Notes under the pieces: model-generated
The model's database searches: none
Told to the model about the DNA's origin: nothing
The model's input: the letters and a program-made list of their open reading frames with translations, nothing else
Assembly: GCA_963668695.2 (NCBI GenBank)
Contig: CAXXLQ010000004.1
Coordinates: 3,040,001-3,104,000, forward strand
Length of the DNA: 64,000 bases
DNA from: Vicinamibacteria bacterium
GTDB lineage: Bacteria; Acidobacteriota; Vicinamibacteria; Marinacidobacterales; Marinacidobacteraceae
Direction of reading: 5' to 3'
Translations under genes and position numbers: made by a program
Shown here: piece after piece, positions 1 to 64,000 of the stretch
Layout: each line of letters opens with the position of its first letter
Numbering within the stretch: position 1 is the first letter of the stretch

Positions 1-251
1 AGGACGTGTTGGGTTTGCCGGGTGCGATCGCTGCGGCGCTCCCCGAAGTAGTAGCCCAGCAGCCGCGCACGGGCGTTCAGATCCTGAGGGTTCGCCGTGA
101 GGTGCTGTTCGAGCGCGGCAGCCTGCTCTGACGTCAGCTCGCGACCTGCGAGCAGTTCGTCGAACAAATCCTCTTCGGAGGCAATACCCGGTGATCCGAA
201 CAGGATGGGCGCTGTCAGGGCGCCGACCAGGAAAATCCAGCGAAGCGACAT
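1..251 (-). CDS. Secreted hypothetical protein, possibly TPR/helical-repeat (runs off window edge)
   Basis: Manual translation from ATG at 251 with upstream GGAGG: MSLRWIFLVGALTAPILFGSPGIASEEDLFDELLAGRELTSEQAAALEQHLTANPQDLNARARLLGYY; signal-peptide-like N-terminus. Confidence 0.65.
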   Translation of the reverse strand, partial: MSLRWIFLVGALTAPILFGSPGIASEEDLFDELLAGRELTSEQAAALEQHLTANPQDLNARARLLGYYFGERRSDRTRQTQHV

Positions 252-446
252 GGCAGGCCTCCGGGAAGAGCGAAAGGTACCGAAACGCAAGCAAACCACA
301 GGCCATGGGGAGCAGGTGGCGCTTTGTCGTCCGGAGGCCGGTGTGTGGTCCGCGGAGAGGGAACCGCGACCTGCGCGGCGCGTAACGTTGACGGTGGGCT
401 CCGCTTGCGCGAACGTATGGCCTGAATCTCGCAACGACGACTCTCG

Positions 447-2906
447 ATGATGACGAAACGCCGGATGGCGGCGTGGATGATGCTGGCGGCCCTCACCGCC
501 ACCGCAGCGTCGGCCGCATCGCAGCAAGAACCCCGGATGCGGGAGGTCGCCGGACGCGTCACTGATGGCGTGACCGGCGCGCCGGTGGGCGGCGCGACTG
601 TGACGGCCGGCGATTCGACTGTTTTGACCGCTCCGGATGGGAGTTTCCGGCTACCGGCCGATGATGGTGCGCGGGTGCTCCAGGTGCTGGCGGACGGCTA
701 TTTCGAAGCCACGGTGCTCGCGAGTGAAACCGGGGAAACCGTCATCGAACTCCTGCCCCGGACCTTCGAAGAAGAGTCCGTCGAGGTAACGGCCGAGGCC
801 CCCGTGCTGGACCGCCCGGCGGCGACCCGGGTAGCCCCCAAGGAAGTCCTCGAGACTGCCGGCACGGTGGACAACATCTTCCGGGCGCTCGCGACCCTTC
901 CCGGGGTAGCGCCCACCTCGGACTTCGGAAGCTTCCTTTCGGTGCGCGGCGGGACTCCCGACCAGAACCTGACCCTCATGGACGGGGTGGAGATCCACAA
1001 CCCCTACCGGCTCTTTGGACTGGTCAGCGCTTTCAACCCGGAAACGATCACCGATTTCTCGCTGGTGGCCGGCGGGTTCGGGGCCAAGTACGGCGACCGG
1101 CTCTCTTCGCTGCTGGTGGTTCGCAACCGCCCCGGGCGCCGCGATTTCCAGGGCACCTCTTCGCTGAGCGTCACGGATGGAAACCTCGTTTTCGAAGGAC
1201 CGCTTCCGGGTGGTGGCTCCTGGCTCGCAACGGCCCGCCGGACCTACTACGACGTGGTGGTCGGCCGCGTCCTGGATCAGGATTTTCCCTCGTTCGCAGA
1301 CTTTCAGATCAAGGCGGACTGGGAGTTCGGTCCGGGGCATCGCCTGTCGTTCCTGGGCATCCGCAGCGGGGAGGACACTGATTTCTCCTTTGAAGCCGAG
1401 GACGGGGAAGACGAAGGACGCGTGGACTTCCTGGGCGATGTCGCGAACGAGCTGGGGGCCGTGCGCCTGGACGCACTCCTCTCGGAGCGAGTGACGGCGA
1501 CGACGGTCTTGTCGTGGTACCGGAACACGGAGTTGCTGGACTTCGAGGCCGACATCTACACCGAGAACCGGGTCGTGAACGTTGAAGATTCCGAACGGCA
1601 GGACCTGCTCACCACGATCGGCTTCGACCGGGAGCGGGCGGTCCGCGACCTGGCCCTCCGCCAGGAGCTCGGTGTCCAGTTCGGGGACCGCCACTTCGTC
1701 GAGACCGGATTCGAACTCCACGGGATCGACTCCTCGCTGTACCAGAATGTCCGGGGCCCCAGGAACGAGTCGGAGGCGAATCCCAGCAGTATCCAGGGTG
1801 GTTCCGCGCTCCCCGATCTTCTGGAATCGAACCTTTCCGGGTCACGCGGAGGCGCCTGGATCCAGGACGCCTTCCGGCCCTCGGAACGCTTCACGGTGGA
1901 GCCGGGGCTCCGGCTCGAGTGGAGCACGCTGAACGGCCGGGCGACGCTCTCTCCGCGTTTCGCGGCGGCGTGGGATTTCGGAAGCGGTATCCAGGCCCGC
2001 GCGGCCGGGGGCGCGTACACCCAGAGCCCGGGCTGGGAGAAGCTGACCTCCTCGGACTACTTCCTGGACCTCAACGCGATCGGAGACCTCGCTCACGAAC
2101 GCGCGCACCACGCGGTGGTGGGCCTCGAAAAAACCTTCCCGAACGGGACCCGGCTCCGCGTGGAGGGCTACTGGAAGCGCTTCGAGGACCTGCTCGTCGG
2201 CCGGCTTGAGACCGACGCCGAACGGCTCGCCCGACTCGCCGCATATGACTTTCCCAAGGAACTGGCGCCGAGCGTGCCGACCGCCGCCCGGATCACCATC
2301 AACCCGGTGAACGGGGGCGGGGGCATCGCCCGCGGAATCGACGTCTATCTGGAGAGACTTGACCCCGCAGCCCGGGTGGCCGGGTGGATTTCCTACGCGT
2401 ACGGGAAGTCGGAGCGGGAAACGTACGGCCTGCGCTATCCCTTCGAGTACGACCGGCCCCACGCGCTGAATCTCGTGGGGAGACTCGGTATCACCGATCG
2501 CCTGAGTCTGGCCGCCACCGCCCGGGCGGCGAGCGGGTTTCCCTATACCCCGGCGGTCGGGGTCCGGGTGGCGGCCATCCGCGACGAACGCGATCGGCTC
2601 GTGCCGGAGACCGACGACCAGGGGAACCTCGCCTACGCGGTGGATCTCGGGGGGCTCGAGAACCTGCACCGCGCCCGGCTTCCGCTCTACGCGCGGCTCG
2701 ATCTGCGCCTCACCTACCGCCACGGTGGCCCTGGGGGCCGCTGGTCGGCCTACGCCGAGGCCATCAACGTCCTGAATCGGGACAACGGGGTGGACATCGA
2801 CCAGCGGGTGATGGCGAACCCCGGCGCGGAGCTTCCGACGGTCGAAGAGATCCCCGCCTTCGGGTTTCCGTTCGTCCCGACCATCGGGTTCCGCGTGCGG
2901 TTCTGA
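447..2906 (+). CDS. TonB-dependent receptor with N-terminal carboxypeptidase-regulatory-like domain
   Basis: Signal peptide; plug motifs LPGV, VRGG, DQNLTLMDGVEI; beta-barrel; C-terminal F. Confidence 0.9.
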   Translation: MMTKRRMAAWMMLAALTATAASAASQQEPRMREVAGRVTDGVTGAPVGGATVTAGDSTVLTAPDGSFRLPADDGARVLQVLADGYFEATVLASETGETVIELLPRTFEEESVEVTAEAPVLDRPAATRVAPKEVLETAGTVDNIFRALATLPGVAPTSDFGSFLSVRGGTPDQNLTLMDGVEIHNPYRLFGLVSAFNPETITDFSLVAGGFGAKYGDRLSSLLVVRNRPGRRDFQGTSSLSVTDGNLVFEGPLPGGGSWLATARRTYYDVVVGRVLDQDFPSFADFQIKADWEFGPGHRLSFLGIRSGEDTDFSFEAEDGEDEGRVDFLGDVANELGAVRLDALLSERVTATTVLSWYRNTELLDFEADIYTENRVVNVEDSERQDLLTTIGFDRERAVRDLALRQELGVQFGDRHFVETGFELHGIDSSLYQNVRGPRNESEANPSSIQGGSALPDLLESNLSGSRGGAWIQDAFRPSERFTVEPGLRLEWSTLNGRATLSPRFAAAWDFGSGIQARAAGGAYTQSPGWEKLTSSDYFLDLNAIGDLAHERAHHAVVGLEKTFPNGTRLRVEGYWKRFEDLLVGRLETDAERLARLAAYDFPKELAPSVPTAARITINPVNGGGGIARGIDVYLERLDPAARVAGWISYAYGKSERETYGLRYPFEYDRPHALNLVGRLGITDRLSLAATARAASGFPYTPAVGVRVAAIRDERDRLVPETDDQGNLAYAVDLGGLENLHRARLPLYARLDLRLTYRHGGPGGRWSAYAEAINVLNRDNGVDIDQRVMANPGAELPTVEEIPAFGFPFVPTIGFRVRF

Positions 2907-2915
2907 CGGGCGGTT

Positions 2916-2996
2916 TCAGGGCCGCGGCCCGCCCGTGCCGAACCCGGTCACGCCGATCCGGCGGGGGACGTAGTGATCGGGATCCACCGTCCGACG
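2916..2996 (-). pseudogene. Remnant of an amidohydrolase paralog 3' end
   Basis: Encodes RTVDPDHYVPRRIGVTGFGTGGPRP*, nearly identical to the C-terminus ending at 4494. Confidence 0.7.
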
Positions 2997-3025
2997 GCAG
3001 AACCTGCGGCCGTGACCCTCCCGGA

Positions 3026-4120
3026 TCAGTAGCCCACGAAGTCGAGGGCCGGTGATCCGAATCCCGCAATCAGCAGCAGACTGACGGCTCCCACCACTGC
3101 GGCGGCGAAGAGCCCGAAGAGAAACGGACGGAGGCCGATGCGGCGCAGGCCGGCGAAGCTCGACTGCAGCCCCACCCCCGCCATGGCCATGAGCAAACAG
3201 GTTTCGGCTGCATGGCGGAAGAACACAACCGTCTGCCCCCAAACGTCCGGATCGAGAAAACCGAATGGCTGATCCCCGTGATCGCCGAGCGTGCGGAGGG
3301 CGGAGCACGCCGCGAACGCGATCACGAACCAGGGAATCATGCGCAGCCAGGCGCGGGCGCCCGGAGATCCGACCGACCGCGTTTCGCCGAAGAGAATGCC
3401 GGCCAGCGGGATCAACGCCAGCATCGCAAGGTTCCTCACCAGTTTGGTGACGGTGGCGACATCGAGCGCCACCGGAGCGCCGTACTGGGCCTGGTACATC
3501 ACGCCAGCCCCCGCAACCTGGGCGGTTTCGTGGATGGACACCCCGAGGAAAAGTCCGGCAAGTTCCGGCCGGCCGGCAAAGACCGCGTTCGCGAGGATCG
3601 GGTATCCGAACATCGCGGCGATCCCGAACACAGTGATGCAGGAAACGGCGTAGCCGACCTCGGCCTGTTTGGCTCGAATCAACGGCGCGGTAGCGACGAT
3701 CGCGGTGGCCCCACAGATACTCGTCCCGGCTGCGATCAACCCGGCCAGGGTCCGCGAGAGCCCGAGGCGCGGTCCCAGGAGCCGGACCACGCCGACGCCA
3801 GCGACGATTGCCATCACGACGAAGGGCAGGGCCGCCAGGGTGAATCTGCCGGCAGCGAGGAGGCTCAGGCGAAAGCCGAGCAGCACGATGCCGAGGCGCA
3901 GGATCGTGGTCGAACAGAATCGCAGTCCCGGCGTTGTGGTCCGCGCCCAATCGGACACATTGGAGACGACCATGCCGAGGACGATGGCCAGCACGATCGG
4001 GCTGATCGGACTGCCCGAGAGTCCGAGCAGCGACTCCGCGATCCATCGCGCGGAAAACGTGGCGGCTGCCGAGACCAGCGCCGCCAGAGCCAGTCCGGTC
4101 CAGAAGGGGGGCGATCGCAT
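3026..4120 (-). CDS. YeiH / putative sulfate exporter family membrane protein
   Basis: Motifs GTSICGATAIVA, SIHETAQVAGAG, ATVTKLVRN; multiple TM helices; start taken at MRSPPF (ORF extends to 4186). Confidence 0.88.
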   Translation of the reverse strand: MRSPPFWTGLALAALVSAAATFSARWIAESLLGLSGSPISPIVLAIVLGMVVSNVSDWARTTTPGLRFCSTTILRLGIVLLGFRLSLLAAGRFTLAALPFVVMAIVAGVGVVRLLGPRLGLSRTLAGLIAAGTSICGATAIVATAPLIRAKQAEVGYAVSCITVFGIAAMFGYPILANAVFAGRPELAGLFLGVSIHETAQVAGAGVMYQAQYGAPVALDVATVTKLVRNLAMLALIPLAGILFGETRSVGSPGARAWLRMIPWFVIAFAACSALRTLGDHGDQPFGFLDPDVWGQTVVFFRHAAETCLLMAMAGVGLQSSFAGLRRIGLRPFLFGLFAAAVVGAVSLLLIAGFGSPALDFVGY

Positions 4121-4255
4121 CGTCTGCTTTGTCCGTTCCCACTCTCGGTGGCGGTTTAGCCTACCCGCACCGTCCCGCCGCCGCATCCGAGGGTGAAGCC
4201 GGGGACGGTGGCGAAACTGGCGCAGTTCCCCTTTCCGCGACGCCGCGGGCGCTGC

Positions 4256-4497
4256 CTAGCAGCCTGTGGATAAAGTGACGTGAGCGCCGAGGCCCCCACC
4301 GGGAGAACTGGCCGGTGAGGCGCCCGGCTGACAAGGCGCGTGAGGGAGGAGCCCCCACCGGGAGAACTGGCCCGGGTGTATTCCGACTGAAACGCAACGC
4401 AGAGCGCCGCAAAGCGGCGCGGTTCAGGCGGGATGCATCGCCGGTCGAGCCCCCACCGGGAGAACTGGGCCGCGTGACTCTGTCCACAGGCTGCTAG
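4256..4497. mobile_element. MITE-like element, copy 1
   Basis: Terminal inverted repeats CTAGCAGCCTGTGGA...TCCACAGGCTGCTAG; shared core GCGCCCGGCTGACAAGGCGCG. Confidence 0.8.
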
Positions 4498-5836
4498 GGC
4501 CGCGGACCGCCGGTCCCGAAGCCGGTCACACCGATTCGGCGGGGGATGTAGTGGTCGGGGTCCACCGTCCGGTGATAGACGATGCGGCCGTTGCTCATGA
4601 CGAACATGGGCTCGTGGGTCGCGTAGATGTCCTCCAGCGGGTTGCCGTCCACCGACACCAGATCAGCCTCCAGACCGACCTCGATCGCCCCGGTGCGGTC
4701 TCGGATCCCATAGACCTCGGCAGAGCGGATCGTCGCGGACTGGAGCGCCTGCAGCGGTGTCATGCCCATCTCCACGAAGTGGGTCATCTCCCGGTAGATC
4801 CGGACGTTGGTGCGAGGGCCGTATTGGGTGTCGGTCGCGGTGATGATGGTGACTCCGAGTTCGAGCGCCCGCCGGAAACCCTTTTCCAGGTAGTGGAGCA
4901 GGTGGGTGCCGCGCTGAAGCTCGCCGAGGATTCGTAGTCGTCGTGGGGCAGGAGGAAGCCCACCACCGAGGTGTAGGTCGGCACCCATGCGGTCCCCATC
5001 TCCAGCATCAACTGCAGTCCCTCCTCGTCCACGTAGGAACCGTGCTCGATGGTCGCGCAACCGGCGATGATGGCGTTGCGCACGACTTCCTTGCCGTGGG
5101 AATGGCAGGCCACCTTCACCCCGAGCGCGTCCGCCTCTTCCACAATGGCGGTGAGTTCCTCGACGCTGTAGACCATCATCTTGGGATCGGGCCCGTTCGG
5201 GCCCGAGGTAGTGCCTCCGGAACGGGTCTTGATCCAGCGGGCGCCCCGATCCACGTCCACCCGGACCACCTCGCGGACCGCCTCGGGGCCCTTCACCTGT
5301 TTGTGGAGGTACTTGTAGAGCCGCGGATCGGCGAGTGCCGACTCGCCGAGACTCGGCAGCACGTAGACGCCGGCGGCGAAGATCTCGGGACCGGCGATAT
5401 ATCCCTTCTCGACCATGTCATTCATCCGGACGTCGAGATAGCTGCCTACCGCGGCGCTCTTCATGGTGGTGACGCCCGACTCCAGGGCCCGGTAGAGACC
5501 ATCCAGCGTGCGTCCGTGCCAGTGGGCGTCGAAGAGGCCGGGCATCAGATGCCGGCCTCCCAGGTCCAGCACGTGGGCCCCCTCGGGAGGAGGATCGGTG
5601 CTGACGGACTCGATGAGGCCGTCGCGGACCACCACCACGGCGTCCTCCAGGACGGTGCCGTCCACGACGTTCACCACGTGGGTGTTGACGAGCGCGACGT
5701 GGGGTTGCGGCAGGACGGCGTCCTCGCCGGGGAGGTAGGGGACCGTCGGTTGCGCGAAGGCGCTACCAGCGGCAAGGACTGCGGATGCGGCCAGGGCCGC
5801 GTGGGAAAACCGTGTTGTGGAAAACCGTGTTGTCAT
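4494..5836 (-). pseudogene. Secreted metal-dependent amidohydrolase, frameshifted near 4920
   Basis: 5' ORF has MPGLFDAHWH, IKT, ACHSHG, TIEHG; 3' ORF in another frame has ITATDT, PLQALQSAT, GAIEVGLEADLV. Confidence 0.85.
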
Positions 5837-5898
5837 GGGGAAGTTCCTCCGGAACCCGATGGTATGTTCAGGACGCCACGCGGGCGAAGGAGAAGACC

Positions 5899-7182
5899 AT
5901 GCATCGAAGGGCCTTCCTGGGAGTTGCGGGCGGTGCCTTGACGGCGCTGCACGCGGATGCTGAGGAGCGCATCGGCAGGGCAGTCGCGCGGCTTGGCGCC
6001 CAAAACGCGGCCGAGGCGGCCCAGGACGAGGATTTCTGGTTCCGGGTACGCGACGCGTTCACCATCGACCGCAACCACATCAACTTCAACTCAGGCAGCG
6101 TGAGCCCGGCGCCGGCGTCCGTCCAACGCGCGATGAAGCAGTACTGGGACATCACGAACATGGGTCCCTCGCTCTACGTGGACGAGCTGCTCGGGCCCCG
6201 CGTCGAGGTGGCGCGGCGCCGGCTGGCAGAGACCTTCGGCTGCGGGACCGACGAGTTGGCGTTCACGCGCAACGCCAGCGAGGCGATGGAGATCGTCCAG
6301 TTCGGGCTACCGCTGAACGCGGGCGACGAGGTGCTCACCACCACCCAGGACTACCCGCGCATGCTCATGACCTTCCGGCAGCGCGAGCGTCGCGACGGGA
6401 TCGTCCTCCGAACGGTGCCGTATCCGACGCCGCCGGAGGATCTCTCCGAATTGACCGGGATCCTGGAGCGGGCGATCACTCCCAGGACGAAGCTCCTCCT
6501 GATTTGCCACACCACCTTCACCACCGGGCAGATCTTCCCGGTGGGGGAGATCTGCCGGATGGCGCGCCGGCATGGCATCGAGACGCTGGTGGACGGCGCC
6601 CACGGTTTCGCGCACTTCCCCTTCACACGGGACGAACTCGACTGCGACTACTACGGGACGAGCCTCCACAAATGGCTCTTCGCGCCCGTCGGTACCGGGT
6701 TCCTCTACGTGCGCAAAGAGAAGATCCCGAAGGTCTGGCCACTCATGAGCGCGCCGGCGAGTCAGGAGGACGACATCCGCAAGTTCGAACAGATCGGGAC
6801 GAACCCGATCGCCGTCCGTGGCCCGATCACCGAGGCAGTGACCTTCCACGAGGGGATCGGGGCCGAGCGGAAGGCGGAGCGGCTCGTGTACCTGCGGCGG
6901 CGCTGGGCCGAGCGGGTCAAGGAGCTGCGCGGCGTCCGGGTGCTAAACCCGCCGGACATCAAGCAAGCCTGCGGGATCGGCGCGATGCGCATCGAGGGGG
7001 TGGACTCGGGCGTGTTGACCGACTTTCTGGAGAGGAAGTACCGGATCCACGTGCGGCCGCGCTTCGTGCAGGGCGAATTCGACTGCATCCGAATCTCGCC
7101 GAGTGTCTTCTCCACCCTTGAGGAGGTGGACCTCTTCGCTTCCGCAATCGAAGACGCGGCGCGAAACGGCGTGTCGGCGTGA
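5899..7182 (+). CDS. Aminotransferase class V (PLP) with twin-arginine N-terminus
   Basis: MHRRAFLG; DGAHG; TSLHKW (PLP lysine); AAGGAG RBS before ATG 5899. Confidence 0.9.
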   Translation: MHRRAFLGVAGGALTALHADAEERIGRAVARLGAQNAAEAAQDEDFWFRVRDAFTIDRNHINFNSGSVSPAPASVQRAMKQYWDITNMGPSLYVDELLGPRVEVARRRLAETFGCGTDELAFTRNASEAMEIVQFGLPLNAGDEVLTTTQDYPRMLMTFRQRERRDGIVLRTVPYPTPPEDLSELTGILERAITPRTKLLLICHTTFTTGQIFPVGEICRMARRHGIETLVDGAHGFAHFPFTRDELDCDYYGTSLHKWLFAPVGTGFLYVRKEKIPKVWPLMSAPASQEDDIRKFEQIGTNPIAVRGPITEAVTFHEGIGAERKAERLVYLRRRWAERVKELRGVRVLNPPDIKQACGIGAMRIEGVDSGVLTDFLERKYRIHVRPRFVQGEFDCIRISPSVFSTLEEVDLFASAIEDAARNGVSA

Positions 7183-8396
7183 GTTCCGGGGACGGCGTGC
7201 GCCGCCGGGAATTCCTGCAGGGGGCCATCGCAGCGCTCCCGGCAGCCGCCGCCTGCGGGGGCGGCTCCGGGGGAGAGCCGCCACCCGAGGCCCAGCCCCC
7301 CACCGGGTCCGGCCCGCCCTCCGGAGTCGCGCTCTGGGGCCAGGACCTCGGCCTCGGGGAGGCTTATCGCGGTGACGGGAGCCAGACCGAGGTCGAGCTC
7401 TATGTCACGAAGTGCGCAGACCACGGGGTTTCTCGCGTCTTTGCGCCCGGAGCCTCCGCCGAACTCGTCGAGGCGGGCGCCACGGTGGGGGTCGAGGTCC
7501 ACCCCTACAAGGGGGTCGCTTCGCACGGCGGCATCCGGATGTATCCCGCGTGGTCGTCCAACTTCATGGTGCCCCGCTTCGGGACCGAGGAGGGACGGGA
7601 GATCCTGAACGCCCATCGGCCGATCTGGAGCCACCCGCAGCGGATCGAGAGCCTGAGCGATTTCCTTCGCGAGAATCCCGAGCATCGCCACCGGAATCGG
7701 CAACTGACTGACGAGTTGAAGCCCTACGAGCGGGTGTTCCTCAGCCCGGGACTGCCCGGAGGCCGGGCCGAGGAAGCCCGAGCCTTCTCGGATCTTCTCT
7801 CCCGCAGCGGCGGGCGCGGCATCCAGGCGGAGTTCGTCTCCATCAACGAGGATGAGAACGGGGTCACCACCGACGGCTACGAGGACTCGATCGCCGGCGC
7901 CTTCCGGGAGGCCACCGGCCGCGATCCGTTCGAGCTACCGAACGGCGATCCCCAGTGGGTGCAGTTCCGTGCCGACCGCTGGACCGACATGGTGCGCGCG
8001 ATCCGGGATGCGGTCAAGGCGGTCCGTGCGGATGCCGTCTTCACCATCACCGTCATCAACCGCGACGCGGACGGCTACGTCCCGCGGATCCAGGACTGGC
8101 CGGCCTGGGTGGAGCAGGGGCTTTGCGACGAGATGCACCTCTGGTTCCGGTCCACCACCGACCTCCCGACCATCGAACGGCACTGCCGCCACTTCGTGGA
8201 CACGGTGGCCGGCCGCATGCCGGCGGTGGCCGAGTTCTCGTGCTACCACCCAGGAAGCATCCAGGATGCGGCAACCATGATGGAGGCGGCCCGCATCGCG
8301 CGCGGCGCCGGGATGGATGGGCTGGGGATCTACCGCAGCCACGCGGTGGAGCAACTCGAGTTCTGGCCGTTACTGGAACAGATGACGCAGCTCTGA
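7179..8396 (+). CDS. Tat lipoprotein, glycoside-hydrolase-like TIM barrel (GHL10/DUF187-like)
   Basis: RRREFLQG...AAAC; WVQFRADRWT; QDWPAWVEQGLCD. Confidence 0.65.
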   Translation: MSSGDGVRRREFLQGAIAALPAAAACGGGSGGEPPPEAQPPTGSGPPSGVALWGQDLGLGEAYRGDGSQTEVELYVTKCADHGVSRVFAPGASAELVEAGATVGVEVHPYKGVASHGGIRMYPAWSSNFMVPRFGTEEGREILNAHRPIWSHPQRIESLSDFLRENPEHRHRNRQLTDELKPYERVFLSPGLPGGRAEEARAFSDLLSRSGGRGIQAEFVSINEDENGVTTDGYEDSIAGAFREATGRDPFELPNGDPQWVQFRADRWTDMVRAIRDAVKAVRADAVFTITVINRDADGYVPRIQDWPAWVEQGLCDEMHLWFRSTTDLPTIERHCRHFVDTVAGRMPAVAEFSCYHPGSIQDAATMMEAARIARGAGMDGLGIYRSHAVEQLEFWPLLEQMTQL

Positions 8397-8420
8397 GGGG
8401 CCAGGGTCACGCGGCCCGGG

Positions 8421-9272
8421 TTACTCCGGATCGTTCATCCGCACGAGGATCAGCGTAGCGAACGGCCTTTCCCGGATGCCCGAGGGCAGTTCGCGGATGG
8501 GACCGATCGGCGCGTGCGGGGTCACGTCGGCGTCCGAGGCCGTGAAGGTCGCCCCGCTGTCGGTTCCGGCGTCGTAGCCAACGAGTTCCAACTCGATCCG
8601 CTCCCGCCAGCAGCCTTCGTCTTCCATCAGGGGCACCCCGTTCACCCCGACGAACCAGTCCGGGCTGGGGGCGATCATCGAGACCAGAGTCACCAGCGGC
8701 CGCTCGGCGTCGGCGTCGAAGGCGAACGAGACCGATCCGGGCGACCGAAACGACGACTCGGCGCTGTTCAGGCAGAGGCCGCTGCGCCCGCGGTCGGCTT
8801 CCGCCTGGATCTCCCGGCAAAGTGTGGACACGCTCCCGGTCTCCGCCATGCTCTCGATGCCCGGCGTTGCGATCCCGCCGGGGTTCCAGAACGAGACCTC
8901 CGGCAGGTGGGTGGCCCCGACCACGCGGGAGAAATGCGCCCCGGACGGGAAGGGCGGGCGGTTGCCGTGCGACGCCGCGCCCCAAACCGCCCGGAAGGTC
9001 ACCCCGTACTGCGCCGATGCCGGACATTCGGGCGCCGGGGTAGGCATCGGTTCCGGGGTGGGCATCGGCTGCGGGGCGGGGGCGGGGGTCTCCACCGGCG
9101 CGGGGGCTGACGGGGGTGCGGGCGGGACGGCCGGCGCCTCGGCGCCACAAGCGAGCACCAGGAGCACGGGGGCTGCCCGGAGTGGGCCGCAGGCGACTCG
9201 GAAGGACGGCGCAAACATTCGCCAGGAAGCTACCGCGACCTCCGGCCGGCGCCCCGCGGTGATTGCGGTCAA
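8421..9272 (-). CDS. Spondin_N domain lipoprotein
   Basis: HFSRVVGATH, MAETG, SMIAPSPDWFVG, YDAGTDSG; lipobox LVLAC; Pro-rich linker; start uncertain. Confidence 0.88.
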   Translation of the reverse strand: MTAITAGRRPEVAVASWRMFAPSFRVACGPLRAAPVLLVLACGAEAPAVPPAPPSAPAPVETPAPAPQPMPTPEPMPTPAPECPASAQYGVTFRAVWGAASHGNRPPFPSGAHFSRVVGATHLPEVSFWNPGGIATPGIESMAETGSVSTLCREIQAEADRGRSGLCLNSAESSFRSPGSVSFAFDADAERPLVTLVSMIAPSPDWFVGVNGVPLMEDEGCWRERIELELVGYDAGTDSGATFTASDADVTPHAPIGPIRELPSGIRERPFATLILVRMNDPE

Positions 9273-10417
9273 TCGGACGCTGGCCCGAGGACGAAGAGCG
9301 TCCCGTCCTGGGTGCCGAAGACGATACGCCCGCCGGCTATGGCGGGCGAGCCCATGATGGCCGCACCGGCGTGGAATTCGAAGACCTTCTCCCCGGTCTC
9401 GAGATCCAGCACGTAGAGGCGGCCGTCGGCGTTGCCGACGTACACCCGGTTTCCTGCCACCGCCGGGGAGGCGTCGAAACGGGCGCGGGCGCGGAAGGTC
9501 CAGCGGGCTTCGCCGGTCTCCCGATCAAGTGCATGGACCAGCTTGTCCCGGCCGGCGACGATCACGATGTCGCCCGCGACCGCCGCCGAGGCGTAGAAGG
9601 GGAAGTGGCGTTCAGGGTGTTCGTAGCGCCAACGCAGTGCTCCGGCCCCAACATCTACCGCCAGCACCTCGTTGTTGAAGGTGCCGTAGTAGAGCGTGTC
9701 GTCGAGGATTGCCGGGGACGCGGCGGTGTAGGCGCCCGAGTCGAAGCGCAGCATCTCGGTTCCGTCCGTGATCCGGACCCCGCGCAGCACGGCGTCGCAT
9801 CCCGTGACCCAGGCAAGCCCGTTCGCCCTGCCCGGGGTGGCGTGCACCGGCCCCTCGGTCTGCAACTTCCAACGGAGTTTGCCGGTGGTCCGGTCCACGG
9901 CATAGAAGTGTTCGTCATAGCTGCCGATCAGCACCAGATCGTCCGCCACGACGGGGGAGGACTTGATCTCGGCGCCGGTCGGGAAGCGCCACCGAACCTC
10001 GCCGGATTCCACGTCCACCGCGTGCAGGACCCCGAGCAGGTCTCCGACGAACACGGCGCCGCCCGCAACCGCCGGCGAGGATTCCCCGAAGCGATCCTCC
10101 TCGAACTCTCCCGCTGCGGCTTCGGTGGCGCCGGGGCGATAGCGCCAAGCCTCGGCGCCGTCTTCGAGATTCAGCTTTACCAGCACTCCCGGGAGGGAGG
10201 TGGCGTAGACGAAGCCACCCACTACGGCCGGCGAGGATTCCACCGAGAAGCCGAGCGGCACGCTCCATTTCAACTCGAGCTCGTCAGGAAGAAGGGAAGC
10301 CGCGATTCCAGTGAGCGCCGCGTCCCGCCGGAACTGGGGCCAGTCGGAGCTGTCCTGGGCAATTGCGCCGGGTGCGAGCGCAAGCAGGAGGGCGGATCGG
10401 AGAGCGACGCGACGCAT
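9269..10417 (-). CDS. PQQ-binding-like (BamB-type) beta-propeller protein
   Basis: Signal peptide, DWPQFR, repeated SSPAV / G-x-x-x-W blades; TGATG overlap with the upstream ADH. Confidence 0.88.
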   Translation of the reverse strand: MRRVALRSALLLALAPGAIAQDSSDWPQFRRDAALTGIAASLLPDELELKWSVPLGFSVESSPAVVGGFVYATSLPGVLVKLNLEDGAEAWRYRPGATEAAAGEFEEDRFGESSPAVAGGAVFVGDLLGVLHAVDVESGEVRWRFPTGAEIKSSPVVADDLVLIGSYDEHFYAVDRTTGKLRWKLQTEGPVHATPGRANGLAWVTGCDAVLRGVRITDGTEMLRFDSGAYTAASPAILDDTLYYGTFNNEVLAVDVGAGALRWRYEHPERHFPFYASAAVAGDIVIVAGRDKLVHALDRETGEARWTFRARARFDASPAVAGNRVYVGNADGRLYVLDLETGEKVFEFHAGAAIMGSPAIAGGRIVFGTQDGTLFVLGPASD

Positions 10418-11565
10418 CAGACGCAGGAACGATAAACGGCCAGCGCGCCGGCGGCATCGAAGGGGCGCGGGTTGAAACGGCCGGTCCATTCGCGGGACGC
10501 TTCCTCGGCGAGGGCGGGAAGGTCGTCCGGCCGCACGCGCGCTTGGTCGAGGTTCTCGGGCAAGTCGGCCAGGACGACCCACTCTTCAAGATGCTTGGCG
10601 AGTGTTTCCGCCGCATTGCCGCCGGGAGGGATCTCCGCTGCCTCCAACAGTTCCCGATAGGCGGCGTCCGCCGCGGGCGCGTTCCACCGGACGACCCGCG
10701 GCAGGGTGATGGCCAGGGCCCGGCCGTGCGCCACCTCGAAGCGCCGGGTCAGCGGGTTCGCGCAGGCGTGGGCGGCGCCGAGCATGGACCGCTCGATCGC
10801 GGCGCCGGCGAGGAAGGCCCCGAGCTGCATGTCTTCCCATTCGGCGGCGTCCGCCTCGCCCGCGACGGCACACGGAAAAGCGCGGCTCAGGAGCGCGAAA
10901 GCTCGGTGACTCAGGACGAGTGATTCTTCGGTATGCCCGGAGGTCACCGCCGTTTCCACTGCGTGCGCCACGGCATCGAACCCGGCGGCGGCGATCACCT
11001 CCGGCGGCGCCGAGGGCAGAAGCCGCGGATCCAGGATCACGGCCCGGAACATCGCGGTAGGAGCCCCACAGGCGAGTTTCTGATGGTCCCGGTCCCGGGA
11101 GATGAGGGCATAGGACTGGGCCTCGCTTCCGGTTCCGGCGGTCGTCGGAACGCCCAACAGCGGAGGCAAGGGACGGGGGCACTTGCCGTAGCCTCGATAG
11201 TCCTCCATGCGGCCGCCGCCAGCCAGGAGGAAGCCGGCTCCTTTCGCGACATCCAGCGAACTGCCACCCCCGACCCCGGCGAGAGAGTCGGCGTCCATCC
11301 GGCGGGCGGCTTCGGCGGCCCGGACCACGTCGGATTCGGTGGGGTTTTCGCCGAAGTCGGAGAAGGACTCCGCGTGGACGTCTGCGGCCCTGAGCCTCGC
11401 CACCGCCCGGCCGGTGATCCCCGCGTCCACGATTCCCGGGTCGGAGGTAACGAGAGTCCGGCGGAAACCCAGCTGCGCAGCGACCTCCCCGAGTGACGCG
11501 AGCGCCCCCGCTCCGGAATGAACGAGCGGGGAGGGGCCGCTCGGGAGCCGCCAGGATTGGGGCAT
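10417..11565 (-). CDS. Iron-containing alcohol dehydrogenase
   Basis: GGGSSLDVAK, PTTAGTGSE, DAVAHAVE, GAAHACA, HG metal ligands. Confidence 0.92.
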   Translation of the reverse strand: MPQSWRLPSGPSPLVHSGAGALASLGEVAAQLGFRRTLVTSDPGIVDAGITGRAVARLRAADVHAESFSDFGENPTESDVVRAAEAARRMDADSLAGVGGGSSLDVAKGAGFLLAGGGRMEDYRGYGKCPRPLPPLLGVPTTAGTGSEAQSYALISRDRDHQKLACGAPTAMFRAVILDPRLLPSAPPEVIAAAGFDAVAHAVETAVTSGHTEESLVLSHRAFALLSRAFPCAVAGEADAAEWEDMQLGAFLAGAAIERSMLGAAHACANPLTRRFEVAHGRALAITLPRVVRWNAPAADAAYRELLEAAEIPPGGNAAETLAKHLEEWVVLADLPENLDQARVRPDDLPALAEEASREWTGRFNPRPFDAAGALAVYRSCV

Positions 11566-11594
11566 GGACGTGCTCCGTCCGAACGCCGGTCGGG

Positions 11595-13052
11595 TCAGCG
11601 TCCTTCGGTGGTCGTGTCCTGGTCCTCGATGGCGAAGAGCTGGTTGCGGCTCGCGATGTAGAGGACGCCGTTTGCGGGGACGGCAGTCGAATAGACGGAA
11701 CTCCCCATGTTCATCTCGGCGATCACTTCCTCGGCCGGCCCTGGCCGGAGCACCACGACATCGCCGTCCTCGTCGCCGAGGTACAGCTTGCCGTCCGCGA
11801 TGAGCGGGGAGGCCCAGACCGCCGCGAAGGTGTCGTGGACCCAAAGAGGCTCTCCGGTATCGACGTCCAGGGCGTGGAGGAAGCCGGAAAAATCGGGCAG
11901 GTAGAGGATGCCGTCCTTCACCGCACCCGTGGCGATGGTGCGCCGGATGGTGTCGTAGTGCCAGAGGCGGCCCGTCTCGGTGATGTCGCCGCGCTTGGTG
12001 GCGTCAATCGCGTAGAGGTGGCCGACTCCCTCGCCGTGTTCCGGATCTTGCCCGTTGGCGATGAAGAGGCGATCGTTCAGGATCACCGGGGTGGAGATCA
12101 CGTTGTTCCGGGTCCGCGGCCAGACGGCGTCATCCGGGTTGGTGTTGAACCACCAGAGGGTCTCCCCGGTGTCCGCCACGTAGCCCCGGACCCAGCCGTC
12201 CCCTTCGCCCATGATGACCTGGGTGATTCCGCCAACCTCCGCGACGCCCGCGGAAGACCACTGGCCGTGAAGGATGTTCTCCCCGACGTGGTTCTGCTCC
12301 CAGACGAGTTCCCCGGTCTCCTTGTCCACCGCGATGATCGCGGGCGATAGCGGCGACGGGATGTTGGCGTGGGTTTCGTCGTGGCCGTTCGAGGCGTTGA
12401 CGAAGAGCAGGTTCCCGTACGCAACCGGGCTGGCGTTCGACATGTTGTGGGGAAAGGAGCCGATCTCCTCCATCATGTCCAGTTTCCAGATAACGTCCCC
12501 GTCGGTCGGGGACTGGAGCGCTTCGTCGGTTACCGGGCCGTCGTTGCCGTTCGCCATCCCGTGAACGTCGAGCGCCAGCAGTTCGCCCCGGTTCGTGACG
12601 TAGTAAAGACGGTCGCCTTCCACCAGCGGAGAGGAGCAGACCCCCTGGTAGGGCCAGTCGTTGACCCGGCCGGAGACGAGCTTGTCAGAGACCATCTGCC
12701 ACAAGAACTCGCCCGTGGCGGCATCGAACGCGATCAGGACGCCCTTGTCTCCGATGATTTCCTTGTCGTAGAGGGCCTCGTTGTTCGTGCCGACGAATAC
12801 CCTTCCTCCGGCAACGACGGGGTTGCCGTAGGTCTGCGACCCGAGGGGGGCCACCCAGCGGACGTTGGTTCCACTGTCCACGTCCCATTCGGCCGGAAGC
12901 CGGGCCGTGGTGTCGGAAACCATGTTCCGGTCGGGCGTGCCTCCCCACATCGGCCAGTCCTGGGCCGTTGCGCTGCCGGCGGCGCTCAGAAGGAGCGCGG
13001 ACAGGGGCAGCGCCGCTGTTGCCGCGCGGCGCTGTGAGTTCGGTCGGAACAT
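11595..13052 (-). CDS. PQQ-like beta-propeller protein
   Basis: Signal peptide, DWPMWGG, repeated blades. Confidence 0.88.
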   Translation of the reverse strand: MFRPNSQRRAATAALPLSALLLSAAGSATAQDWPMWGGTPDRNMVSDTTARLPAEWDVDSGTNVRWVAPLGSQTYGNPVVAGGRVFVGTNNEALYDKEIIGDKGVLIAFDAATGEFLWQMVSDKLVSGRVNDWPYQGVCSSPLVEGDRLYYVTNRGELLALDVHGMANGNDGPVTDEALQSPTDGDVIWKLDMMEEIGSFPHNMSNASPVAYGNLLFVNASNGHDETHANIPSPLSPAIIAVDKETGELVWEQNHVGENILHGQWSSAGVAEVGGITQVIMGEGDGWVRGYVADTGETLWWFNTNPDDAVWPRTRNNVISTPVILNDRLFIANGQDPEHGEGVGHLYAIDATKRGDITETGRLWHYDTIRRTIATGAVKDGILYLPDFSGFLHALDVDTGEPLWVHDTFAAVWASPLIADGKLYLGDEDGDVVVLRPGPAEEVIAEMNMGSSVYSTAVPANGVLYIASRNQLFAIEDQDTTTEGR

Positions 13053-13067
13053 GCGGTGTTCTCCCAG

Positions 13068-15269
13068 TTACTCGCCGGGGTCCACGACGATGTTGTCGAA
13101 GAAAACCTCGGCGGACACCGCGTCGGCGAAGATCCCCGGAGTGCCTTCGCGGTGCGGCAATTCTTCGCGCCACTCGAGCGTCCAGTCGGCGGGCTCGCCA
13201 TCGCCGCGGGGCCACACCTTTCCGCGGGCCACGACTCCGCCTTCGTCCTCCACAACCTGGAACTTCATCGAGTACCAGGTGTCCGGCTCCCACGCGAAGG
13301 GCATCTGCGTCGTTCGACCCGGAGTCGCCTGCCAGGACTGGATTTCAAGCCGCTGATGCGACCCCATGAGCACGAACTGGTACCGCTGGGCGACGAGGCC
13401 CGCGTTTCCCATCTGGCGGCGGCGCGTTTTCGCCAGGACGTCCGCCGACACCGTGTATCCCGAGAGCGTCGGGGGACCCATGTAGACGCGGGCGCGGCGC
13501 AGGAAGGGGTTGTCCGCCCGCTTGACGAGCACCCGCTGCCCATCCTCCAGCGTGCGGGTTTCGTACTTGCCGGCGGAGTTCACCCACACCGCGGGCACCC
13601 GCGAATCCTCGGCGTCGAAATCCCAATTCCAGGGCAGGGGAGGAACCACCCGGAACCGCGCGGATCCACTGATTTCGCCGACACTCGCGGTCACGCTTCC
13701 GGCGCCCGCCGCAGCATCCGCCATCACCTGCAGCGTGTTTCCTTCGACGCCGCCTGCGAAACCCGTCACCGACCAGGTCAGATCGCCGGGAGCGTCCACC
13801 GGATTGCCGAGCGCATCGAACACCCGCGCGGTCAGGGCGATCTCGTCGCCGGGGGCCAGGATCTCCTCCGTCGGTGAGAGCACCAGACGGGCAGGCGCTC
13901 CTCCGGGGCTTTCCGGCGGCGACGGGGCCTCTGCATCCGGCGCCGGCCGCCGTTCGCCGATCGCGTAGAGCGCGCCGCTTGAGACCACGTACACCACACC
14001 GTCACTGACCGCTGCCGAAGCGATGATCTCGTCCGCGATCTCTTCGGAACCGAGCACGTCTTCGTCGAGCACTTCCACGCCTTCGCGCGACGGACGCAGG
14101 ATGAAGAACCGTCCGTTGCCCGTTCCCACGTAGAGCTTGCCGTCCGCGAGCACCGGAGAGGCGCGCTGGATGGTGCCCAGGTTGTGGGTCCAGAGGCGCG
14201 CGCCGTCCGCCGTCGAGAAGGCCGCCAGGTTGGCGCTGTTGTCGATCTGGTAGAGGAGATCTCCGTCCCCGACGCCCGAGGAATACCCTCCCAGGAATCC
14301 GGGCACCTGCCAGAGCGGCGCTTCTTTACCAATTTCCCCCGCTGAAGTAGCGTCGAGAGCGGCGACCAGACCCATCATCGAAGAGTTCAGGTTCTCCTCG
14401 CCGTGGCTCACCACGGCCACGTCTCCAAAGAGCAGAGCGCCGGTGTTCACTCCCCGCTTGCTCATCGGAAAGTTCCAGACCGAGGCGCCGGTCGCCGGCT
14501 GGATCGCATGAAAGGCGCCATCACCCCCGCCGACCAGCAGCAGCCGCTGGCCGTCAATGGTTCGTACGGAAGCCGGCGAGTAGGTCGTGTCGAAGGGACG
14601 GCCGCCGGGCGCCGAGAACCAGACCATCTTCCCGGTCCGCTTGTCGAAAGCGAAGAACCGCTGACTCCCGCGGGCGTGTTCCCCCCACGAAGAGGTCAGG
14701 CCGCTGAGGATCACCAGGTCGTCCAGGATCAATGGCGATGCGGTCCGGCCGCCGTGGGTAGTGACCAGGCCGAGCTCCTCGGGGAGCGAACGCTCCCAGC
14801 GGAGATGCCCGTCGGCGGCGTCGAAGGCGCTCAGGCTGCCGCCCAGGGTGAAAAAATACACCGTTCCGGTTTCGGCGTCCGCCGCCGGAGACGCCCAACC
14901 GACGCGGCGGGGCGGGGCGTCGGAGTGGTAGATGTTCCGCCGCTGCTCCCAGAGCAGATCTCCGGTGCCGGCGTCGAGGGCCACCAGGCGTTCCTGCCGG
15001 GTCTCCCGATCGCCAACGCCGTGCTGCAGGAACAGGCGGTCACCGAGGATGACCGGGGTCGAACGACCGCCGTACGGAGCCTTGAAGAGCAGGTTTTCGC
15101 CGTCGGGGGACCAGGACTCGGGAAGTCCGGTTTCCGAAGAACGCCCGTCACGGTCAGGTCCGCGGATTTCCGGCCAATCGGAAGCGAAGAGGGAGGCGGC
15201 AAAAAAGAAAGCCACTACCCCCGCGGCGGCCGCTGCCGGAACGCCGCGGCGAGTGGTTCCGAGATCCAT
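13068..15269 (-). CDS. PQQ-like beta-propeller with Ig-like and C-terminal concanavalin-like domains
   Basis: DWPEIRGP, blades, Ig-like segment, C-terminal PDTWYSMKF...VFFDNIVV; start uncertain. Confidence 0.82.
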   Translation of the reverse strand: MDLGTTRRGVPAAAAAGVVAFFFAASLFASDWPEIRGPDRDGRSSETGLPESWSPDGENLLFKAPYGGRSTPVILGDRLFLQHGVGDRETRQERLVALDAGTGDLLWEQRRNIYHSDAPPRRVGWASPAADAETGTVYFFTLGGSLSAFDAADGHLRWERSLPEELGLVTTHGGRTASPLILDDLVILSGLTSSWGEHARGSQRFFAFDKRTGKMVWFSAPGGRPFDTTYSPASVRTIDGQRLLLVGGGDGAFHAIQPATGASVWNFPMSKRGVNTGALLFGDVAVVSHGEENLNSSMMGLVAALDATSAGEIGKEAPLWQVPGFLGGYSSGVGDGDLLYQIDNSANLAAFSTADGARLWTHNLGTIQRASPVLADGKLYVGTGNGRFFILRPSREGVEVLDEDVLGSEEIADEIIASAAVSDGVVYVVSSGALYAIGERRPAPDAEAPSPPESPGGAPARLVLSPTEEILAPGDEIALTARVFDALGNPVDAPGDLTWSVTGFAGGVEGNTLQVMADAAAGAGSVTASVGEISGSARFRVVPPLPWNWDFDAEDSRVPAVWVNSAGKYETRTLEDGQRVLVKRADNPFLRRARVYMGPPTLSGYTVSADVLAKTRRRQMGNAGLVAQRYQFVLMGSHQRLEIQSWQATPGRTTQMPFAWEPDTWYSMKFQVVEDEGGVVARGKVWPRGDGEPADWTLEWREELPHREGTPGIFADAVSAEVFFDNIVVDPGE

Positions 15270-15341
15270 GGCGGGACGGGAGTCTAACGGGGGCCGGAGC
15301 GGCGCGAAAACGCCGTAACGGGGCCGGGGCGCCGGCCCGCT

Positions 15342-16811
15342 ATGCAACCCAAAGCGCCAGCGGACACAATACGGCGCACCGTGCGCAACGTTTTTCATTT
15401 GACTGTCCGGGGAACCTTGTTGATCACCGGAATCCTCGTCGCCGGCTCACCCGGGCTCGCCCTCGGCGGCCAGGGATCCGGGGTCGCCCCGTCCCCCCCG
15501 AAGAATCCGGGCGCGCCCACGCTGTGGTCCGCCAACTGGCCGGGCTGGCGGGGGCCGACCGCGGATGGAGTCTCGGGCGAAACGGGATTGCCGATTCGCT
15601 TCAACCCGGACGAGAACGGGCTCTGGAAGACGGCAACGCCCGGGGAGGGACACTCCTCTCCGGTCGTCTGGGACCAGCTCCTCTTCGTTTCCGCAGCCGT
15701 TGCCGGAGAGGCGATTCCCGGGCACGCGCCGCCGGTCCACATCCGGGACGGAGAGGTCTACCTGCACCCCGGAAGCGCGGACGGAGAGCTCCACCACACC
15801 CTGCTGGCGCTCGCCTACGACGCGCGGACGGGACGGGAGGTCTGGCGGCGGACGGTCCACGACGGACCGGTCTACGACAACAAGTACAAGAGCAACACCT
15901 ACGCTTCGTTGACGGCGGTGGCCGACGGGGAGCGCGTCTATTTCTTCTTCGGCTCGGAAGGCCTGTTCGCCTTCACCATGGACGGGGATCCGGTCTGGCA
16001 GACCGATGTAGGCGACTTCGGCGTCTGGGGGCTCGGGCAGGGCATTTCCCCGGTGCTTCACGGCGAGTTCCTGATTCTCGTCTGCGACAACGACGGGGGG
16101 GAGGGATCGAAGATGTTCGGGGTGGATCGCCGCACCGGGGAAGTCGCGTGGGTTACCGAGCGCCAGGTGCGGAAGAGCTGGGCCACGCCGGCACTGGTTC
16201 CGATCGGCGGAAAGACCCAGATGGTGGTACCGAGCTATGACCGGCTGGCGGCCTACGATCCGTTGACCGGCGCCGAAATCTGGAGCTTGGCGGGGCTCGA
16301 CTCCAACATGGTGCACACCCCCGTGCACATGCCGGTAGAAGACGGACGGCTCGTGTTCATTTCCACGGGGTATCCCAAGAAGGAGATGCACGCGCTGCGG
16401 CTCACCGCCGGGGCGCCACCGACCACCGAATGGATCTATCCAAAGGGCACCGGTTACCTCCCGTCGGCGCTCCTCTACGAGGGGGTGCTGGTATTCCTTT
16501 CGGACGGCGGGGTCGTCACCGGCGTCGATCCCCTCAGCGGGGACTTGCTCTTTCAGGGTCGGCCGTCGAACCCGGGCCGCTACCACGCCTCGCCGATCGG
16601 CTACGACGGAAACATCCTCATCAGCAGCATCGAGGGAGATCTGACGGTCCTGCGAGCCGGGCGGGAGTTCGAGATCGTGGCCGAAAGCTCGCTTCCCGAG
16701 GCACTCTGGGCGTCGCCGGCAATCGCCGGAGGGACACTCTTCCTCCGCGGGGCGGACCATCTCTACGCCTTCCGTTCTCCCGCGTCCGGAGAGACGACGC
16801 CGGCTCGCTGA
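15342..16811 (+). CDS. PQQ-like beta-propeller protein
   Basis: NWPGWRGP, GHSSPVVW, ASPAIAGG; start may be a downstream TTG. Confidence 0.87.
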   Translation: MQPKAPADTIRRTVRNVFHLTVRGTLLITGILVAGSPGLALGGQGSGVAPSPPKNPGAPTLWSANWPGWRGPTADGVSGETGLPIRFNPDENGLWKTATPGEGHSSPVVWDQLLFVSAAVAGEAIPGHAPPVHIRDGEVYLHPGSADGELHHTLLALAYDARTGREVWRRTVHDGPVYDNKYKSNTYASLTAVADGERVYFFFGSEGLFAFTMDGDPVWQTDVGDFGVWGLGQGISPVLHGEFLILVCDNDGGEGSKMFGVDRRTGEVAWVTERQVRKSWATPALVPIGGKTQMVVPSYDRLAAYDPLTGAEIWSLAGLDSNMVHTPVHMPVEDGRLVFISTGYPKKEMHALRLTAGAPPTTEWIYPKGTGYLPSALLYEGVLVFLSDGGVVTGVDPLSGDLLFQGRPSNPGRYHASPIGYDGNILISSIEGDLTVLRAGREFEIVAESSLPEALWASPAIAGGTLFLRGADHLYAFRSPASGETTPAR

Positions 16812-16813
16812 CG

Positions 16814-18178
16814 TTGCGTTTCCCTCGCGCCCAGTGGGCGCTCGCTCGCGCCGCCGCCGCTGTCCTCCTGGTGGCGGCGGTGGGATCAGCCCAGGAACCC
16901 GGCGCCGCGAGTTGGCCCCAGTGGCGCGGCCCGGGCGGCCGAGCGCACGCGGAGTCCGCGGCACCGCTCCGGTGGGGAGCAGACGAGAACCTTCTCTGGA
17001 AAGCGCCCATTCAGGGCCGCGGCCATTCATCGCCCATCGTCGTGGGCGATCTGATTTTCCTCACCAGCGCCATTTCGAGCGAGAGCGTGCCGGAAGCCAA
17101 GGCCGTAATCCATTTCATGGGGAGCGAAGAGTTCCTGCACCCTGACAGCCTCGGCGCGGACCAGCGTCTGGATGTGTTGCTGCTGGCCTTCGACCGTCAC
17201 AGCGGCGCGCTTCACTGGCGGCGGCAGGTTCGGACCGGGGCTCTCCCCTACGACAACCGCCACCGGATCGGCTCCTACGCCAACCCGACGCCGGTCAGCG
17301 ACGGCGAACGCGTCATCGCCTGGTTCGGGACCCAGGGGCTTCACGCCTTCAGCCTCGGCGGCGACCCCCTCTGGTCCCAGGACTTCGGCGGCGTCGGAAC
17401 CATGGGGATGGGAGTGGCGACTTCTCCCGTGCTCGTCGCCGCGCCCGGTCTCGTGGTAGTCCAAAACGACGTTGAAGGGGGCGAGGGCTCCTTCATCGCC
17501 GCCCTGGACATCCCGACGGGAGCCATTCGCTGGCGGGTAGAGCGGACCCAGCCCGCGGGCTGGGCAACGCCGATTCTGGTCAGCACTGCTGACGGCGCTT
17601 CGCTGATCGTCGCGATGGGAGCCGGCGAGATCGTCGCCTACCACGCGGAAACCGGGGAAGAGCGGTGGCGGGTGGAGGGACTCCGGAGCAATGCGGCGCC
17701 GAGCCCGGTGGCGTCCGGCGACGGTCTCGTGTTCGCCGTGACGGGCTACCCGCGAAAGAACATCCTGGCGCTCGGCGTGGAAGACGGTTCCGTCCATTGG
17801 CGCTATCGCAAGGGACAGGGCTACGTTCCCTCGCCGATCTTTCATCGGGGCGCGCTCTACCTGGTCAGCGACGGAGGCATCCTGACCGCACTCGACGGCC
17901 GGAGCGGCGAAGTCGTCTACGAGGGAGGCCGGATGCCGCTGCCGTCGCGATTCTTCTCCTCCCCGGTGGTGGCGGGGGAGCGCATCTACCTGACCAGCGA
18001 GGACGGAGACACCCATGTGATCCGGTCCGGACCCCGCTTCGAAGTTCTGGCCACCAACAGCGTGGACGAGCCGGTGATGGCCTCGCCGGCGATCGTGGAG
18101 GGCATCCTCTATCTGAGGGGCGCGGAGCACCTCTACGCGATCGCCGATCCGGCGGCCTCGGCCAGTAACGAGCCCTGA
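16814..18178 (+). CDS. PQQ-like beta-propeller protein
   Basis: SWPQWRGP, GHSSPIV, YVPSPI; TTG start immediately after the previous stop. Confidence 0.87.
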   Translation: MRFPRAQWALARAAAAVLLVAAVGSAQEPGAASWPQWRGPGGRAHAESAAPLRWGADENLLWKAPIQGRGHSSPIVVGDLIFLTSAISSESVPEAKAVIHFMGSEEFLHPDSLGADQRLDVLLLAFDRHSGALHWRRQVRTGALPYDNRHRIGSYANPTPVSDGERVIAWFGTQGLHAFSLGGDPLWSQDFGGVGTMGMGVATSPVLVAAPGLVVVQNDVEGGEGSFIAALDIPTGAIRWRVERTQPAGWATPILVSTADGASLIVAMGAGEIVAYHAETGEERWRVEGLRSNAAPSPVASGDGLVFAVTGYPRKNILALGVEDGSVHWRYRKGQGYVPSPIFHRGALYLVSDGGILTALDGRSGEVVYEGGRMPLPSRFFSSPVVAGERIYLTSEDGDTHVIRSGPRFEVLATNSVDEPVMASPAIVEGILYLRGAEHLYAIADPAASASNEP

Positions 18179-18286
18179 CTCGCCCACCGCTTCGTGACGG
18201 GAACTCTGCTCCGAATGTCCTCGTATCAGCACCAACAACCGTGGCGGCCGCGTGACAGCGACGAGCACATCCGAGGGGACGCACTG

Positions 18287-20209
<1,923 letters not shown>

Positions 20210-20375
20210 CCCGGCCCGGCCACCGCACCCGCGGACGGGAAAGGCCCACCTTCCGGATGGCGCCTCGGCAAGGGACCGCCGACCTCTCCAGGTCGGCATC
20301 GCTGCGCGGCAGCGCAGCGAAACACTCAACACGATTCTTTCCGGTGGCGCTCAGGGGCCTTACAGTTCGAACGCA

Positions 20376-21818
20376 ATGAAGCTCGCAGCCCTTCTCCTCG
20401 CGACCGCCTGCCTGAGTGCGGCAGCCGCCGCCACGGCATCCGAATGGGACAGGTTTCGGGGCCCGAACGGCACCGGGATCGGCCCGGACGGCAAACTTCC
20501 GGTGGTCTTCGGGCCGGAACATGGACCCGTCTTCAGGGTGCCGCTCCCCGCCGGGCACTCCTCACCCATCCTGGCGGCTGGCCGGGTGCACGTGACCGCT
20601 TACTCCGAGACCGAGTTCTTCACCATCGCGCTCGACGCCAGCACCGGCGATGAACTCTGGCGGGCAGCCGCGAAGCGCGAGCGCGTCACCGAAGTGGATT
20701 CCCGGAACAACGCGGCATCGCCCAGCGTCGCCGCTACCGAAGACGGGGTGTACGCGTTCTTCCCGGATCTCGGCCTGATCGGCTACGACGGGAAGGGCAG
20801 GGAAGTGTGGCGGCAACCGCTCGGGCCCTTCGACAACTTCTACGGGATGGGGGCCTCACCGATTCTTGCGGGAGACACGGTCATCCTGGTGCTGGACCAG
20901 AACCTCAACTCGGAAATCATCGCGTTGGATCGGAAGGACGGAACGATCCTCTGGCGCACCCCGCGGCCGGAAGCTACGAGCGGCCACTCCACCCCGGTTC
21001 TGCGGGAGACTGGGGATGGGCTCGAAATCCTGGCCCCGGGCAGCTTCCTGCTCACCGCCTACGGCGTCGAGGACGGGAGCGCCCGGTGGTGGGTTCAAGG
21101 ACTGCCCTGGGAAATGAAATCCACGCCCCTGCTCGAGGGAGGTCTGGTTTACGTGAACGGCTACGGGGCGCCGGTGAACCAGCCCGGGAACCAGATCACG
21201 CCGCCGTCCTTCGCCGAGGCCCTCGAAGCGTCCGACGGGAACGGCGACGGTGTGATCGCGCGCGACGAGGCCGAGGGGCACTCCGATTTCTGGTTCGGGG
21301 TGATTGATTTGAGCAGCGACGGGTTGCTGGAAGCCCACGAATGGGCCTACTACGAAGCGGTGCTCTCGTCTCAGAACGGCATCCTGGCGATTCGTCCCGG
21401 CGCGCCGGGGGAAGCCGGCGACCTCACGGCGCAAAACACGGTCTGGAGCTACCGCCGGCGCGTTCCGCAGCTTCCTTCGCCGCTCCTGTACAGCGGTGTC
21501 CTCTACATGGTCAACGACGGAGGCATCGTCACCGCGCTCGATCCGAACACCGGCGAGATGCTGTCGCAGGGCCGGCTCAAGGGGGCCGTGGATGCCTACT
21601 ACGCCTCCCCGGTGGCCGCGGACGGCAAGATTTACTTCGTGAGCGAACTGGGGCTCGCGGCCGTCGTACGGCCACTCGACCCCGGCGAGGAATCGCCGGA
21701 ACTCGACGTCGTCCAGGTGAATCCGCTCGGGGAATCCGTGTACGCCACTCCGGCGATCGCCCCTTCGCGCCTCTACATCCGGACGGTCGAGGCCCTCTAC
21801 GCCTTCGGGCCGGAGTAA
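20376..21818 (+). CDS. PQQ-like beta-propeller with inserted EF-hand-like motifs
   Basis: EWDRFRGP; DGNGDGVIARDE and DLSSDGLLEAHE. Confidence 0.85.
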   Translation: MKLAALLLATACLSAAAAATASEWDRFRGPNGTGIGPDGKLPVVFGPEHGPVFRVPLPAGHSSPILAAGRVHVTAYSETEFFTIALDASTGDELWRAAAKRERVTEVDSRNNAASPSVAATEDGVYAFFPDLGLIGYDGKGREVWRQPLGPFDNFYGMGASPILAGDTVILVLDQNLNSEIIALDRKDGTILWRTPRPEATSGHSTPVLRETGDGLEILAPGSFLLTAYGVEDGSARWWVQGLPWEMKSTPLLEGGLVYVNGYGAPVNQPGNQITPPSFAEALEASDGNGDGVIARDEAEGHSDFWFGVIDLSSDGLLEAHEWAYYEAVLSSQNGILAIRPGAPGEAGDLTAQNTVWSYRRRVPQLPSPLLYSGVLYMVNDGGIVTALDPNTGEMLSQGRLKGAVDAYYASPVAADGKIYFVSELGLAAVVRPLDPGEESPELDVVQVNPLGESVYATPAIAPSRLYIRTVEALYAFGPE

Positions 21819-21882
21819 TCGAACATCGCACTCCCCGGGTTGGCGGCCGGGCGATGCCGGCCGGAGACCGGCGGACCTTTCC

Positions 21883-22653
21883 TCATTTCGTGGCGGTGTA
21901 GGCGATCACCGGCGGATTGTTGAGGAAGTCGTCCCAGAAGGGATTCCCCCGTTCGCTCGGGTCGAGAGAGACGCCGAGCCAGCGGAAATCGCGGAATCCC
22001 GCCGCTGCGAACGCTTCGGAATAGGTCTCCGGCCTCAGGAAGTAGTTTTCGAACCCGAATTGCCGGCCGTCGTGGTTCGTGAACCGGTAGTGGATGGGAG
22101 CCCCCTCGCGAAGGACGGGAGGTCCCGTCTTCTCGATGCCGTACTTCTGCAGGGAAACGGTGCCCCGCGGGGGCTTCAGCACGTTGTCGTTGAAGCCGAC
22201 GAGCCGCCCCCCGGGCCGGAGTGCCCCGTGACAGACGCCCAGGAAGCGACGGAGTTTCTCCGCGCTGCCGGCGTAGTGCAGCAGATACATCGCCACCACT
22301 AGGTCCACGAGTCCGTCCTGGCGATGGTCCGCCGCGTCGGAACAGAGGTAGCGGCATCCCAGCGGGTTGTCCCGTTCCTGCTGCTCGGCCAGCCGGATCA
22401 TCTCCGCCGAGATGTCCACTCCGGTGATCTCCCGAGCGCCGGCGATCTTCAGGAGACGCGTGTAGAAGCCCTCGCCGCAGGCGAGGTCCAGCACGGTCTG
22501 GCCGCAAACGTCTCCCAGCGCCTCGAACAGGGTGTAACGCTCGATGGTTTTCCGGAAGGGGAGCTGCTTCGAATCCTGGTAGGCGGCGGCGATCGCGTCG
22601 TACTGGGCCAAGGTCGAACGAGCATAGTCGGCCGCGGGCGGGATAATGGCCAT
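21883..22653 (-). CDS. Class I SAM-dependent methyltransferase
   Basis: VLDLACGEG, GVDISAEM, LRPGGRLV. Confidence 0.88.
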   Translation of the reverse strand: MAIIPPAADYARSTLAQYDAIAAAYQDSKQLPFRKTIERYTLFEALGDVCGQTVLDLACGEGFYTRLLKIAGAREITGVDISAEMIRLAEQQERDNPLGCRYLCSDAADHRQDGLVDLVVAMYLLHYAGSAEKLRRFLGVCHGALRPGGRLVGFNDNVLKPPRGTVSLQKYGIEKTGPPVLREGAPIHYRFTNHDGRQFGFENYFLRPETYSEAFAAAGFRDFRWLGVSLDPSERGNPFWDDFLNNPPVIAYTATK

Positions 22654-22731
22654 GGAACAACCAATGGACTGTCGCTACTGCGGTGAACTGTTCGGTTCTT
22701 GCAGCGGCAGGATTCAAGCGGAGGATCCGGC

Positions 22732-24923
22732 GTGAAATCTCTCTCAGTCCTCTTGGCGGCGTCGATGCTGCTTCTCGCACCCTCGGCGAACGCCCAGGAA
22801 GACCAGGGAGAGGCCCTCCGCAGCGCCGCCCGGGAGGGCGACCTGGGACGGATCGAAGAGTTGCTCGCCGGCGGCGCACCGGTTGATGCCCCGAACCGCT
22901 ACGGAGCGACTGCGCTCTTCTTCGCCGCCGACCGGGGGCACCTGGATGTCGTCAGGCGCCTCGCCGACGCCGGGGCCGTTCTTGACCTCTCCGACCGGTT
23001 CTACCAGATGACCGCGCTCAGCCGGGCAGCCGGTTCCGGACATCGCGAGGTGGTGCTCTTTCTCCTGGGAAGGGGCGCGGCGGGTGCGGGCACGGTCCTC
23101 CTCCAGGCGGCGCGCGGAGGTGACGAGGAGTTGCTACGCGCGGTCCTCGACAACGGGAACTTCGACGAGGATGCGTTGTCCGCCGCCCGGGAAGCCGCCG
23201 CCTCGGACGATGTGTTGGCGCTGCTCCGGGGGCGGACCGCACGCGCGGTCGCCGCACCGGAGCTGACCGAGGAGGCCCGGCGGCGACTCGCCGGCAGCTA
23301 CTGGAACGAAACCATCGAGCAGGGGGTCCTGGTCACCGCCGAGGATGGAATGCTTCGGGCGCAGCACTTCGAGCGGGATGCTGATTCCGGGAATGACCGC
23401 TTCGCCGCGCCGGCGGTGGTGCTCACCCCACGCGGGGGCCTCGCTCGTTCGTGACCGACGAGGGGGAGGATCGCTACGGGTTTGCGGGCCGCGGCGGGAT
23501 GGTCGAGAGCCTGAGCGTGGAACGGGGAGGCGAGACCGTCGCCTACCCGCCGGAGGGGGAGACGGAGGGCCGTGCTGCGGCGAGGGAGGCCGCGGAAGCC
23601 CCGGTCGAAGCGGACTTGGCCCCCGGGGATCTGGCGCCGATACGGACACGCCCGTGGCCGCAGTTCCGAGGCCCCGGCGGCTCCGGGATCGCGGATGAGC
23701 AGGGGGTGCCGCTCCGTTGGAACGCCTCTGAGGACACCGGGATCGCTTGGGAGGCGCCCCTGCCGGGGCTCGGCGTCTCGAGTCCGATCGTCTGGGGCGA
23801 CCGCGTGTTCGTGGTGGTGGCGGCGAGCCTCACGGAGGACTCGGAGTTCCGTATCGGCCTCTACGGCGACGTCGCTCCGGTTCAGAACGACAGCGAACAC
23901 CGCTGGGAACTCCGGGCGTACGACGTCTCGACCGGTGAGCCAGTCTGGACCAGGGAACTCCGCCGGGGCGTGCCCAAGACGCGTCGCCACACGAAGTCGA
24001 GCCAGGCGAACGCGACCCCGGTAACCGACGGCGAACGAATCGTCACCCTGGTCGGCAGCATGGGCGTGCTCATGTGTCACGACCTCGAAGGGAACCTGCT
24101 CTGGGAACGGGAGGTGGGCGTCCTGAACAGCGGCTGGTTCTACGACCCCGACTATCAGTGGGGGCACGCCTCCTCGCCCGTGATCCACGACGGTGCGGTG
24201 ATTGTGCTTGCCGATGTTCACGGCGAAGCTTTCCTCGGCGCCTTTGAGCTCGACACGGGCGAGCCCCGATGGCGGGCGTCCCGGAACGAGGTCTCCACCT
24301 TCTCGACCCCACTCGTTCACGAGATTCCCGGCGGTACCGAAGTCGTCGTGAACGGCACGGTGATCCGCGGTTACGACGCGGCGACCGGCGCCGAGCGCTG
24401 GCGACTCGGACCCAACTCGGAGATCCCTATCGGAGTTCCGCTGCTTGGCGACGGGCTGTTGTTCGTCCAGGCCGGTTATCCGCCCATTCGGCCCATCTAC
24501 GCGATCCGTCCCGGGTCGGAGGGAGATCTGAGCCTCGCGCCGGGCGAGGACTCGAGCGAGGCGATCGCCTGGAGCAAGAACCGGGGCGGGGTGTACATCC
24601 CCTCACCGCTCTTCTACCGCGGCGTCCTCTACCTGAACGCCAACAACGGCCGTCTCTCCGCCTACGACGGAGAGACCGGAGAGCGCCTTTACCGCGCCCG
24701 GATCGGAGGGGTAGGAGGTTCGTACGCGGCTTCGCCGATCGCGGCGGACGGCCGGCTCTACTTCACTTCGGAAGAAGGCGAAACCTTCGTGGTGCGCGCC
24801 GGGCGTGACTACGAACTCCTCGCGCGGAATAGCGTGGACCGGATCGTGATGGCCTCTCCGGCGGCGAGTGGCGGCGTGCTGGTGATTCGGGCGATCGACC
24901 GGCTCTACGGGATCGTCCGGTAG
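22732..24923 (+). CDS. Ankyrin-repeat protein plus PQQ-like propeller; two overlapping ORFs, probably one frameshifted gene
   Basis: GATALFFAADRGHLDVV ankyrin repeats with signal peptide to 23454; second ORF from 23451 lacks a signal peptide and has WPQFRGP. Confidence 0.75.
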
Positions 24924-24990
24924 CGGCCTGCGGATGCGGCGCGCCGCTTCTTCGCCTTCTACAATGTTCGGGACCCTCGGAGGTACCGCC

Positions 24991-26355
24991 GTGCGCCGCC
25001 CGTCTTCTCACTTTTTCCCTGTCCTGCTGACTGTCGGGCTGTTGCCGGCCGGGATTGTTCACGGCGAGGACTGGCCGCACTGGCGTGGTCCGACGCATGA
25101 CGGAGTCAGCGATGAAGTTGGACTCCCGGTCGAGTGGGACACCGAAAAGAGTGTCGTGTGGAAGACCGAGCTGCCCGCCTGGAGCGGGGCGACCCCGATC
25201 ATTTCCGGGGACACCATCTTTCTGAACGTCTCCATCCCCGCCGACGCCGCCGGCGTTCCGGCGAATCCCTCCGAGGGTTACGGCCGGCGGCGCGGCGGAG
25301 GGGCCGTCTCGGGCCGCGGAAACGTCGCCTACTCGGGGCATATCGAGCTTTGGGCGCTCGATCGGAACGACGGTTCGGTCCGCTGGATCCGTCACCTGAG
25401 CGACCGGGACACGCGCGGGCGGAAGCAGAACATGTCCTCGCCCTCTCCGGTCACCGACGGGGAGCACGTCTTCGTCCTCACCGGCACCGGGATCCTCAAG
25501 GCCTTCGACTTCGACGGAACGGAACTCTGGTCCCGCAACATCCCGGCGGACTACGGCGACTTCGGCCTCAACTGGGGCTACGCGAGCAGCCCGCTCCTGT
25601 TCGAGGACGGCATCTACGTGCAGGTTCTCCACGGAATGAAGACCGACGATCCGTCCTACGTTCTTCGGATTGACCACGCTTCGGGCGAAACCGTCTGGCG
25701 GATGGAGCGGCCCACGGAGGCGATCCGGGAATCTCCCGATTCCTATACGACTCCCTTCGTGCACGAGATAGGGGGGCGTTTCGAGCTCGTGATCACCGGC
25801 GGCGACGTCGTGACCGGTCACGATCTCGACACCGGCCGGGAGCGGTGGCGCTCCCGTGGGCTGAACCCGGAGAACAACGGCGCCTACCGCATCATTGCCT
25901 CTCCGGTCGTGAAGGACGGGATCATCTACGCGCCGACCCGGGTGAAACCGCTGCTCGCGCTCCGCGCCGGCGGGGAAGGGGACATCACCGATTCGCACCG
26001 CATCTGGTCGTTCGACCGGGGCCCCGATGTTCCGAGCCCGGTGACCGACGGCAAGCGCTTCTACGTGGTCACCGACAACGGAGTGATGTACGCGCTCGAT
26101 GCCAAGACCGGGGAGATTCTCCTCGGCCCGACGCGGCTGCCGTCCGGAACCTACAGCGCTTCACCCGTGCTGGCCGAGGGCCGGATCTACATCATCAACG
26201 AGGACGGGGTGGCCTCGGTAGTGCGGCTCGGTGACGACGACCTCGAGATTCTGGCGACGAACGACATGGGCGCCTATACGCTCAGTTCGATGGCGATGTC
26301 GAACGGACAGATCTTTCTGAGGACGGCGGAAGCGCTCTACTGCATCGGGCGATAG
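24991..26355 (+). CDS. PQQ-like beta-propeller protein
   Basis: Signal peptide, DWPHWRGP, repeated blades. Confidence 0.88.
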
Positions 26356-26437
26356 GGCGGCGGAGCGAGGCCGGTATCCATCAGGACAGCGGGTCGATCT
26401 CGAGCTCCTGACCACGAACGACAGGGACCCCAACGCA

Positions 26438-26809
26438 CTGATTCGATTCGCGTTCGCCGGCGCCCTGCTGCTCACGTCGTGTAGCGGCGACGGCGGCGAC
26501 GGTAGCCCGACCGCGCCGGCGCTCCCACTCCGTGCGCAACGACTGACCGGCATTTCGGTGGTCGCCCCGCAGACTTCGATCCGGGTGGGCCAGTCGGTCG
26601 GTCCACTGGTGGTCCGGGGCACTTACGACGACGGTCCCTCGGCAACGGTCGATGCGACCTGGGCGTCCACGGATCTCGCGGTATTGACGGTGGACGAGAA
26701 CGGCGTGGTGACCGGCGTCGGCATTGGAGTGGCCAAGGTGACTGCCACCTTCGGACCGTGGACAGCGGAAGTGCTCTTCGAAGTGACCCCGGCGAGCGCC
26801 CGGACCTGA
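26438..26809 (+). CDS. Ig-like (Big_2) lipoprotein
   Basis: TWASTDLAVLTVDENGVVTGVGIG; in-frame upstream lipobox LLLTSC, with no ATG/GTG/TTG before it. Confidence 0.7.
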   Translation: MIRFAFAGALLLTSCSGDGGDGSPTAPALPLRAQRLTGISVVAPQTSIRVGQSVGPLVVRGTYDDGPSATVDATWASTDLAVLTVDENGVVTGVGIGVAKVTATFGPWTAEVLFEVTPASART

Positions 26810-26865
26810 CTGATCCGGCGGACGACTTCGGGGCGTCGCCGCCGAAGTGGCGGCGCTCGCGCCCT

Positions 26866-28788
26866 TCAGGGCGCGAGCGCCGAGCGTCGGCTCCGGGAAA
26901 GAAGGAGAAGACCAGCTGACGCTCCCAGACCCAACACGTTCGGCATGGCCAGCAATTGTTCGGGCGCGGGGGGCCAGAGAAGCAGCAGTGCAGACCCGAG
27001 CGCCATCGCCCGGAGCCCGGCTGGCAGGGGACCGAACAGCCAGCCGACGATCCCGGCGGACAACAGCAAGACCACCGCACCTCCGAGCAGGAACGCCACC
27101 ACAGCCCCGGGAATTCCCCGTCCGCCGTCCAGAATCAGGAGCAGTTCGGGACGGAAGACGAAGAAATAGGGCAGGGCAAAACCAGCCAGCGCGAATCGGA
27201 AAGCGGTAAGCGCCACGGGCATGATCGGAGTGTTCGCAATGCTGGCGGTGGTGTAGGCGGCGAGCGCGACCGGCGGCGTCACCATGGACATCATCCCGAA
27301 GTAGAAGATGAAGAAGTGGACCGACAGGGGAGGGACGCCGAGTTGGCCGATCACCGGGCCGATCAGGATGGCCATCAGGAGGTAGCAGACGGCGGAAGGC
27401 AACCCCATACCCAGGACCACCGAGCCCACCATGATGAGGAGGAGCGCCGGGAGCAGTCCTTCGCCAGCGACGGACAGAACAAGAGCCGGAAAACGCGTGC
27501 CGAGGCCCGTGAGGGTGACCATCCCGAGAATGATCCCGACTGCCCCCGCGGCCGCTACGAGCGGCGCCGCACCTTCCGCGATGCGGCCGAGGGACGCCCA
27601 GAGTTTCGAGAAATCGGGCCGCGTGCTCGGGTGGAACAGCGACGCGAACACGACGATCAACAGGGCCACGCTGACCGCGCGGAACACGGTTCGGCCCGCG
27701 ATGAGGGCCGCTACGAGCGAAACGAGCCCGACCCCGAACACGATGCCCGCCTGGAAGGGGACCGCGCCGCCCCCCTCGTCCGCGACGCTCTCGCGGGGAG
27801 TGGTCACGAGATGCCGCCGGGCGTGCAGGTGGACCATGGAGAGGAGCGCCACGTAGTAGAGGAGCGCCGGAAGGATCGCGGCTTGCACCACCTGGAGGTA
27901 GCTGACCGGTGGGTCGACCAGCTCGAGCATCATGTAGGCTGCGGCTCCCATGACCGGGGGAACGAGCGCCGCTCCCGAACTCGCCGCCGCGGTGATGCCG
28001 GCCGCGGTCCGGGCGGTGAACCCGGTGCTTCGCATCAGGGGAATGGTCACCGTGCCGGTGGTGGCGGCGTCGGCGACGGCGCTTCCGGAGAGCGACCCCA
28101 TCATCGCGCTAGCGATCACCGAGACCTTTGCGGCTCCCCCGACGGTGCCCAGGAAGAGGCGCCGCGCCGAGGTCGTGATGAAGCGAATGGCTCCCGTCTC
28201 CTGCAAGACCGCGCCGAAGACCACGAACAGGAAGACGTAGGAGAACATGACCTTCATCGCGATTCCGAAGACTCCCTGGCTCTGCAAGAAGCCCTGGGAA
28301 GCAATTCGCGCGAGGGAGTAGCCCCGGTGAGGAAAGAGGAACTCGGGGAGATGAGGGCCCACGACGGCGTACGCCAGGAACAGTCCGGCAAGGATGGGCA
28401 GGGCGGGCCCGATCACTCGCGCCGTGGCGGCGAGCACGCCGACGAGGCCGAGAAGGCCCAGCGCGCTATCGAGCCCGGTTTCGCCGCCGGCGCGGTCGCC
28501 AAGCGTCGTAGGACCGAAACCGCTCCAGTAAAGAACGAAGGCGCAACTCGCCGCCGCCGCGGCGAGGCCGAACAGGTCGGTGCTCCGGCGCCACCAACCG
28601 TCGCCCGGTTTCATCCGGATCAGAAAGCAAAGCGGCAGCCCGAAGAGGGCGAAAGCCGCGAGTTGGGCTTGGGGCGAGAGCCCGGGGCGGTTGACCTCGA
28701 CCAGCACGAAACCGGTCAGCAAGAGGGTGAGGACGCGAATGGCGACCTCGCGCGCGCCGAAGCCCGCCCGCGGTTTCGGCTCAGTCAC
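26866..28788 (-). CDS. TRAP transporter fused 4TM/12TM permease (TAXI type)
   Basis: GSLSGSAVA, PPVMGAAA, LGMGLP, TPPVALAA. Confidence 0.93.
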   Translation of the reverse strand: MTEPKPRAGFGAREVAIRVLTLLLTGFVLVEVNRPGLSPQAQLAAFALFGLPLCFLIRMKPGDGWWRRSTDLFGLAAAAASCAFVLYWSGFGPTTLGDRAGGETGLDSALGLLGLVGVLAATARVIGPALPILAGLFLAYAVVGPHLPEFLFPHRGYSLARIASQGFLQSQGVFGIAMKVMFSYVFLFVVFGAVLQETGAIRFITTSARRLFLGTVGGAAKVSVIASAMMGSLSGSAVADAATTGTVTIPLMRSTGFTARTAAGITAAASSGAALVPPVMGAAAYMMLELVDPPVSYLQVVQAAILPALLYYVALLSMVHLHARRHLVTTPRESVADEGGGAVPFQAGIVFGVGLVSLVAALIAGRTVFRAVSVALLIVVFASLFHPSTRPDFSKLWASLGRIAEGAAPLVAAAGAVGIILGMVTLTGLGTRFPALVLSVAGEGLLPALLLIMVGSVVLGMGLPSAVCYLLMAILIGPVIGQLGVPPLSVHFFIFYFGMMSMVTPPVALAAYTTASIANTPIMPVALTAFRFALAGFALPYFFVFRPELLLILDGGRGIPGAVVAFLLGGAVVLLLSAGIVGWLFGPLPAGLRAMALGSALLLLWPPAPEQLLAMPNVLGLGASAGLLLLSRSRRSALAP

Positions 28789-28810
28789 CGCGGGGAACCA
28801 GGACGGCAGT

Positions 28811-28878
28811 CAGGACTTGGCAGGACTTGGCAGGACTTGGCAGGCAGGACTTGGCAGGCAGGACTTGGCAGGACTTGG
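28811..28878. repeat. Tandem repeat of CAGGACTTGG (six copies, two extra CAGG)
   Basis: Read directly in the intergenic gap. Confidence 0.92.
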
Positions 28879-28888
28879 GACGCGCTTT

Positions 28889-29881
28889 TCAGCGGTCCGA
28901 GTCCGGTTCCGGCCAGATCCCGGCTTCTCGATAGAACCGCACCGCGCCCGGATGGAAGGGGACGCCGGTATCGCGGGAAACGTTGTTTTCGTTGATGGCC
29001 CGTCCGGCGGGGTGTTTTTCGACCACCGATTCGCGCCGTTCCCACAGCGTCCGCGTCACCTGGTAGATGGTTTCTTCATCGGCATCCGCCCGGGTAATGA
29101 CGTGCATGGAGCCAACGTCGAGGCCCAGATAGTCCTCGTCCTGCCCCCGGTAGGTCCCGGCCGGAATCACCGCCTCCCGGTAGAACGGATACTGCTCGGA
29201 AAGCTGGCTGCGGATCTCCGGATCCAGCGGGACGAGCAGCGATTCCATCCCCGCGGTCGCCTGCACGATCGATGCGGTGGGAATCGCACCTCCCAGGAAA
29301 GCCGCCACCGCGGAGTCGTCGCTCAGCATGTCCACGGCGCCCGCCTGGGTGTTGTAGAGCGGGATGAAGTCCTCGTAGGTAACGCCGTGCGCCTCCACGA
29401 TCGGCCGGATGAAGTGCTCGAAGCCGGCGCCGGCCACCCCGACCACGACCCTGTTTCCCGCGAGATCCTGAATGCGGTTGATCTCGTGCCGGCGCGGCGA
29501 AACGAAGGTTGCCACGTTGGGCGCCAGGGTCATGACCGCCTGAACCGGATAGGCCCGGCCCCAGCCGTCCTCGCCGCGTGCCGCGAAGTAGGTGACGGCC
29601 GCGTTCGAGATCGCGATATCCAGTTCCCCCGAAGCCAGCCGGCGGATGTTCTCACCCGAACCCTTGGTCGCTTCCGCGGTGACGCGGAGACCGGACTCTC
29701 CGAGGACCTCGGCGAGCGCCCCGCCCACGACAAAGAACGCACCGCCCGGCGGTGCGGTGCCCAGACTCAGGAATCGCGGTGGGGGGTCGCCACCGTTCCC
29801 GCACCCATGCAGAACCAGCAGCAGGAGAAAACACGGGACCGGGGCGCGGAGACTGCCCGCGCCGAGGTAGCGGGAACGCAC
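28889..29881 (-). CDS. TAXI family TRAP solute-binding lipoprotein
   Basis: GTAPPGGAFF, TKGSGENI, PFHPGAVRFYRE; lipobox LHGC; start uncertain. Confidence 0.9.
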   Translation of the reverse strand: MRSRYLGAGSLRAPVPCFLLLLVLHGCGNGGDPPPRFLSLGTAPPGGAFFVVGGALAEVLGESGLRVTAEATKGSGENIRRLASGELDIAISNAAVTYFAARGEDGWGRAYPVQAVMTLAPNVATFVSPRRHEINRIQDLAGNRVVVGVAGAGFEHFIRPIVEAHGVTYEDFIPLYNTQAGAVDMLSDDSAVAAFLGGAIPTASIVQATAGMESLLVPLDPEIRSQLSEQYPFYREAVIPAGTYRGQDEDYLGLDVGSMHVITRADADEETIYQVTRTLWERRESVVEKHPAGRAINENNVSRDTGVPFHPGAVRFYREAGIWPEPDSDR

Positions 29882-29891
29882 TGGGTATCGA

Positions 29892-30494
29892 CTATCGCGA
29901 CAGGGCAGCCAGAGGGCCGGACAGTGCCTCCGCCAGGTCATCCAGAGTGTCGAACCCTCCGGGCGCGCCGCCGGATTCCGAAAGGGCGAACCCCGGGAGG
30001 ATCCGTTCCATGCCGTCGTCATCGGTCCTGAGGTGCCTTTTCCCGGCCTCCCCGGCTGTCACCCGGGAAAGCCGCCCGCTCTCTCCACTCAGGAAGACAA
30101 GCGCGCGTTCGCCCATCATGAACTGGGCGGAATGAGTCGCGATCATTCGCGTGTCACCGACCGTTCCGCCAGGAATGCGGAAGCGGACCAGGTTCCGGGC
30201 CGCGCCCTTGAAATTGCGCTCCGTGCGGAGGGTCACGGTGGTGAAGATCTCGCGGCGGTCAGCTGTCCAGGCCGACCGCATGTCCAGCACTTCTCCGGCA
30301 ACGATGGTGTCCGAGCGGTCGACCAGTTCAGAGAGCGCCGGCCATGCATACGGATTCCGGAAGGGCTCCGGCTCAGGCGTCCGGCCGCGCTGCGCCGGGG
30401 CGGGAAGCGCCGAGAACAGAACCCCTGCGGAAACGAGGACTGCGAAGGCGGCGGTACGTCCGGCCCACGCTTGGTGCTTGTGAATACCGCGCAT
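29892..30494 (-). CDS. Secreted hypothetical protein
   Basis: Signal peptide; ELVDRSDTIVAGEV...IPGGTVGD. Confidence 0.65.
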   Translation of the reverse strand: MRGIHKHQAWAGRTAAFAVLVSAGVLFSALPAPAQRGRTPEPEPFRNPYAWPALSELVDRSDTIVAGEVLDMRSAWTADRREIFTTVTLRTERNFKGAARNLVRFRIPGGTVGDTRMIATHSAQFMMGERALVFLSGESGRLSRVTAGEAGKRHLRTDDDGMERILPGFALSESGGAPGGFDTLDDLAEALSGPLAALSR

Positions 30495-30621
30495 GCCTCT
30501 AGCATACCCACACGGTTCCGGCGCGCGCCAGCAGAGATGCCGGCGATTGGGATTCGGACTTCCGGTGGGCCGCCCCCACGGAGCGGAAAGGTGTCAAGAT
30601 TTCGGTGGCCGACCGTTCGTC

Positions 30622-31752
30622 ATGCAGTCCGAAGTCCTCGTCACCCGCGCAGCTCTTGACAGTAGCCGCCCCGCGCGCAGGCCGGCAGCCGCCTCGATGG
30701 TGATCGCGCTGGCGCTGGCCGGAGTACTCATCCCCGGTGGAGACGCACTCGGTTACCGGTTTTTCTGGCGGACTGCGGACGATCCCGCCGTCCCGGTCGC
30801 GGCCGAAGGATTGCGCTGGGACCCGGCAATCTGGGGTCCGGGGAGAACACTCCGGTGGGTCATCGCCGATTCGCCGGGATGGACGGAGTCCTGGGAGGAC
30901 CGAGGGGAAACCCAGGACCCCCCGTTCACGAGCCGGGAGGAGGTGGTCCCCTTCGTTCGCAAGGCGTTTGACGCCTGGTCTTCGCTCGCGAGCACCGACA
31001 TCGAATGGTCGGTTGCCGGGCTGGGGGGGGAACACCACGCGGAACGCGATCACGTCAACGCCGTCCGCATGCACCCGCTGGGCCTTCGCGCGTCCTATGT
31101 CGACATCTGGGAGGTGAACGGCGAGATCGTGGAGTGCGACGTGTCTCTGACTCCGGCGCACACCGAGGATCCGGACGGAACCGGACTCGAGGTGCTCATC
31201 CACGAGTTGGGGCACTGCATCGGCCTCGCGCATTCCGCGATGTTCCCGACCTGGGACACCTGGCCCTACCGGTACGGCTTCCAGCCGGCGCTCTGGGACA
31301 CGGATCCGGTCATGTCCTACGGATACCTGCCGGAGCCGGGATTGACCGCGGACGATGTTGCGGGGGCTTCATTGCTGCGGCCTTCCCGCGGCTGGCTGGA
31401 GCGGGTGGGAAGCATCACCGGTCGCGTGACCATGGCCGACCGAGCCGCCCGCTACGTTCCGGTTTTCGCGATGCAGATTTTGGGCGAAGAGCTCGTCGCC
31501 TCCGCGGGAGCGTTCACGAACGGCGAGGGGTCCTTCGCGATTGAAGGGTTGCCGCCCGGCGACTACCTGCTGGCGGCCGGCACGATGGGTGACATCAGCG
31601 GAAATACCTCGCTCGTGGACCGGGGCGCCACCCTCGGTTCGACCGATCAGTACTTGCTGGATCCGGTGCGGGTGGCCGCCGGAGCGGAAACCAGAGTTCC
31701 AGCGATCCGGCTGCGCGACGGGCGGGAGGCATCCCCTTGGAGAAGCGAATGA
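30622..31752 (+). CDS. Matrixin-like (M10) zinc metalloprotease
   Basis: HELGHCIGLAH, Met-turn PVMSY, C-terminal FAIEGLPPGDY domain. Confidence 0.87.
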   Translation: MQSEVLVTRAALDSSRPARRPAAASMVIALALAGVLIPGGDALGYRFFWRTADDPAVPVAAEGLRWDPAIWGPGRTLRWVIADSPGWTESWEDRGETQDPPFTSREEVVPFVRKAFDAWSSLASTDIEWSVAGLGGEHHAERDHVNAVRMHPLGLRASYVDIWEVNGEIVECDVSLTPAHTEDPDGTGLEVLIHELGHCIGLAHSAMFPTWDTWPYRYGFQPALWDTDPVMSYGYLPEPGLTADDVAGASLLRPSRGWLERVGSITGRVTMADRAARYVPVFAMQILGEELVASAGAFTNGEGSFAIEGLPPGDYLLAAGTMGDISGNTSLVDRGATLGSTDQYLLDPVRVAAGAETRVPAIRLRDGREASPWRSE

Positions 31753-32597
31753 CCCGGCGGGTGTTACTCGCGACCGCCGCGGCGGCCGCGCCCGGATTGT
31801 TCGCGTGCGGTGGGGACGACAGCTCCCGTCCCACTGCGCCACCAGCGCCCGCTCCGCCCCCGCCTCCCGCATTCGCCGTTTCTTTCGCGGAGAACGATCT
31901 CGAGGTCCGTGAAGGAGAGACCCTCGCCGTCAAGGTGCTCTACGAGGTCCGGGAACTCACCGCTCCGGTGCAGGTGCGGCTCAGCGCCGCTCACGACAGC
32001 GCCTCGGAAGCCGACTACGAACTCTTGGCAGACAGCGTCTCCATTCCTGCGGGGCAGGATCTTGCCGGAGACGCGGTCGTCGAACTCGCCGCCCTCACCG
32101 ATCTCCTCTTCACGGAGGGCGCCGAAACCTTGCCGCTCAGTTTCGTCCCGCCGGCCGGTCAGGCCGTTCTCGGCGATCCGGTCGAGATCGCGATCATCGA
32201 GGCCGGCGCGTCACCCTGTCCGGGGGTGATGCTGATTGGGCTGCCGTGGAGCGAGGAGGAGTCGGCCGACGAGGATATGCCGAACATGCTCGCCACCACC
32301 CTGAGCATCGAGCTCGGGCCCGGCAGCGCCGGAACGCGGGTGGACCTCCTGGGTCCTTACTTCGACCTCGGCACGTACGGCCGGATCGCTGAGTCCGTGT
32401 CGGCGTTCGGCATCAATCGGTGGGGCCTGCGTTCCCGGCCGGGCGCCCTCGTCCACGAACTCGACGTCAATTGGTCTGGGGAAGACTGGTTCGAGGAAGA
32501 AGCGGAAGCGCGCCTGGAACTGGGCTTTGCGGGCGGCGCCTGTTCCGGCGAGCCGGTCGCATCCTGCACCAGCGCAGGCTGCGAAATCATTCCGTAG
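31749..32597 (+). CDS. Hypothetical lipoprotein, Calx-beta/Ig-like
   Basis: MTRRVLL...LFAC; Pro linker; EADYEL, DLLFTEGAETL; ATGA overlap with the protease. Confidence 0.6.
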   Translation: MTRRVLLATAAAAAPGLFACGGDDSSRPTAPPAPAPPPPPAFAVSFAENDLEVREGETLAVKVLYEVRELTAPVQVRLSAAHDSASEADYELLADSVSIPAGQDLAGDAVVELAALTDLLFTEGAETLPLSFVPPAGQAVLGDPVEIAIIEAGASPCPGVMLIGLPWSEEESADEDMPNMLATTLSIELGPGSAGTRVDLLGPYFDLGTYGRIAESVSAFGINRWGLRSRPGALVHELDVNWSGEDWFEEEAEARLELGFAGGACSGEPVASCTSAGCEIIP

Positions 32598-32620
32598 GGG
32601 CGGATCTGGGCCAGCGCTAC

Positions 32621-32708
32621 CTGGCAGCCGGTGGTGAAACCCAGGCGGCCCGGTTCTCCCGGTGGGGGCTCCTCCCTCACGCGCCTTGTCAGCCGGGCAG
32701 GCTGCTAG
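32621..32708. mobile_element. MITE-like element, copy 2 (internally deleted)
   Basis: CTGGCAGCCGGTGG...CAGGCTGCTAG with core CGCGCCTTGTCAGCCGGGC. Confidence 0.72.
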
Positions 32709-34129
32709 ACCGGGGGGAGTTCCTCGTGCCAGGCGGTGCGCTCTTGATAGGCATGGGCGACCTGAAGGAGGCGCGCCTCGGAGAACGGCGGTCCGTAGAT
32801 CTGGAGAGCGAGCGGCCGTTTGGGGGCCTCGGCGGAGAACCCGCAACCCATCGTGAGGCCGGGGTATCCGGTCATGTTGCCGATGAAGGTGTTCCCGGGG
32901 CGGGTCGTCAGTTCATCCGGATCGGTTCCGGCCCGAACATCGCTCCCGGCTGCTTCTTCGGATCGCAGACGATCGGCAGGTGAGAACGAACTGGGCACGA
33001 TCATCACGTCGCAGTTCCGGAAGACCTCGGCCATTTCCTGCTGGAGGATGGTCCGCACCCGGAGGGCCTTGATGTAGTCGGTGGCCGGGTAGAACTTGGC
33101 CACTTCCAGGCGCTCGCGCACCAGCGGGTCAAGATCCTCGGGCTGCTCGGCGAGCCGTTTTTCGTGAAACGTCGCGGCCTCCGCCATCGCAACGATCCAG
33201 CCCGCGCTCCCCGCGAGTTGGGCGTGCGGCACCTCGACCTCGACGATCTCCGCGCCATCCGCCGTCAACAGCGCGATTGCGGTGTGGACGGCCTCCTGGA
33301 CTTCTGGCGTCGCGGCATCGAAGAAACCCGACCCCGGAACTCCGATCCGGAGGCCGGACACGTCGGGAGTGAGTCCCGCGAGGTAGTCGGGCACCGGTTG
33401 GTCGGCCGCGGTGAGATCCCGAGGATCGGCGCCGGCGATCGCGCCGAGCATGGCCGCAGCGTCCCAGGCGGTCCGGGTCATCGGGCCAGCGTGGTCGAGG
33501 GTCCAACTGAGGGTGGTGACTCCGAACCGGCTGATGCGCCCGTAGGTCTGTTTGAGGCCGATGATGCCGCAGGCGGCGGCCGGACCGCGGATGGACCCCC
33601 CGGTGTCGGTGCCGATCGAGAGCGGCACGAGGCGCGCCGCGAGCGCCGCTCCCGACCCGGACGAAGATCCCGAGGGGGTGTAGTCGGTGGCCCAGGGATT
33701 CCGCGCCGGGCCGAACCCGGAGAGCACCCCACTTCCCATTGCGAACTCGAGCAGGTTGAGCTTGCCGACCAGAATGGCCCCGGCGTCATTCAATCTCGCA
33801 GTGATCGTGGACTCGTAGTCCGGGACCCAATCTGCGGTGGCCTTCGAGCCGTTCGTCGTGAGGATGCCGGCGGTCGCGAGGATGTCTTTGGGCGCGTAGG
33901 GAATTCCGTGCAGGGGTCCGCGCCAGTTGCCGGCGGCGATTTCCGCCTCGGCTTCCCGGGCTCGCTCGCGCGCGTGGTCGCCGGTCACGGTTATGAAGGC
34001 GTTGATTGCGGGCTCCGTGGCCTCGATGTGGGCGAGGTGGGCATCCACCACTTCGACGGGTGAAAGCTCCTGACGGCGGATGCGTTCCGACAGCGACTGG
34101 GCGCTGAGCTGGCAGAGTTCGGGGATCAC
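32705..34129 (-). CDS. Amidase-signature family enzyme
   Basis: PKD, SGSSSGS, GTDTGGSIR (Lys-cisSer-Ser triad). Confidence 0.92.
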   Translation of the reverse strand: MIPELCQLSAQSLSERIRRQELSPVEVVDAHLAHIEATEPAINAFITVTGDHARERAREAEAEIAAGNWRGPLHGIPYAPKDILATAGILTTNGSKATADWVPDYESTITARLNDAGAILVGKLNLLEFAMGSGVLSGFGPARNPWATDYTPSGSSSGSGAALAARLVPLSIGTDTGGSIRGPAAACGIIGLKQTYGRISRFGVTTLSWTLDHAGPMTRTAWDAAAMLGAIAGADPRDLTAADQPVPDYLAGLTPDVSGLRIGVPGSGFFDAATPEVQEAVHTAIALLTADGAEIVEVEVPHAQLAGSAGWIVAMAEAATFHEKRLAEQPEDLDPLVRERLEVAKFYPATDYIKALRVRTILQQEMAEVFRNCDVMIVPSSFSPADRLRSEEAAGSDVRAGTDPDELTTRPGNTFIGNMTGYPGLTMGCGFSAEAPKRPLALQIYGPPFSEARLLQVAHAYQERTAWHEELPPV

Positions 34130-34131
34130 TT

Positions 34132-34449
34132 TCAGTCCCCCTCAGCTGCGGGACCCCGCGCCACGAAGAGCACGGCCGGCTCCACCAGATCTGGAATCTC
34201 GAGATCCCGGACCGCCCGGAAGAAGGCGTGATTCATCCGTACCGCCGGCAGGATCGTCGACAGACGATCAGCGGGCAGGGGATTGTCCGTCAGGCTGTTC
34301 GCGTACTCGAGCGCCGCGACCGTGGCGCCCTCGCCCGGTTTCGGGCTCGCCCCGCACCCAGCCAGGACGAGGGGCGCCGCCAAGGGGGCCACCGCGGCGC
34401 CACCCAGCAGCCGCCTACGGGTTATGGGTTTCGGATCGCGCTTGCTCAT
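34132..34449 (-). CDS. Small Tat lipoprotein, GatC/AtzG-like C-terminus
   Basis: TRRRLLGG, LAGC, VRDLEIPDLVEPAVLF; GGAGG RBS; ends 2 nt before the amidase start. Confidence 0.68.
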   Translation of the reverse strand: MSKRDPKPITRRRLLGGAAVAPLAAPLVLAGCGASPKPGEGATVAALEYANSLTDNPLPADRLSTILPAVRMNHAFFRAVRDLEIPDLVEPAVLFVARGPAAEGD

Positions 34450-34512
34450 AACGGACCTCCGTTGGCGGCAACCTCCTCCGCATTCTACCGGCGCTGTCTC
34501 CCGCGCAGTCCG

Positions 34513-34689
34513 CCAGGAGCCCGCAGTGAAATCCACGCGGCGTTCGGCCGGCGATCCATCCCGGCTGAACCGCGCCGCTCATCGTTGCGTTTCAGTCGGA
34601 ATACACCCGGTATTCCTCCCTCACGCGCCTTGTCAGCCGGGCGCCTCCCCGGCCTCGGCGCTCACGTGGGTTCCACCACAGGCTCCTAG
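34513..34689. mobile_element. MITE-like element, copy 3
   Basis: Same core; right end CCACAGGCTCCTAG; degenerate left end. Confidence 0.75.
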
Positions 34690-34722
34690 ACCCATCCGCC
34701 GGACGGGGTATCCTTATTCCCC

Positions 34723-35448
34723 GTGCTGCTTCGGGAAGCGGATCGCACGGCGGTCCGGAAACACTTCGAGGACCTCGCCGGCCCCGTTTCCGCCACTCTC
34801 TATTCCAGATACGACAGCTCGCTGGTGCTCCCCGGCCGGACGTCCTGTCCGACCTGCGGAACGACCGAAGCTCTACTTCGGGAGGTGGAAGAACTCTCGG
34901 AAAAACTCACCATCGAGGTGCGCGACGTAGATCAGGTTCCGAATGCGGCACGCGATGCCGGGATCGCTCGCCTGCCGGCGATCGAACTCACCGGCGTAGC
35001 GAAGGGGAGAGTCCGATTTCTGGGGCTTCCCGACGGCCATGAGTTCGGGTCGTTGATCACCGCGGCAACCTGGGTTTCCGGAGCACCTCTGACCATTTCT
35101 GAAGAGACCAGGGGGCAGTTGTCGATGCTTCGTCGCCCCCTCCACGTCAAGGTCTTCACCACCCCTACGTGACCCTGGTGTGCGCCGGCGGCCAGTCTGG
35201 CCGTCCAGTTCGCGGTCATTAGTCCCGAGGTGACCACCGACATCGTCATGGTTCAGGAATTTCCGGATCTGGCGCGGACCTACGCGGTGGCTTCGGTGCC
35301 GCTGACCGTGGTCGAACCGCTGGAAGACGGCGCCGGATTGGTCGGGCAGGGGACGTCGCTGCTGGGCGCGCGAGGAGAGGAAGCGTTCCTCTCCGCAATC
35401 GCTGAGGTGGGCGGAATCGGGAATTCGAATCAGGATCCGGGATCGTGA
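34723..35448 (+). CDS. Two-domain thioredoxin-fold protein-disulfide oxidoreductase, selenoprotein (UPWC)
   Basis: CPTC in domain 1; in-frame TGA 35170-35172 gives VFTTPT-U-PWC; frame continues to 35448; hairpin 35187-35205. Confidence 0.88.
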
Positions 35449-36950
35449 GCATTCATCGTCGCCGGTATCCCGGAGCCGATTGGCGGATGGACCGCCGCGG
35501 CGCGCTTCGCGTTCTCTCCGGAGGGGCGGGACTCGCTTTCGGGGTTCCCGCCTTTGGACGAGAGAAGACCCCACCGTTCTCCGAGGACTCGCTTGCCGAT
35601 CTGGACCGACGGCTCCATGCGGTACGGAGGCGATTCGGCCTGCGGCGCGCCATCGGCATTCACGTCGAAGATCTCGAGACCGGCGCACCGCTGTTCAGCC
35701 ACAACGCGGACCGAACCTACGTGCCGGCCTCCGGGATGAAGCTGCCCGTCATGGCGGCCTGCCTCCACTATCTGGGGCCGAGCTACCGCTTTTCAACACA
35801 TCTCCTGGTGAATACCCCGCCAACCGAGGCCGGAGTCATCGAAGGTCCGGTCTACGTTGTCGGGTCCGGCGACCCCAGCCTGAATCGGCACGACATGGAC
35901 TTCATCGCGGACTCCCTGGCAGCGTTCGGGATCACCGAGGTCCGTGGCGACATCATTCTGGACGACTCGTTCTTCGAAGCCCAGGAGACCGATCAGGCCC
36001 TCGTGAGCCGCCGGCTCCGTTACAAGGAGCCAATTCAGAGCGCCCTCGGCTACCACTGGAACCAGGTCGAGGTCGCCGGCGTCCCAGGCTCGGGCAATCG
36101 ACCCGACGTGCGCGACGAGGGCTATGGCTATTACACCGTCCAGAACCAGATGGTGCTCCGCAATTCCGGGCGGCCCTACATCCTGGCCCAGCGCCGGGGA
36201 ACCCGGAGGATTCGTCTGCAGGGACGAATCCTCAGGAACGGCAATGAGCGCGTCGCCCGCTTCACCGCTACCGAACCGGCCCTCTATTTCGGGTACGCCC
36301 TCAAGGGCAAACTCGTCGAGCGCGGAGTCTCGGTAACCGGGGAACCACGGCGTGGTGTGATTCCGGCGCCGGGGGACAAACTCCTTCTCTACCGCAACGA
36401 ATCGGCCCCGCTGACCCAGGTCGTGGAGGCGCTCGGCAAATACAGCAACAACTGGTCCGCCGAACAATTGCTCTTCGCCGTCGGGGCCCATCGATGGGGA
36501 CCGCCCGGAACCCGCGAGAAGGGGGTTCGAGCCACCGAGGAGTACCTCGTGGGTCTCGGCTTCCCGGCTGACACTTTCTCGGTGGACGACGGCTCGGGAC
36601 TCTCGAGAAAGAACCGTTTGAGCGCCCGCCTCCTCGTCGGAGTTGTCCGCGACCTGTATAGCCAGCCGGAGCTCCGGACCGATTTCCTGTGCTCCCTCGC
36701 CGTTTCCGGAGTGGACGGCACCCTCGCCCGCCGTCTCTGGGGCGAAGAAACCCTCGGCCGGGTGATGGCCAAGACGGGAACGCTGAGCGGCGTCAGTTCG
36801 CTCTCGGGCGTAGCCTTCCCGCTGGCCGCCGAGAACCGGGCGCTCGGGTTTTCGGTGATGACGAACGGCATCCGCAACTCGTGGAATGGCGACGCGGTCG
36901 AAAACCTGATCGCCGCCGAACTCGTTCGCTGGAACGGCGTGTCCGCCTAG
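35445..36950 (+). CDS. dacB: D-Ala-D-Ala carboxypeptidase/endopeptidase (PBP4, S13)
   Basis: PASGMK (SxxK), SNN, DGSGLSR, KTGTL. Confidence 0.92.
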   Translation: MSIHRRRYPGADWRMDRRGALRVLSGGAGLAFGVPAFGREKTPPFSEDSLADLDRRLHAVRRRFGLRRAIGIHVEDLETGAPLFSHNADRTYVPASGMKLPVMAACLHYLGPSYRFSTHLLVNTPPTEAGVIEGPVYVVGSGDPSLNRHDMDFIADSLAAFGITEVRGDIILDDSFFEAQETDQALVSRRLRYKEPIQSALGYHWNQVEVAGVPGSGNRPDVRDEGYGYYTVQNQMVLRNSGRPYILAQRRGTRRIRLQGRILRNGNERVARFTATEPALYFGYALKGKLVERGVSVTGEPRRGVIPAPGDKLLLYRNESAPLTQVVEALGKYSNNWSAEQLLFAVGAHRWGPPGTREKGVRATEEYLVGLGFPADTFSVDDGSGLSRKNRLSARLLVGVVRDLYSQPELRTDFLCSLAVSGVDGTLARRLWGEETLGRVMAKTGTLSGVSSLSGVAFPLAAENRALGFSVMTNGIRNSWNGDAVENLIAAELVRWNGVSA

Positions 36951-37313
36951 CGGCCTGTGAACAAAGTCACGCGGCATTCCCGAGCCAGAAGGGATGGTGG
37001 TCGGGTGATCCCGCCCCCCGTCCCTTCCGCTCCGGGGTCTCCGCGGTGCTCCCGCCCCGCTCCGGAAGCCCGAGTCAAGAGGGATCGGGGTCGGGTGATC
37101 CCGCCCCCCGTCCCTTCCGCTCCGGGGTCTCCGCGGTGCTCCCGCCCCGCTCCGGAAGCGACCGGCGATGCATCCCGGCTGAGCCGCGCCTCTACGAGGC
37201 GCTCATCGTTGCGCTTCGACCGAAATACTCTCGGTATTCCTTCCTCGCGCGCCTTGTCAGCCGGGCGCCTCACCGGTCTCGGTGCGCACGCCACCTTGTC
37301 CACAGGCTGCTAG
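36947..37313. mobile_element. MITE-like element, copy 4, with internal 2 x 90 bp tandem duplication
   Basis: CTAGCGGCCTGTGAAC...TCCACAGGCTGCTAG; units near 36979-37068 and 37069-37158. Confidence 0.8.
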
Positions 37314-37330
37314 CCGCGGACGGGAGAGCG

Positions 37331-38428
37331 GTGAGGGGCGTCCCCGGACTCGATCCCCCGGAATACGTCGACTGGAGCGAGGATCCGGAACTCCTCCGTG
37401 AGTTCGCGGCGGTGCCCCTGAACGACTCCGCGCGCGCTCAGATCGTTCAGGATCTCGGCGAGCCGATAAGGCTCCGCCTCTACGAAGGTCTGGTCAGGAA
37501 CCGCCTCTACGACCTTCAGTTGAAGCGGTGGGTCCGTTCCGGGGTGCTCTCCAAGGCATGGCTCGGGCCTGGCGAAGAAGCCGTGACCGTGGGGGCCTGC
37601 CACGCGTTGGAGCCGGGGGACGTGGTCGGGCCGATGATCCGCAACATCGGCGCCTTTCACGAACGGGGGATGAGTCTTGCCTCCATGTTCCGGGGAGCGC
37701 TCGGAACCGGGGACGGACCGGCACGGGGCAGGGATCTCCATTTTGGAGACCTCACGCGCGGCATCGTCGCGCCGATCAGCATGGTCGGTTCGCTGCTTCC
37801 GGTCTGCGCCGGCATGGCTCTCGCATTCCGGCTCCGGGGCGAGTCACGGGTCGCGCTGACCTGGGCAGGCGACGGCACCACCGGAACCGCGGCGTTCCAC
37901 GAAGGCATGGTCTCGGCGGTCGCGCTCAAGACCCCGCTGATCGTGGTGATTCAGAACAACCGGATCGCCCTGGGCACTCCGCTGGACGATGGAGCCGACG
38001 AACGCTTCGCGCGCCTCGGGGGCGGATACGGGATTTCCACATTGCCAGTGGATGGCAACAACGTGCTGGATGTCTTCGCGGCCACCGCACTGGCCCGGAA
38101 GGAGGCCCTGAGGCATTACCGACCCGTGTTCGTGCTTGCCGACACCTTTCGGATGGGCGGACACGCAACCCACGACGAGGGAGAGAGCCGGCGAATCCTG
38201 CCCGCCGAACTATTCGATCACTACGGGCGCCGCGATCCGGTCGGCACCTATCGAGCTTTTCTGCGGAAGGGCGGGATCGGAGGCGAGCCAGTGGCCGAAT
38301 CCGTCCTGAAGGACATCGAGGCGCGAGTCGGGGCGGAAGTCGAGAGTGCCGAACGCGAGGCGTTGGCCTCGCACCGGTTTGCGCGACCCGATCCCGCTAC
38401 GGCGGGGGAAGGGGTCTTCGCCCGCTGA
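37331..38428 (+). CDS. TPP-dependent 2-oxoacid dehydrogenase E1 alpha subunit
   Basis: GEEA, GDG...QNN TPP motif, FRMGGHATHD. Confidence 0.88.
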   Translation: MRGVPGLDPPEYVDWSEDPELLREFAAVPLNDSARAQIVQDLGEPIRLRLYEGLVRNRLYDLQLKRWVRSGVLSKAWLGPGEEAVTVGACHALEPGDVVGPMIRNIGAFHERGMSLASMFRGALGTGDGPARGRDLHFGDLTRGIVAPISMVGSLLPVCAGMALAFRLRGESRVALTWAGDGTTGTAAFHEGMVSAVALKTPLIVVIQNNRIALGTPLDDGADERFARLGGGYGISTLPVDGNNVLDVFAATALARKEALRHYRPVFVLADTFRMGGHATHDEGESRRILPAELFDHYGRRDPVGTYRAFLRKGGIGGEPVAESVLKDIEARVGAEVESAEREALASHRFARPDPATAGEGVFAR

Positions 38429-38434
38429 CGACCT

Positions 38435-38589
38435 TTAACAACCGGTGGTGAAACCCACGCGGCGTTTGCGTTTGGGTCGAAATACACCCGGTATTCCTCC
38501 CTCACGCGCCTTGTCAGCCGGGCGCCTCGCCCCCACCGGGAGAACTGGCCGGCCTCGGCACTCACGCGGGCTCCACCACAGGCTGTTAA
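38435..38589. mobile_element. MITE-like element, copy 5
   Basis: TTAACAACCGGTGG...CCACAGGCTGTTAA; same core. Confidence 0.77.
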
Positions 38590-38612
38590 CTTGGGGGCTT
38601 TTGCCCGCTGAC

Positions 38613-39050
38613 CTAAAGCCGCATCTTGGCCGGGAAGTGGTTCAGCCCGAGGCGTATAGCGGTACGGTCCGTCTGGTCCACGATCGCGGCGGCGTTGATG
38701 CCGATCGCGATGACGATCGCTTCGCTGATCTCTTCCTTGGTGGCCCCGAGTTTGAGGGCCTTCTTCACATGACCGTCGAGGCATCCCTCGCACTTGGCGA
38801 TTAGCGAGCAGGCGAGCGCGATGAGCTCCTGAATCTTCGGATCCAGATGCTTGTTCTCCGAAAAATAGGTCTCTTTGTAGAACTGACCGTAGATGGCCTT
38901 CATCCGCGGCTCGATCATCGAATACGACGTCAGCGCCGAGCCGTTGTTCTTCTGTCCGCCGCTTTTTTCTTTTTCGCCGCTCCCGCGCTGCTCCGGCTCG
39001 GAGTCGATGCCGGGGATCCGGGCCTCGGGGGCCGCTGCGTTGTCCGCCAT
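38613..39050 (-). CDS. Carboxymuconolactone decarboxylase / AhpD-like protein
   Basis: LDPKIQELIALA..CEGCLDGH..GATKEEISE; start uncertain. Confidence 0.87.
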   Translation of the reverse strand: MADNAAAPEARIPGIDSEPEQRGSGEKEKSGGQKNNGSALTSYSMIEPRMKAIYGQFYKETYFSENKHLDPKIQELIALACSLIAKCEGCLDGHVKKALKLGATKEEISEAIVIAIGINAAAIVDQTDRTAIRLGLNHFPAKMRL

Positions 39051-39166
39051 TCCGGATGTTGCCTCATGCCCGCCACTCTGGCCGGGACTTCGTCTCGGGG
39101 GGACGGCGGGTGGAGCGGCCGCTTGTCTGGCGCCGCCCGCTCAGCGCGTCGAAAAGGGAGTAACCG

Positions 39167-39655
39167 GTGAAGGTTAGCATCAGGGAAACGATGCAGACCT
39201 TTCGATGTTCCGTAGCCTTGACGGCTCCGCTCGACGCGGTCTTTGGGTTCTTTTCGAACACCAGGAATCTGGAGGTGCTGACCCCGCCGTGGCTCCGCTT
39301 CCGGGTACTCACAGAAGGAGAGATCCCGATGTCCCGCGGCACGCAGATCGACTATCGGCTGCGGCTTCGCGGTCTACCGCTCCGGTGGCGTAGCGAGATC
39401 ACCGCGTGGGAGCCGCCGCATCGCTTTGTGGACGAACAGGTAGCTGGCCCCTACCGGAGCTGGGTTCATGAACACCGCTTCGAGGCCCGCGAGCGGCCGG
39501 GCAGGGACCCGGTGGTGGTCGCTCATGATGAAGTGCACTACCAGGCCCCGGGCGGAAGGTTCGTGAACCGGTTCCTGGTTGCGCCTGACCTCGAACGAAT
39601 CTTCGCCTACCGCACCAAACGGCTGAGGGAGCGGTTCGGAACGCCCGGCGGCTGA
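39167..39655 (+). CDS. SRPBCC family protein
   Basis: NLEVLTPPW, FVDEQVAGPYRSWVHEHRF, IFAYR. Confidence 0.87.
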   Translation: MKVSIRETMQTFRCSVALTAPLDAVFGFFSNTRNLEVLTPPWLRFRVLTEGEIPMSRGTQIDYRLRLRGLPLRWRSEITAWEPPHRFVDEQVAGPYRSWVHEHRFEARERPGRDPVVVAHDEVHYQAPGGRFVNRFLVAPDLERIFAYRTKRLRERFGTPGG

Positions 39656-39774
39656 TGGCTCTCGTGGGGCGGGGGCCAGAACGACTCAACCCGGGGCAAA
39701 CGGCCGGCGCCCGCCCGCAAACCCGGGCGGGCTTCTCGGACAGGGTGCCGCGAGTGCCTTGAGAATTGCTGCTG

Positions 39775-39820
39775 CTCGCCGCCTGCGGCGGCGAGTGCCG
39801 GTCTGAAGACCGGCGTTCCC
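39775..39820. repeat. REP-like double hairpin
   Basis: CTCGCCGCC-TGC-GGCGGCGAG and GCCGGTCT-GA-AGACCGGC-GTTCCC; related inverted copy near 57624-57686. Confidence 0.6.
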
Positions 39821-39823
39821 AAG

Positions 39824-40299
39824 CCGCGCCAGCGGCTTCGGATAAGCACCGCCTCCTTCATCGGAAGTCGCGAAGGGCTGTCCTGGGTCCGGATCGTGGC
39901 TCAATCCCGATCGGAAGTCGCCCTCGCGACTTCGCATCCGCAGCCATGTCGCACCGGGGGCCCGCCCGCATATCAGGGCGCGCTTATCGGACGCCGCGCC
40001 AGCGGCTTCGGATAAGCACCGCCTCCTTCATCGGAAGTCGCGAAGGGCCGTCCTGGGTCCGGATCGTGGCTCAATCCCGATCGGAAGTCGCCCTCGCGAC
40101 TTCGCATCCGCAGCCATGTCGCACCGGGGGCCCGCCCGCATATCAGGGCGCGCTTATCGGACGCCGCGCCAGCGGTCGGACGCCGCGCCAGCGGTCTTCG
40201 GATAAGCACCGCCTCCTTCATCGGAAGTCGCGAAGGGCCGTCCTGGGTCCGGATCGTGGCTCAATCCCGATCGGAAGTCGCCTTCGCGACTTCCGATAA
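39824..40299. repeat. Tandem ~170 bp repeat (about 2.7 units) rich in XerC-arm-like half-sites
   Basis: GATAAGCACC recurs at 39841, 40011 and 40201; third unit runs into dif. Confidence 0.9.
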
Positions 40300-40316
40300 G
40301 GATGCTTATGTTAAAT
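40289..40316 (+). other. dif: dif site (XerC/XerD recombination site)
   Basis: ACTTCCGATAA-GGATGC-TTATGTTAAAT: 11-6-11 layout; right arm identical to the E. coli XerD arm; GGGCAGGG polarity flips here. Confidence 0.88.
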
Positions 40317-40358
40317 AACGAGGACAGTGAGCCGCGTCGTCCCGGAGAACAGCGGACA

Positions 40359-41258
40359 TCACCCCTGCTCGCGAAACGCCGTCACGTCGCGGTGGAAGAC
40401 GAATAGCGAATCCATGTCTTCCGACGGCGATTCGAAGTTGTAGGTTCGCCCGCCAAGCACCTTCACACGCAGGTTGTTGCTCAGGTAGTCCAGCTCGAAG
40501 CGTTCCGCCTGTGCGAACGGCAACTGGAAAGCATCCTTGTGATCCGTCCGGTAGTCGAACCCCTGGGGAGTTGCGACGAGCGTCCCTTCGCAGGATCCGA
40601 ACCGATGTTTGTGTACCACGGCCACCTTGACGTCCAGTGACGCCACCAGGTCGCCGAACACCACTCGCACCGGCACCGCTCTCCTTTCGACCGCCACCCG
40701 ACGGGAAACGATGTCGTGCCCCTCGGTAGACACCGTCAGGTTGTACTCCCCGGGCTGAAGATCCGCGATCGTGACCGGGGTGTTTCCCTTGAAGTTCCGG
40801 TCGATAAAGACGTTCGCTCCGGCGATGTCACTCTCCACGACGATGGACCCGAGCATTTCGGCGAGGGTCGCCGCCAACGAGCGGGTGCGGCCACCGCGGA
40901 TGGTGACGCTGACCTCCAGGGGATGGAAGCCTTCCTTCTCCACTCGAACCGGGTACTCACCGGCATCCAGGTCTTCCCAGGTGCCCGGAACCGTGCCAAG
41001 CACCCGGCCGTCCAGAATGACACTGGCGCCATCGGTGCCCTCGATCTGCAGGGTACCGGTGGTGGGCGGTGCCGGCGGTGGCGGCGGTGGCGCTCGCTCT
41101 GGTTCCGGCGCCTTGACCGGCGTCTCGTCGGCCGGTGCGGCTTCTTCCTCCGGGGCCGCAGGCTCCTCGCCTCCCCCACATCCTGCCAAGGCGCCGACCC
41201 CCGCCAGCAGGGCCAGTGACCCGAAGAGAATGCGCGCCCACTCAGCGAGGCGAATCAT
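40359..41258 (-). CDS. PEGA-domain lipoprotein
   Basis: LAGC lipobox; two repeats GASVILDG...G-T-P and GANVFIDRNFKGNTP. Confidence 0.85.
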   Translation of the reverse strand: MIRLAEWARILFGSLALLAGVGALAGCGGGEEPAAPEEEAAPADETPVKAPEPERAPPPPPPAPPTTGTLQIEGTDGASVILDGRVLGTVPGTWEDLDAGEYPVRVEKEGFHPLEVSVTIRGGRTRSLAATLAEMLGSIVVESDIAGANVFIDRNFKGNTPVTIADLQPGEYNLTVSTEGHDIVSRRVAVERRAVPVRVVFGDLVASLDVKVAVVHKHRFGSCEGTLVATPQGFDYRTDHKDAFQLPFAQAERFELDYLSNNLRVKVLGGRTYNFESPSEDMDSLFVFHRDVTAFREQG

Positions 41259-41760
41259 TCACGGAGCCCCCCACCTCACGGTAACCCCGGTCGTAGTAGA
41301 GAAGCGGTGCGGCGTCCTCCCGCTCTACCCTGCCCTCGGTCACCCGGCCGATGAACAGCGTGTGATCGCCCTCCCGGTGGGCGCCGACCGTGCTGCACTC
41401 GAGCCAACCGATACAGCCGGACAGTCGTGGCGGGTACCCAGCCCCGCCAGCCGCCACCGCTGCAGCAAGAGACTCGCCGAACTGATCGGCCGAGTCCAAC
41501 CCCGGCTTCGCGAAGTGGCCCGAGACGTCAGCCTGATCAGCAGCGAGAAGGTGCACCCGAAATCCCCCGGCGGCGATCGCAGCATGCGCCCGGGCGGCGT
41601 TCATGATGGAGACGAGCACTAACGGCGGTTCGAGACTCACGGGGATGAACGAACTGACGGTGATCCCTCTCGGCCCCTCTGGACCGCTCGCGGTCACGAC
41701 GGTCACAAGTTGCGGAGCGCGGCGCATCAGAGCACGAATCTCCGAGGCCGCGTCGCTCAT
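41242..41760 (-). CDS. Flavin reductase family protein
   Basis: VTVVTA, GITVSSF..VSLEPP, GDHTLFIG, PLLY. Confidence 0.92.
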   Translation of the reverse strand: MSDAASEIRALMRRAPQLVTVVTASGPEGPRGITVSSFIPVSLEPPLVLVSIMNAARAHAAIAAGGFRVHLLAADQADVSGHFAKPGLDSADQFGESLAAAVAAGGAGYPPRLSGCIGWLECSTVGAHREGDHTLFIGRVTEGRVEREDAAPLLYYDRGYREVGGSVNDSPR

Positions 41761-41764
41761 CCAG

Positions 41765-42244
41765 CTACGACCGCGTCTCGTCCAGTTCCTCGAAATCGGC
41801 TGTATAGCTGATGTCCACGGCGCCCTTCAGGGTGTTTGCGAGAGGGCAGCCGCGCTCATGGAAACGGAGGGCCCGTTCCGCTTCTTCGCGTTTACCGGCC
41901 GGCAACGCCACTTGGTACCGGATCCGGATGGCGCGCAACGCCATGACGCCGCCCTCGTCCACGATGTCGCCTTCGATTTCTGCCGAGAGCCGATCCGGCT
42001 GGCTCGGGATGCCGCGTACTTCGAGCGCCCGCCCGAACGTCCCCACCATTCAACCACCGGTGGCGGCCACCACGTAGTCAAGGGTCGCCGGCAACTCTTC
42101 CGCTGGCGTTACCCCATAGAAGGCAGCGATTCCGCTGTGGACGCCGAAACGGACCGGCTGCTCGAAGTCCTCAAGGAATGCCTGCCGGACCGGACCAGCC
42201 TGCTTGATGACCCGGGCGTGGCAGGTATGGACAACTTTGCTCAT
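41765..42244 (-). CDS. OsmC-like selenoprotein
   Basis: TLDYVVAATGG-TGA(42050-42052)-MVGTF in frame; second Cys in ERGCPLANTL; hairpin 42020-42037. Confidence 0.87.
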
Positions 42245-42786
42245 CGCGACTCTACGAAGATCTCGGAATGGAGCATCTTCACCGGGGCTCCGGCCTTCGC
42301 CGTCGGCAGGGACAGTTCCAGGGTGGTGCTGGTAGGAGCACTGCACGCGTTGTCCGTACAGAGCTGGTAGCGAACCAGCACTTCCGCATCCGCCGAACGT
42401 CCGCTCTTGAGGACAGAAGTAACGGGAATGCGGATCGCCACCGTCCCTTCGTAGAGATCGTATTCACCAAGACCGGAAAGATCCCGCCGGATCGGCTCCG
42501 GATAGAACGGCTGTCCGCTTTCGAAAGCCCCACCCTGGGCCAGTTCCACGACCGTGGCGGTGGGGAATGCCTCTTCGGGTCCGTAGAGGTGGTATCCCTC
42601 TTCGAGTTCTGCGACTACCGCGACTTCGAAGCTGTCGCCGGGACGCACCGGGGACTGGGAGGCCACCAACTCGAAGCGCGCCGCGTTCTCCCAATCGGGA
42701 ATCATCGGCGCCTGGGCGGCAAGGGCGGCAGCAAGGCCGCCGGACACGGTCAGGGCGAGGCCGGACAGCAGGAGAGAGTGTTTCAT
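42241..42786 (-). CDS. Secreted DsbD N-terminal-like domain protein
   Basis: Signal peptide; GYHLYG; YQLCTDNACSAP. Confidence 0.8.
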   Translation of the reverse strand: MKHSLLLSGLALTVSGGLAAALAAQAPMIPDWENAARFELVASQSPVRPGDSFEVAVVAELEEGYHLYGPEEAFPTATVVELAQGGAFESGQPFYPEPIRRDLSGLGEYDLYEGTVAIRIPVTSVLKSGRSADAEVLVRYQLCTDNACSAPTSTTLELSLPTAKAGAPVKMLHSEIFVESR

Positions 42787-42817
42787 GGGACGAAACTCCT
42801 TGGGATTGGGCTCGCGA

Positions 42818-43399
42818 TCAGGATCCGGCGAGACGGGAGAGCTCGGAAAGGATCTCCTTGGGGGAGGTCCGGTCGCGGTAGTTCACCCACACGTTGACGA
42901 ACCGAACTACGCCGTCACCATCCACGATGATGGTTGCCGGATGGGGAATGCCTTCCCGCTCCGTGCCATTGTGCTCCGGATTGGGGATGCCGTATTCGCT
43001 GATGACCTGACCTCCGTCCACCATGATCGGGAACGTCCAGTCATTCTTCGAGAGCCACATCAGGGTGTCCCCCACCCCGTATTTGGAAACGCCGAGTACC
43101 GTGACGCCGCGCGCCTCGAACTGATCCAGGGACTCTTGCAACTCGCCGAGTTGCGCAATGCAGAATGGTCACCAACCGCCACTGCGGAAGAACTCAAGAA
43201 CGACCGGCCCTCGCTTCACGAGTTCGGAGAGTCGGTAGGAGGCGCCGTGGGCGTCCTTCAGTTCGAAATCGGGCGCGCGGGCACCAACCTTCACCGTCGG
43301 GGTGTCGGTGCCCTGCGCGGATCCGCTGGAAGGGGCGAGGCCCGTGGCCAAGCCGACGGCCAGCAATGCAGAGACAGGAAGTCGAGACATGCGGGCCAT
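42818..43399 (-). CDS. Secreted AhpC/TSA peroxiredoxin-like selenoprotein (UPFC)
   Basis: APDFELKD..VVLEFFRSGGW-TGA(43169-43171)-PFCIAQLGEL in frame with the downstream ORF; hairpin 43138-43154. Confidence 0.9.
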
Positions 43400-43568
43400 T
43401 TTAGCCCGGCTGTTTCGATGCCAAGAAGACGGCCAAGGCCGAAAGGAACGATTCGTCTCCTACGGGTTTCCTGGTCGATCAGCGGCTAACCACGAATTGC
43501 GGCGCATAACGGGCCGCCCCACCAGCATTGGCCGCCGGCGTTCACCTTCGGGGACCCTGTCGATCTGT

Positions 43569-44444
43569 CTATCCTGTTGATTCACCTTCGCTTGTGTCCG
43601 ATGTCGGCGCGCCGACATCCTCACGTTGTTCTTCAAGCTGCCGTAACAACGTGCGGAGTGCCTCCACCACTTCCGCCTCCTCGACCTCACTGCGCCGGAA
43701 GGTCAACTGGAGGCGAAAGGGGCCGCCCTTGGGGGCGAACCGGAAGACAAACGGTCGCGCTCGTTCTCCCTTGGACTTTCTGCGCTTCGGGATCGGTTCA
43801 TTCAGTCCCTGGGCGAGGCGTTGGACGCACGCCAGCATGGCCTCGACATTCGGCTCGCGGGCCACTCGCAGCAACTGTCGACGAGACACGATCCCCGACG
43901 CCCAGGAGACCTCGCGGATCTCTTCCGGAATGTTGAGCAGGGCAAGCGTCTCCGTGATCGAGGTGCGTCCTTTGCCCACCCGGCGGGCGAGAGAGTCGTG
44001 AGTGTGTCCATGCTCCCTGATGAGCCCCTCGTACGCGGTGGCCTCCTCAAAGGGAGACAGGTCGTCCCGGAGCAAGTTCTCCACCAGAGCCAGCTCGAGG
44101 GCGTCCCCTGCCCCCGCCTCCCTCTCGATGCAGGGCACTTCGCGCAATCCGGCCAGCACCGCCGCCCGGTAGCGGCGTTCGCCAGCGATGATCTGAAAGT
44201 CCTTCGAGCCCAGTCGGCGCACCAGGATCGGCTGCAGGATTCCCTGGTCCCGGATCGAGGTGGCGAGCGGTTCCAGCGCTCCGATGCGTTGGCGCGGCTG
44301 ATCGGGATTGGGGTGGATCTGAGCGGTTGGGATCATCCGTTGACGGGCGCCCGGCTCATCGGGGGTCAGCCCCGCCACGTAGTGGCTGTCACGCGGTTTC
44401 AAGCTGACTTTTTCAGGAAGACCGGTTCGTTTGGACACGGGCAA
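43569..44444 (-). CDS. parB: ParB/Spo0J family protein
   Basis: NPDQPR, LQPILVR, IAGERRYRA, ENLLRDDL, HTH. Confidence 0.9.
   Translation of the reverse strand: MPVSKRTGLPEKVSLKPRDSHYVAGLTPDEPGARQRMIPTAQIHPNPDQPRQRIGALEPLATSIRDQGILQPILVRRLGSKDFQIIAGERRYRAAVLAGLREVPCIEREAGAGDALELALVENLLRDDLSPFEEATAYEGLIREHGHTHDSLARRVGKGRTSITETLALLNIPEEIREVSWASGIVSRRQLLRVAREPNVEAMLACVQRLAQGLNEPIPKRRKSKGERARPFVFRFAPKGGPFRLQLTFRRSEVEEAEVVEALRTLLRQLEEQREDVGAPTSDTSEGESTG
43600..43619. promoter_or_regulatory. Perfect palindrome, candidate non-canonical parS
   Basis: GATGTCGGCGCGCCGACATC in the 3' end of parB; function inferred only. Confidence 0.4.
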
Positions 44445-45189
44445 GCACCTCCCGAGACAGATGTCGGTAATCCTCAGCTCCTCGAGAGTTGGGGGCGAAC
44501 GTGAAGATGGACTCCTTGTACGCAGGACTCTCCTCGAGTCGGACGTTGCGGCTGATCAGCGTTCGGAATACCGCTTTCCCGAAATGCCCGCGGATCTTGC
44601 GGATCGCGTCCCGGGCAATCCGCGTCCGCTGATCGGCCATGGTGATCACCACCCCGAGGATGGACAGATCCGGATTGGGGCGCCGGCGGACCTGCTCGAG
44701 CGTGTCGAGGAGATCGTCGGCCCCTTCGAGGGCGTAGTACGTCGGCGGCAGCGGCAACAACAGATAGTCACTGGCAACCAGCGCATTCACCGTGATGAGC
44801 CCCAGGGTGGGAGGGGTGTCGATCACCACGAAATCGAACTGCTCCCGGACATACTGGATCCGATCCCGGAGCCGGTAATGGGCGTCGATGTCGCCAAGAA
44901 GTTGGCGCTCCAATTTGGCCAGCGAGATGCGCGCCTCGGCCACCGACAGGCGTTCCACCGATGTGGGCCTGATGATGTCCGCGAACCGCACCTCACCCGT
45001 CAGAGCCTCGAGCATTGAGGCTCTGGATGGGTCCGGGCCGATGACACTTACCGAGGCGTTTGCCTGTGGGTCCACATCAACGAGCAGCGTGCGGTGTCCG
45101 GCGTCCGCGAACGCCGCCGCCAGGTTGACCGCGGTCGTGGTCTTGGCCACCCCGCCCTTCTGATTGGCGACGGTGATGGTGGCGCGCAT
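44413..45189 (-). CDS. parA: ParA/Soj family ATPase
   Basis: NQKGGVAKTTT, DVDPQAN, IDTPP. Confidence 0.92.
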   Translation of the reverse strand: MRATITVANQKGGVAKTTTAVNLAAAFADAGHRTLLVDVDPQANASVSVIGPDPSRASMLEALTGEVRFADIIRPTSVERLSVAEARISLAKLERQLLGDIDAHYRLRDRIQYVREQFDFVVIDTPPTLGLITVNALVASDYLLLPLPPTYYALEGADDLLDTLEQVRRRPNPDLSILGVVITMADQRTRIARDAIRKIRGHFGKAVFRTLISRNVRLEESPAYKESIFTFAPNSRGAEDYRHLSREVLARVQTNRSS

Positions 45190-45367
45190 TTAGCAGCCTG
45201 TAGACAAAGTGACGTGAGCGTCGAGGCTGGGGAGGCGCCCGGCTGACAAGGCGCGATTTGGGAGGAATACCGGATGTATTCCGACCGAATCGGAACACAG
45301 AGCGTAGCGGTTCAGCCGGGATGCATCGCCCGCCGAACGCCGCGTGACTTTGTCCACAGGCTGCTTG
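45190..45367. mobile_element. MITE-like element, copy 6, abutting the parA ATG
   Basis: TTAGCAGCCTGTAGACAAAG...CTTTGTCCACAGGCTGCTTG; same core. Confidence 0.8.
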
Positions 45368-45371
45368 GTGC

Positions 45372-45872
45372 TCAGTGCGCGTCGCCGAGATCGTCCTCGT
45401 CGAGGGCTTCGAGCCAGTCGCCGAGCGCCTCGCTGTCCTCTGGCGGTTCCACGTCCTCTGCCATGAGCTCTTCGGCCCGCCGCGCCCCGCGCTCGATGAC
45501 ACGCGAATGGACGAAGATGGGCGCCCGGGTCCTTAGCGCCAGCGCTATCGCGTCGCTCGGGCGGGCGTCCACCGCGAGCCGCTGCCGTTTCCGCTCCAGA
45601 TGAACATGCGCATAGAAAGTGTTGTCCTGAACATCATGGATCACCACCTTGATCACCCGCGCGTCCAGCTCCCTGAGGAGTTCCCGGATCAGGTCGTGGG
45701 TGAACGGGCGCGGGGGTTCGTAGTTCTCGATCTGAAGGCCGATCGCGCGCACCTCCATGGGTCCCACCCAGATGGGAATTTCCCGATCGCCGGATTCCTC
45801 CTTGAGCATGACCACTGCGGCGCTGGTCCGCGGCACCATCAGGATCGCCTTGATGCTTACCTCAATCTCCAC
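45372..45872 (-). CDS. Bifunctional nuclease (DUF151) family protein
   Basis: IPIWVG..E, RPFTHDL, DARPSDAIALA. Confidence 0.92.
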   Translation of the reverse strand: MEIEVSIKAILMVPRTSAAVVMLKEESGDREIPIWVGPMEVRAIGLQIENYEPPRPFTHDLIRELLRELDARVIKVVIHDVQDNTFYAHVHLERKRQRLAVDARPSDAIALALRTRAPIFVHSRVIERGARRAEELMAEDVEPPEDSEALGDWLEALDEDDLGDAH

Positions 45873-45893
45873 GGTCAGCTCCTCGTTGGTTCT

Positions 45894-47423
45894 TCATCTG
45901 GGCAGTAGCTGCTCGCGGACATTGCTGCCGGGAACCGCCTGTACTACCGGAAGAGGGATTTCGGATGTCCACGCGTCGGGATCCGCCGCGGGAGCCGGGG
46001 ATTCAAGGGCGGTCCGTCGTGGCTCCCCTGAACTCACGAGCTTTCCTATCAGGCTGTTCGGACTGAACCCGGTAATCATGACCTCGCCGAAGCCTCCGGT
46101 AGCCTCCACGGGACCGTCGAAATTGACGATCCGGTTGTCGGGGCCTCGTCCCGCAAGTTGATTGCCCTTTCGGCTGGGCCCTTCGATCAGAACTTCGACC
46201 TTGCGGCCCACGAGATCGCGGTGGAGAGACAACTGGATCTCTCGCTGTCTCGTCTGCAATTCAATTAGCCGTTCGGTTTTTTCGGTATCCGGGACATCGT
46301 CCGGCAGACGTTTCGACGCGAGTGTATGGGGACGCTCGGAGTACTTGAAGGAATACACCGATGAAAAGCGCACCTCATCGAGGAGGGTCAACGTGTCTTC
46401 GAACTCGTTCGCGGTTTCACCGCAGAACCCGACGATGAGGTCCGTGGAGAGCGCAAGGTCGGGAGCCCGCTCGCGCGCCCGGAGGACGAGTTCCAGAAAT
46501 CCCTCGCGGCTGTAACCACGACGCATGCGCTCCAGCACACTCGTCGAGCCGGATTGCGCGGGCAGATGCATGTGTGGCATCAACGGTCCCCCGGCCGCAA
46601 AACGGTCCATGAGTTCCTCGCTGAAATCCTTGGGATGAGGACTCGTAAAGCGGATCCGGCGGATTCCCGGTACTGCCCCCACCGCATCGGTCAACTCGGC
46701 AAAGCCAAGTCCATCCTCCGGATCCCGATAGGAATTCACGTTCTGGCCGAGTAGCTGGATCTCCGCGAACCCCGACGCTGTGAGGGATTCGGCTTCCCGC
46801 ACGATCGACGCTACGGTCCGGCATCGCTCACGTCCCCTGGTGAAGGGCACGACACAGAAAGAGCAGAAGTTGTCGCAGCCCTCCATGATGGTGATGTACG
46901 CCTTTACCCCGGGAATCCGATCGATCTGCTCCGGCGGGATGTCGAGGTTGTCCGGGTGCCGCCCGATTTCGACAATCCGGGACTCGCCATCGAGTAGCCG
47001 GCGCACGACATCCGGAAGACACACGAGGCTCTGGGTGCCGAGGACGAAGTCGACCGCGGGCGCCCGGCCGAAGATGGCTGCCCCTTCCTGCTGGGCCACG
47101 CATCCTGCCACGCCGATCAGTTGGGGGCGCTTCCGGCCCCGACCGACGAGCTGCTCCACGCGGGCAAAGACCTTTTCCTGCGCCTTTTCGCGAACCGAAC
47201 AGGTGTTCAGGACGACGACCTCCGCGGGTTCGGCTCCCGCCGGACGGCAGCCCAGCGTTCCGAGCGCGGCCGCCATCTTCTCCGAGTCGTGGACGTTCAT
47301 CTGGCAACCCCAGGTTTCGATCCGGAATCGGAAAGGAGCGCGCGATCCCCGGCCGGACAGGTCGCTGACTGAACCGGGAAGGGCGGCTGGACCGGCCAGG
47401 GGGTCGCTTGTCCAGACGGTCAT
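45894..47423 (-). CDS. miaB: tRNA methylthiotransferase MiaB
   Basis: GCQMNVHDSE, NTCSVRE, CDNFCSFC radical SAM motif, TRAM domain. Confidence 0.95.
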   Translation of the reverse strand: MTVWTSDPLAGPAALPGSVSDLSGRGSRAPFRFRIETWGCQMNVHDSEKMAAALGTLGCRPAGAEPAEVVVLNTCSVREKAQEKVFARVEQLVGRGRKRPQLIGVAGCVAQQEGAAIFGRAPAVDFVLGTQSLVCLPDVVRRLLDGESRIVEIGRHPDNLDIPPEQIDRIPGVKAYITIMEGCDNFCSFCVVPFTRGRERCRTVASIVREAESLTASGFAEIQLLGQNVNSYRDPEDGLGFAELTDAVGAVPGIRRIRFTSPHPKDFSEELMDRFAAGGPLMPHMHLPAQSGSTSVLERMRRGYSREGFLELVLRARERAPDLALSTDLIVGFCGETANEFEDTLTLLDEVRFSSVYSFKYSERPHTLASKRLPDDVPDTEKTERLIELQTRQREIQLSLHRDLVGRKVEVLIEGPSRKGNQLAGRGPDNRIVNFDGPVEATGGFGEVMITGFSPNSLIGKLVSSGEPRRTALESPAPAADPDAWTSEIPLPVVQAVPGSNVREQLLPR

Positions 47424-49211
47424 TCAGGAACCCGCAAACGCCCCCGGAAACCCGGCGCTGTCGCCGCCGGAAGACTCGGTGTTCGCGCCGGCGAGCAATT
47501 GCGACGCGTGCTCCCGGGCACTGTCGGTAATCTGGGGACCAGCGAGCATACGGGCGATTTCTTCGATCCGGGCGCTGTCGTCGAGGCAGCGAACGCGAAC
47601 CGCATCGCCGGATTCTAGTTTCTCGACGACCAGATGGGCTCGGCCGAGGGCCGCCACCTGAGGAAGATGCGTAACCGAGACGACCTGGCGCGACACGGCA
47701 AGACGACGAAGGCGCCGCCCGACCGCATCCGCAATGCGCCCGGACGTGCCGGTGTCCGCTTCGTCGAAGATCAGGGTATCCGCGCCTCCCTCCCCCGCCC
47801 CGGCCGCTTTGAGCGCCAGGAAAAAACGCGAGGACTCGCCACCCGATGCAACTTCGCCGATGGGAGCGGGCACCATCTCGGGACTGGCGCTGAAGAGAAA
47901 ATGGACGCGGTCCAACCCGTGCTCCGTGAAGTGCTCCGTGCCCGCGTCCACTTCCCGTTCCGATCGTCCCCGTAGAGCCTTGATCCCGATCAAGAAGCGC
48001 GCGCGCGGAATACCGAGCCCAACGAGTTCGTGCTGTACCTTGCGCGCGAGTGCCTCCCCGGCGGTCTCGCGGGCAGCGTGGAGCGATGCGGCCAGGTTCC
48101 GGTAGCGGATAGCCCCAGCCTCTGCGGCCGTCACCGCCCTTCGGCGCTCCTGGGCCTGATCGGTGAGCTCGGAGAGTGCGACCCGGATCTCTTTCGCGCG
48201 CTCGAGCAGGGCGTCGGCTCCACCCGTTCCCCCCGCATGGCGGCGCTCGAGACCGCGCAGTACGACGAGGCGGTCTTCGATCTCCGCGAGCCGCTCGGGC
48301 GCCGCCCGGACGCGGTCCCGCCGATCCCGCACGCCAGCAGCCAGATCCTCCACTTCGACGAGCAGATCCGGACGTCCGTCGAGCAGTCGGGCGGTCTCCG
48401 GGTCCAAGGCAGCCGCGCCGTCAAGCGCACGAAGCGCGATCGCCAATTGCGCACCCGCTGCCGTTTCTGACCCGTAGAGCGCCTGATATGCACTCTCGAG
48501 ACGTCCGGCGAGCTGGTCCGCATGCCCGAGTGCACGCCGCTCGACCAGCAGGGATTCCGTCTCGCCCGGTTCCGGCGCAGCGCGCTTGATCTCCTCAAGA
48601 GCGCGTTCCATCGCGGCACGCTGAAGCTCCGCCTGGCAGAGCCGGTTTTCCAGAGCGTCACGCTCGTCCTCGGCAGCGCGAAGCACCCGGAGGGCCGCCG
48701 CCACCTGCCGCCGCAAGGCGGCATGTCCGCCCACCGCATCCACGCTTTCCCGGGCAGCCCCGGGTTGGAGCAGGGCCAGATACTCTCCCTGGCTGTACAC
48801 CTCGGCAAGCAGCATTCCCACCGCCCGGAGCCCGGCCACCGGGATCGCTGCGCCGTTCAGGGAAATCCGATTGGCAGCCGAGCGCCGCCCCGGTGCGAAA
48901 CGCAGTTCCCGCCGTACCACGAGTTCGCCGTCCTCGGTCGAAACGCCAGCCTCTTCACATAGCGCCAGCAGCCGCTCGCTGGCTGCTGACGCCTCGTCCG
49001 ACAGGGTGAATCCCGCCTCGACAACAGCGCGATCTCCAGCAGGTCCTATGAGCTGGGAACGGCCGCGGCCGCCCAGGATGAGGCCCAACGCCTCCAGGAG
49101 AATGCTCTTCCCGACGCCGGTCTCGCCGGTAACGACGTTCAGGCCTTCCCCGAATTCGAGAGAGACATCCTTGAGGAGGGCGACGTTTCGCGCCCGCAGC
49201 CAGTGAAGCAT
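47424..49211 (-). CDS. recN: DNA repair protein RecN
   Basis: TGETGVGKS, coiled coil, ASGGE, IFDEAD, THLPQVA, EIARML. Confidence 0.93.
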   Translation of the reverse strand: MLHWLRARNVALLKDVSLEFGEGLNVVTGETGVGKSILLEALGLILGGRGRSQLIGPAGDRAVVEAGFTLSDEASAASERLLALCEEAGVSTEDGELVVRRELRFAPGRRSAANRISLNGAAIPVAGLRAVGMLLAEVYSQGEYLALLQPGAARESVDAVGGHAALRRQVAAALRVLRAAEDERDALENRLCQAELQRAAMERALEEIKRAAPEPGETESLLVERRALGHADQLAGRLESAYQALYGSETAAGAQLAIALRALDGAAALDPETARLLDGRPDLLVEVEDLAAGVRDRRDRVRAAPERLAEIEDRLVVLRGLERRHAGGTGGADALLERAKEIRVALSELTDQAQERRRAVTAAEAGAIRYRNLAASLHAARETAGEALARKVQHELVGLGIPRARFLIGIKALRGRSEREVDAGTEHFTEHGLDRVHFLFSASPEMVPAPIGEVASGGESSRFFLALKAAGAGEGGADTLIFDEADTGTSGRIADAVGRRLRRLAVSRQVVSVTHLPQVAALGRAHLVVEKLESGDAVRVRCLDDSARIEEIARMLAGPQITDSAREHASQLLAGANTESSGGDSAGFPGAFAGS

Positions 49212-49333
49212 GGTGGCCAGTACGACGTTCGAGTGCGCTACAACGATGTACAGGCGGCTTCGGCCCTGCCGCCACCTGGGAAGCGCACCCCGAGGGGTGC
49301 ACACCCCGAAATGGACGAGAACCCCAACGGGTA

Positions 49334-50227
49334 GTGGTTGAGCATGGGTTAGGCTACTATATGTTGGGTATCCTGGTTCCTCGCCGCTTCTACGTGTTCG
49401 CCCGGTTCACGGCTTCGTGCAACGCTGTTCTCCGGGCCGGAGTCTCGCTGCTGGTGGCCCAGGCTGCATGGGCGGGACAGGAGCCACCCGAGCCTCAGGC
49501 CGCCCGTGAGACGGTAACCGCGGTTGACATCGCTTCCTCCGGAGGACTCTTCGAAGAGGGCGGTTTGCTGGCGCTGGTGGTGGAGGCGGGGCCGGTCTCC
49601 TGGTTCGTGCTGGCGACGTTGCTCTTCTTCAGCCTCGTTTCCTGGGCCATCATCCTGAACAAATCACGACGGCTCCGACAGGCAGAGCGGGACTCGGCCG
49701 CCTTCCTGAATCACTTCCGGTCCACCAAGCGGTTCGCCGACGTCGTGACCTGGGCCCGGAAAAACCCGGACAGCCCGTTGGCCCGGTTGTTCAACGCCGG
49801 CTATCAGGAGGTCCGCTATCAATCCCGGCAGGAGGACGAGGAATCCATGCGGCTTCAGGTATCCAACATGGAAGCCGTGGCGCGATCCTTGCTCCGTGCA
49901 TCCTCGGCCGAAATGGCCGCACTCGAGCACCGGATGATCTTTCTCGCCACGACCGGCGGCGCCGCTCCGTTCATCGGTCTCTTCGGGACCGTCTGGGGCA
50001 TCATGAGCGCGTTTCAGGACATAGCCCTCACTCAGGCCGCGAACATCAGCGTCGTCGCCCCGGGCGTATCGGAAGCGCTCATCGCGACCGCCGCCGGTCT
50101 GGGAGCGGCGATTCCGGCCGTCATCGCCTACAACGCTTTCCTCGCCCAGATCCGCCGCATCACAAACACCATGGACGATTTCTCGATGGAGTACGTGGCC
50201 ATGCTGGAACGGCACCTGGCCCGCTGA
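49334..50227 (+). CDS. tolQ: TolQ/ExbB proton channel
   Basis: APFIGLFGTVWGIM, EALIATAAGL; start uncertain. Confidence 0.9.
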   Translation: MVEHGLGYYMLGILVPRRFYVFARFTASCNAVLRAGVSLLVAQAAWAGQEPPEPQAARETVTAVDIASSGGLFEEGGLLALVVEAGPVSWFVLATLLFFSLVSWAIILNKSRRLRQAERDSAAFLNHFRSTKRFADVVTWARKNPDSPLARLFNAGYQEVRYQSRQEDEESMRLQVSNMEAVARSLLRASSAEMAALEHRMIFLATTGGAAPFIGLFGTVWGIMSAFQDIALTQAANISVVAPGVSEALIATAAGLGAAIPAVIAYNAFLAQIRRITNTMDDFSMEYVAMLERHLAR

Positions 50228-50231
50228 CGAC

Positions 50232-50723
50232 ATGGCGATGGGGACCGCCGGCGGATCGGCCGGGGGTGCAGGTTCGGGTTCCGGTTCTGCGCTAGCCCAG
50301 CTCGGCGCCCGCCGGAGAGCCCCCGCGGGGAGCGCCCTCTCCGAAATCAACGTCACCCCCTTTGTGGACGTCGTGCTCGTGCTGCTGATCATCTTCATGG
50401 TGACCGCTCCGCTCCTCGTGCGATCGCTGGAGGTGAGCCTGCCCACCGCCCGGATGCGTTCCGCCGAGGCAACCGAACGCGTCATCATTACCGTCGACGC
50501 CGAGGGCCGGACATTCGTTGGCGAACGGGCCGTGAATCCGTTGCTGTTGGAGGAGCGGCTGCGTGAAATCGTCGATCTCGAGGGAGCTCGCGAAGGCTAT
50601 TTGCAAGGGGATGTCTCGCTAGAATACGGACAGGTCATCGAAGTGATCGACACGATGAAACGAGCGGGTTTTGACCGTGTCGGTCTCGTGTATGCCTACC
50701 CGGGCGAACAACGGCGGAGGTAA
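50232..50723 (+). CDS. tolR: TolR/ExbD
   Basis: EINVTPFVDVVLVLLIIFMVTAP. Confidence 0.92.
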   Translation: MAMGTAGGSAGGAGSGSGSALAQLGARRRAPAGSALSEINVTPFVDVVLVLLIIFMVTAPLLVRSLEVSLPTARMRSAEATERVIITVDAEGRTFVGERAVNPLLLEERLREIVDLEGAREGYLQGDVSLEYGQVIEVIDTMKRAGFDRVGLVYAYPGEQRRR

Positions 50724-50727
50724 GCCG

Positions 50728-51687
50728 GTGCCGGATCCATCCCGGAGTCCGTCGGCTTCGCATTCACCGGCGGCAACCTTCCGATCAAGTCGGAGCGAGG
50801 ATGCGTTTCGGCGCAATCTGATGTGGTCGGCGACGGCGCATCTCGTCTTGCTGGGGGGCGCGGCCTTCGGGCTGGAACTGGATCAGGGTGCTGATCTCGC
50901 TCCCCCCTCGGCGGCCTTCATCGAACTCGGGATGTCCGGTCCGAACCCGACCCCCAATCTGGGCAGCGCCGCAGCACCGAGTCCGACGCCGCCCCCGGAA
51001 CCCGAGCCCGAACCGGAACCGCCCGCTCCCGAGCCTCCGGAGCCTGAGGCCCCAGAGCCTGAACCCCCTACCCCCGAAGCTCCGGAGTCCCGTCCGGACG
51101 TAGTTCGGCCGACAGTGGAAAACCGCGACCGGATGCCGGTTCCCGACGCCCGGGAACGCCGGCGGGCCGCCCGGCCCCAGCGTCCGGAGTCGGGTCTCAG
51201 AGGCCGCGATGCGGCCTGGGCTGACTCCGCGCGACTCGAAACCCGCCGCCCTGTCGATACGAAAGCACGCCCCAGCAGAAGCGCGGCGGCCGACGCGTCC
51301 CACGGGGCTGCCGGCAACACCGCGATCGGCCTCGGAGGAAGACCGGGGGGCACCCGCTTCGATCAGGATTTCGAGTACGCCTTCTATCAGCGCCAGATGA
51401 TCTCCCGGATCCAGGCAAACTGGCAACAGATCCCCGTTCGCGGGCGGGCCACCGTGGTGGTCCGGTTTACCATTTCCCGCGACGGCGCCGTCAGCGGCGC
51501 CGAGGTGGAGACTTCAAGCGGGCAGTCGCTCCTTGATCGTGCGGCGCTCCGGGCCGTCGTTCTGGCGGAGCCCCTGCCGCGACTTCCAGACAGCTATCCG
51601 AGAGACCGGGTCGGGGTACACCTTCTTTTCACGTATTCGCAGGACGCGGGTGGCAACCCGGAAGGACCTCCAACCGAAGCTCCATGA
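50728..51687 (+). CDS. tolA: TolA/TonB-like energy transducer
   Basis: TM with S-x3-H, PE-rich linker, TonB_C (SSGQSLLDRAAL); operon context. Confidence 0.8.
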   Translation: MPDPSRSPSASHSPAATFRSSRSEDAFRRNLMWSATAHLVLLGGAAFGLELDQGADLAPPSAAFIELGMSGPNPTPNLGSAAAPSPTPPPEPEPEPEPPAPEPPEPEAPEPEPPTPEAPESRPDVVRPTVENRDRMPVPDARERRRAARPQRPESGLRGRDAAWADSARLETRRPVDTKARPSRSAAADASHGAAGNTAIGLGGRPGGTRFDQDFEYAFYQRQMISRIQANWQQIPVRGRATVVVRFTISRDGAVSGAEVETSSGQSLLDRAALRAVVLAEPLPRLPDSYPRDRVGVHLLFTYSQDAGGNPEGPPTEAP

Positions 51688-53222
51688 AACATCTTCCCCT
51701 GCCCCGCTTCGGCCTGCCCCGCTTCGGGCTTGCCCTCCTCGGCGCCGTGCTGGCCACCGGAGCCGCGGCGGGTTTCGTCCCCATTTCCGGCGTTTTCCGC
51801 TCGGGAGCCGCGGGACACCCGGTGTCCGTCGGAGTTGCAAGGCTTTTCCCGGAGTCTGGGGCAACGGACTCCCGCGCGGCCGGGGCGCCCACGGCACTCC
51901 CTCAAGAAGCCGGCGATTGGTACCTCGACATGACACGTCCGGGTGCTCCGGTCAGGATGGCCATTCCCGATTTCGAGGTGCTTCCGAGCGACTCGGGACC
52001 CGAGTCCGGTTCCGGGGAGTCTCCCGCCGACGACGGGGACACGCTGGGTGGAGAGGCGACGGAGGCTGCGTCCGTGACCAGTGCCGTGTTGTGGGATGAC
52101 ATCGAGTACGCCGGGATGTACCGGATGCTTCCCAAGCGTTTCTATCGGATCGCGGAAGCCGGGTCGGCCGAAGGAGTTATGGACTACTACCAGTGGGAGT
52201 CCATCGGAGCCGACATCGTGATCGATGGGAAGCTCTGGATCGAGGGGGACTTGCTCCTCGCCGAGGTGCGCATGCACGCCGTACGGGCGCAGGAAAACGT
52301 CTTCGGGCGACGGTACACGGCCGCGCGCGGGGCCGCCCGGACGCTGGCCCACCGGATCGCCGACGACATTCTGGAGCATGCCGGGAATTACCAGGGAGTC
52401 GCCCGAACTCGAATCGCTTTCTCCACCAGCCGATCGCAGCCGCGCAGCAAAGAGATCTACCTGATGGACTACGACGGACACGGGCAGCGCCCGGTGACTG
52501 CCAACGGTTCGCTGAACCTCACCCCGAGCTGGTCGCCGGATGGACGAGCGCTCAGCTATATCTCCTACCGCGAAGGCGCACCTTCCCTGTATCTCGCCTT
52601 CCTCTATCAGGGGCGCGGGGAAAAACTCGTGGGCGAGTTCCAGTCATTCACTCCCGCCTGGTCGCCGGATGGGCAATGGATCGCGTTCACTTCGAATCGT
52701 GACGGCCAGTCCGAGATCTACCTGGCAGCGGTGGACGGCAGCGAGTTGCGACGGCTCACCGACAACCGCGCCATTGACGTCGCACCCACCTGGTCCCCGA
52801 ACGGGCGCGCGATCGCCTTTACCTCCGACCGCACCGGAGCCCCGCAGATCTACACCATGGACCGGGACGGATTGAATTTGAGGCGGGTTTCCTTCGAAGG
52901 CTCGTACAACGATTCGCCGGCGTGGTCTCCCTCGCGGCAATACAGCGAGATCGCCTATGCCTCGCGGATCGAACGCCGCCCCTTCGACATCGTAGTACAC
53001 GACTTCGAGACCCGACAGACCCGGCAACTCACAACGGGGCGCGGCAGCAACGAGAGTCCCTCCTGGGCGCCGAATGGCCTGCACATTGCGTTCACATCCA
53101 ACCGGGCCGGTAACGACCAGGTGTTCACCATGCACCGGGACGGCTCCAACCTGAAGCAGCTCACCCGAGAAGGAAGCAATACCACCCCACGTTGGGGCAA
53201 TCCCCCTGGGGATCCGCAATGA
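51684..53222 (+). CDS. tolB: Tol-Pal beta-propeller protein TolB
   Basis: LAHRIAD, TRIAF, repeated P-x-WSPDG. Confidence 0.92.
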   Translation: MKHLPLPRFGLPRFGLALLGAVLATGAAAGFVPISGVFRSGAAGHPVSVGVARLFPESGATDSRAAGAPTALPQEAGDWYLDMTRPGAPVRMAIPDFEVLPSDSGPESGSGESPADDGDTLGGEATEAASVTSAVLWDDIEYAGMYRMLPKRFYRIAEAGSAEGVMDYYQWESIGADIVIDGKLWIEGDLLLAEVRMHAVRAQENVFGRRYTAARGAARTLAHRIADDILEHAGNYQGVARTRIAFSTSRSQPRSKEIYLMDYDGHGQRPVTANGSLNLTPSWSPDGRALSYISYREGAPSLYLAFLYQGRGEKLVGEFQSFTPAWSPDGQWIAFTSNRDGQSEIYLAAVDGSELRRLTDNRAIDVAPTWSPNGRAIAFTSDRTGAPQIYTMDRDGLNLRRVSFEGSYNDSPAWSPSRQYSEIAYASRIERRPFDIVVHDFETRQTRQLTTGRGSNESPSWAPNGLHIAFTSNRAGNDQVFTMHRDGSNLKQLTREGSNTTPRWGNPPGDPQ

Positions 53223-53229
53223 GGTCGCG

Positions 53230-53901
53230 TTGATGAGAGTCTTTTCGAGCCGCCAGGCTCCAGCAGCCCACCGCCTTTTCTTCATCACCCTCCCGGCCGC
53301 CCTGCTCGCGCTGTCGCTGGTGGGGACATCCTGTTCCTCCATCTCTCGCAGCCCGGCGACCGGAGGCGATCCGGTGGCTGCTCCCACGGCCAGGCCCGTC
53401 CAGCCTGCGGGTTCCGGGGCAGACCCGGAACCGGTACCCGAGCCGGAGCCCGCGAGTTCCGGGGGGTTGACCGAAGACGAGATCCTCGCGATCCCGCCGG
53501 AGGTCGGAGCAGAAACCGACCTGCTGGACATCGGATCGAAGAGCCTCGAGGACTTGAATGCCGAGGAGCACCTCAAGGACGTGCTTTTCGAGTACGACAG
53601 CGCTGAACTCAGTGCCACGATGCGGGCCGCTCTGGAGGAAAACGCCGATTGGTTGTCCCGCTATCCCTCGGTCCGAATTCTGGTCGAAGGGCACTGCGAT
53701 GAACGCGGCACCGTGGAATACAACCTGGCCCTCGGCGAAGGACGTGCCCGGGCTGTCCGCGATTACCTGCGGGACCTCGGCGTCGGGTCCGGCCGGATGC
53801 GGATCATCAGCTACGGCAAGGAATTCCCGCTCGATCCGGCTCACAATGACGCTGCCTGGCGGCGGAACCGCCGCGCCCATCTGGAGATCATCGCCAAGTG
53901 A
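53230..53901 (+). CDS. pal: Peptidoglycan-associated lipoprotein
   Basis: EGHCDERGTVEYNLALGEGRA, SYGKEFP, NRRA. Confidence 0.94.
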   Translation: MMRVFSSRQAPAAHRLFFITLPAALLALSLVGTSCSSISRSPATGGDPVAAPTARPVQPAGSGADPEPVPEPEPASSGGLTEDEILAIPPEVGAETDLLDIGSKSLEDLNAEEHLKDVLFEYDSAELSATMRAALEENADWLSRYPSVRILVEGHCDERGTVEYNLALGEGRARAVRDYLRDLGVGSGRMRIISYGKEFPLDPAHNDAAWRRNRRAHLEIIAK

Positions 53902-54791
53902 GATCTTCCCGAACCGCATTCCCGTCCGTGTCGCTTTTCGTCGGGATCCTCTTTGTTTCCCTTTCTCTGATCCCGGCCGTTCCGGAAGCACGCACTGTCA
54001 CCCAGCGGGACCAGAACCGCGTCGTGTCCGAAATTCGGCAGCTTCAGGTGCAACTGGCCACCCTTGTCGAGACGCAGACGGCTCTGTCTCAGGCAGTAGA
54101 GCGCCTTCTCGAAGATCGGGAGGAACAACTGACCGCCGATCGCCGCAGCCGTGCCGAAACTCTGAACACCCTCGACCGGATGGAGCGGAGTGTCGCCACC
54201 CTGAGCGAGGCGTTTCGGGAGGTGGGCGAGCGCCTTTCGGCTCTCATGGTGGAAGTGGAGTCGGTACGGGAGGGGCAACGCCGTGCGGCGCTTCTCGGAG
54301 CCCCCCCGGAAACGGCGGACGATACGGAACCTTCCGAGGAAGAAAATGTCGCAGCGGAGGAAGCCTCCGGGGAGGAGGACCAGGGAGCGACGGTGCTGGA
54401 CGAACCGAGCGTGTCCGAAATCTATCTGGCAGCCCAGGCCGACTACTATCAGGGGCGCTACGACCTCGCTCTGAAGGGGTTGGAGCAGGTCGCAAGCCTG
54501 GGAGGGGAACTAGCGGACAACGCCCGCTACCTCATGGGAGAATGCCTGCTGGCACAGGACCGCCTGGACCCAGCACTGGAGCAATTCGAGATTGTGATCC
54601 GGGATTCCCCGGACCGGAGAATGGAGGGTGAAGCCTGGTACAAAAAGGGTCTCATTCTCGGGCGGATGGGCCATGAGTCCGACGCACGCGAAATCTTTGA
54701 GGACATCTTGGATGTTTTTGCCGGCACCCCGGCGGCGCGTCTGGCGCAGAGAGAGCTGGACGCCATGCCCCCGAGGGATCCCGGCTGTTGA
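53898..54791 (+). CDS. cpoB: CpoB/YbgF coiled-coil plus TPR protein
   Basis: Signal peptide, coiled coil, TPR (ADNARYLMGE); position after pal. Confidence 0.82.
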   Translation: MRSSRTAFPSVSLFVGILFVSLSLIPAVPEARTVTQRDQNRVVSEIRQLQVQLATLVETQTALSQAVERLLEDREEQLTADRRSRAETLNTLDRMERSVATLSEAFREVGERLSALMVEVESVREGQRRAALLGAPPETADDTEPSEEENVAAEEASGEEDQGATVLDEPSVSEIYLAAQADYYQGRYDLALKGLEQVASLGGELADNARYLMGECLLAQDRLDPALEQFEIVIRDSPDRRMEGEAWYKKGLILGRMGHESDAREIFEDILDVFAGTPAARLAQRELDAMPPRDPGC

Positions 54792-54829
54792 GAGCCGGCC
54801 GCACCACGCGGCCGGAAGGAGTAGATGTG

Positions 54830-55633
54830 ATGCGAGATGTGAACAAGGTCGTGTTGCGCGGGGTGGTTTCCGACGCCCCACGGACAAAGGTCTTCGACGA
54901 CGGGCGAAAACTCGTCAATCTGAACGTCAAGACGGTGACGATCGAGAACGACGAGACGGGCGCGATGCGGGAACGCCCAGCCTGGCACCGGGTCGCGGTG
55001 GGCGGAGACCGCAACTCGGAGATCGCCGAAAGACTGGCTCCCGACAGCCCCGTGTATGTGGAGGGACGTCTGCGAACCCGCAAGTACCGAAATCAGGAAG
55101 GCGAGGACGTGTACTCCACGGAAATCCGGGCCGAGGTCGTACGCGAAACCGAGAGCGCCGATCCCCACGTCAACCGTTCGATCGTCCTGGGGAATCTGGG
55201 GCGGACACCGGAACTGCGAAAATTCGATTCCTTCATGGTCATGAACCTTGCGGTGGCCACGAGCGAAAGCTGGTCCCGTCGGGACGGGGAATCGCGCGAA
55301 GAGACCGAATGGCATCAGGTTGCGGTGTTCGGAGAACCTGCCCAGCGCCTGGAGGGCCAACTCGAGAAGGGACAGCGAATCCTGGTGGACGGCCTGCTCC
55401 AGACCCGCAAGTACAACGACCGCAGTGGCCGGGAGCGCCGGGTCACCGAAACCCGGGCCCACTCGGTGCTGGGAAGCGGTAGCTCCCGGCGTAGCGGATA
55501 CGAAAGTGCGAACCGGGCCCCGGCCGAAAAACCTGGGGCAGACGCCGGGTTGCGCGGCGGGCAGAAACAACAGGACGCCTGGGGATCCAGCGGAGTCGAT
55601 ACCAAGGACGACGTGGACGACATCCCGTTCTGA
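54830..55633 (+). CDS. ssb: Single-stranded DNA-binding protein with two OB folds
   Basis: VNKVVLRG...VEGRLRTRKY and VNRSIVLGNLG...VDGLLQTRKY; tail DDIPF. Confidence 0.9.
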   Translation: MRDVNKVVLRGVVSDAPRTKVFDDGRKLVNLNVKTVTIENDETGAMRERPAWHRVAVGGDRNSEIAERLAPDSPVYVEGRLRTRKYRNQEGEDVYSTEIRAEVVRETESADPHVNRSIVLGNLGRTPELRKFDSFMVMNLAVATSESWSRRDGESREETEWHQVAVFGEPAQRLEGQLEKGQRILVDGLLQTRKYNDRSGRERRVTETRAHSVLGSGSSRRSGYESANRAPAEKPGADAGLRGGQKQQDAWGSSGVDTKDDVDDIPF

Positions 55634-56330
55634 CCGTCGGGCGGCCCTGGGGCGGGGCGCCGGAAGATCGGGACAGAACAACGACCAAGGAGACGGAGTG
55701 GTGCGCCCCACCCCAGGGCCGCCCGGCGCTCCGCGCCGGGATCGCAACTCCCTTGCACGCCTTCGGCGCGCGGCGGCGAGTTTCGATTCGACGTCGTCTT
55801 TTTGTGAAAGGGGGAGGTCCCCCTTTCACACTTTCTCCCCGATCTCGCGGGCAGCGAACGGAGTTCGCTGCCGTCAGTTTTTATTGCTTGCTTGGCCGGA
55901 CACCACCTTAGGGCGGGGCGCCGGAAGATCGGGACAGAACAACGACCAAGGAGACGGAGTGGTGCGCCCCACCCCAGGGCCGCCCGGCGCTCCGCGCCGG
56001 GATCGCAACTCCCTTGCACGCCTTCGGCGCGCGGCGGCGAGTTTCGATTCGACGTCGTCTTTTTGTGAAAGGGGGAGGTCCCCCTTTCACACTTTCTCCC
56101 CGATCTCGCGGGCAGCGAACGGAGTTCGCTGCCGTCAGTTTTTATTGCTTGCTTGGCCGGACACCACCTTAGGGTGGGGCGCTGGAAGATAAGGACCGAA
56201 CAACGACCAAGGGGACGGAGCGGGGCGCCGCGCTTCTGAAGTGCGGCGAGAGCCGCACGGAGACCTCGGAGCAGAAGGGGTTGGGGTCGGGGAACCCGGC
56301 GCCCAGCCGCTCCTGGCTCGGGCTTCGAAA

Positions 56331-57359
56331 GGGGATTACATACCTGAGTGACCATTTTTGGCTCTAGGCTCGCCTAGAGTCAGGTGCATGGCACACAGCG
56401 CACCCGGGAAGCACTACCGCAAGGGTCTCACCTTGCCGCAGGTCATGCGGACGTTCCGCGATGACGCCGCCGCTGAGCGATGGTTCGCCAAGGTCCGGTG
56501 GCCCGACGGCCCCCGCTGCCCCGGCTGCGGAACCGCCGACGTCCGGGCCGGGACGGCGCACAAATCCATGCCTTACCGCTGCCGCCCCTGCCGCCGCTAC
56601 TTCTCCGTCCGCATCGGCACCGTCATGGAGGACTCGAAGCTCGGCTACCAGACCTGGGCGCTCGCCATCTACCTCCTCACCACCGGCCTCGAAGGCCAGT
56701 CCTCCATGAAGCTCCACCGCGACCTCGGGATCACGCAAAAGTCGGCCTGGCATCTGGCCCACCGGATTCGGGAGACCTGGCGCGACGCACCGGCGCCCTT
56801 CGGGGGACCCGTCGAAGTGGACGAGGCCTACATCGGAGGGAAGAGGAGGAACATGAGCCTGGCCAAGAGGAGGGAAATGGCCGGCCGCGGACCCGTCGGA
56901 AAGACGATGATCGCCGGCGCCCAGAACCGGAAGACCGGCGAGATCAACGCCGCCGTCCTTCCCGACGGGACTTGGCGCGCCCTCCGGGAGTTCGTCCGGG
57001 AAGCGGCGGTGCCGGGTGCCCAGCTCTTCACGGACGACTCGGACGCCTACTCGGCTTTGCCGGAGTTCCGGCATGAGAGCGTCCATCACACGGTCCGGGA
57101 ATACGTCCGCGGGGAGGTTCACACGAACGGCATCGAAGCCTTCCGGTCGCTGCTCAAGCGGGGCTATGTCGGCACCTATCACCGCATGAGCCCGAAGCAC
57201 CTGGGTCGCTACGTGGACGAGTTCGCCGGCCGCCACAACATCCGGAGTGCCAACACCGTGGAGCAGATGCGAACCATCTCCCGCGGGTTCCTCGGACGAA
57301 GGCTGGAATACGCCACCCTCATCGCCACCCGGTGATGGTCACTCAGGTATGTAATCCCC
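56331..57359 (+). mobile_element. IS1595 family insertion sequence
   Basis: Perfect 25 bp TIR GGGGATTACATACCTGAGTGACCAT; flanks CTTCGAAA / AATCGAAA. Confidence 0.93.
56388..57335 (+). CDS. IS1595 (ISXO2-like) transposase
   Basis: Zn ribbon CPGC..CRPC; VEVDEAY, TDD, HTNGIE, YVDEF. Confidence 0.93.
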   Translation: MAHSAPGKHYRKGLTLPQVMRTFRDDAAAERWFAKVRWPDGPRCPGCGTADVRAGTAHKSMPYRCRPCRRYFSVRIGTVMEDSKLGYQTWALAIYLLTTGLEGQSSMKLHRDLGITQKSAWHLAHRIRETWRDAPAPFGGPVEVDEAYIGGKRRNMSLAKRREMAGRGPVGKTMIAGAQNRKTGEINAAVLPDGTWRALREFVREAAVPGAQLFTDDSDAYSALPEFRHESVHHTVREYVRGEVHTNGIEAFRSLLKRGYVGTYHRMSPKHLGRYVDEFAGRHNIRSANTVEQMRTISRGFLGRRLEYATLIATR

Positions 57360-57927
57360 AATCGAAACTCCCTGGCGCGCCATCGGCGCGCTGCGGCGAG
57401 TTCCGATTCGACGTTGTCAATTTGTGAAAGGGGGAGTTCCCCCTTTCACACTTTCCCCCCAATCTCGTGGGCAGCGAACAGAGTTCGCTGCCGTCAGTTT
57501 TTGTTGCTTGCTTGGCCGGACATCACCTTAGGGTGGGGCGCTGGAAGATAAGGACGGAACAACGACCAAGGGGACGGAGCGGTACGCCCCGCCCCAGGAC
57601 CGGCCGGCGCTCCGCGCCGGGAAGGGAACGCCGGCCAGTCCTCCCGGTGGAGCCTTCAGACCGGCACCGCGGCCCGCAGGGCCGCGAAAGCCTCGCCATC
57701 CGCTGGCATGGCGGGCACAGCGTCCTCCTCCCTCATTGCGCCGTCGGCACCAGGCATCTCCAGCTTTCCGCCTCAAACCCCCACCAAACGTGGTGTACCC
57801 GCCCCGCAAAGAGATCGCCCCACGCAGCGGGGCGAACGCTCCGCCAACTTTTCCTCATTAGCCCATCGTCGCCACCTGACGGCGAGGTGCTGTGCCAACC
57901 CGGGAAAGCTCCATCCTCTTCAATCTG

Positions 57928-57954
57928 GCATAGCAGACAAATGTCTGCTATGCT
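57928..57954 (+). promoter_or_regulatory. Palindromic operator overlapping extended -10 of leaderless lexA
   Basis: GCATAGCAGACA-AA-TGTCTGCTATGC; TGcTATGCT ends 6 nt before the GTG start. Confidence 0.7.
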
Positions 57955-57960
57955 GCGTGC

Positions 57961-58605
57961 GTGCCCAAAACCCCGCCGGGACAGACCCGGAACCGGATCT
58001 TTCACTTCGTCCGCGACCGCCTGCTTCAGGGCGACTCCCCTTCCCTTCGTGAGGTACAGCGGCATTTCGGTTTTCGGGCCGTCGAGACCGTCCGGGCCCA
58101 TCTCACCGCTCTCGTGGGAGAAGGACGCCTGGTCAAGGAATCGGGTCGTTCCCGCGGCTATCGGTTGCCTTCGGCGTCAGGCCAAGCGTCGAGCCAAACG
58201 TCGAGCTGGTCTCCCAACCGCCTTCAGCCGGTCCCCCTTCTGGGCGAAGTCGCCGCCGGCGGTTTCGAAGAGGCCATCGAGAACCCGGAGGGGAATCTCC
58301 CGGTAGAGATTCCCGATTCCCGGGACCTCTCGGACTATTTCGCACTCCGGGTGCGAGGGGAAAGCATGTCCGGGGCCGGCATCCTGCCCGGCGACACCGT
58401 CATCGTCGAACGCCAAGGGGCGCCAGTTTCCGGTCAGATCGTGGTGGCGCTCCTCGAAGAGGAAGCCACGGTGAAACGGCTCTACCTGGGGCAAGACGGG
58501 ATGGAACTGCGTCCGGAGAATCCCGCCTTCAAAACGCTCCGTCCACCTCCCGGGTCCTGTCGGATTCTCGGGAGAGTCGTGGAATTGCGCCGCCAATTCC
58601 GCTGA
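57961..58605 (+). CDS. lexA: LexA repressor
   Basis: PSLREV wHTH, VAAG cleavage site, GESM (Ser), TVKR (Lys). Confidence 0.93.
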   Translation: MPKTPPGQTRNRIFHFVRDRLLQGDSPSLREVQRHFGFRAVETVRAHLTALVGEGRLVKESGRSRGYRLPSASGQASSQTSSWSPNRLQPVPLLGEVAAGGFEEAIENPEGNLPVEIPDSRDLSDYFALRVRGESMSGAGILPGDTVIVERQGAPVSGQIVVALLEEEATVKRLYLGQDGMELRPENPAFKTLRPPPGSCRILGRVVELRRQFR

Positions 58606-58635
58606 ATATCCGATGCCCTCCGAAAGAGAACCCTG

Positions 58636-59580
58636 ATGCAGCAAACCCTCGCCCCTGCCCGGTACCAACAGCAGACGTCCTCTCCCCAATTCGGCCGGTC
58701 ACCTGCCTCCCGCAAACTTCCCAGTAAACCCCCAGACCCTCGGGGCTCCCACCCTGCCCTGTCGACCCCCCTGCCGACTCCCCTGTCGACCCCTGACTCA
58801 GGACTTCTGAAATGGGGGCTTGCCCGGCTTGCCGGCAGTCTGGTGGAAATCTCTGGAACGGCTGATTCGGGAGTCTTGTCCTCAGCGCTGGCGCTTGTTG
58901 CCGAGGCCCAGCATCATCAGGCCCGACACCACAAACAGTGTCACGGCCTGCATCCCGGTTCGCATCCGGATCCTGCTGCAGGTCCTGCTCTGGTCGCCTG
59001 GGTGGCGACAACCCACAGCCTCTTCTTCCCTCCGGACGCGTTGGAGTCCGGGATCGCTCTGGAGCGATTGGTTCTTCTTCGACTGGAAACACCGGCGGCG
59101 CAGATCCGCGCCGCTACCCGAATTGTCCACTCGGGAGCTTTTGGGCTGGTGATCGTGGACCTTGCCGATTCGGTTCAGCCGGAGAGGCCGGCCCGGAAGC
59201 CGATCCCGGAATCCATCGTGACATCCCCGCGACTTCAGAGCCCAAGAACCCAAAGATTGGAAACCCGGAATCTGATGTCCCGTCCGAACACCCCCCTCGG
59301 GGTTCCTCCCCTGTCACGGCTTGCCGGACTCGCGCACAAATACCGAACCGCTGTCGTTCTGCTGACCGACAAGCCGCCGGCCGCCCCATCGATCGACCCC
59401 CGGGTGGGGAAGCGTTTCGACGCGAGCCGCAGGGGTAACGACATCGTCATCACCGTTCTCAAGGACAAGGGAAGCCGAGGTTCTTTCTCTCCGGAATTTC
59501 CGCCGCTCCGCGACAGGGATCGCCTTTTCCCCGGATTCCGTTTCGAAAGGAAATGCCGTGAGCCGGCTGGCATGTGTTGA
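58636..59580 (+). CDS. imuA: ImuA / RecA-like protein
   Basis: LVEISG, FFPPDA..GI.LERL, SGAFGLVIVD; no intact Walker A; cassette context. Confidence 0.78.
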   Translation: MQQTLAPARYQQQTSSPQFGRSPASRKLPSKPPDPRGSHPALSTPLPTPLSTPDSGLLKWGLARLAGSLVEISGTADSGVLSSALALVAEAQHHQARHHKQCHGLHPGSHPDPAAGPALVAWVATTHSLFFPPDALESGIALERLVLLRLETPAAQIRAATRIVHSGAFGLVIVDLADSVQPERPARKPIPESIVTSPRLQSPRTQRLETRNLMSRPNTPLGVPPLSRLAGLAHKYRTAVVLLTDKPPAAPSIDPRVGKRFDASRRGNDIVITVLKDKGSRGSFSPEFPPLRDRDRLFPGFRFERKCREPAGMC

Positions 59581-61195
59581 CGTTCCGGCGCTGCCGCTAC
59601 AGATCTTGCTCCGGCGTCATCCCGAATGGCGGCAGGAACCGGTGGCGGTGGTCACCGAGGACAAAACGCAGGCGCGGGTTCGCTGGGCAAACCGCCGGGC
59701 AGTCACTCTCGGGGTGCGTCCGGGCATGCGGCAAGTGGCTGCAGTCGCCTGCTGTCCCGCGCTCCGGGTCGACCATGTCCGCTCTTCGGAAGTAGAACAG
59801 GAAGTCCGCCGACTGGCAGAGCGGCTCCATCGCTGGAGCCCTCAGGTCGAATCGGCTTCATCCCTTGGTCCGCAATTTGCCGGATTCGGTGCTGCCGGAA
59901 CTTTCTGGCTTCGGGCATCCGGCCTGGCCGGATTGTTTGGTCCGCTTTCAGATTGGACCGACGCACTCCACAAGGATCTCGTGGAAGACGGTTTTCATGT
60001 CTCGATCGCAGTGGGTTTCAACCGGTTCGGAACCTTTGCGGCGGCGCGGGCCATCTTCGGGCTGCAGATCTTTGAAAGTCCCACCGAGGAGAAAACCGCC
60101 GCCCTCAGGGCGCCGCTAGTTCGCTTCGGACTGTCGGAGAAGACCCTCGCCAGTCTGGAAAAACTCGGCATCTCATCTCTTCGAGACTTGCTGCGCTTGG
60201 CCGGGAATGGACTGTCCGGGAAAGGACTGGCGAGCCGCTTTGGGAAAGAAGTTCTGGAACTCCATCGTCTTTCATCCGGGGAGAATCCCACGCCCGTTTG
60301 CGACGTCTTCCGCCCGGAAACGCCGATCGAACAACGGATTTCCTTCGAGCCGCCCGAGGTCGGCATCGAACGGCTCATCTTCCACGCGAAGCGCCTCCTT
60401 GATCAGATCCTCGCCGATCTCGGCAAACAGGGGCTCGCGCTTGTCGAGCTCGCCTACGAAATGGAATGCGAGGACGCCCCGCCAATTTCCGGATCGGTCC
60501 GCCCCGCCCTTCCCACCGAAGACAGCGTGAAGCTTCTCTCCCTGCTCCGCCTGCGGCTCAGAACCATCTCCCCGGAAAACAGGGCAATCGCCAGGGGGCA
60601 GGCAGGTGAACCCGGAAGAAGGATCCTCGCCCTCGTTCTCCGTGCTCGCGGCGGCCTTTACGTCTCCGAACAGCCCGGCTTGTACCAAAGCCCCTTGTAC
60701 CAAAGCTCCGACAAGGCTCTTTCCCGGGGTCCGAAAAAGGCGTCGGAAGCGCTGGCCCAGGTTCAGGCCGAGTTTGGCGAGGACTCCCTGGTCCGATTGG
60801 AAACCCGGGATGCACATCTTCCCCGGGGGCGCTATCGCTGCCGGCCGGTCTCCCCGGAAAAGGCCGTCTCCTGCAGTTGCTCAAGCAAAAGCTTCCCGAA
60901 GGAATTTTTCGAGACCCGAGCGCCTCGCCTGATCCGCCGCATTTACGACCAGCCGCTCATCCTTCCCCATCGGGGTTCGGAGGAACCGGACGGCTGGCTG
61001 CTTCGGGGAATCGAACACGGTCCCGTTCAGAGTTACACCGGGCCCTATCGCATCTCCGGAGGCTGGTGGCGCCTCCTTTCGGGACGGCCGATCTCTCGCG
61101 ACTACTTTTTTGTCCGCCTGAAGCGCGGCGATGTCTGCTGGGTTTTCTTCGACCGGGAGCGACGCTCATGGTTCCTCGAAGGCCGCGTCGAATGA
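59558..61195 (+). CDS. imuB: ImuB (Y-family polymerase-like)
   Basis: [27 protein letters not shown]. Confidence 0.87.
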
Positions 61196-61229
61196 CACGT
61201 GGAAAGACAACGGATGGATAGCCCGGGCT

Positions 61230-64000
61230 TTGTACTTTCCTCTTTTCTGCAAGAGCAACGCTTCCTTCCTGGAAGGGGCGAGTCATCCTGAAGAACTGAT
61301 CGAGGAGGCCCACGCCCTCGGTCTTCCCGGGATTGCACTCACCGACCGGAACGGCCTGTACGGAGCCGTCAAGGCTCATGTCGCGGCACGGGAGCGGGGT
61401 ATCCGGTTGGTACTCGGCGCCGAAACATCGGTGGCGGCGGCCGCAACCGGAGGAGGCAGGCCAAGCGAACAGGGAAGCATCCTCCTGCTCGCCCGGAACC
61501 GGACCGGTTACCGGAATCTGTGCCGGCTCCTGACCCGGGGGCTGTTACGAGGCCCCGGCGCCGTCTCTGACAAAGACCCGAAGGGGAATTCCCTGGGCAT
61601 CCAATCCGGAACGGGCGGACCACCATCCCGTAAGGGAACCGCCGGCGTTTCCTGGGAAGAGATCGCTTCTCATGCCGAAGGGCTTCACGCACTCTGGGGA
61701 GGAGGCGTCTCCGCCCTCAAGCAGGAAACCCCTCCCGAGAAGCCGGCGCACCTGCTCCGGGAGGCTTTCGGGGAAAACATCCATGTCCTCATTACCCGGC
61801 ACCGGGCTGACAACGACGTTCCAGCAGAGGCCCTTCTTCGCCAGCGGGCGAAGCAGTACCGGATCCCGATAGCCGCCGCTACCGAGGTGCTCTACCACCG
61901 TCCGGGACGCCGGGAACTGCAGGATGTGCTCACGGCCATCCGTCACGGCGTGCCACTTCAGGGTGCCGGACGGCGTCTTCGTCCGAACGCGGAGCACTAC
62001 CTGCTTTCCCCTGCCCTATTCGCCGAACTCTTCGCCGACGATCCGGTCGCGGTCGCCCGAACCCTGGAAATCGCCGAGACCTGCCGCTTCTCGCTCGACG
62101 AACTCCGTTACCGATACCCCGCCGAGGATCTTCCCGGGGGCATGAATTCTTCAGCGCGACTCCGGGAACTGACGTTCGCAGGCGCAGCCGAGCGTTATCC
62201 CAGCGGCATTCCACCGGCGGTCAGACAGCAACTGGAAAAGGAACTGGCGCTGATCCGTGAGCTCGACTACGGCGGTTACTTCCTCACCATGGTCGAGATC
62301 GTGCGGTTTTGTCGTGAGCAGGAAATCCTCTGCCAGGGACGGGGCTCGGCAGCAAACTCGGCCGTCTGCTACTGCCTCGGCATCACTGCGGTGGACCCGG
62401 TGCGAATGGGACTTCTATTTGAGCGATTCCTGTCCCGCGAGCGCGCCGAGCCACCCGATATTGACCTGGACATCATGCATTCGCGGCGGGAAGAGGTCAT
62501 CCAGTTCCTGTACCGCAAGTACGGTGAGGGACGCGCCGCCATGGTGGCCAACACCGTCTGTTATCGGACCCGGTCGGCAATCCGGGAGGTGGGCAAGGCG
62601 CTCGGATTTTCCGAGCGATCCGTGGATCGCCTGGCCCGCGCTTTTTCTCATCACGAACCACTCTCGAGTGACCGGTTGTCCGCTGCCGGCTGGTCTTCGG
62701 AGGGACCAGCAGCCCACCATCTCCTCCGTCTCGCAAACGAGATCCAGGGGTTTCCGCGACACCTCTCGATTCATCCCGGCGGATTCCTTCTCGGAGAGGA
62801 GCCGGTCTCTCACATCGTGCCCGTCGAAAACGCCGCGATGGAGGGAAGAACGGTCATCCAGTGGAACAAGGACGACATCGAGGAACTGGGCCTTTTCAAG
62901 GTGGATCTGCTGGGACTCGGAGCCCTGACCCAACTGGATCTCTGTTTCCGGATGCTCCGGAACTCACGGGGGCTCGATATCTCCATGGCCAGCATCCCCG
63001 CCGGCGATCCGGAAACTTTCGCGATGATCCGGAATGCCGCAACCATCGGTGTTTTCCAGATCGAAAGCCGGGCCCAAATGGCCATGCTGCCGCGACTTCA
63101 GCCCCGGAACTACTACGACCTGGTGATTGAAGTGAGCATCGTTCGGCCCGGGCCCATCGCCGGAGGAATGGTGCATCCCTACCTCCGCCGCCGCCGGGGG
63201 GAAGAAGCGGTGGAATACCCTCACCCGTCCCTCCGGCCCGTTCTGGAAAAGACCCTTGGGGTACCGTTGTTTCAGGAACAGGTGATGCGGCTCGCGGTGG
63301 TCGCCGCCGACTACACCGCCGGCGAGGCCGATCAACTCCGCCGCGATATGGCTGCCTGGCGGCGCACTGGCCGGATGGAACGGCATCGGAGCCGCCTGCT
63401 TTCCCGGATGTGCGCCAAGGGGATCGCTCCCGAGTTCGCGAAACGCGTTTTCGAGCAGATTCAGGGATTTGGCGAGTACGGCTTTCCCGAAAGCCACGCC
63501 GCCAGTTTCGCTCTCATCAGCTATGCCGGCGCTTTCCTGCTCCGTCACTACCCGGCGGAGTTCGCATGTGCGCTGCTGAATGCGCAGCCGATGGGTTTTT
63601 ATGCTCCGGCAACAATCATCGAGGACGCCAAACGACGGGGAGTGCGCTTTCTTCCGGTGGATGTGACTGCGAGTAGCTGGGACTGTTCGCTGGTTACTGG
63701 CTCCACATCCTCCAGAGAAGCCGGGAAACCGGATGTCCGCATCGGCCTCCGCTACGTGAAGGGGCTCGGGTCCGTCGATGGAGAGAAGATCGTGGCGGCT
63801 CGCCGGGAGTCGCCCTTCTCTTCCATCGCCGCCTTGGCCCGCCGTACCGGTCTTGGGAAAAAGGTGATGGTTGCGCTTGCCGAGGCGGATGCACTCCAGA
63901 ACCTCGGGCCGAAAAACCGACGCGATGCGCTTTGGCAGGCGCTTGCGGCGACACCGGAAGACCCGCCCCTCCTGCGGGAAACCGTTCCCGACTTTGCCTC
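61230..64000 (+). CDS. dnaE2: Error-prone DNA polymerase DnaE2/ImuC (runs off window edge)
   Basis: Manual translation, frame spot-checked: [38 protein letters not shown]; absent from the ORF track because no stop falls in the window. Confidence 0.93.

Follow-up and report, generated by a model that had tools for sequence, protein, structure and literature searches.

The 28-bp sequence at positions 40289–40316 of the window (the whole stretch of 64,000 nt that was analysed) is very probably the single genuine dif site of this chromosome, located at its replication terminus, with the octamer GGGCAGGG acting as its KOPS and being read by the gamma domain of FtsK. The annotation of dif is correct but largely routine, as the system is of a known kind. 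It fixes the origin–terminus axis in the chromosome of an uncultured marine acidobacterium, with dnaA and parS at 1.09 Mb and dif at 3.08 Mb. Three additional features stand out: palindromes, together with a tandem repeat, next to the XerC arm of dif, a divergent recognition helix in FtsK gamma, and a second ParAB pair close to the terminus.

The site has the architecture 11 + 6 + 11 bp (Table 1) with inner dyad symmetry, and its XerD arm is identical to that of Escherichia coli. Kono et al. (2011) test for dif by comparing positions 7–12 with positions 17–22, where more than four pairs are expected; here, five of the six inner positions pair. Across the four contigs of the assembly (91.7% complete, 9.3% contaminated), the 28-mer is present in a single copy, the second-best match has 9 mismatches in 28, and no second site was found whose arms differ at 5 or fewer of their 22 positions; contigs C1–C3 contain no match at up to 9 mismatches. 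The site lies at chromosome position 3,080,289, that is, 6,165 bp from the maximum of the cumulative GC skew (3,074,124), and within the window the sign of the GC skew flips at about 34–40 kb. At the other end of the axis, the GC-skew minimum (1,098,083) and dnaA (1,096,265) are 1.3–1.8 kb apart. The distance from dnaA to dif is 1.98 Mb, or 50.7% of the chromosome, which gives replication arms of 1,982,220 and 1,931,567 bp. The initial annotation had called the site a genuine chromosomal dif and had proposed that its uniqueness, the cumulative GC skew, its position opposite oriC, and the genome-wide strand bias of GGGCAGGG be checked; the first three are borne out by these figures and the last by the counts given below.

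Table 1. Coordinates of dif and of associated features in the window.
Feature	Position	Strand	Description or basis
dif, 28-bp XerC/XerD site	40289..40316	+	sequence read
XerC arm of dif	40289-40299		ACTTCCGATAA
dif central region	40300-40305		GGATGC
XerD arm of dif	40306-40316		TTATGTTAAAT
Left arm, ten GGGCAGGG copies toward dif	3824..39506	+	motif scan
Non-permissive GGGCAGGG copy in left arm	9826-9833	-	motif scan
Right arm, six GGGCAGGG copies toward dif, none on + strand	41328..62016	-	motif scan
Left flanking gene, SRPBCC / polyketide-cyclase-like	39167..39655	+	Pfam PF10604, E 3.7e-7; runs toward dif
Right flanking gene, PEGA-domain protein	40359..41258	-	Pfam PF08308, E 3.9e-28; runs toward dif
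Palindrome P1	40264..40303	.	inverted XerC arm ATCCCGATCGGAAGTCGC, 4-nt loop CTTC, then GCGACTTCCGATAAGGAT
Palindrome P2	39982..40017	.	GCTTATCGGACGCCGC gcca GCGGCTTCGGATAAGC; pair of inverted half-sites that resemble the XerC arm
Tandem repeat, 170-bp unit	39823..40293	+	two full copies and a third, partial copy

The dif site sits in a gap separating convergent genes, and this neighborhood is conserved. In 8/8 same-family genomes, no more than about 110 bp separate the PEGA gene from dif (here its stop codon is 43 bp away from the XerD arm), and the XerD-side neighbors (PEGA, flavin reductase, ParB, ParA, and MiaB-like genes) are syntenic. On the other side, the SRPBCC / polyketide-cyclase-like gene adjoins dif in G010, G014, G019, and G020. 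At a larger scale, 35 of the 41 genomes of the order each have a single dif of the same type, a tally that includes G000 and the unpublished G033, in which there was no match. No classic terminators or promoters were found in a scan of positions 39000–41500, and the sole Rfam match on 39000–41000, to ALIL (14.8 bits, the gathering score being 50), was disregarded.

Within the window, GGGCAGGG is both over-represented and polar. All 17 copies were found exactly at the coordinates listed in the initial annotation, whereas 100 shuffles that preserved the dinucleotides gave 5.9 copies on average and 12 at most. Left of dif, where the + strand is the leading strand between the GC-skew minimum and dif, forward copies start at 3824, 13632, 16035, 20795, 27169, 28396, 34273, 35344, 37726, and 39499, and there is one reverse copy; right of dif, reverse copies start at 41328, 44106, 51697, 58653, 58752, and 62009, with no forward copy (Fisher p = 5.7e-4). 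For the degenerate motif GGGNAGGG (33 matches), forward copies outnumber reverse ones by 19 to 2 on the left, and reverse copies outnumber forward ones by 10 to 2 on the right. The earlier statement that only reverse copies occur right of dif thus holds for GGGCAGGG but not for GGGNAGGG, and the polarity switch that had been placed at dif was recovered genome-wide: the cumulative strand count of GGGCAGGG reaches its maximum with the copy located 804 bp to the left of dif and declines from the one 1,025 bp to its right.

Over the whole chromosome, GGGCAGGG occurs 323 times on the leading strand and 62 times on the lagging strand (83.9%, binomial p 5e-44), which places it first for strand skew among the octamers with at least 60 copies. 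The other three words covered by GGGNAGGG are merely 60–69% leading, compared with 84% for GGGCAGGG. Leading-strand copies exceed expectation under both an order-2 Markov model (126 expected) and an order-6 model (240 expected), and the lagging-strand copies reach only 0.55 of the 113 expected under order 2. Two observations weigh against the reading as a KOPS: GGGCAGGG is not abundant overall, being 32nd in total count among the 56 words that have its base composition, and the switch on the origin side is diffuse, at 33–125 kb from dnaA.

Many G-rich octamers are biased (57–65%) toward the leading strand, which is itself rich in G, so that the polarity of GGGCAGGG could in principle be an unselected by-product of G-over-C skew, codon usage, or gene orientation. 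This explanation is largely refuted, and we regard it as extremely improbable. The 56 words that share its base composition have a median of 56% on the leading strand, and GGGCAGGG, with 84%, has the strongest skew of them. In addition, its polarity is independent of gene orientation: the leading-strand share is 82% in leading-strand ORFs, 85% in lagging-strand ORFs, and 84% elsewhere, as determined with crude ORF calls that span 49% of the chromosome; just 54% of these ORFs are on the leading strand. Finally, leading-strand copies outnumber lagging-strand copies in 36 of 40 100-kb bins, whereas the other top-skewed octamers are local repeats. Six such words, GTGGGAGA, ACGGACTA, GACAGTGC, GGTGACGG, ATGTCGCA, and TCGCAGTA, were rejected as architecture signals, having 26%–70% of their copies in one 100-kb bin.

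The machinery expected for a KOPS-guided system is encoded in the genome. FtsK has one gamma domain, made up of roughly its final 70 residues (PF09397, 76.7 bits for a cut-off of 30.6), which aligns with the gamma structures of E. coli and Pseudomonas aeruginosa (PDB 2j5p and 2ve8, E 4e-7). XerD was identified with 336.1 bits (cut-off 329.6), and a second Xer protein is best assigned as XerC, with a score of 326.7 bits that is below the TIGR02224 equivalog cut-off (335.15) and above the NF001399 subfamily cut-off (279). By analogy with the paradigm established in E. coli, Vibrio, and Pseudomonas, XerC and XerD would recombine at the 28-mer, resolving chromosome dimers during cell division at the point where the replication arms meet. 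GGGCAGGG, which in both arms is enriched on the leading and avoided on the lagging strand, would be read by FtsK gamma; FtsK, loaded through this domain, would then translocate toward dif and, once there, activate recombination.

The polarity switch of GGGCAGGG recurs at dif in all eight same-family genomes tested. In the 60 kb on each side of dif, the numbers of copies pointing toward and away from the site are 25/0 in G010, 19/2 in G014, 18/1 in G004, 14/2 in G022, 18/1 in G017, 19/1 in G018, 16/2 in G019, and 12/0 in G020. In the pooled data (141 toward, 9 away), GGGCAGGG emerges de novo as the top octamer; GGGAAGGG and GGGTAGGG are also polar near dif in relatives. Among the dif loci taken from named genomes, GGGCAGGG points toward dif 58 times and away 4 times at 17 dif loci from records with Acidobacteriota in the title, and 52 and 12 times, respectively, at 63 dif loci from other phyla. 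The initial annotation, which had described a proteobacterial-type KOPS, was thus right about the polar word, but the label is too narrow, as the polarity also exists in Acidobacteriota and other phyla. No description of KOPS in Acidobacteria was found in a literature search judged by titles and abstracts.

The sister families behave differently. Pooled over four genomes and 60 kb on each side of dif, GGGCAGGG has little polarity (7 toward, 7 away); in two genomes examined at 200 kb on each side the counts are 14/6 and 12/3. GAGAAGGG is weakly polar in these families (24 toward, 5 away, pooled), and AGGGGAGG points toward dif 21 times and never away in G031. The FtsK gamma domain differs as well: its Pfam scores are 71–81 bits in the host family and 97–105 bits in the sister families, whose helix, of the GYSRAARI type, is closer to that of E. 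coli (13 residues) than is the host family's recognition helix, GYQRARRIVAELE. Because both the gamma helix and the strength of GGGCAGGG polarity differ, the sister groups offer a natural contrast for the study of DNA reading by gamma.

These differences leave some room for a reader of GGGCAGGG other than FtsK, such as a Chi-like RecBCD/AddAB signal or another replication-oriented system: the gamma helix of the host family differs from those known to read GGGCAGGG, strong polarity is missing from the sister families that have the canonical helix, and any word biased toward the leading strand flips at the terminus, where the leading strand changes. We nevertheless consider this very unlikely. 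Hendrickson et al. (2018) state that a rise toward the terminus separates architecture-imparting sequences from words that are merely strand-biased, such as Chi, and GGGCAGGG rises steeply, its skew going from 68% far from dif to 92–100% within 100 kb of it and its density from 0.55 to 2.4 copies per 10 kb. In the 7% of the chromosome centered on dif, 47 copies point toward the site and 2 away, and the + strand carries no copy in the 100 kb to the right of dif. The avoidance of GGGCAGGG on the lagging strand and its identity with the experimentally established KOPS core (Nolivos et al., 2012) also argue for a KOPS read by FtsK.

The XerC side of dif contains an unusual set of sequences. The right half of palindrome P1, GCGACTTCCGATAAGGAT, consists of the XerC arm and the first four bases of the central region. 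With a threshold of at least 12 of 18 pairs, P1 is present on the XerC side in 12 of 29 dif loci of relatives and on the XerD side in none of the 29. In an alignment of 11 sequences chosen for having the palindrome, 91.4% of the cells are paired, with one compensatory pair. P2 was found 79–118 bp upstream of dif in six other members of the genus, and its alignment (7 sequences) has 90.2% of the cells paired and 2 compensatory pairs. Together with a third half-site, P1 and P2 make up a conserved XerC-side stretch of about 120 bp. In this genome, P2 is one of the copies borne by the tandem repeat, which carries 11 XerC-arm-like half-sites (no more than 2 mismatches in 12) in the 480 bp left of dif, or 12 with the dif arm itself, whereas the genome averages 0.6 per 20 kb. 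The full copies of the repeat (39823–39992 and 39993–40162) are 99% alike, and the partial copy (40182–40293) is 98% alike over 112 nt; a 19-nt duplication lies at 40157–40196, and the 170-bp repeat was not found elsewhere in the assembly. A literature search judged by titles and abstracts yielded no description of accessory sequences or palindromes like P1 and P2 on the XerC side of dif. In four metatranscriptome runs (one study, contigs only), the flanking genes are covered and positions 39904–40254 are not; the contigs end at 40294–40303, which is exactly the boundary of the tandem repeat, where an assembler breaks, so that these ends may reflect assembly rather than termination at the palindromes.

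The tandem repeat and the XerC-arm copies beside dif raise the question whether the 28-mer might be a scar or attachment site of Xer-integrating mobile elements rather than a working chromosomal dif. The partial copy ends inside the XerC arm, and both full copies run on into degenerate dif-like sequence; in addition, G+C drops to about 0.64 on the right of dif, from a value of about 0.67, and in G004 some 14 kb intervene between the usual left-flank genes and dif. However, a unit of just 170 bp and a pseudo-site with a different XerC arm, ACTTCGCATCC, fit poorly with a simple integration junction, and, together with the absence of a second dif-like site at the threshold given above, they led us to reject, provisionally, the repeat as scars of such elements. 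As no better or second dif exists in the assembly, the site and its XerD-side neighbors are syntenic throughout the same-family genomes, and KOPS and GC skew both converge on it, we find a mobile-element origin of the 28-mer barely conceivable and retain its identification as the chromosomal dif.

The second ParAB pair, 3–5 kb from dif, is conserved and has its own palindrome: the parS-like TGTCGGCnnGCCGACA is found at the parB gene. P1 and P2 find no support as binding sites for the terminus ParB, since their sequence is unrelated to this palindrome. A literature search judged by titles and abstracts yielded no description of a terminus-proximal ParAB near dif. For this family of Vicinamibacteria, one could imagine an organized terminus in which (a) the XerC-arm palindromes recruit extra XerC, or form a cruciform, and so control recombination, (b) ParAB positions or segregates the terminus by acting on TGTCGGCnnGCCGACA, and (c) the divergent gamma domain still reads GGGCAGGG, the word being relaxed in the sister families with a canonical helix. 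We consider this combined scheme rather doubtful; if functional, the dif-adjacent palindromes and the terminus ParAB would be new accessories of terminus biology.

Among known systems, the closest are the dif–XerCD–FtsK systems of E. coli, Vibrio cholerae, and P. aeruginosa, with the KOPS GGGNAGGG (core GGGCAGGG). They share with the present one the 28-bp 11 + 6 + 11 site, its presence once per chromosome where the replication arms meet, GGGCAGGG as the polar word, and an FtsK that has a winged-helix gamma domain at its C terminus. The XerC arm of E. coli dif is GGTGCGCATAA, unlike the arm found here. The gamma recognition helix also differs from that of E. coli, strong polarity is limited here, genome-wide, to the C variant of GGGNAGGG, and the XerC-side palindromes and tandem repeat set this site apart from the three systems, which belong to the phylum Pseudomonadota and not to Acidobacteriota.

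Some resemblance of layout exists with the plasmid Xer sites cer and psi, in which accessory sequences of about 180 bp on the XerC side of the core bind PepA together with ArgR or ArcA and do not duplicate the XerC arm. The conserved palindromes described here, spread over about 120 bp, may be likened to them in position only: they are inverted copies of the XerC arm, at a chromosomal site, with KOPS and FtsK present. The XerC arm of Bacillus subtilis dif starts with ACTTCC, as does the arm found here, which is in this respect similar to Firmicutes-type dif. The pattern CTTCCGATAAG-N5-TTATGTWAA also matched records of Staphylococcus, Paenibacillus, Listeria, and other Bacillota. The polar word, however, is the proteobacterial GGGCAGGG and not GAGAAGGG, the SRS read by SpoIIIE in B. 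subtilis. In the three Acidobacteria then available, dif was predicted only, or chiefly, with the Firmicutes profile (Kono et al., 2011).

In quantitative terms, the skew of GGGCAGGG amounts to 0.84 over the whole genome and to 0.96 within the 7% around dif, compared with 0.91 and 1.0 for GGGNAGGG in E. coli (Nolivos et al., 2012, Table 1). Another non-proteobacterial case of GGGCAGGG comes from Deinococcus radiodurans, for which this word was proposed as the KOPS and in which FtsK bound DNA containing it; the motif is rarer there than in E. coli, and substrates carrying the dif and KOPS of E. coli were used (mBio 2022, PMC9764985). In the present case, the evidence is solely genomic, but the skew statistics are much stronger. 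The chromosome adds a clean example from outside the Proteobacteria, with the guide word of E. coli as its most polar octamer of all, and this supports the view that the code by which FtsK is steered is older than the Proteobacteria and extends beyond them.

The dif 28-mer of the window occurs only once in the four-contig assembly. The runner-up matches carry mismatches at 9 of the 28 positions, no second dif with up to five mismatches over the 22 arm positions was found in the whole assembly, and contigs C1–C3 held no match with up to nine mismatches. The site lies at 3,080,289 on C4, a contig of 3,913,787 bp (G+C 67.5%) on which the window occupies 3,040,001–3,104,000. The cumulative GC skew of C4 peaks at 3,074,124, at a distance of 6,165 bp from dif, and is lowest at 1,098,083. 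The sole perfect copy of the canonical parS consensus in the assembly is at 1,090,521, beside an origin-type ParA/ParB pair. These positions put 50.7% of the chromosome between dnaA and dif; the replication arms, bounded by the skew minimum and dif, measure 1,982,220 and 1,931,567 bp. Both a unique dif opposite oriC and an inversion of GC skew close to the site, on which the initial annotation had made its reading depend, were thus borne out. By everything that can be computed, the 28-mer is a chromosomal dif, at which recombination is predicted. The G+C content falls to 0.63–0.655 right of dif (window 42000–48000 and 52000–64000), compared with 0.66–0.70 on the left.

Features of the dif region in the window and of the origin region on C4
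Feature	Position	Strand	Remarks
SRPBCC-like gene	window 39167-39655	+	left of dif, convergent
170-bp tandem repeat, two full copies	window 39823-39992, 39993-40162		99% identical; XerC side
Third, partial repeat copy	window 40182-40293		98% over 112 nt; end inside dif XerC arm
Palindrome P1	window 40264-40303		18-bp arms; inverted XerC-arm copy + XerC arm; directly upstream of dif
dif 28-mer	window 40289-40316		ACTTCCGATAA-GGATGC-TTATGTTAAAT; sequence read
PEGA-domain gene	window 40359-41258	-	right of dif, convergent
Perfect 20-bp palindrome GATGTCGGCGCGCCGACATC	window 43600-43619		3' tail of terminus parB
Terminus parB	window 43569-44444	-	
Terminus parA	window 44413-45189	-	
Origin-type ParA/ParB pair	C4 1,089,2xx-1,090,466		
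DnaA AAA+ domain	C4 1,096,265-1,096,765		

The octamer GGGCAGGG, read as KOPS, has 17 matches in the window, against a mean of 5.9 and a maximum of 12 in 100 shuffles: 10 forward and 1 reverse (at 9826) left of dif, and 0 forward and 6 reverse to its right (p = 5.7e-4, Fisher's exact test). All 17 were reproduced at the coordinates and on the strands first reported. The accompanying claim that only the reverse word is present right of dif holds for GGGCAGGG, but not for its degenerate form GGGNAGGG, whose 33 matches divide into 19 forward and 2 reverse copies left of dif and 2 forward and 10 reverse copies to its right.

The strand bias proposed for the word is also present genome-wide. When the replication arms were delimited by the GC-skew minimum and dif, GGGCAGGG had 323 leading-strand and 62 lagging-strand copies on C4 (83.9%, p 5e-44), which ranks it first by strand skew among octamers with at least 60 copies. 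An order-2 Markov model predicts 126 leading and 113 lagging copies, so that the word is 2.6-fold over-represented on the former and under-represented on the latter. None of the other octamers made up of six G, one C, and one A (56 in all, median 56%) is as skewed, leading copies exceed lagging ones in 36 of 40 100-kb bins, and the remaining GGGNAGGG words are mildly skewed (leading/lagging: A, 181/115; G, 245/160; T, 50/22). From the origin-proximal 500 kb to the last 100 kb before dif, the skew rises from 68% to 92–100%; density, which starts at 0.55 per 10 kb, reaches 2.4 near dif, and in a dif-centred region amounting to 7% of the chromosome 47 copies point toward the site and 2 away. The cumulative count peaks at 3,079,499 and declines from 3,081,328, and these two copies flank dif. 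This polarity tracks the replication arms, not transcription: with ORFs called crudely via G+C by codon position (1,297 ORFs, 49% of C4), the leading-strand share was 82 of 100 in leading-strand ORFs, 70 of 82 in lagging-strand ORFs, and 171 of 203 outside these ORFs. On all computable grounds GGGCAGGG is a KOPS, with FtsK binding predicted.

Other high-ranking octamers were rejected as chromosome-wide polar words: they are local repeats, several from a ~30-kb stretch at 2.80–2.83 Mb with a GC skew of 0.2–0.3. This stretch (C4 ~2,800,000–2,830,000, outside the window) has a GC skew of 0.20–0.31 and a G+C content of up to 0.71, is rich in the repeated octamers GTGGGAGA, ACGGACTA, GACAGTGC, and GGTGACGG, and makes the cumulative GC skew jump by ~6,600. 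It probably consists of one or several giant genes with repetitive sequence.

A dif of the window's type (up to three mismatches) was found exactly once in 35 of 41 genomes of the order, a tally that includes the present assembly (G000) and the unpublished G033, which counts as having no match; a reversed-pattern control gave one match in total over the 41. Polarity was assessed in 12 relatives over the 60 kb that flank dif to the left and to the right. The GGGCAGGG strand switch at dif was present in 8 of 8 same-family genomes (toward/away: G010, 25/0; G014, 19/2; G004, 18/1; G022, 14/2; G017, 18/1; G018, 19/1; G019, 16/2; G020, 12/0). Pooled over these eight, GGGCAGGG was the top de novo octamer (141/9), with GGGAAGGG at 87/18, GGGTAGGG at 11/1, and GGGGAGGG at 79/35. 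In the two sister families (4 genomes, G+C ~0.60) the word was rare and unpolarised, 7/7 pooled. Over 200 kb on each side, it gave 14/6 in G031 and 12/3 in G026, both from the sister families, and 55/3 in G000; the top-listed word of G031 was AGGGGAGG (21/0).

The XerC side of dif has a structure of its own. The first two copies of the tandem repeat run from ...GCGACTTC on into GCATCCGCAGCCATGTCGCACC, and the third from ...GCGACTTC into CGATAAGGATGCTTATGTTAAAT; the repeat was not found elsewhere in the assembly. Twelve XerC-arm-like half-sites (up to 2 of 12 mismatches) lie in the 480 bp left of dif, the dif arm included, against a mean of 0.6 per 20 kb. Among the dif loci of 29 relatives, 12 have a P1-like palindrome (at least 12 of 18 pairs), namely those of 10 of the 15 genus members having dif and of G017 and G018, and 0 of the 29 have one on the XerD side; shuffled flanks gave means of 7–9 pairs and maxima of up to 13. 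A second palindrome with the same half-sites, P2, lies 79–118 bp upstream of dif in six other genus members and is multiplied by the tandem repeat in G000, and P1 or P2 is kept in most of the genus. In alignments restricted to sequences selected for having the palindrome, pairing reached 91.4% in P1, with one compensatory pair (3 cells), and 90.2% in P2, with two (5 cells), which is no more than modest support for selection on pairing. The dif region yielded no Rfam families, no classic terminators by scan, and no RNA data of use. Three candidate explanations can be offered for these elements: they may be U-tract-less terminators of the convergent genes, they may act as accessory sequences, either as extra XerC binding sites or as a cruciform, or they may have originated by unequal exchange at dif.

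Contigs from two metatranscriptome runs depart from the window sequence at 39795–39826, where the tandem repeat starts, and have other letters thereafter, which hints that related strains vary in this region. In G004 (loci L164–L166), genes for an S13 peptidase, an E1 dehydrogenase, CMD, and SRPBCC are 14.7–18.4 kb left of dif, and the same genes in G010, G014, and G019 are 0.3–4 kb from it. The P2–P1 palindromes of G004 still adjoin dif, which suggests a ~14-kb insertion just beyond the palindromes. Its SRPBCC match is in three pieces.

The XerD side carries, in order, the genes for the PEGA protein, a flavin reductase, ParB, ParA, and a MiaB-like protein. All 8 of the 8 same-family genomes keep this order beside dif, with ParB 3.1–4.5 kb from the site, and so does G026; in G040, G027, and G031 the ParA/ParB pair is 12–50 kb away. 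In the window, parB and parA span 3.3–4.9 kb from dif, and the three ORFs at 41603–43489 had no Pfam matches. The terminus ParB is a paralogue of the origin-proximal ParB (51% identity over 144 residues), and the two ParA proteins share 39% identity. The palindrome GATGTCGGCGCGCCGACATC has no other perfect copy in the assembly; its core, TGTCGGCnnGCCGACA (up to two mismatches), is at or just past the 3' end of terminus parB in 10 of 12 relatives (absent in G017 and G022), with additional copies 186–341 bp from dif in G014, G022, G003, and G011. Judged from sequence, these genes and the palindrome may form a second, terminus-tied system of the ParABS type.

The assembly encodes one FtsK gamma domain (PF09397, 76.7 bits; open frame of 811 residues), which aligns full-length with the solved domains of E. 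coli and P. aeruginosa (2j5p, E 4e-7; 2ve8/2ve9). One XerD scores above the equivalog cut-off (336.1 versus 329.6 bits); another Xer recombinase, for which XerC is the best-scoring model (326.7 bits, below the cut-off of 335.15), adjoins an ORF named by eye as topoisomerase I-like. Of the 41 genomes, 40 yielded a gamma domain, a tally that counts G033, whose sequence was not used. The same-family core reads KASTSMLQTE[ML]GLGYQRARRI[VI]A[ED]LERQG (15 aligned, G000 included), and that of the sister families approximately ASVSHLQRRLRLGYSRAARIVDMLEADG (14 aligned), which is closer to the E. coli core. The recognition region (loci L001 and L226–L255) is nearly invariant and unusual in the same family (…MLQTEMGLGYQRARRIVAELERQG…, Pfam 71–81 bits), but canonical in the two sister families (…HLQRRLRLGYSRAARIVDMLEADG…, 97–105 bits). 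The strongest GGGCAGGG polarity is thus paired with the less canonical gamma helix, a contrast that we do not take as evidence against the putative KOPS.

Taken together, dif and GGGCAGGG as KOPS are well-supported identifications, and what makes them interesting is chiefly the palindromes and repeat on the XerC side, the differing gamma helices of the sister families, and the ParAB pair near the terminus. A literature search combining KOPS, FtsK, and Acidobacteria yielded no account of KOPS in this phylum; Kono et al. (2011) predicted dif itself there, in all 3 of the 3 genomes. Scanning named genome contigs with CTTCCGATAAG-N5-TTATGTWAA returned at least 118 loci from many phyla. Among the loci listed with 10-kb flanks, only L055, titled Candidatus Marinacidobacterium sp. 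(Acidobacteriota, class Vicinamibacteria), has a 28-mer identical to the window's, and among the matches listed, L082, L071, L054, and L088, titled Candidatus Marinacidobacterium or Vicinamibacteria, have near-identical ones. Again among the matches listed, GGGCAGGG in the 10-kb flanks has 58 copies pointing toward dif and 4 pointing away in 17 Acidobacteriota-titled loci, and 52 and 12 in 63 other loci. Nolivos et al. (2012) describe the word as architecture-imparting "in most Proteobacteria". By the present counts it extends beyond that phylum, and it has likewise been proposed as KOPS in Deinococcus (mBio 2022).

Follow-up and report, generated by a model that had tools for sequence, protein, structure and literature searches.

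The window analyzed here, a 64-kb stretch (64,000 nucleotides) of the genome of a Vicinamibacteria bacterium, contains a single full dif site of canonical type, with exact matches to both recombinase arms. Its two 11-bp arms show partial dyad symmetry around a 6-bp centre, in line with the definition of dif-type sites, and it is non-coding, unique within the window and located at the shift point of the GC skew: over the 64 kb, the cumulative skew rises to a maximum at 32-40 kb and then declines, with dif lying near the maximum. Two convergent genes flank the site, and a run of minus-strand genes follows beyond the right-hand one. The turn of the skew together with the genes converging on dif has the look of a replication terminus. 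The core site and its neighbours are the following:

39167-39655, plus strand: SRPBCC / polyketide cyclase-like gene left of dif, reading towards it (Pfam PF10604, E 3.7e-07)
40289-40316, plus strand: dif core, 28 bp
40289-40299, plus strand: XerC arm of dif, ACTTCCGATAA
40300-40305, plus strand: central region of dif, GGATGC
40306-40316, plus strand: XerD arm of dif, TTATGTTAAAT, the single XerD-arm match of the window
40359-41258, minus strand: PEGA-domain protein gene right of dif, reading towards it (Pfam PF08308, E 3.9e-28)

On the XerC side we found the tandem array of ~170-bp units ending in dif that had previously been described from the letters alone (hereafter, the sequence-only reading). 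It consists of two complete units of 170 bp, which agree at 99%, followed by an incomplete one reaching the XerC arm, which makes 2.65 units in the window. Tandem Repeats Finder (TRF) delimited a repeat at 39823-40175 (period 170, 2.1 copies, 99% matches) and a second one, a 19-bp duplication, at 40157-40196; a repeat search returned three 170-nt copies with identities of 100%, 99% and 68%, the third of which diverges from the start of dif. Arm matching within the window showed that each unit contains half-sites resembling the XerC arm (h1 to h5), in both orientations and tied to dif, and every coordinate given before for those of unit 1 (39835, 39858, 39908, 39929 and 39984) was correct. The elements of the array are listed below:

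39706-39741, plus strand: upstream stretch 83% similar to the unit 3' end (repeat search)
39823-39992, plus strand: repeat unit 1, 170 bp
39835-39845, plus strand: unit 1 h1, GCTTCGGATAA
39858-39868, minus strand: unit 1 h2, ACTTCCGATGA
39908-39918, minus strand: unit 1 h3, ACTTCCGATCG
39929-39939, plus strand: unit 1 h4, ACTTCGCATCC, read off a 12-mer match at 39926-39937
39984-39994, minus strand: unit 1 h5, GCGTCCGATAA, extending into unit 2
39993-40162, plus strand: repeat unit 2, 170 bp, 99% identical to unit 1
40005-40015, plus strand: unit 2 h1
40028-40038, minus strand: unit 2 h2
40078-40088, minus strand: unit 2 h3
40099-40109, plus strand: unit 2 h4
40154-40164, minus strand: unit 2 h5
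40150-40228, plus strand: conserved block, dif-proximal copy (h5, 10 bp, h1, 11 bp, h2)
40163-40288, plus strand: partial unit 3, its h4 position being the true XerC arm of dif
40176-40195, plus strand: 20-bp insertion in unit 3 (20-column gap in the unit alignment; TRF period-19 repeat 40157-40196)
40195-40205, plus strand: unit 3 h1
40218-40228, minus strand: unit 3 h2
40268-40278, minus strand: unit 3 h3
40264-40303, plus strand: palindrome holding the XerC arm (inverted h3 and flank, 4-nt loop CTTC, flank and XerC arm)

The proposal that the unit-3 counterpart of 39929 is the real dif arm was borne out, as 39929 plus 170 plus 190 leads to 40289, where an exact ACTTCCGATAA is followed by GGATGC and TTATGTTAAAT; the homology of unit 3 to units 1 and 2 stops at 40293, five bases into this arm. 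The palindrome at 40264-40303 has 18-nt arms that are 89% complementary and separated by 4 nt (repeat search), and in unit 3 the loop and stem of the h5/h1 palindrome have been duplicated locally, giving the 20-bp insertion. The stretch at 39706-39741 may be the degraded remnant of an older unit, or else a hairpin of terminator type belonging to the upstream gene. The core module spans ~118 bp, with half-sites of alternating orientation placed on the XerC side at a fixed distance from dif and separated by steps of 21-22 bp (~two helical turns) and a single step of ~49 bp. Taken over the species compared, the steps measure 20-23 bp, ~49-50 bp and, in places, 37, 41 or 55 bp. The array is gene-less, as had been stated: neither a 177-aa ORF at 39766-40299 nor three antisense ORFs belong to a Pfam family (best E 0.072), and the unit lengths (170, ~130 and ~133 bp) vary by species and are not multiples of three. 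A coding region was discarded on these grounds.

Partition genes are usually placed near the origin. In the window, genes for ParB (43569-44444) and ParA (44413-45189), together spanning 43569-45189 on the minus strand, lie only 3-5 kb from dif on its XerD side, at the terminus indicated by the skew. The flank bearing them is syntenic in two related genomes, L026 and L062, and the match of a third, L008, is broken near its start; the two genes are either an orphan pair or the sign of an unusual chromosome layout. With parA and parB 3-5 kb away, the TTATC-like motifs of the array prompted the idea of an oriC with DnaA boxes. This was rejected, as the skew polarity and the gene orientation are those of a terminus, the XerD arm is exact and the half-sites agree with the XerC arm at 7-10 of 11 positions.

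The concentration of XerC-arm-like sequences beside dif is far from random. Allowing up to two mismatches, the XerC arm has 15 matches in the 64-kb window compared with a mean of 6.92 in shuffled sequences (sd 2.6, largest 13; 15 was reached in 0/100 shuffles), and 12 of the 15 fall within the 465 bp between 39835 and 40299. Likewise, the exact 12-mer GCGACTTCCGAT occurs seven times in the window, always inside 39860-40297. Because the units are copies of one another, only four to five half-sites per unit are independent, a number far above the ~0.02 per 170 bp expected from an estimate derived from the shuffles. The XerD arm, in agreement with the sequence-only reading, is not repeated (one match at up to two mismatches in the window), and the window holds no second site with at least 14/22 arm matches including a good XerD arm. 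All 34 half-sites resemble the XerC arm more closely than they do the XerD arm, a result that is partly circular since they were picked for their XerC-arm likeness.

A scan of genome contigs with the pattern TTCCGATAA-N6-TTATGTTAAAT, requiring exact arms, returned 70 loci with the same arms from many phyla. Those related to the window were L026 (a MAG; ~96% identical), L008 (90-92%, right flank) and L062 (82-88%), all three from Candidatus Marinacidobacterium (Acidobacteriota, Vicinamibacteria), in addition to L009 with one weak 269-bp match; the genus comparison thus comprises four genomes of one genus, the window, L026, L008 and L062. The right flank with the PEGA-domain gene is syntenic in the three relatives and the left SRPBCC-like gene in L026 and L062. 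The array is present in three of the four genomes and the inverted copy at position -21 from the XerC arm in all four. L062 carries ~3.7 units of ~133 bp, older and internally diverged, one of which lacks h5-h1 through a deletion in register between two half-sites; L008 carries ~1.7 units of 130 bp, interrupted inside h2 by an IS256-family transposase gene; and in L026 the -21 copy is the sole remnant, everything left of about -40 having been lost. Comparing the dif flanks across relatives, as the sequence-only reading had advised, therefore reveals a unit number that varies by species (2.65 in the window, ~3.7 in L062, ~1.7 in L008). The half-site offsets from the XerC arm are -113, -92, -70 and -21 in L062, -114, -93, -71 and -21 in L008, and -135 (about -115 minus the 20-bp insertion), -94, -71 and -21 in the window. 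Homologous arrays in three independent assemblies make an assembly artefact unlikely. At the 66 other dif loci, each scanned with its own XerC arm, no array was found (0/66), single matches being scattered there as they are far from dif. Within the genus, variation is found on the XerC side of dif, where the window has the array, L026 a defence island and L008 an IS element; on the XerD side, the four genomes share a constant flank.

The segment that replaces the array in L026 measures 3.4 kb, adjoins dif on the XerC side (10066-13508, locus coordinates) and encodes a three-gene NsnABC defence system (PADLOC; NsnA E 1e-128, NsnB 1e-99, NsnC 2e-54), with a GC content of 60.5% against 64-66% in its flanks. 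We considered whether this island could be an IMEX (integrative element exploiting Xer) that displaced the array and discarded the idea: it has no second dif-like site, and its junction 8-mers, one direct and one inverted, are at about the chance level by our own estimate. In L008, the IS256-family transposase gene (8505-9767, plus strand; Pfam Transposase_mut, E 9e-64) sits inside half-site h2, and to its left a 2121-aa fibronectin/cadherin-repeat protein is encoded (1613-7978, minus strand) where the other genomes have a different left gene; the insertion and the change of left gene indicate that the XerC side of dif has been rearranged in that species.

To determine where else the unit occurs, a profile built from the four full units was searched over the window plus the 70 loci (1,086,578 bases, of which ~124 kb belong to the genus). 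At E<=0.02 every match was adjacent to dif and came from the window, L062, L008 or L026, and all matches elsewhere in the 1,086,578 bases had E>=2, so that the dispersal away from dif of which the sequence-only reading had warned was not seen in the 1.09 Mb searched. A dispersed dif unit would have shown, since an unrelated dispersed intergenic repeat was detected in the same window. This family of ~150 bp has six copies with 64-97% identity in both orientations (4256-4498, 32620-32698, 34534-34689, 37159-37313, 38466-38584 and 45191-45368), is also found in L026, L062 and L008, and is by its look of the MITE or REP-cluster type. The dif unit itself resembles REP/BIME elements in that it consists of clustered imperfect palindromes of alternating orientation, placed intergenically between convergent genes; unlike those elements, which have many dispersed copies, it occurs only at dif in the 1.09 Mb. 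No match was found among 50,697 phage records, and among plasmids there were just four, which are short and look like chance (23-52 nt, E 0.04-0.5); a phage or plasmid origin was rejected on the basis of these two collections. As far as these searches reach, the array is confined to one genus in the DNA covered. A full-text literature search found no XerC half-site array at a chromosomal dif, which agrees with the earlier statement that no equivalent has been described; the portions of Kono et al. 2011 available to us predict dif in three Acidobacteria with no mention there of flanking repeats, and a full-text search by the genus name Candidatus Marinacidobacterium found no paper.

Other features of the window are set apart from dif. 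A 96-bp direct repeat (83% identity; 2918-3013 and 4496-4591) brackets a gene at 3026-4186 and lies directly next to a copy of the dispersed ~150-bp repeat. Between 9269 and 26355, seven paralogous PQQ_2 / BamB-like beta-propeller genes are clustered, and between them lie genes for a prolyl oligopeptidase, a methyltransferase and an ankyrin-repeat protein. A ~261-bp tandem repeat (97% between copies) occupies 55650-56229 and has a further copy at 57361-57622, across an IS1595-family transposase gene (around 56358-57335; Pfam DDE_Tnp_IS1595), beyond which a LexA-like gene is found (57961-58605).

Regarding their origin, the half-site copies derive from dif itself and are not independently evolved binding sites. 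Among 36 arm-like sites besides dif, two of which are chance matches (L008 -217, in the IS, and L026 -518, in the island), the outer GCG is kept in 30 and the inner GGA in 13, and three inverted copies (L008 -21, L062 -379 and L062 -295) carry the whole central region GGATGC. As the copies carry the outer flank and central-region bases, they are duplicates of the XerC half of dif. The -21 copy forms a palindrome with the XerC arm around a 4-nt loop in all four genomes, and h2 with its flank is complementary to the dif flank, arm and GGA (17/17 in the window; a 22-nt stem in L008). The direct copies (h4) retain 7-9 of 11 arm bases and 2-3 of 6 central bases and have no XerD-like arm; presumably, any direct copy still capable of strand exchange with dif would delete itself, so that only dead ones persist.

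The tandem arrangement can be accounted for separately. Units 1 and 2 of the window differ at one position, and the layout is A-B-A-B-A', where A is 109 bp of shared homology; a layout with 109-bp repeats is explained by unequal exchange or slippage, without Xer. Furthermore, on its right side the newest duplication ends within the XerC arm (ACTTC, up to 40293) and not at the XerC cleavage position, which counts against a canonical XerC crossover. The window, L008 and L062 share a homologous B segment (h4 to h5), which is 36 bp longer in the window, and at least 1.65 units must thus have existed before the species split. Units group by genome in the alignment, and the presence of homologous units in three species makes the array older than their split. 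From these alignments, the array is inherited vertically in the genus and is not a recent mobile insertion.

Such duplicates might have no function at all. In that case, fold-back at a quasi-palindrome and slippage would have copied the XerC half of dif both ways and then iterated the unit, and gene conversion with the selected dif arm would keep the copies dif-like. Several observations agree with this neutral origin: (i) the homology of the copies extends past the 11-nt arm into the flank and centre, as duplication predicts and as selection for binding sites does not need, (ii) the palindromes are extended and nearly perfect, (iii) the dif-adjacent loop/flank and the h2 flank vary in step between species, which fits templated correction, (iv) both the 20-bp insertion and the newest duplication go back to ordinary slippage or unequal exchange, and (v) the array was lost in L026 and the non-proximal h3/h4 copies decay. 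However, the spacers of the conserved block have no master copy in dif and are yet almost invariant across three species, adjacent DNA being 57-70% identical, and the offsets from dif are kept in the three species as well. We consider a purely neutral by-product fairly unlikely on balance.

The conserved block measures 58 bp in the relatives and 79 bp in the window, owing to the 20-bp insertion plus one additional base in h2. Across h5-h1-h2, spacers included, 53-55 of 58-60 aligned positions are identical between species (91-95%), compared with 57-70% in the spacer between h2 and h3 taken together with the intergenic sequence to the right of dif (block versus neighbouring non-coding DNA, Fisher p 0.002, 7e-05 and 8e-05 for three pairs that are non-independent). 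Purifying selection specific to the half-sites was rejected: 36 of 44 half-site columns and 52 of 73 other columns are identical (p 0.27), and the comparison of L008 with L062 was not significant either (p 0.096), the reason being that conservation is block-wise. In addition, h2 and h3 of the window lack the inner TTAT that the relatives keep.

Constraint on the block rather than on the half-sites means that another protein could be the ligand. A terminus-specific factor, such as a fork or translocase barrier or a Ter-organising factor, might bind the block, the XerC-arm likeness then being due to duplication only. We know of no candidate protein, and the XerD side has no counterpart of the array; the block-wise conservation including the spacers, the phasing by two helical turns and the location at the terminus would nevertheless suit such a factor. 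In E. coli, PMC2800217 describes recombinase-bound dif half-sites as orientation-dependent stops for FtsK, only with XerD, and reports that XerC alone did not stop FtsK. Overall, binding of the block by some other terminus protein appears a rather slim prospect.

The palindromes also raise the question of whether the array acts as a folded strand. Compared with shuffled sequences, the predicted single-strand fold is stable for 40150-40320 (z -4.1) and for the L008 equivalent (z -5.9), and that of an internal unit is not much better than the shuffles (z -1.9); in these folds the stem consists of the XerC arm and GGA only, and the XerD arm is unpaired. The situation is reminiscent of CTX attP(+), where inverted dif-like sequences fold single-stranded and the stem recreates a duplex XerC site, but here the stem comprises the XerC arm plus 3 nt of the centre with no XerD-binding arm, and it is chromosomal and not on a phage strand. 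A CTX-type folded attP, with duplex arms for both XerC and XerD, is accordingly not what the predicted folds show. Selection for base pairing was rejected: in the two palindromes, both partners have changed in two pairs, which is matched by 103 of 500 shuffles. Two mismatches of the h5/h1 palindrome are kept in 4/4 aligned units, and conserved stem mismatches indicate that the arm sequence is kept and not the pairing.

It is very unlikely, in our view, that a structured RNA or a terminator here shields dif from read-through of the upstream gene. This gene does point at dif and the hairpins predicted for 40150-40320 and L008 are strong; against this, 0 terminator-like and 0 promoter-like sites were detected in 39000-41500, which led us to discard an intrinsic terminator or promoter, and a known RNA family was dismissed because nothing reached an Rfam gathering score (no match better than E 0.67; best 13-16 bits versus gathering scores of 48-80). 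The covariation is weak, the two stem mismatches are conserved, and in L008 the upstream gene differs while the offset of the module from dif is unchanged.

The sequence-only reading had proposed a gene-less mini-IMEX or attP relic amplified by Xer. Such an element would be a ~130-170-bp circle of Xer half-sites integrating at dif and excised from it by XerC catalysis, with tandem pile-up, and it has to be regarded as improbable. Formulated as a non-autonomous, gene-less IMEX using XerC-only strand exchange, possibly as a folded single strand, it would explain the independent changes of copy number in three species, but this version seems to us just as doubtful. As with IMEX (CTX, VGJ and TLC phages; the gonococcal genetic island, GGI), DNA has accumulated at dif, where tandem arrays are possible, and the array stands on the side of dif where IMEX DNA accumulates, the XerD-side flank being constant in the four genomes. 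In L062, moreover, the dif likeness of the direct copies (h4) stops at arm position 10-11 (ACTTCTGATAC, then unrelated), within one base of the arm/central boundary, the sole feature that hints at an old Xer-mediated junction. According to PMC4246890 and PMC5357621, the attachment sites of TLC and GGI keep the XerC arm and central region and have a divergent XerD arm; by analogy, the inverted half-site after each junction could replace a degenerate XerD arm.

Notwithstanding, the direct copies have only 2-3 of the 6 central bases, a homology that XerC strand exchange needs according to PMC4246890. Unlike IMEX, the array has neither genes nor a dif-like attL with central-region homology, that is, no second direct dif-like site with XerC arm and centre was found. 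Unlike an attP, the unit shares >100 bp with the chromosomal dif flank itself, and it was not found beyond one genus or in the phages and plasmids searched: there is no phage match, the four plasmid matches are at chance level and 0/66 other same-arm dif loci carry it, which gives no indication of mobility. The boundary of the window duplication inside the arm and not at the cleavage site, the grouping of units by genome and the homology of the B segment across species, as expected of an old, inherited array, also speak against it, and by our own reasoning a duplex circle of 130-170 bp would be a very strained substrate. Xer-driven amplification of a mobile relic therefore fared poorly, given the boundary inside the arm, the poor direct copies, the 0/66 loci and the homologous units of three species.

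The reading that we tentatively prefer, while giving it somewhat less than an even chance, is that the array is an inherited, dispensable accessory region bound by XerC, whose copy number changes by ordinary unequal exchange. The anatomy of the array, its restriction to dif, its derivation from dif, its conservation across species and its loss in one close relative are observations; that XerC binds there, or that recombination is affected in any way, we infer from sequence likeness. What was duplicated is the XerC half of dif, namely the arm with 3 nt of outer flank, to which the inverted copies add some or all of the central region. The half-sites are predicted to be weak XerC binding sites that would jointly gather XerC beside dif and shape the synapse or the order of strand exchange, with a mode of action like that of the Tn4430 DR1-DR2 motifs or the cer/psi accessory DNA. 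The 2.65 tandem units would be a by-product of recent unequal exchange or slippage between the 109-bp repeats, with no Xer event. The accessory XerC-loading array named as an alternative by the sequence-only reading is compatible with the conserved positions and the 58-bp block.

This accessory role is supported by the canonical dif at the skew turn, the offsets common to three species and the restriction of the array to dif; as judged by likeness, the candidate accessory motifs amount to four half-sites within 118 bp on the XerC side, with offsets kept in the three species. Counting against it are the loss of the inner TTAT from h2 and h3 of the window and a constraint that is block-wise rather than on half-sites. 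The loss of all DNA left of about -40 in L026, which is ~96% identical, shows that the module is not essential. The head-to-head half-site pairs lie 10-11 bp apart, not 6, and dif-like cooperative binding is thus not expected. In PMC2800217, E. coli XerC alone bound half-sites poorly (KD >100 nM) and did not block FtsK, from which isolated XerC half-sites may be barely occupied.

Accessory elements of known systems offer some precedents. In Tn4430, as described in PMC2847244, TnpI binds dispensable accessory motifs beside the core, and these set the selectivity of resolution and the order of strand exchange. Like the Tn4430 IRS (core IR1-IR2 plus DR1-DR2), the array would provide extra recombinase-type motifs on one side, here candidate half-sites that are dispensable in L026; unlike it, a chromosomal dif served by the host XerCD is concerned and not a transposon resolution site, and the half-site copies, recognized here by likeness of sequence, alternate in orientation within a tandemly iterated module. 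The plasmid site cer has ~180 bp of accessory DNA beside its Xer core, and the accessory DNA of cer and psi controls directionality, according to PMC5357621. In contrast to cer and psi, which are plasmid-borne and employ PepA with ArgR or ArcA, the repeated motif of the array is a recombinase half-site and its setting is chromosomal, as synteny indicates. The accessory DNA of cer and psi is placed on the XerC side.

The chromosomal dif is regarded as a bare 28-bp core under FtsK control and, to our knowledge, only plasmid Xer sites and transposon resolution sites are known to possess accessory DNA. Each way of reading the array would bear on this view differently. Taken as a by-product, it documents the seeding of palindromes and tandem repeats at the terminus by the XerC half of dif; if it were a mini-IMEX, it would be the counterpart of a MITE in the Xer world, a parasite of the Xer machinery. 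If, on the other hand, the array is a conserved set of recombinase half-sites belonging to a chromosomal dif, the control of Xer recombination in this acidobacterial lineage may be architectural. Should the accessory reading be true, a lesser or different dependence on FtsK would be possible, and the array would offer a natural system for the choice between XerC-first and XerD-first pathways.

Follow-up and report, generated by a model that had tools for sequence, protein, structure and literature searches.

Genes and features of the locus

The window (the whole stretch of Vicinamibacteria DNA analysed, 64,000 nucleotides; positions refer to it unless a contig is named) contains a parA-parB pair close to a dif-like site (Table 1). 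We call these genes parA2 and parB2. Their reading frames overlap by 32 nt and are intact, as the preliminary description had claimed, and Pfam and the translations bear out the Walker A motif, the GERRYRA box, and the helix-turn-helix (HTH). ParB2 matches ParB_N (92 bits) and HTH_ParB (54 bits) and nothing else in Pfam, and its TIGR00180 score of 140 bits is above the cut-off of that model. The translation reads IIAGERRYRAA, which is a CTPase box of the GERRxRA type. ParA2 matches AAA_31 (177 bits) and CbiA (89 bits) and carries the Walker-type sequence KGGVAKTT of deviant Walker-A P-loop ATPases.

Table 1 Features of the parAB2 locus with their window positions
Feature	Position	Strand	Description and basis
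170-bp tandem repeat	39823..40290	.	abuts dif on its far side; TRF: 2.1 copies, 99% identity, plus a partial copy
dif-like Xer site	40289..40316	+	left arm, 6-bp centre, right arm TTATGTTAAAT; unique match, at skew maximum
Four genes of the parB2-dif interval	40359..43399	-	Pfam, translation, synteny in 20 relatives
parB2	43569..44444	-	ParB-family CTPase paralog (predicted), 291 aa; Pfam ParB_N + HTH_ParB
parS2, candidate centromere	43602..43617	.	perfect palindrome TGTCGGCGCGCCGACA (TGTCGGC-NN-GCCGACA); within the last 15 parB2 codons
parA2	44413..45189	-	deviant Walker-A ATPase, 258 aa; Pfam AAA_31
MITE-like insertion	45193..45363	.	between BFN and parA2, outside the system; 20-bp inverted ends, 170 genomic copies
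BFN-domain protein	45372..45872	-	conserved upstream partner; Pfam BFN_dom 132 bits
miaB	45894..47423	-	TIGR01574 441 bits, above cut-off
recN	47424..49304	-	TIGR00634 360 bits, under the 408 cut-off, full length

On the same strand upstream of parA2 are BFN, MiaB, and RecN, and farther out TolQ, a TonB-like protein, and TolB, in agreement with the placement downstream of recN-miaB-BFN and near tol-pal that had been described. The gap between BFN and parA2 is about 15 bp in one relative (L002) and others, whereas here it holds the MITE-like insertion. The inverted repeat upstream of parA2 was considered as a parS and rejected, as it represents the ends of this genome-wide repeat. Between parB2 and dif, there are an AhpC/TSA-like ORF with an in-frame TGA, a DsbD_N-like protein, a flavin reductase, and a PEGA lipoprotein. 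Plasmid or phage genes had not been seen at the locus before, and no such family matched among the 22 ORFs scanned from 35.4 to 53.2 kb.

The dif pattern gave one match in the window and none in 100 shuffles, and this site is the sole match with at most 3 mismatches in the 4.1-Mb genome. Along contig C4, the cumulative GC skew reaches its maximum at 3,080,000 (window position 40,000), coincident with the dif-like site, and its minimum at about 1.10 Mb beside dnaA. The genome encodes XerD (337 bits, above cut-off) and a second Xer recombinase. With parB2 at 3.25 kb from this site, the distance of about 3.3 kb noted previously is confirmed. The gene lies at the skew maximum, 0.49 of contig C4 away from dnaA, and not near oriC. 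The tandem repeat beside dif contains degenerate copies of the dif flank. A misassembly between 40.3 and 43.6 kb was looked for and can be set aside because contigs from two runs of two studies cross from dif to parA2 without a break. Contigs from RNA libraries over the genes are no proof of transcription, and gaps in cover and depth figures carry no weight.

ParB2 differs from the origin-side ParB1

A chromosomal ParAB pair is usually found on the origin side. The genome has this canonical pair too: parA1-parB1 is located across the 3.9-Mb contig C4 from parAB2, roughly 6 kb from dnaA, with the second ParB_N match at C4:1,089,361, 6 kb from the same gene. The sole perfect canonical parS (TGTTNCACGTGAAACA-type) is located at C4:1,090,521, 2 Mb from parB2. 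Together with ParA1/ParB1, it neighbours dnaA and dnaN at the skew minimum.

We built a tree of 19 ParB1 and 19 ParB2 sequences, all from within the phylum. The two groups form separate clades with a split support of 100/100, and the depth of ParB2 equals that of ParB1. ParB2 and ParB1 share 51% identity over residues 36-177 only, and ParA2 and ParA1 share 39% across 255 aa. As judged from the sequences, ParB2 is an old, distinct paralog of ParB1. The earlier reading of the pair as a second ParAB paralog therefore stands, both for the separate clade and for the additional ori-proximal pair with its perfect parS.

Residue 165 is Glu in 19 of 19 ParB2 and Asn in 19 of 19 ParB1 proteins. Asn also occupies this position in all four solved ParB/Noc sequences for which alignments were shown (9 matched). 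As stated in PMC7383237, this Asn (N178) is in contact with parS, and its conservation extends to ParB and Noc alike. ParB2 retains the ParB-type Arg at the R173 position.

The GERR, ENLxR, and QPR motifs show no variation across the 19 ParB2 orthologs, and G88, E89, R90, R91, E122, N123, and R126 are invariant. ParB2 keeps the CTPase motifs, from which CTP binding is predicted. Its HTH aligns with the DNA-binding domains of solved ParB and Noc. The AF2 model (pLDDT 80) has solved ParB and Noc structures as its best fold matches, with a Noc structure ranking first.

The ParB termini had been called atypical, which is borne out in part. The N-terminus reads SKRTGLP where ParB1 has a GLG-type motif, and the conserved peptide of the orthologs is SKRGLP-x4-MRHDxH[YF]VE. 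In canonical ParB, the N-terminal motif stimulates ParA. The C-terminal region, where ParB proteins have their dimerisation domain, is without a sequence match to ParB1, and the solved full matches are C-terminally truncated there. In the AF2 model, residues 232-276 form a beta-beta-alpha unit (pLDDT ~90), so that the C-terminal fold is predicted to be the usual one. For the most part, the acidic tail at the C-terminus results from translating a conserved DNA palindrome, which is described below.

Conservation of the terminus position in Acidobacteriota

Two ParAB pairs, one of them at the terminus beside dif, are common to many Acidobacteriota. A second pair in this position is not described in the literature searched. 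The same two-system layout occurs in five of five complete close relatives, each with exactly two ParB_N matches and a shorter dnaA-parB2 arc of 0.46-0.50. This arc is 0.42-0.49 in 10 large contigs from 6 other families and 0.47 and 0.40 in two Acidoferrales chromosomes; combined, parB2 lies 0.40-0.49 of the circle from dnaA in these 12 further large chromosomes or contigs. The location at ter, which the preliminary description knew from one genome, is kept in all of them. Related genomes are non-independent samples, and the constancy of this position could stem from a gene order that was inherited and not from selection.

The synteny from recN to dif is retained in 20 independent assemblies. 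The order MiaB-BFN-ParA2-ParB2 is found in loci L002-L022, in most of L023-L036, and in 55-57 of 80 further loci; in 79 of these 80, the parA2 gene is upstream of parB2. Of 21 loci, 18 have a dif-like site at a distance of 1.1-3.9 kb downstream of parB2, and the flank of the other three is shorter than 2.5 kb; in 7 of 15 distant loci, the distance is 15-885 bp downstream. Candidates in G201, G165, G007, and G206 are 24-41 kb from parB2, and the pattern used gave none in G087, G044, and G207-G210. One lineage (G191/G201) has lost ParA2, and the N-terminal peptide of its ParB2 is lost too. Thus, ParB2 can persist without its putative motor ParA2.

A candidate centromere at the end of parB2

When this genome was scanned, perfect palindromes of 12-16 bp showed no significant enrichment at distances of up to 30 or 100 kb from dif, because the candidate site is single-copy. 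Runs of at least 12 identical nucleotides (100%) across the operons were likewise absent, and a relaxed conservation scan found the motif. This 16-bp palindrome at the 3' end of parB2, named parS2, is the second most conserved 16-nt window in 21 aligned operons and has its only exact match in the genome here (0.05 expected). All 20 of the 20 close loci have it, among them loci with the site outside the ORF (e.g., L018-L020). As a candidate terminus centromere, the palindrome is newly found here.

The exact motif occurs in 87 of 201 sampled genomes compared with 5 of 201 for a control pattern, and in 86 of 118 ParB2-bearing genomes compared with 1 of 83 without ParB2. Among the 73 sites listed, 54 are within 2 kb of parB2, and 13 more are on the same contig at a distance of up to 60 kb. 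G098, G007, and G087 have a single exact copy, located at parB2. In G115, which has a 6.5-Mb chromosome, all five copies fall inside a 130-kb region surrounding parB2 and dif, and all four copies of G165 fall inside 53 kb; in these genomes, the palindrome is confined to the parB2/ter region. Sites are present on both sides of dif in L009, L013, and L024. We infer from this co-location that ParB2 binds parS2.

The exact motif is absent in 32 of the 118 ParB2-type genomes. It is also absent within 6 kb in 75 of 80 further loci, mostly Acidoferrales, where the recognition helix is nearly the same and no shared palindrome was found. In G206 (Acidoferrales), 25 exact copies of the 16-mer are dispersed, none of them at the parAB2 locus; they are intergenic and resemble an operator set. 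Hence, the 16-mer can also exist in a different capacity, be it that of a REP-like repeat or of an operator for some other protein.

Another palindrome, ACAGAC-N4-GTCTGT, directly follows parB2 in 6 of 96 loci only. It is possibly a hairpin and was not adopted.

A proposed partition system for the terminus

Segregation of the terminus is usually credited to FtsK, Xer, and unrelated ter-binding proteins and, to our knowledge, has so far been thought to proceed without dedicated partition machinery. For ParABS itself, the described task is segregation of the origin region (PMC7333895, review). We consider it probable from the sequence comparisons that ParA2, ParB2, and parS2 constitute a second, specificity-distinct ParABS (ParABS2) acting in cis on the terminus. 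At parS2, which is 3.3 kb from dif, ParB2 would be loaded as a clamp that depends on CTP, and it would spread across the dif neighbourhood. Its SKRGLP...MRHD peptide would engage ParA2, and the terminus region would be actively positioned or separated as a result. The binding of parS2, the binding of CTP with spreading, the role of ParA2 as the motor, and a benefit to the cell are what we infer from the motifs and the genomic arrangement. By analogy, ParAB2 may organise or segregate ter in the manner of MatP/matS, as had been suggested for this locus.

A possible extension, which we put forward tentatively, is that many Acidobacteriota have a two-centromere chromosome, in which parS/ParAB1 serves the origin and parS2/ParAB2 the terminus. 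ParB2 would clamp beside dif, in some genomes on both of its sides, and ParA-driven holding or separation of the sister termini would present dif to FtsK and XerCD at the septum. If true, this would be active, ParA-driven segregation of the terminus. Glu165 and TGTCGGC-NN-GCCGACA form a concrete, testable site-protein pair, which is usable for studying how ParB specificity evolves beyond the switch from ParB to Noc. In bacteria that have been little studied and are mostly uncultured, parS2/ParB2 would also offer a natural terminus marker.

Alternatively, ParB2-parS2 could be a landmark for the division site, with ParA2 as a MipZ/PomZ-like spatial regulator of division instead of a DNA motor, or ParB2 could hand dif to FtsK/XerCD with ParA2 as an accessory. 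The sites at and around dif would fit this, as would the lineage that keeps ParB2 without ParA2 and the orientation of dif, the right arm of which points to parB2 in 18 of 18 close and 5 of 7 distant loci. ParA2 also has a weak MipZ match, but its score of 38.6 bits (determined for ParA2 only) is far below those for AAA_31 and CbiA. As in ordinary partition pairs, ParA2 adjoins ParB2 (79 of 80 loci), and the N-terminal peptide of the ParA type shows conservation. We regard these alternatives as unlikely.

Still less likely is a relic of a plasmid or Xer-exploiting element that integrated at dif, the partition module of which was kept by descent and may now be a KorB-like regulator or near-idle. 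Partition modules are typical of plasmids, Xer-dependent integration, as it is described, puts DNA at dif, the adjacent tandem repeat holds degenerate copies of the dif flank, and the operator-like copies in G206 would suit a regulator. However, the genome has a single dif-like site rather than two flanking ones, no integrase, replication, or phage family was found between dif and recN, and the module is embedded in the housekeeping operon recN-miaB-BFN with gaps of 15-30 bp. The tree depth equal to that of ParB1 and the strictly conserved CTPase motifs also argue against a relic. A search of PLSDB for a plasmid origin returned generic ParB similarity only and no close homolog, the best plasmid ParB having 44% identity in the N-terminal and HTH part only. 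An integration origin would, moreover, be compatible with a present role at the terminus.

It is similarly improbable that the palindrome is a regulatory or structural element of the operon and that ParB2 binds ordinary parS or, Noc-like, DNA non-specifically: many ParB2 loci lack the motif and G206 disperses it independently of parAB2, but every ParB2 has a different residue in place of the parS-contacting Asn, the sole perfect parS is 2 Mb away, the motif tracks ParB2, extra copies cluster tens of kb around the terminus (G115, G165) unlike an operon-local element, and the Noc model score is under half its cut-off.

Comparison with known systems

The proposed ParABS2 shares its two protein families and the overlapping parA-parB operon with the chromosomal ParABS of Bacillus (Soj/Spo0J), Caulobacter, Thermus, and Myxococcus (ParAB). 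The GERR/ENLxR CTPase motifs, the HTH, and the beta-beta-alpha unit predicted for the C-terminus are also alike, as is the presence of a 16-bp palindrome, starting with TGT and finishing with ACA, within parB or next to it. In contrast, ParAB2 is at the terminus beside dif instead of near oriC and shares its chromosome with a canonical system that is ori-proximal. Its palindrome differs, the parS-contacting Asn is a Glu, and the N-terminus has GLP...MRHD in place of GLG.

MatP/matS of enterobacteria and ZapT of Caulobacter resemble the proposed system, by analogy only and as far as the descriptions drawn on go, in marking the terminus region sequence-specifically. The proteins are unrelated, as ParB2 has ParB_N and HTH_ParB as its only Pfam domains and is not of the MatP family. 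We know of no NTPase clamp or ATPase partner in MatP/matS or ZapT.

Noc of Firmicutes with its NBS sites is a ParB paralog with reprogrammed DNA specificity, and the same is likely for ParB2, judged from its sequence. Noc has no ParA of its own, whereas ParA2 is adjacent to ParB2. According to PMC7383237, NBS sites occur throughout the chromosome with the exception of the vicinity of ter, whereas the candidate ParB2 sites number 1-5 and are located at ter, with one in this genome. With the Noc model TIGR04285, ParB2 scores 152 bits against a cut-off of 315, which does not identify it as Noc.

KorB of plasmid RK2 is, as described, a CTPase of the ParB family with a palindromic binding site that recurs at many places, and this may bear on the 25 dispersed copies of G206. 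It is a weaker fold match to the ParB2 model (E 5e-10, 24% identity), and unlike KorB on RK2, the clade of the window has 1-2 sites per genome, adjoining the cognate ParA.

Secondary replicons such as Vibrio cholerae chromosome 2 provide, in the accounts drawn on, a second, non-cross-reacting ParABS per cell (ParAB2/parS2). There, the second system belongs to a separate replicon and is located near the origin of that replicon, whereas here both are on one chromosome, about half a circle apart.

The parA2–parB2 locus

The window carries a parA–parB pair, parA2–parB2, which together with a candidate centromere palindrome (parS2) probably forms a terminus-dedicated partition system, ParABS2. The pair is real and intact, as the preliminary description had read it: both open reading frames are present with the domains of ParA and ParB (see the table), and the translated sequences contain KGGVAKTT in ParA2 and IIAGERRYRAA in ParB2. 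The genome comprises 4.1 Mb in 4 contigs (67% G+C), and the window spans 3,040,001-3,104,000 of contig C4. A BFN-domain gene, miaB and recN precede parA2 on its strand, and beyond them tolQ and tolB lie on the opposite strand. The miaB-BFN-parA2-parB2 cluster is widely kept; among 80 further loci, found by the N-terminal motif and mostly from Acidoferrales, ParA2 is present in 79, BFN in 57 and MiaB in 55.

Features of the terminus-side locus and the origin-side pair. Bare positions refer to the window; C4 is the contig of the window
Feature	Position	Strand	Remarks
170-bp tandem repeat	39823-40290		2.1 copies (99% identical) and a further partial one; its end falls exactly at dif
dif-like site	40289-40316		unique in window (0/100 shuffles match) and in genome
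AhpC/TSA-like ORF	42818-43399	-	in-frame TGA at 43169-43171, at active-site position (GGW-TGA-PFC)
parB2	43569-44444	-	291 aa, intact; ParB_N + HTH_ParB
parS2 candidate	43602-43617		perfect palindrome TGTCGGCGCGCCGACA within last 15 codons of parB2
parA2	44413-45189	-	258 aa, intact; AAA_31 + CbiA
MITE-like element	45193-45363		20-bp inverted ends; between BFN and parA2
parB1	C4:1,088,848-1,089,702		second pair, 6 kb from dnaA
parA1	C4:1,089,699-1,090,475		second pair, 6 kb from dnaA
dnaA	C4:1,095,797-1,097,284		with dnaN at skew minimum

A misassembly between dif and parAB, named beforehand as a risk, was not found. Unbroken contigs run from 40282/40290 to 45258/45261 (two runs from two studies, one run possibly being the window's own source), and the only breaks are at two repeats, the tandem one to the left of dif and the MITE-like one. 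Gene order (tolQ / recN-miaB-BFN-parA2-parB2-(4 genes)-dif) is the same in 20 independent assemblies of close relatives (L002-L021). Metatranscriptome contigs cover parB2 and parA2 (X8, 43540-44998; X10, 43420-43929 and 44110-44656; two libraries of one study). DNA may be present in libraries of this kind, so that the coverage hints only weakly at expression.

Arms of the MITE-like element are found 170 times in the genome (≤2 mismatches), and 27 of these copies belong to inverted pairs, whose median span is 215 bp. The element coincides with a 10-20 fold rise in read depth, and it is missing from the BFN-parA2 junction of relatives with a gap of ~15 bp there. The AhpC/TSA-like ORF, with a hairpin immediately 3' of its in-frame TGA, is split into two ORFs in 20/20 close relatives and is probably a selenocysteine-containing redox protein; a DsbD_N-like gene and then a flavin reductase follow it.

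Position relative to dif and the origin

The right arm of the dif-like site is identical to the XerD arm of E. coli dif. Genes for XerD (337 bits, above cut-off) and another Xer recombinase lie at other places in the genome. The cumulative GC skew of C4 is lowest at ~1.10 Mb and highest at 3.08 Mb; the latter corresponds to window position 40,000 and therefore falls on dif. Within each unit of the tandem repeat there is one hairpin, along with a degenerate version of the sequence forming the left flank of dif; the repeat may have been left by recurrent Xer-linked events or by terminus slippage.

The preliminary description had proposed to look for a separate ori-proximal parAB, and parA1-parB1 is that pair. 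The canonical parS 16-mer has a single perfect match in the genome, 46 bp upstream of parA1. Thus, the window pair exists alongside an ordinary system near the origin, from which it is 0.49 of the contig away.

The terminal position is kept in relatives, in which the preliminary description had proposed to measure the distance to dif. All five complete chromosomes of close relatives have exactly two ParB_N matches, one ~6 kb from dnaA and the other 0.46-0.50 of the circle away from it (shorter arc). In 18/21 related loci, a dif-like site follows parB2 at a distance of 1.1-3.9 kb, and the other three have <2.5 kb of downstream flank. Across the phylum, 118 of 201 sampled genomes have a ParB2-type match (E ≤6e-41, usually from query residue 2-6 to ~270), the remaining genomes having ParB1-type matches over residues ~25-215 or none; matches were sorted by E-value and checked against coverage, the E-value boundary between the types not being sharp. 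Without three unpublished genomes (G029 and G157 among the 118, G054 among those with ParB1 only), the count is 116/198. The dnaA-parB2 arc is 0.42-0.49 in ten large contigs of six further families, and 0.47 and 0.40 in two Acidoferrales chromosomes. In 7/15 distant loci, one from a genome of 31% G+C, a dif-like site lies 15-885 bp past the parB2 stop. Weaker candidates lie 24-41 kb from parB2 in G201, G165, G007 and G206, and the pattern search gave no dif-like site in G087, G044 and G207-G210. One genome (G117) has two full-length DnaA-family matches (E ~1e-69 to 1e-70) on a 3.6-Mb contig, separated by ~120 kb when counted over the ends of the contig.

ParB2 as a paralog

ParB2 shares 51% identity with ParB1, confined to residues 36-177, and ParA2 shares 39% with ParA1. 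In a maximum-likelihood tree of 19 + 19 phylum sequences (midpoint-rooted, no outgroup), ParB1 and ParB2 split with 100/100 support at similar depth, which bears out the idea of a second paralog. The AF2 model of ParB2 (pLDDT 80) comprises a ParB N-domain, an HTH and, at the C-terminus, a beta-beta-alpha unit modelled with confidence; by fold it best matches solved structures of Noc and ParB (E ~1e-13).

The QPR, GERR and ENLxR boxes are invariant in 19/19 ParB2 orthologs, and only four alignment columns discriminate cleanly between ParB1 and ParB2. P10: the N-terminus reads ...GLP in ParB2 and ...GLG in ParB1, with Pro replacing Gly. E165: this position of the recognition helix is Glu in 19/19 ParB2 and Asn in 19/19 ParB1; the helix reads ITETLALL versus (V/I)AN.LRLL in four solved ParB/Noc sequences (the alignments shown, of 9 matched). 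In the available part of Jalal et al. (2020; PMC7383237), N178 is one of six parS-contacting residues conserved in both ParB and Noc, and R173 is ParB-specific; in the alignment with the solved sequences, Glu165 of ParB2 takes the N178 position and Arg160 the R173 position. As Glu165 occupies a parS-contacting position, a changed DNA specificity of ParB2 is expected from sequence.

Candidate centromere parS2

When 21 aligned operons were scanned for conservation, 43601-43616 came out as the second most conserved 16 nt (mean column identity 0.979). The palindrome there is the sole exact copy in the genome (0.05 expected from base composition) and recurs at the same place with ≤2 mismatches in 20/20 close loci. 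In L018-L020, it is downstream of the stop codon; hence, it is conserved as DNA and not as protein. The two central bases vary, giving the consensus TGTCGGC-NN-GCCGACA.

Exact matches in five complete close relatives are confined to the parB2 end, except for a second copy in G003 and G004, 0.2-0.5 kb past dif, so that the copies bracket dif; at L024, copies likewise lie on both sides of dif. With ≤1 mismatch, parS2 is found within 1.6 kb of parB2 in 11/16 distant loci. Three genomes of ~6 Mb (G098, G007 and G087) each have one exact copy, in or beside parB2, and G115 (6.5 Mb) has five, all at 875,554-1,005,002 around parB2 (928,456) and dif (~928,243). A genome-wide search of G078 gave no exact copy.

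Exact parS2 occurs in 87/201 genomes, usually singly (reversed control pattern, 5/201): in 86/118 ParB2-type genomes vs 1/83 others (G070), or 84/116 vs 1/82 without the unpublished genomes. We attach no p-value, because related genomes are not independent. Among the 73 sites listed for published genomes (38 further sites exist), 54 lie within 2 kb of a ParB2 match and 13 more within 60 kb on the same contig, among them all four sites of G165, which lie within 53 kb. The other six are elsewhere (G106 C82, G070, G019 twice, G181 C3 and G201).

Proposed mechanism and alternatives

ParB spreads over roughly 10-20 kb in canonical systems. In the proposed ParABS2, ParB2 would load at the candidate parS2 adjoining dif and spread across a few kb including dif, and ParA2 would position or separate the ParB2-parS2 complex. 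A full-text literature search, largely outside subscription journals, yielded no paper describing a ParAB close to ter or a ParB paralog located at dif, and no ParABS study in Acidobacteriota. Kono et al. (2011; PMC3025954) predicted dif in 3/3 Acidobacteria, the available part of that paper nowhere mentioning ParB, and a 2020 ParABS review (PMC7333895), in its accessible part, presents ParABS as machinery of the origin region.

It is rather unlikely that the pair is instead a landmark used in controlling division or in handing over to FtsK and Xer. The G191/G201 lineage (L028, L029), where parB2 directly follows BFN without parA2, shows that ParB2 can outlive ParA2. Its ParB2 starts 30 residues later and lacks the SKRGLP...MRHD peptide, and this joint loss supports a ParA2-peptide partnership; the nearest exact parS2 site is 452 kb off. 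A retained relic of an element integrated at dif is improbable, and bears on the origin of the pair more than on its present role.

We likewise give little credence to the palindrome not being the site of ParB2. Some findings nevertheless sit less easily with the proposed system. The 80 mostly Acidoferrales loci, although their recognition helix is almost unchanged, have the palindrome in only 5 and a dif-like site in ~8 within 6 kb (shuffles, 0.55 and 1.6), and no alternative shared palindrome was found in them. The exact 16-mer is absent from four other Acidoferrales genomes and from the parAB2 locus of G206 (Acidoferrales, 5.6 Mb; L047, L136-L139), where 25 exact copies are dispersed round the chromosome in AT-rich intergenic flanks, e.g., around recO-glyQ-glyS. 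They could represent a REP-like repeat or, as in Noc or KorB, a set of scattered sites; they are often paired 160-260 bp apart, with TTGCAA-like boxes. In family f40, each of four genomes (G045, G075, G088 and G061) has one exact palindrome, which shares a contig with parB2 and is 44-51 kb distant from it. This points to a displaced but conserved site, perhaps at the dif of these genomes.
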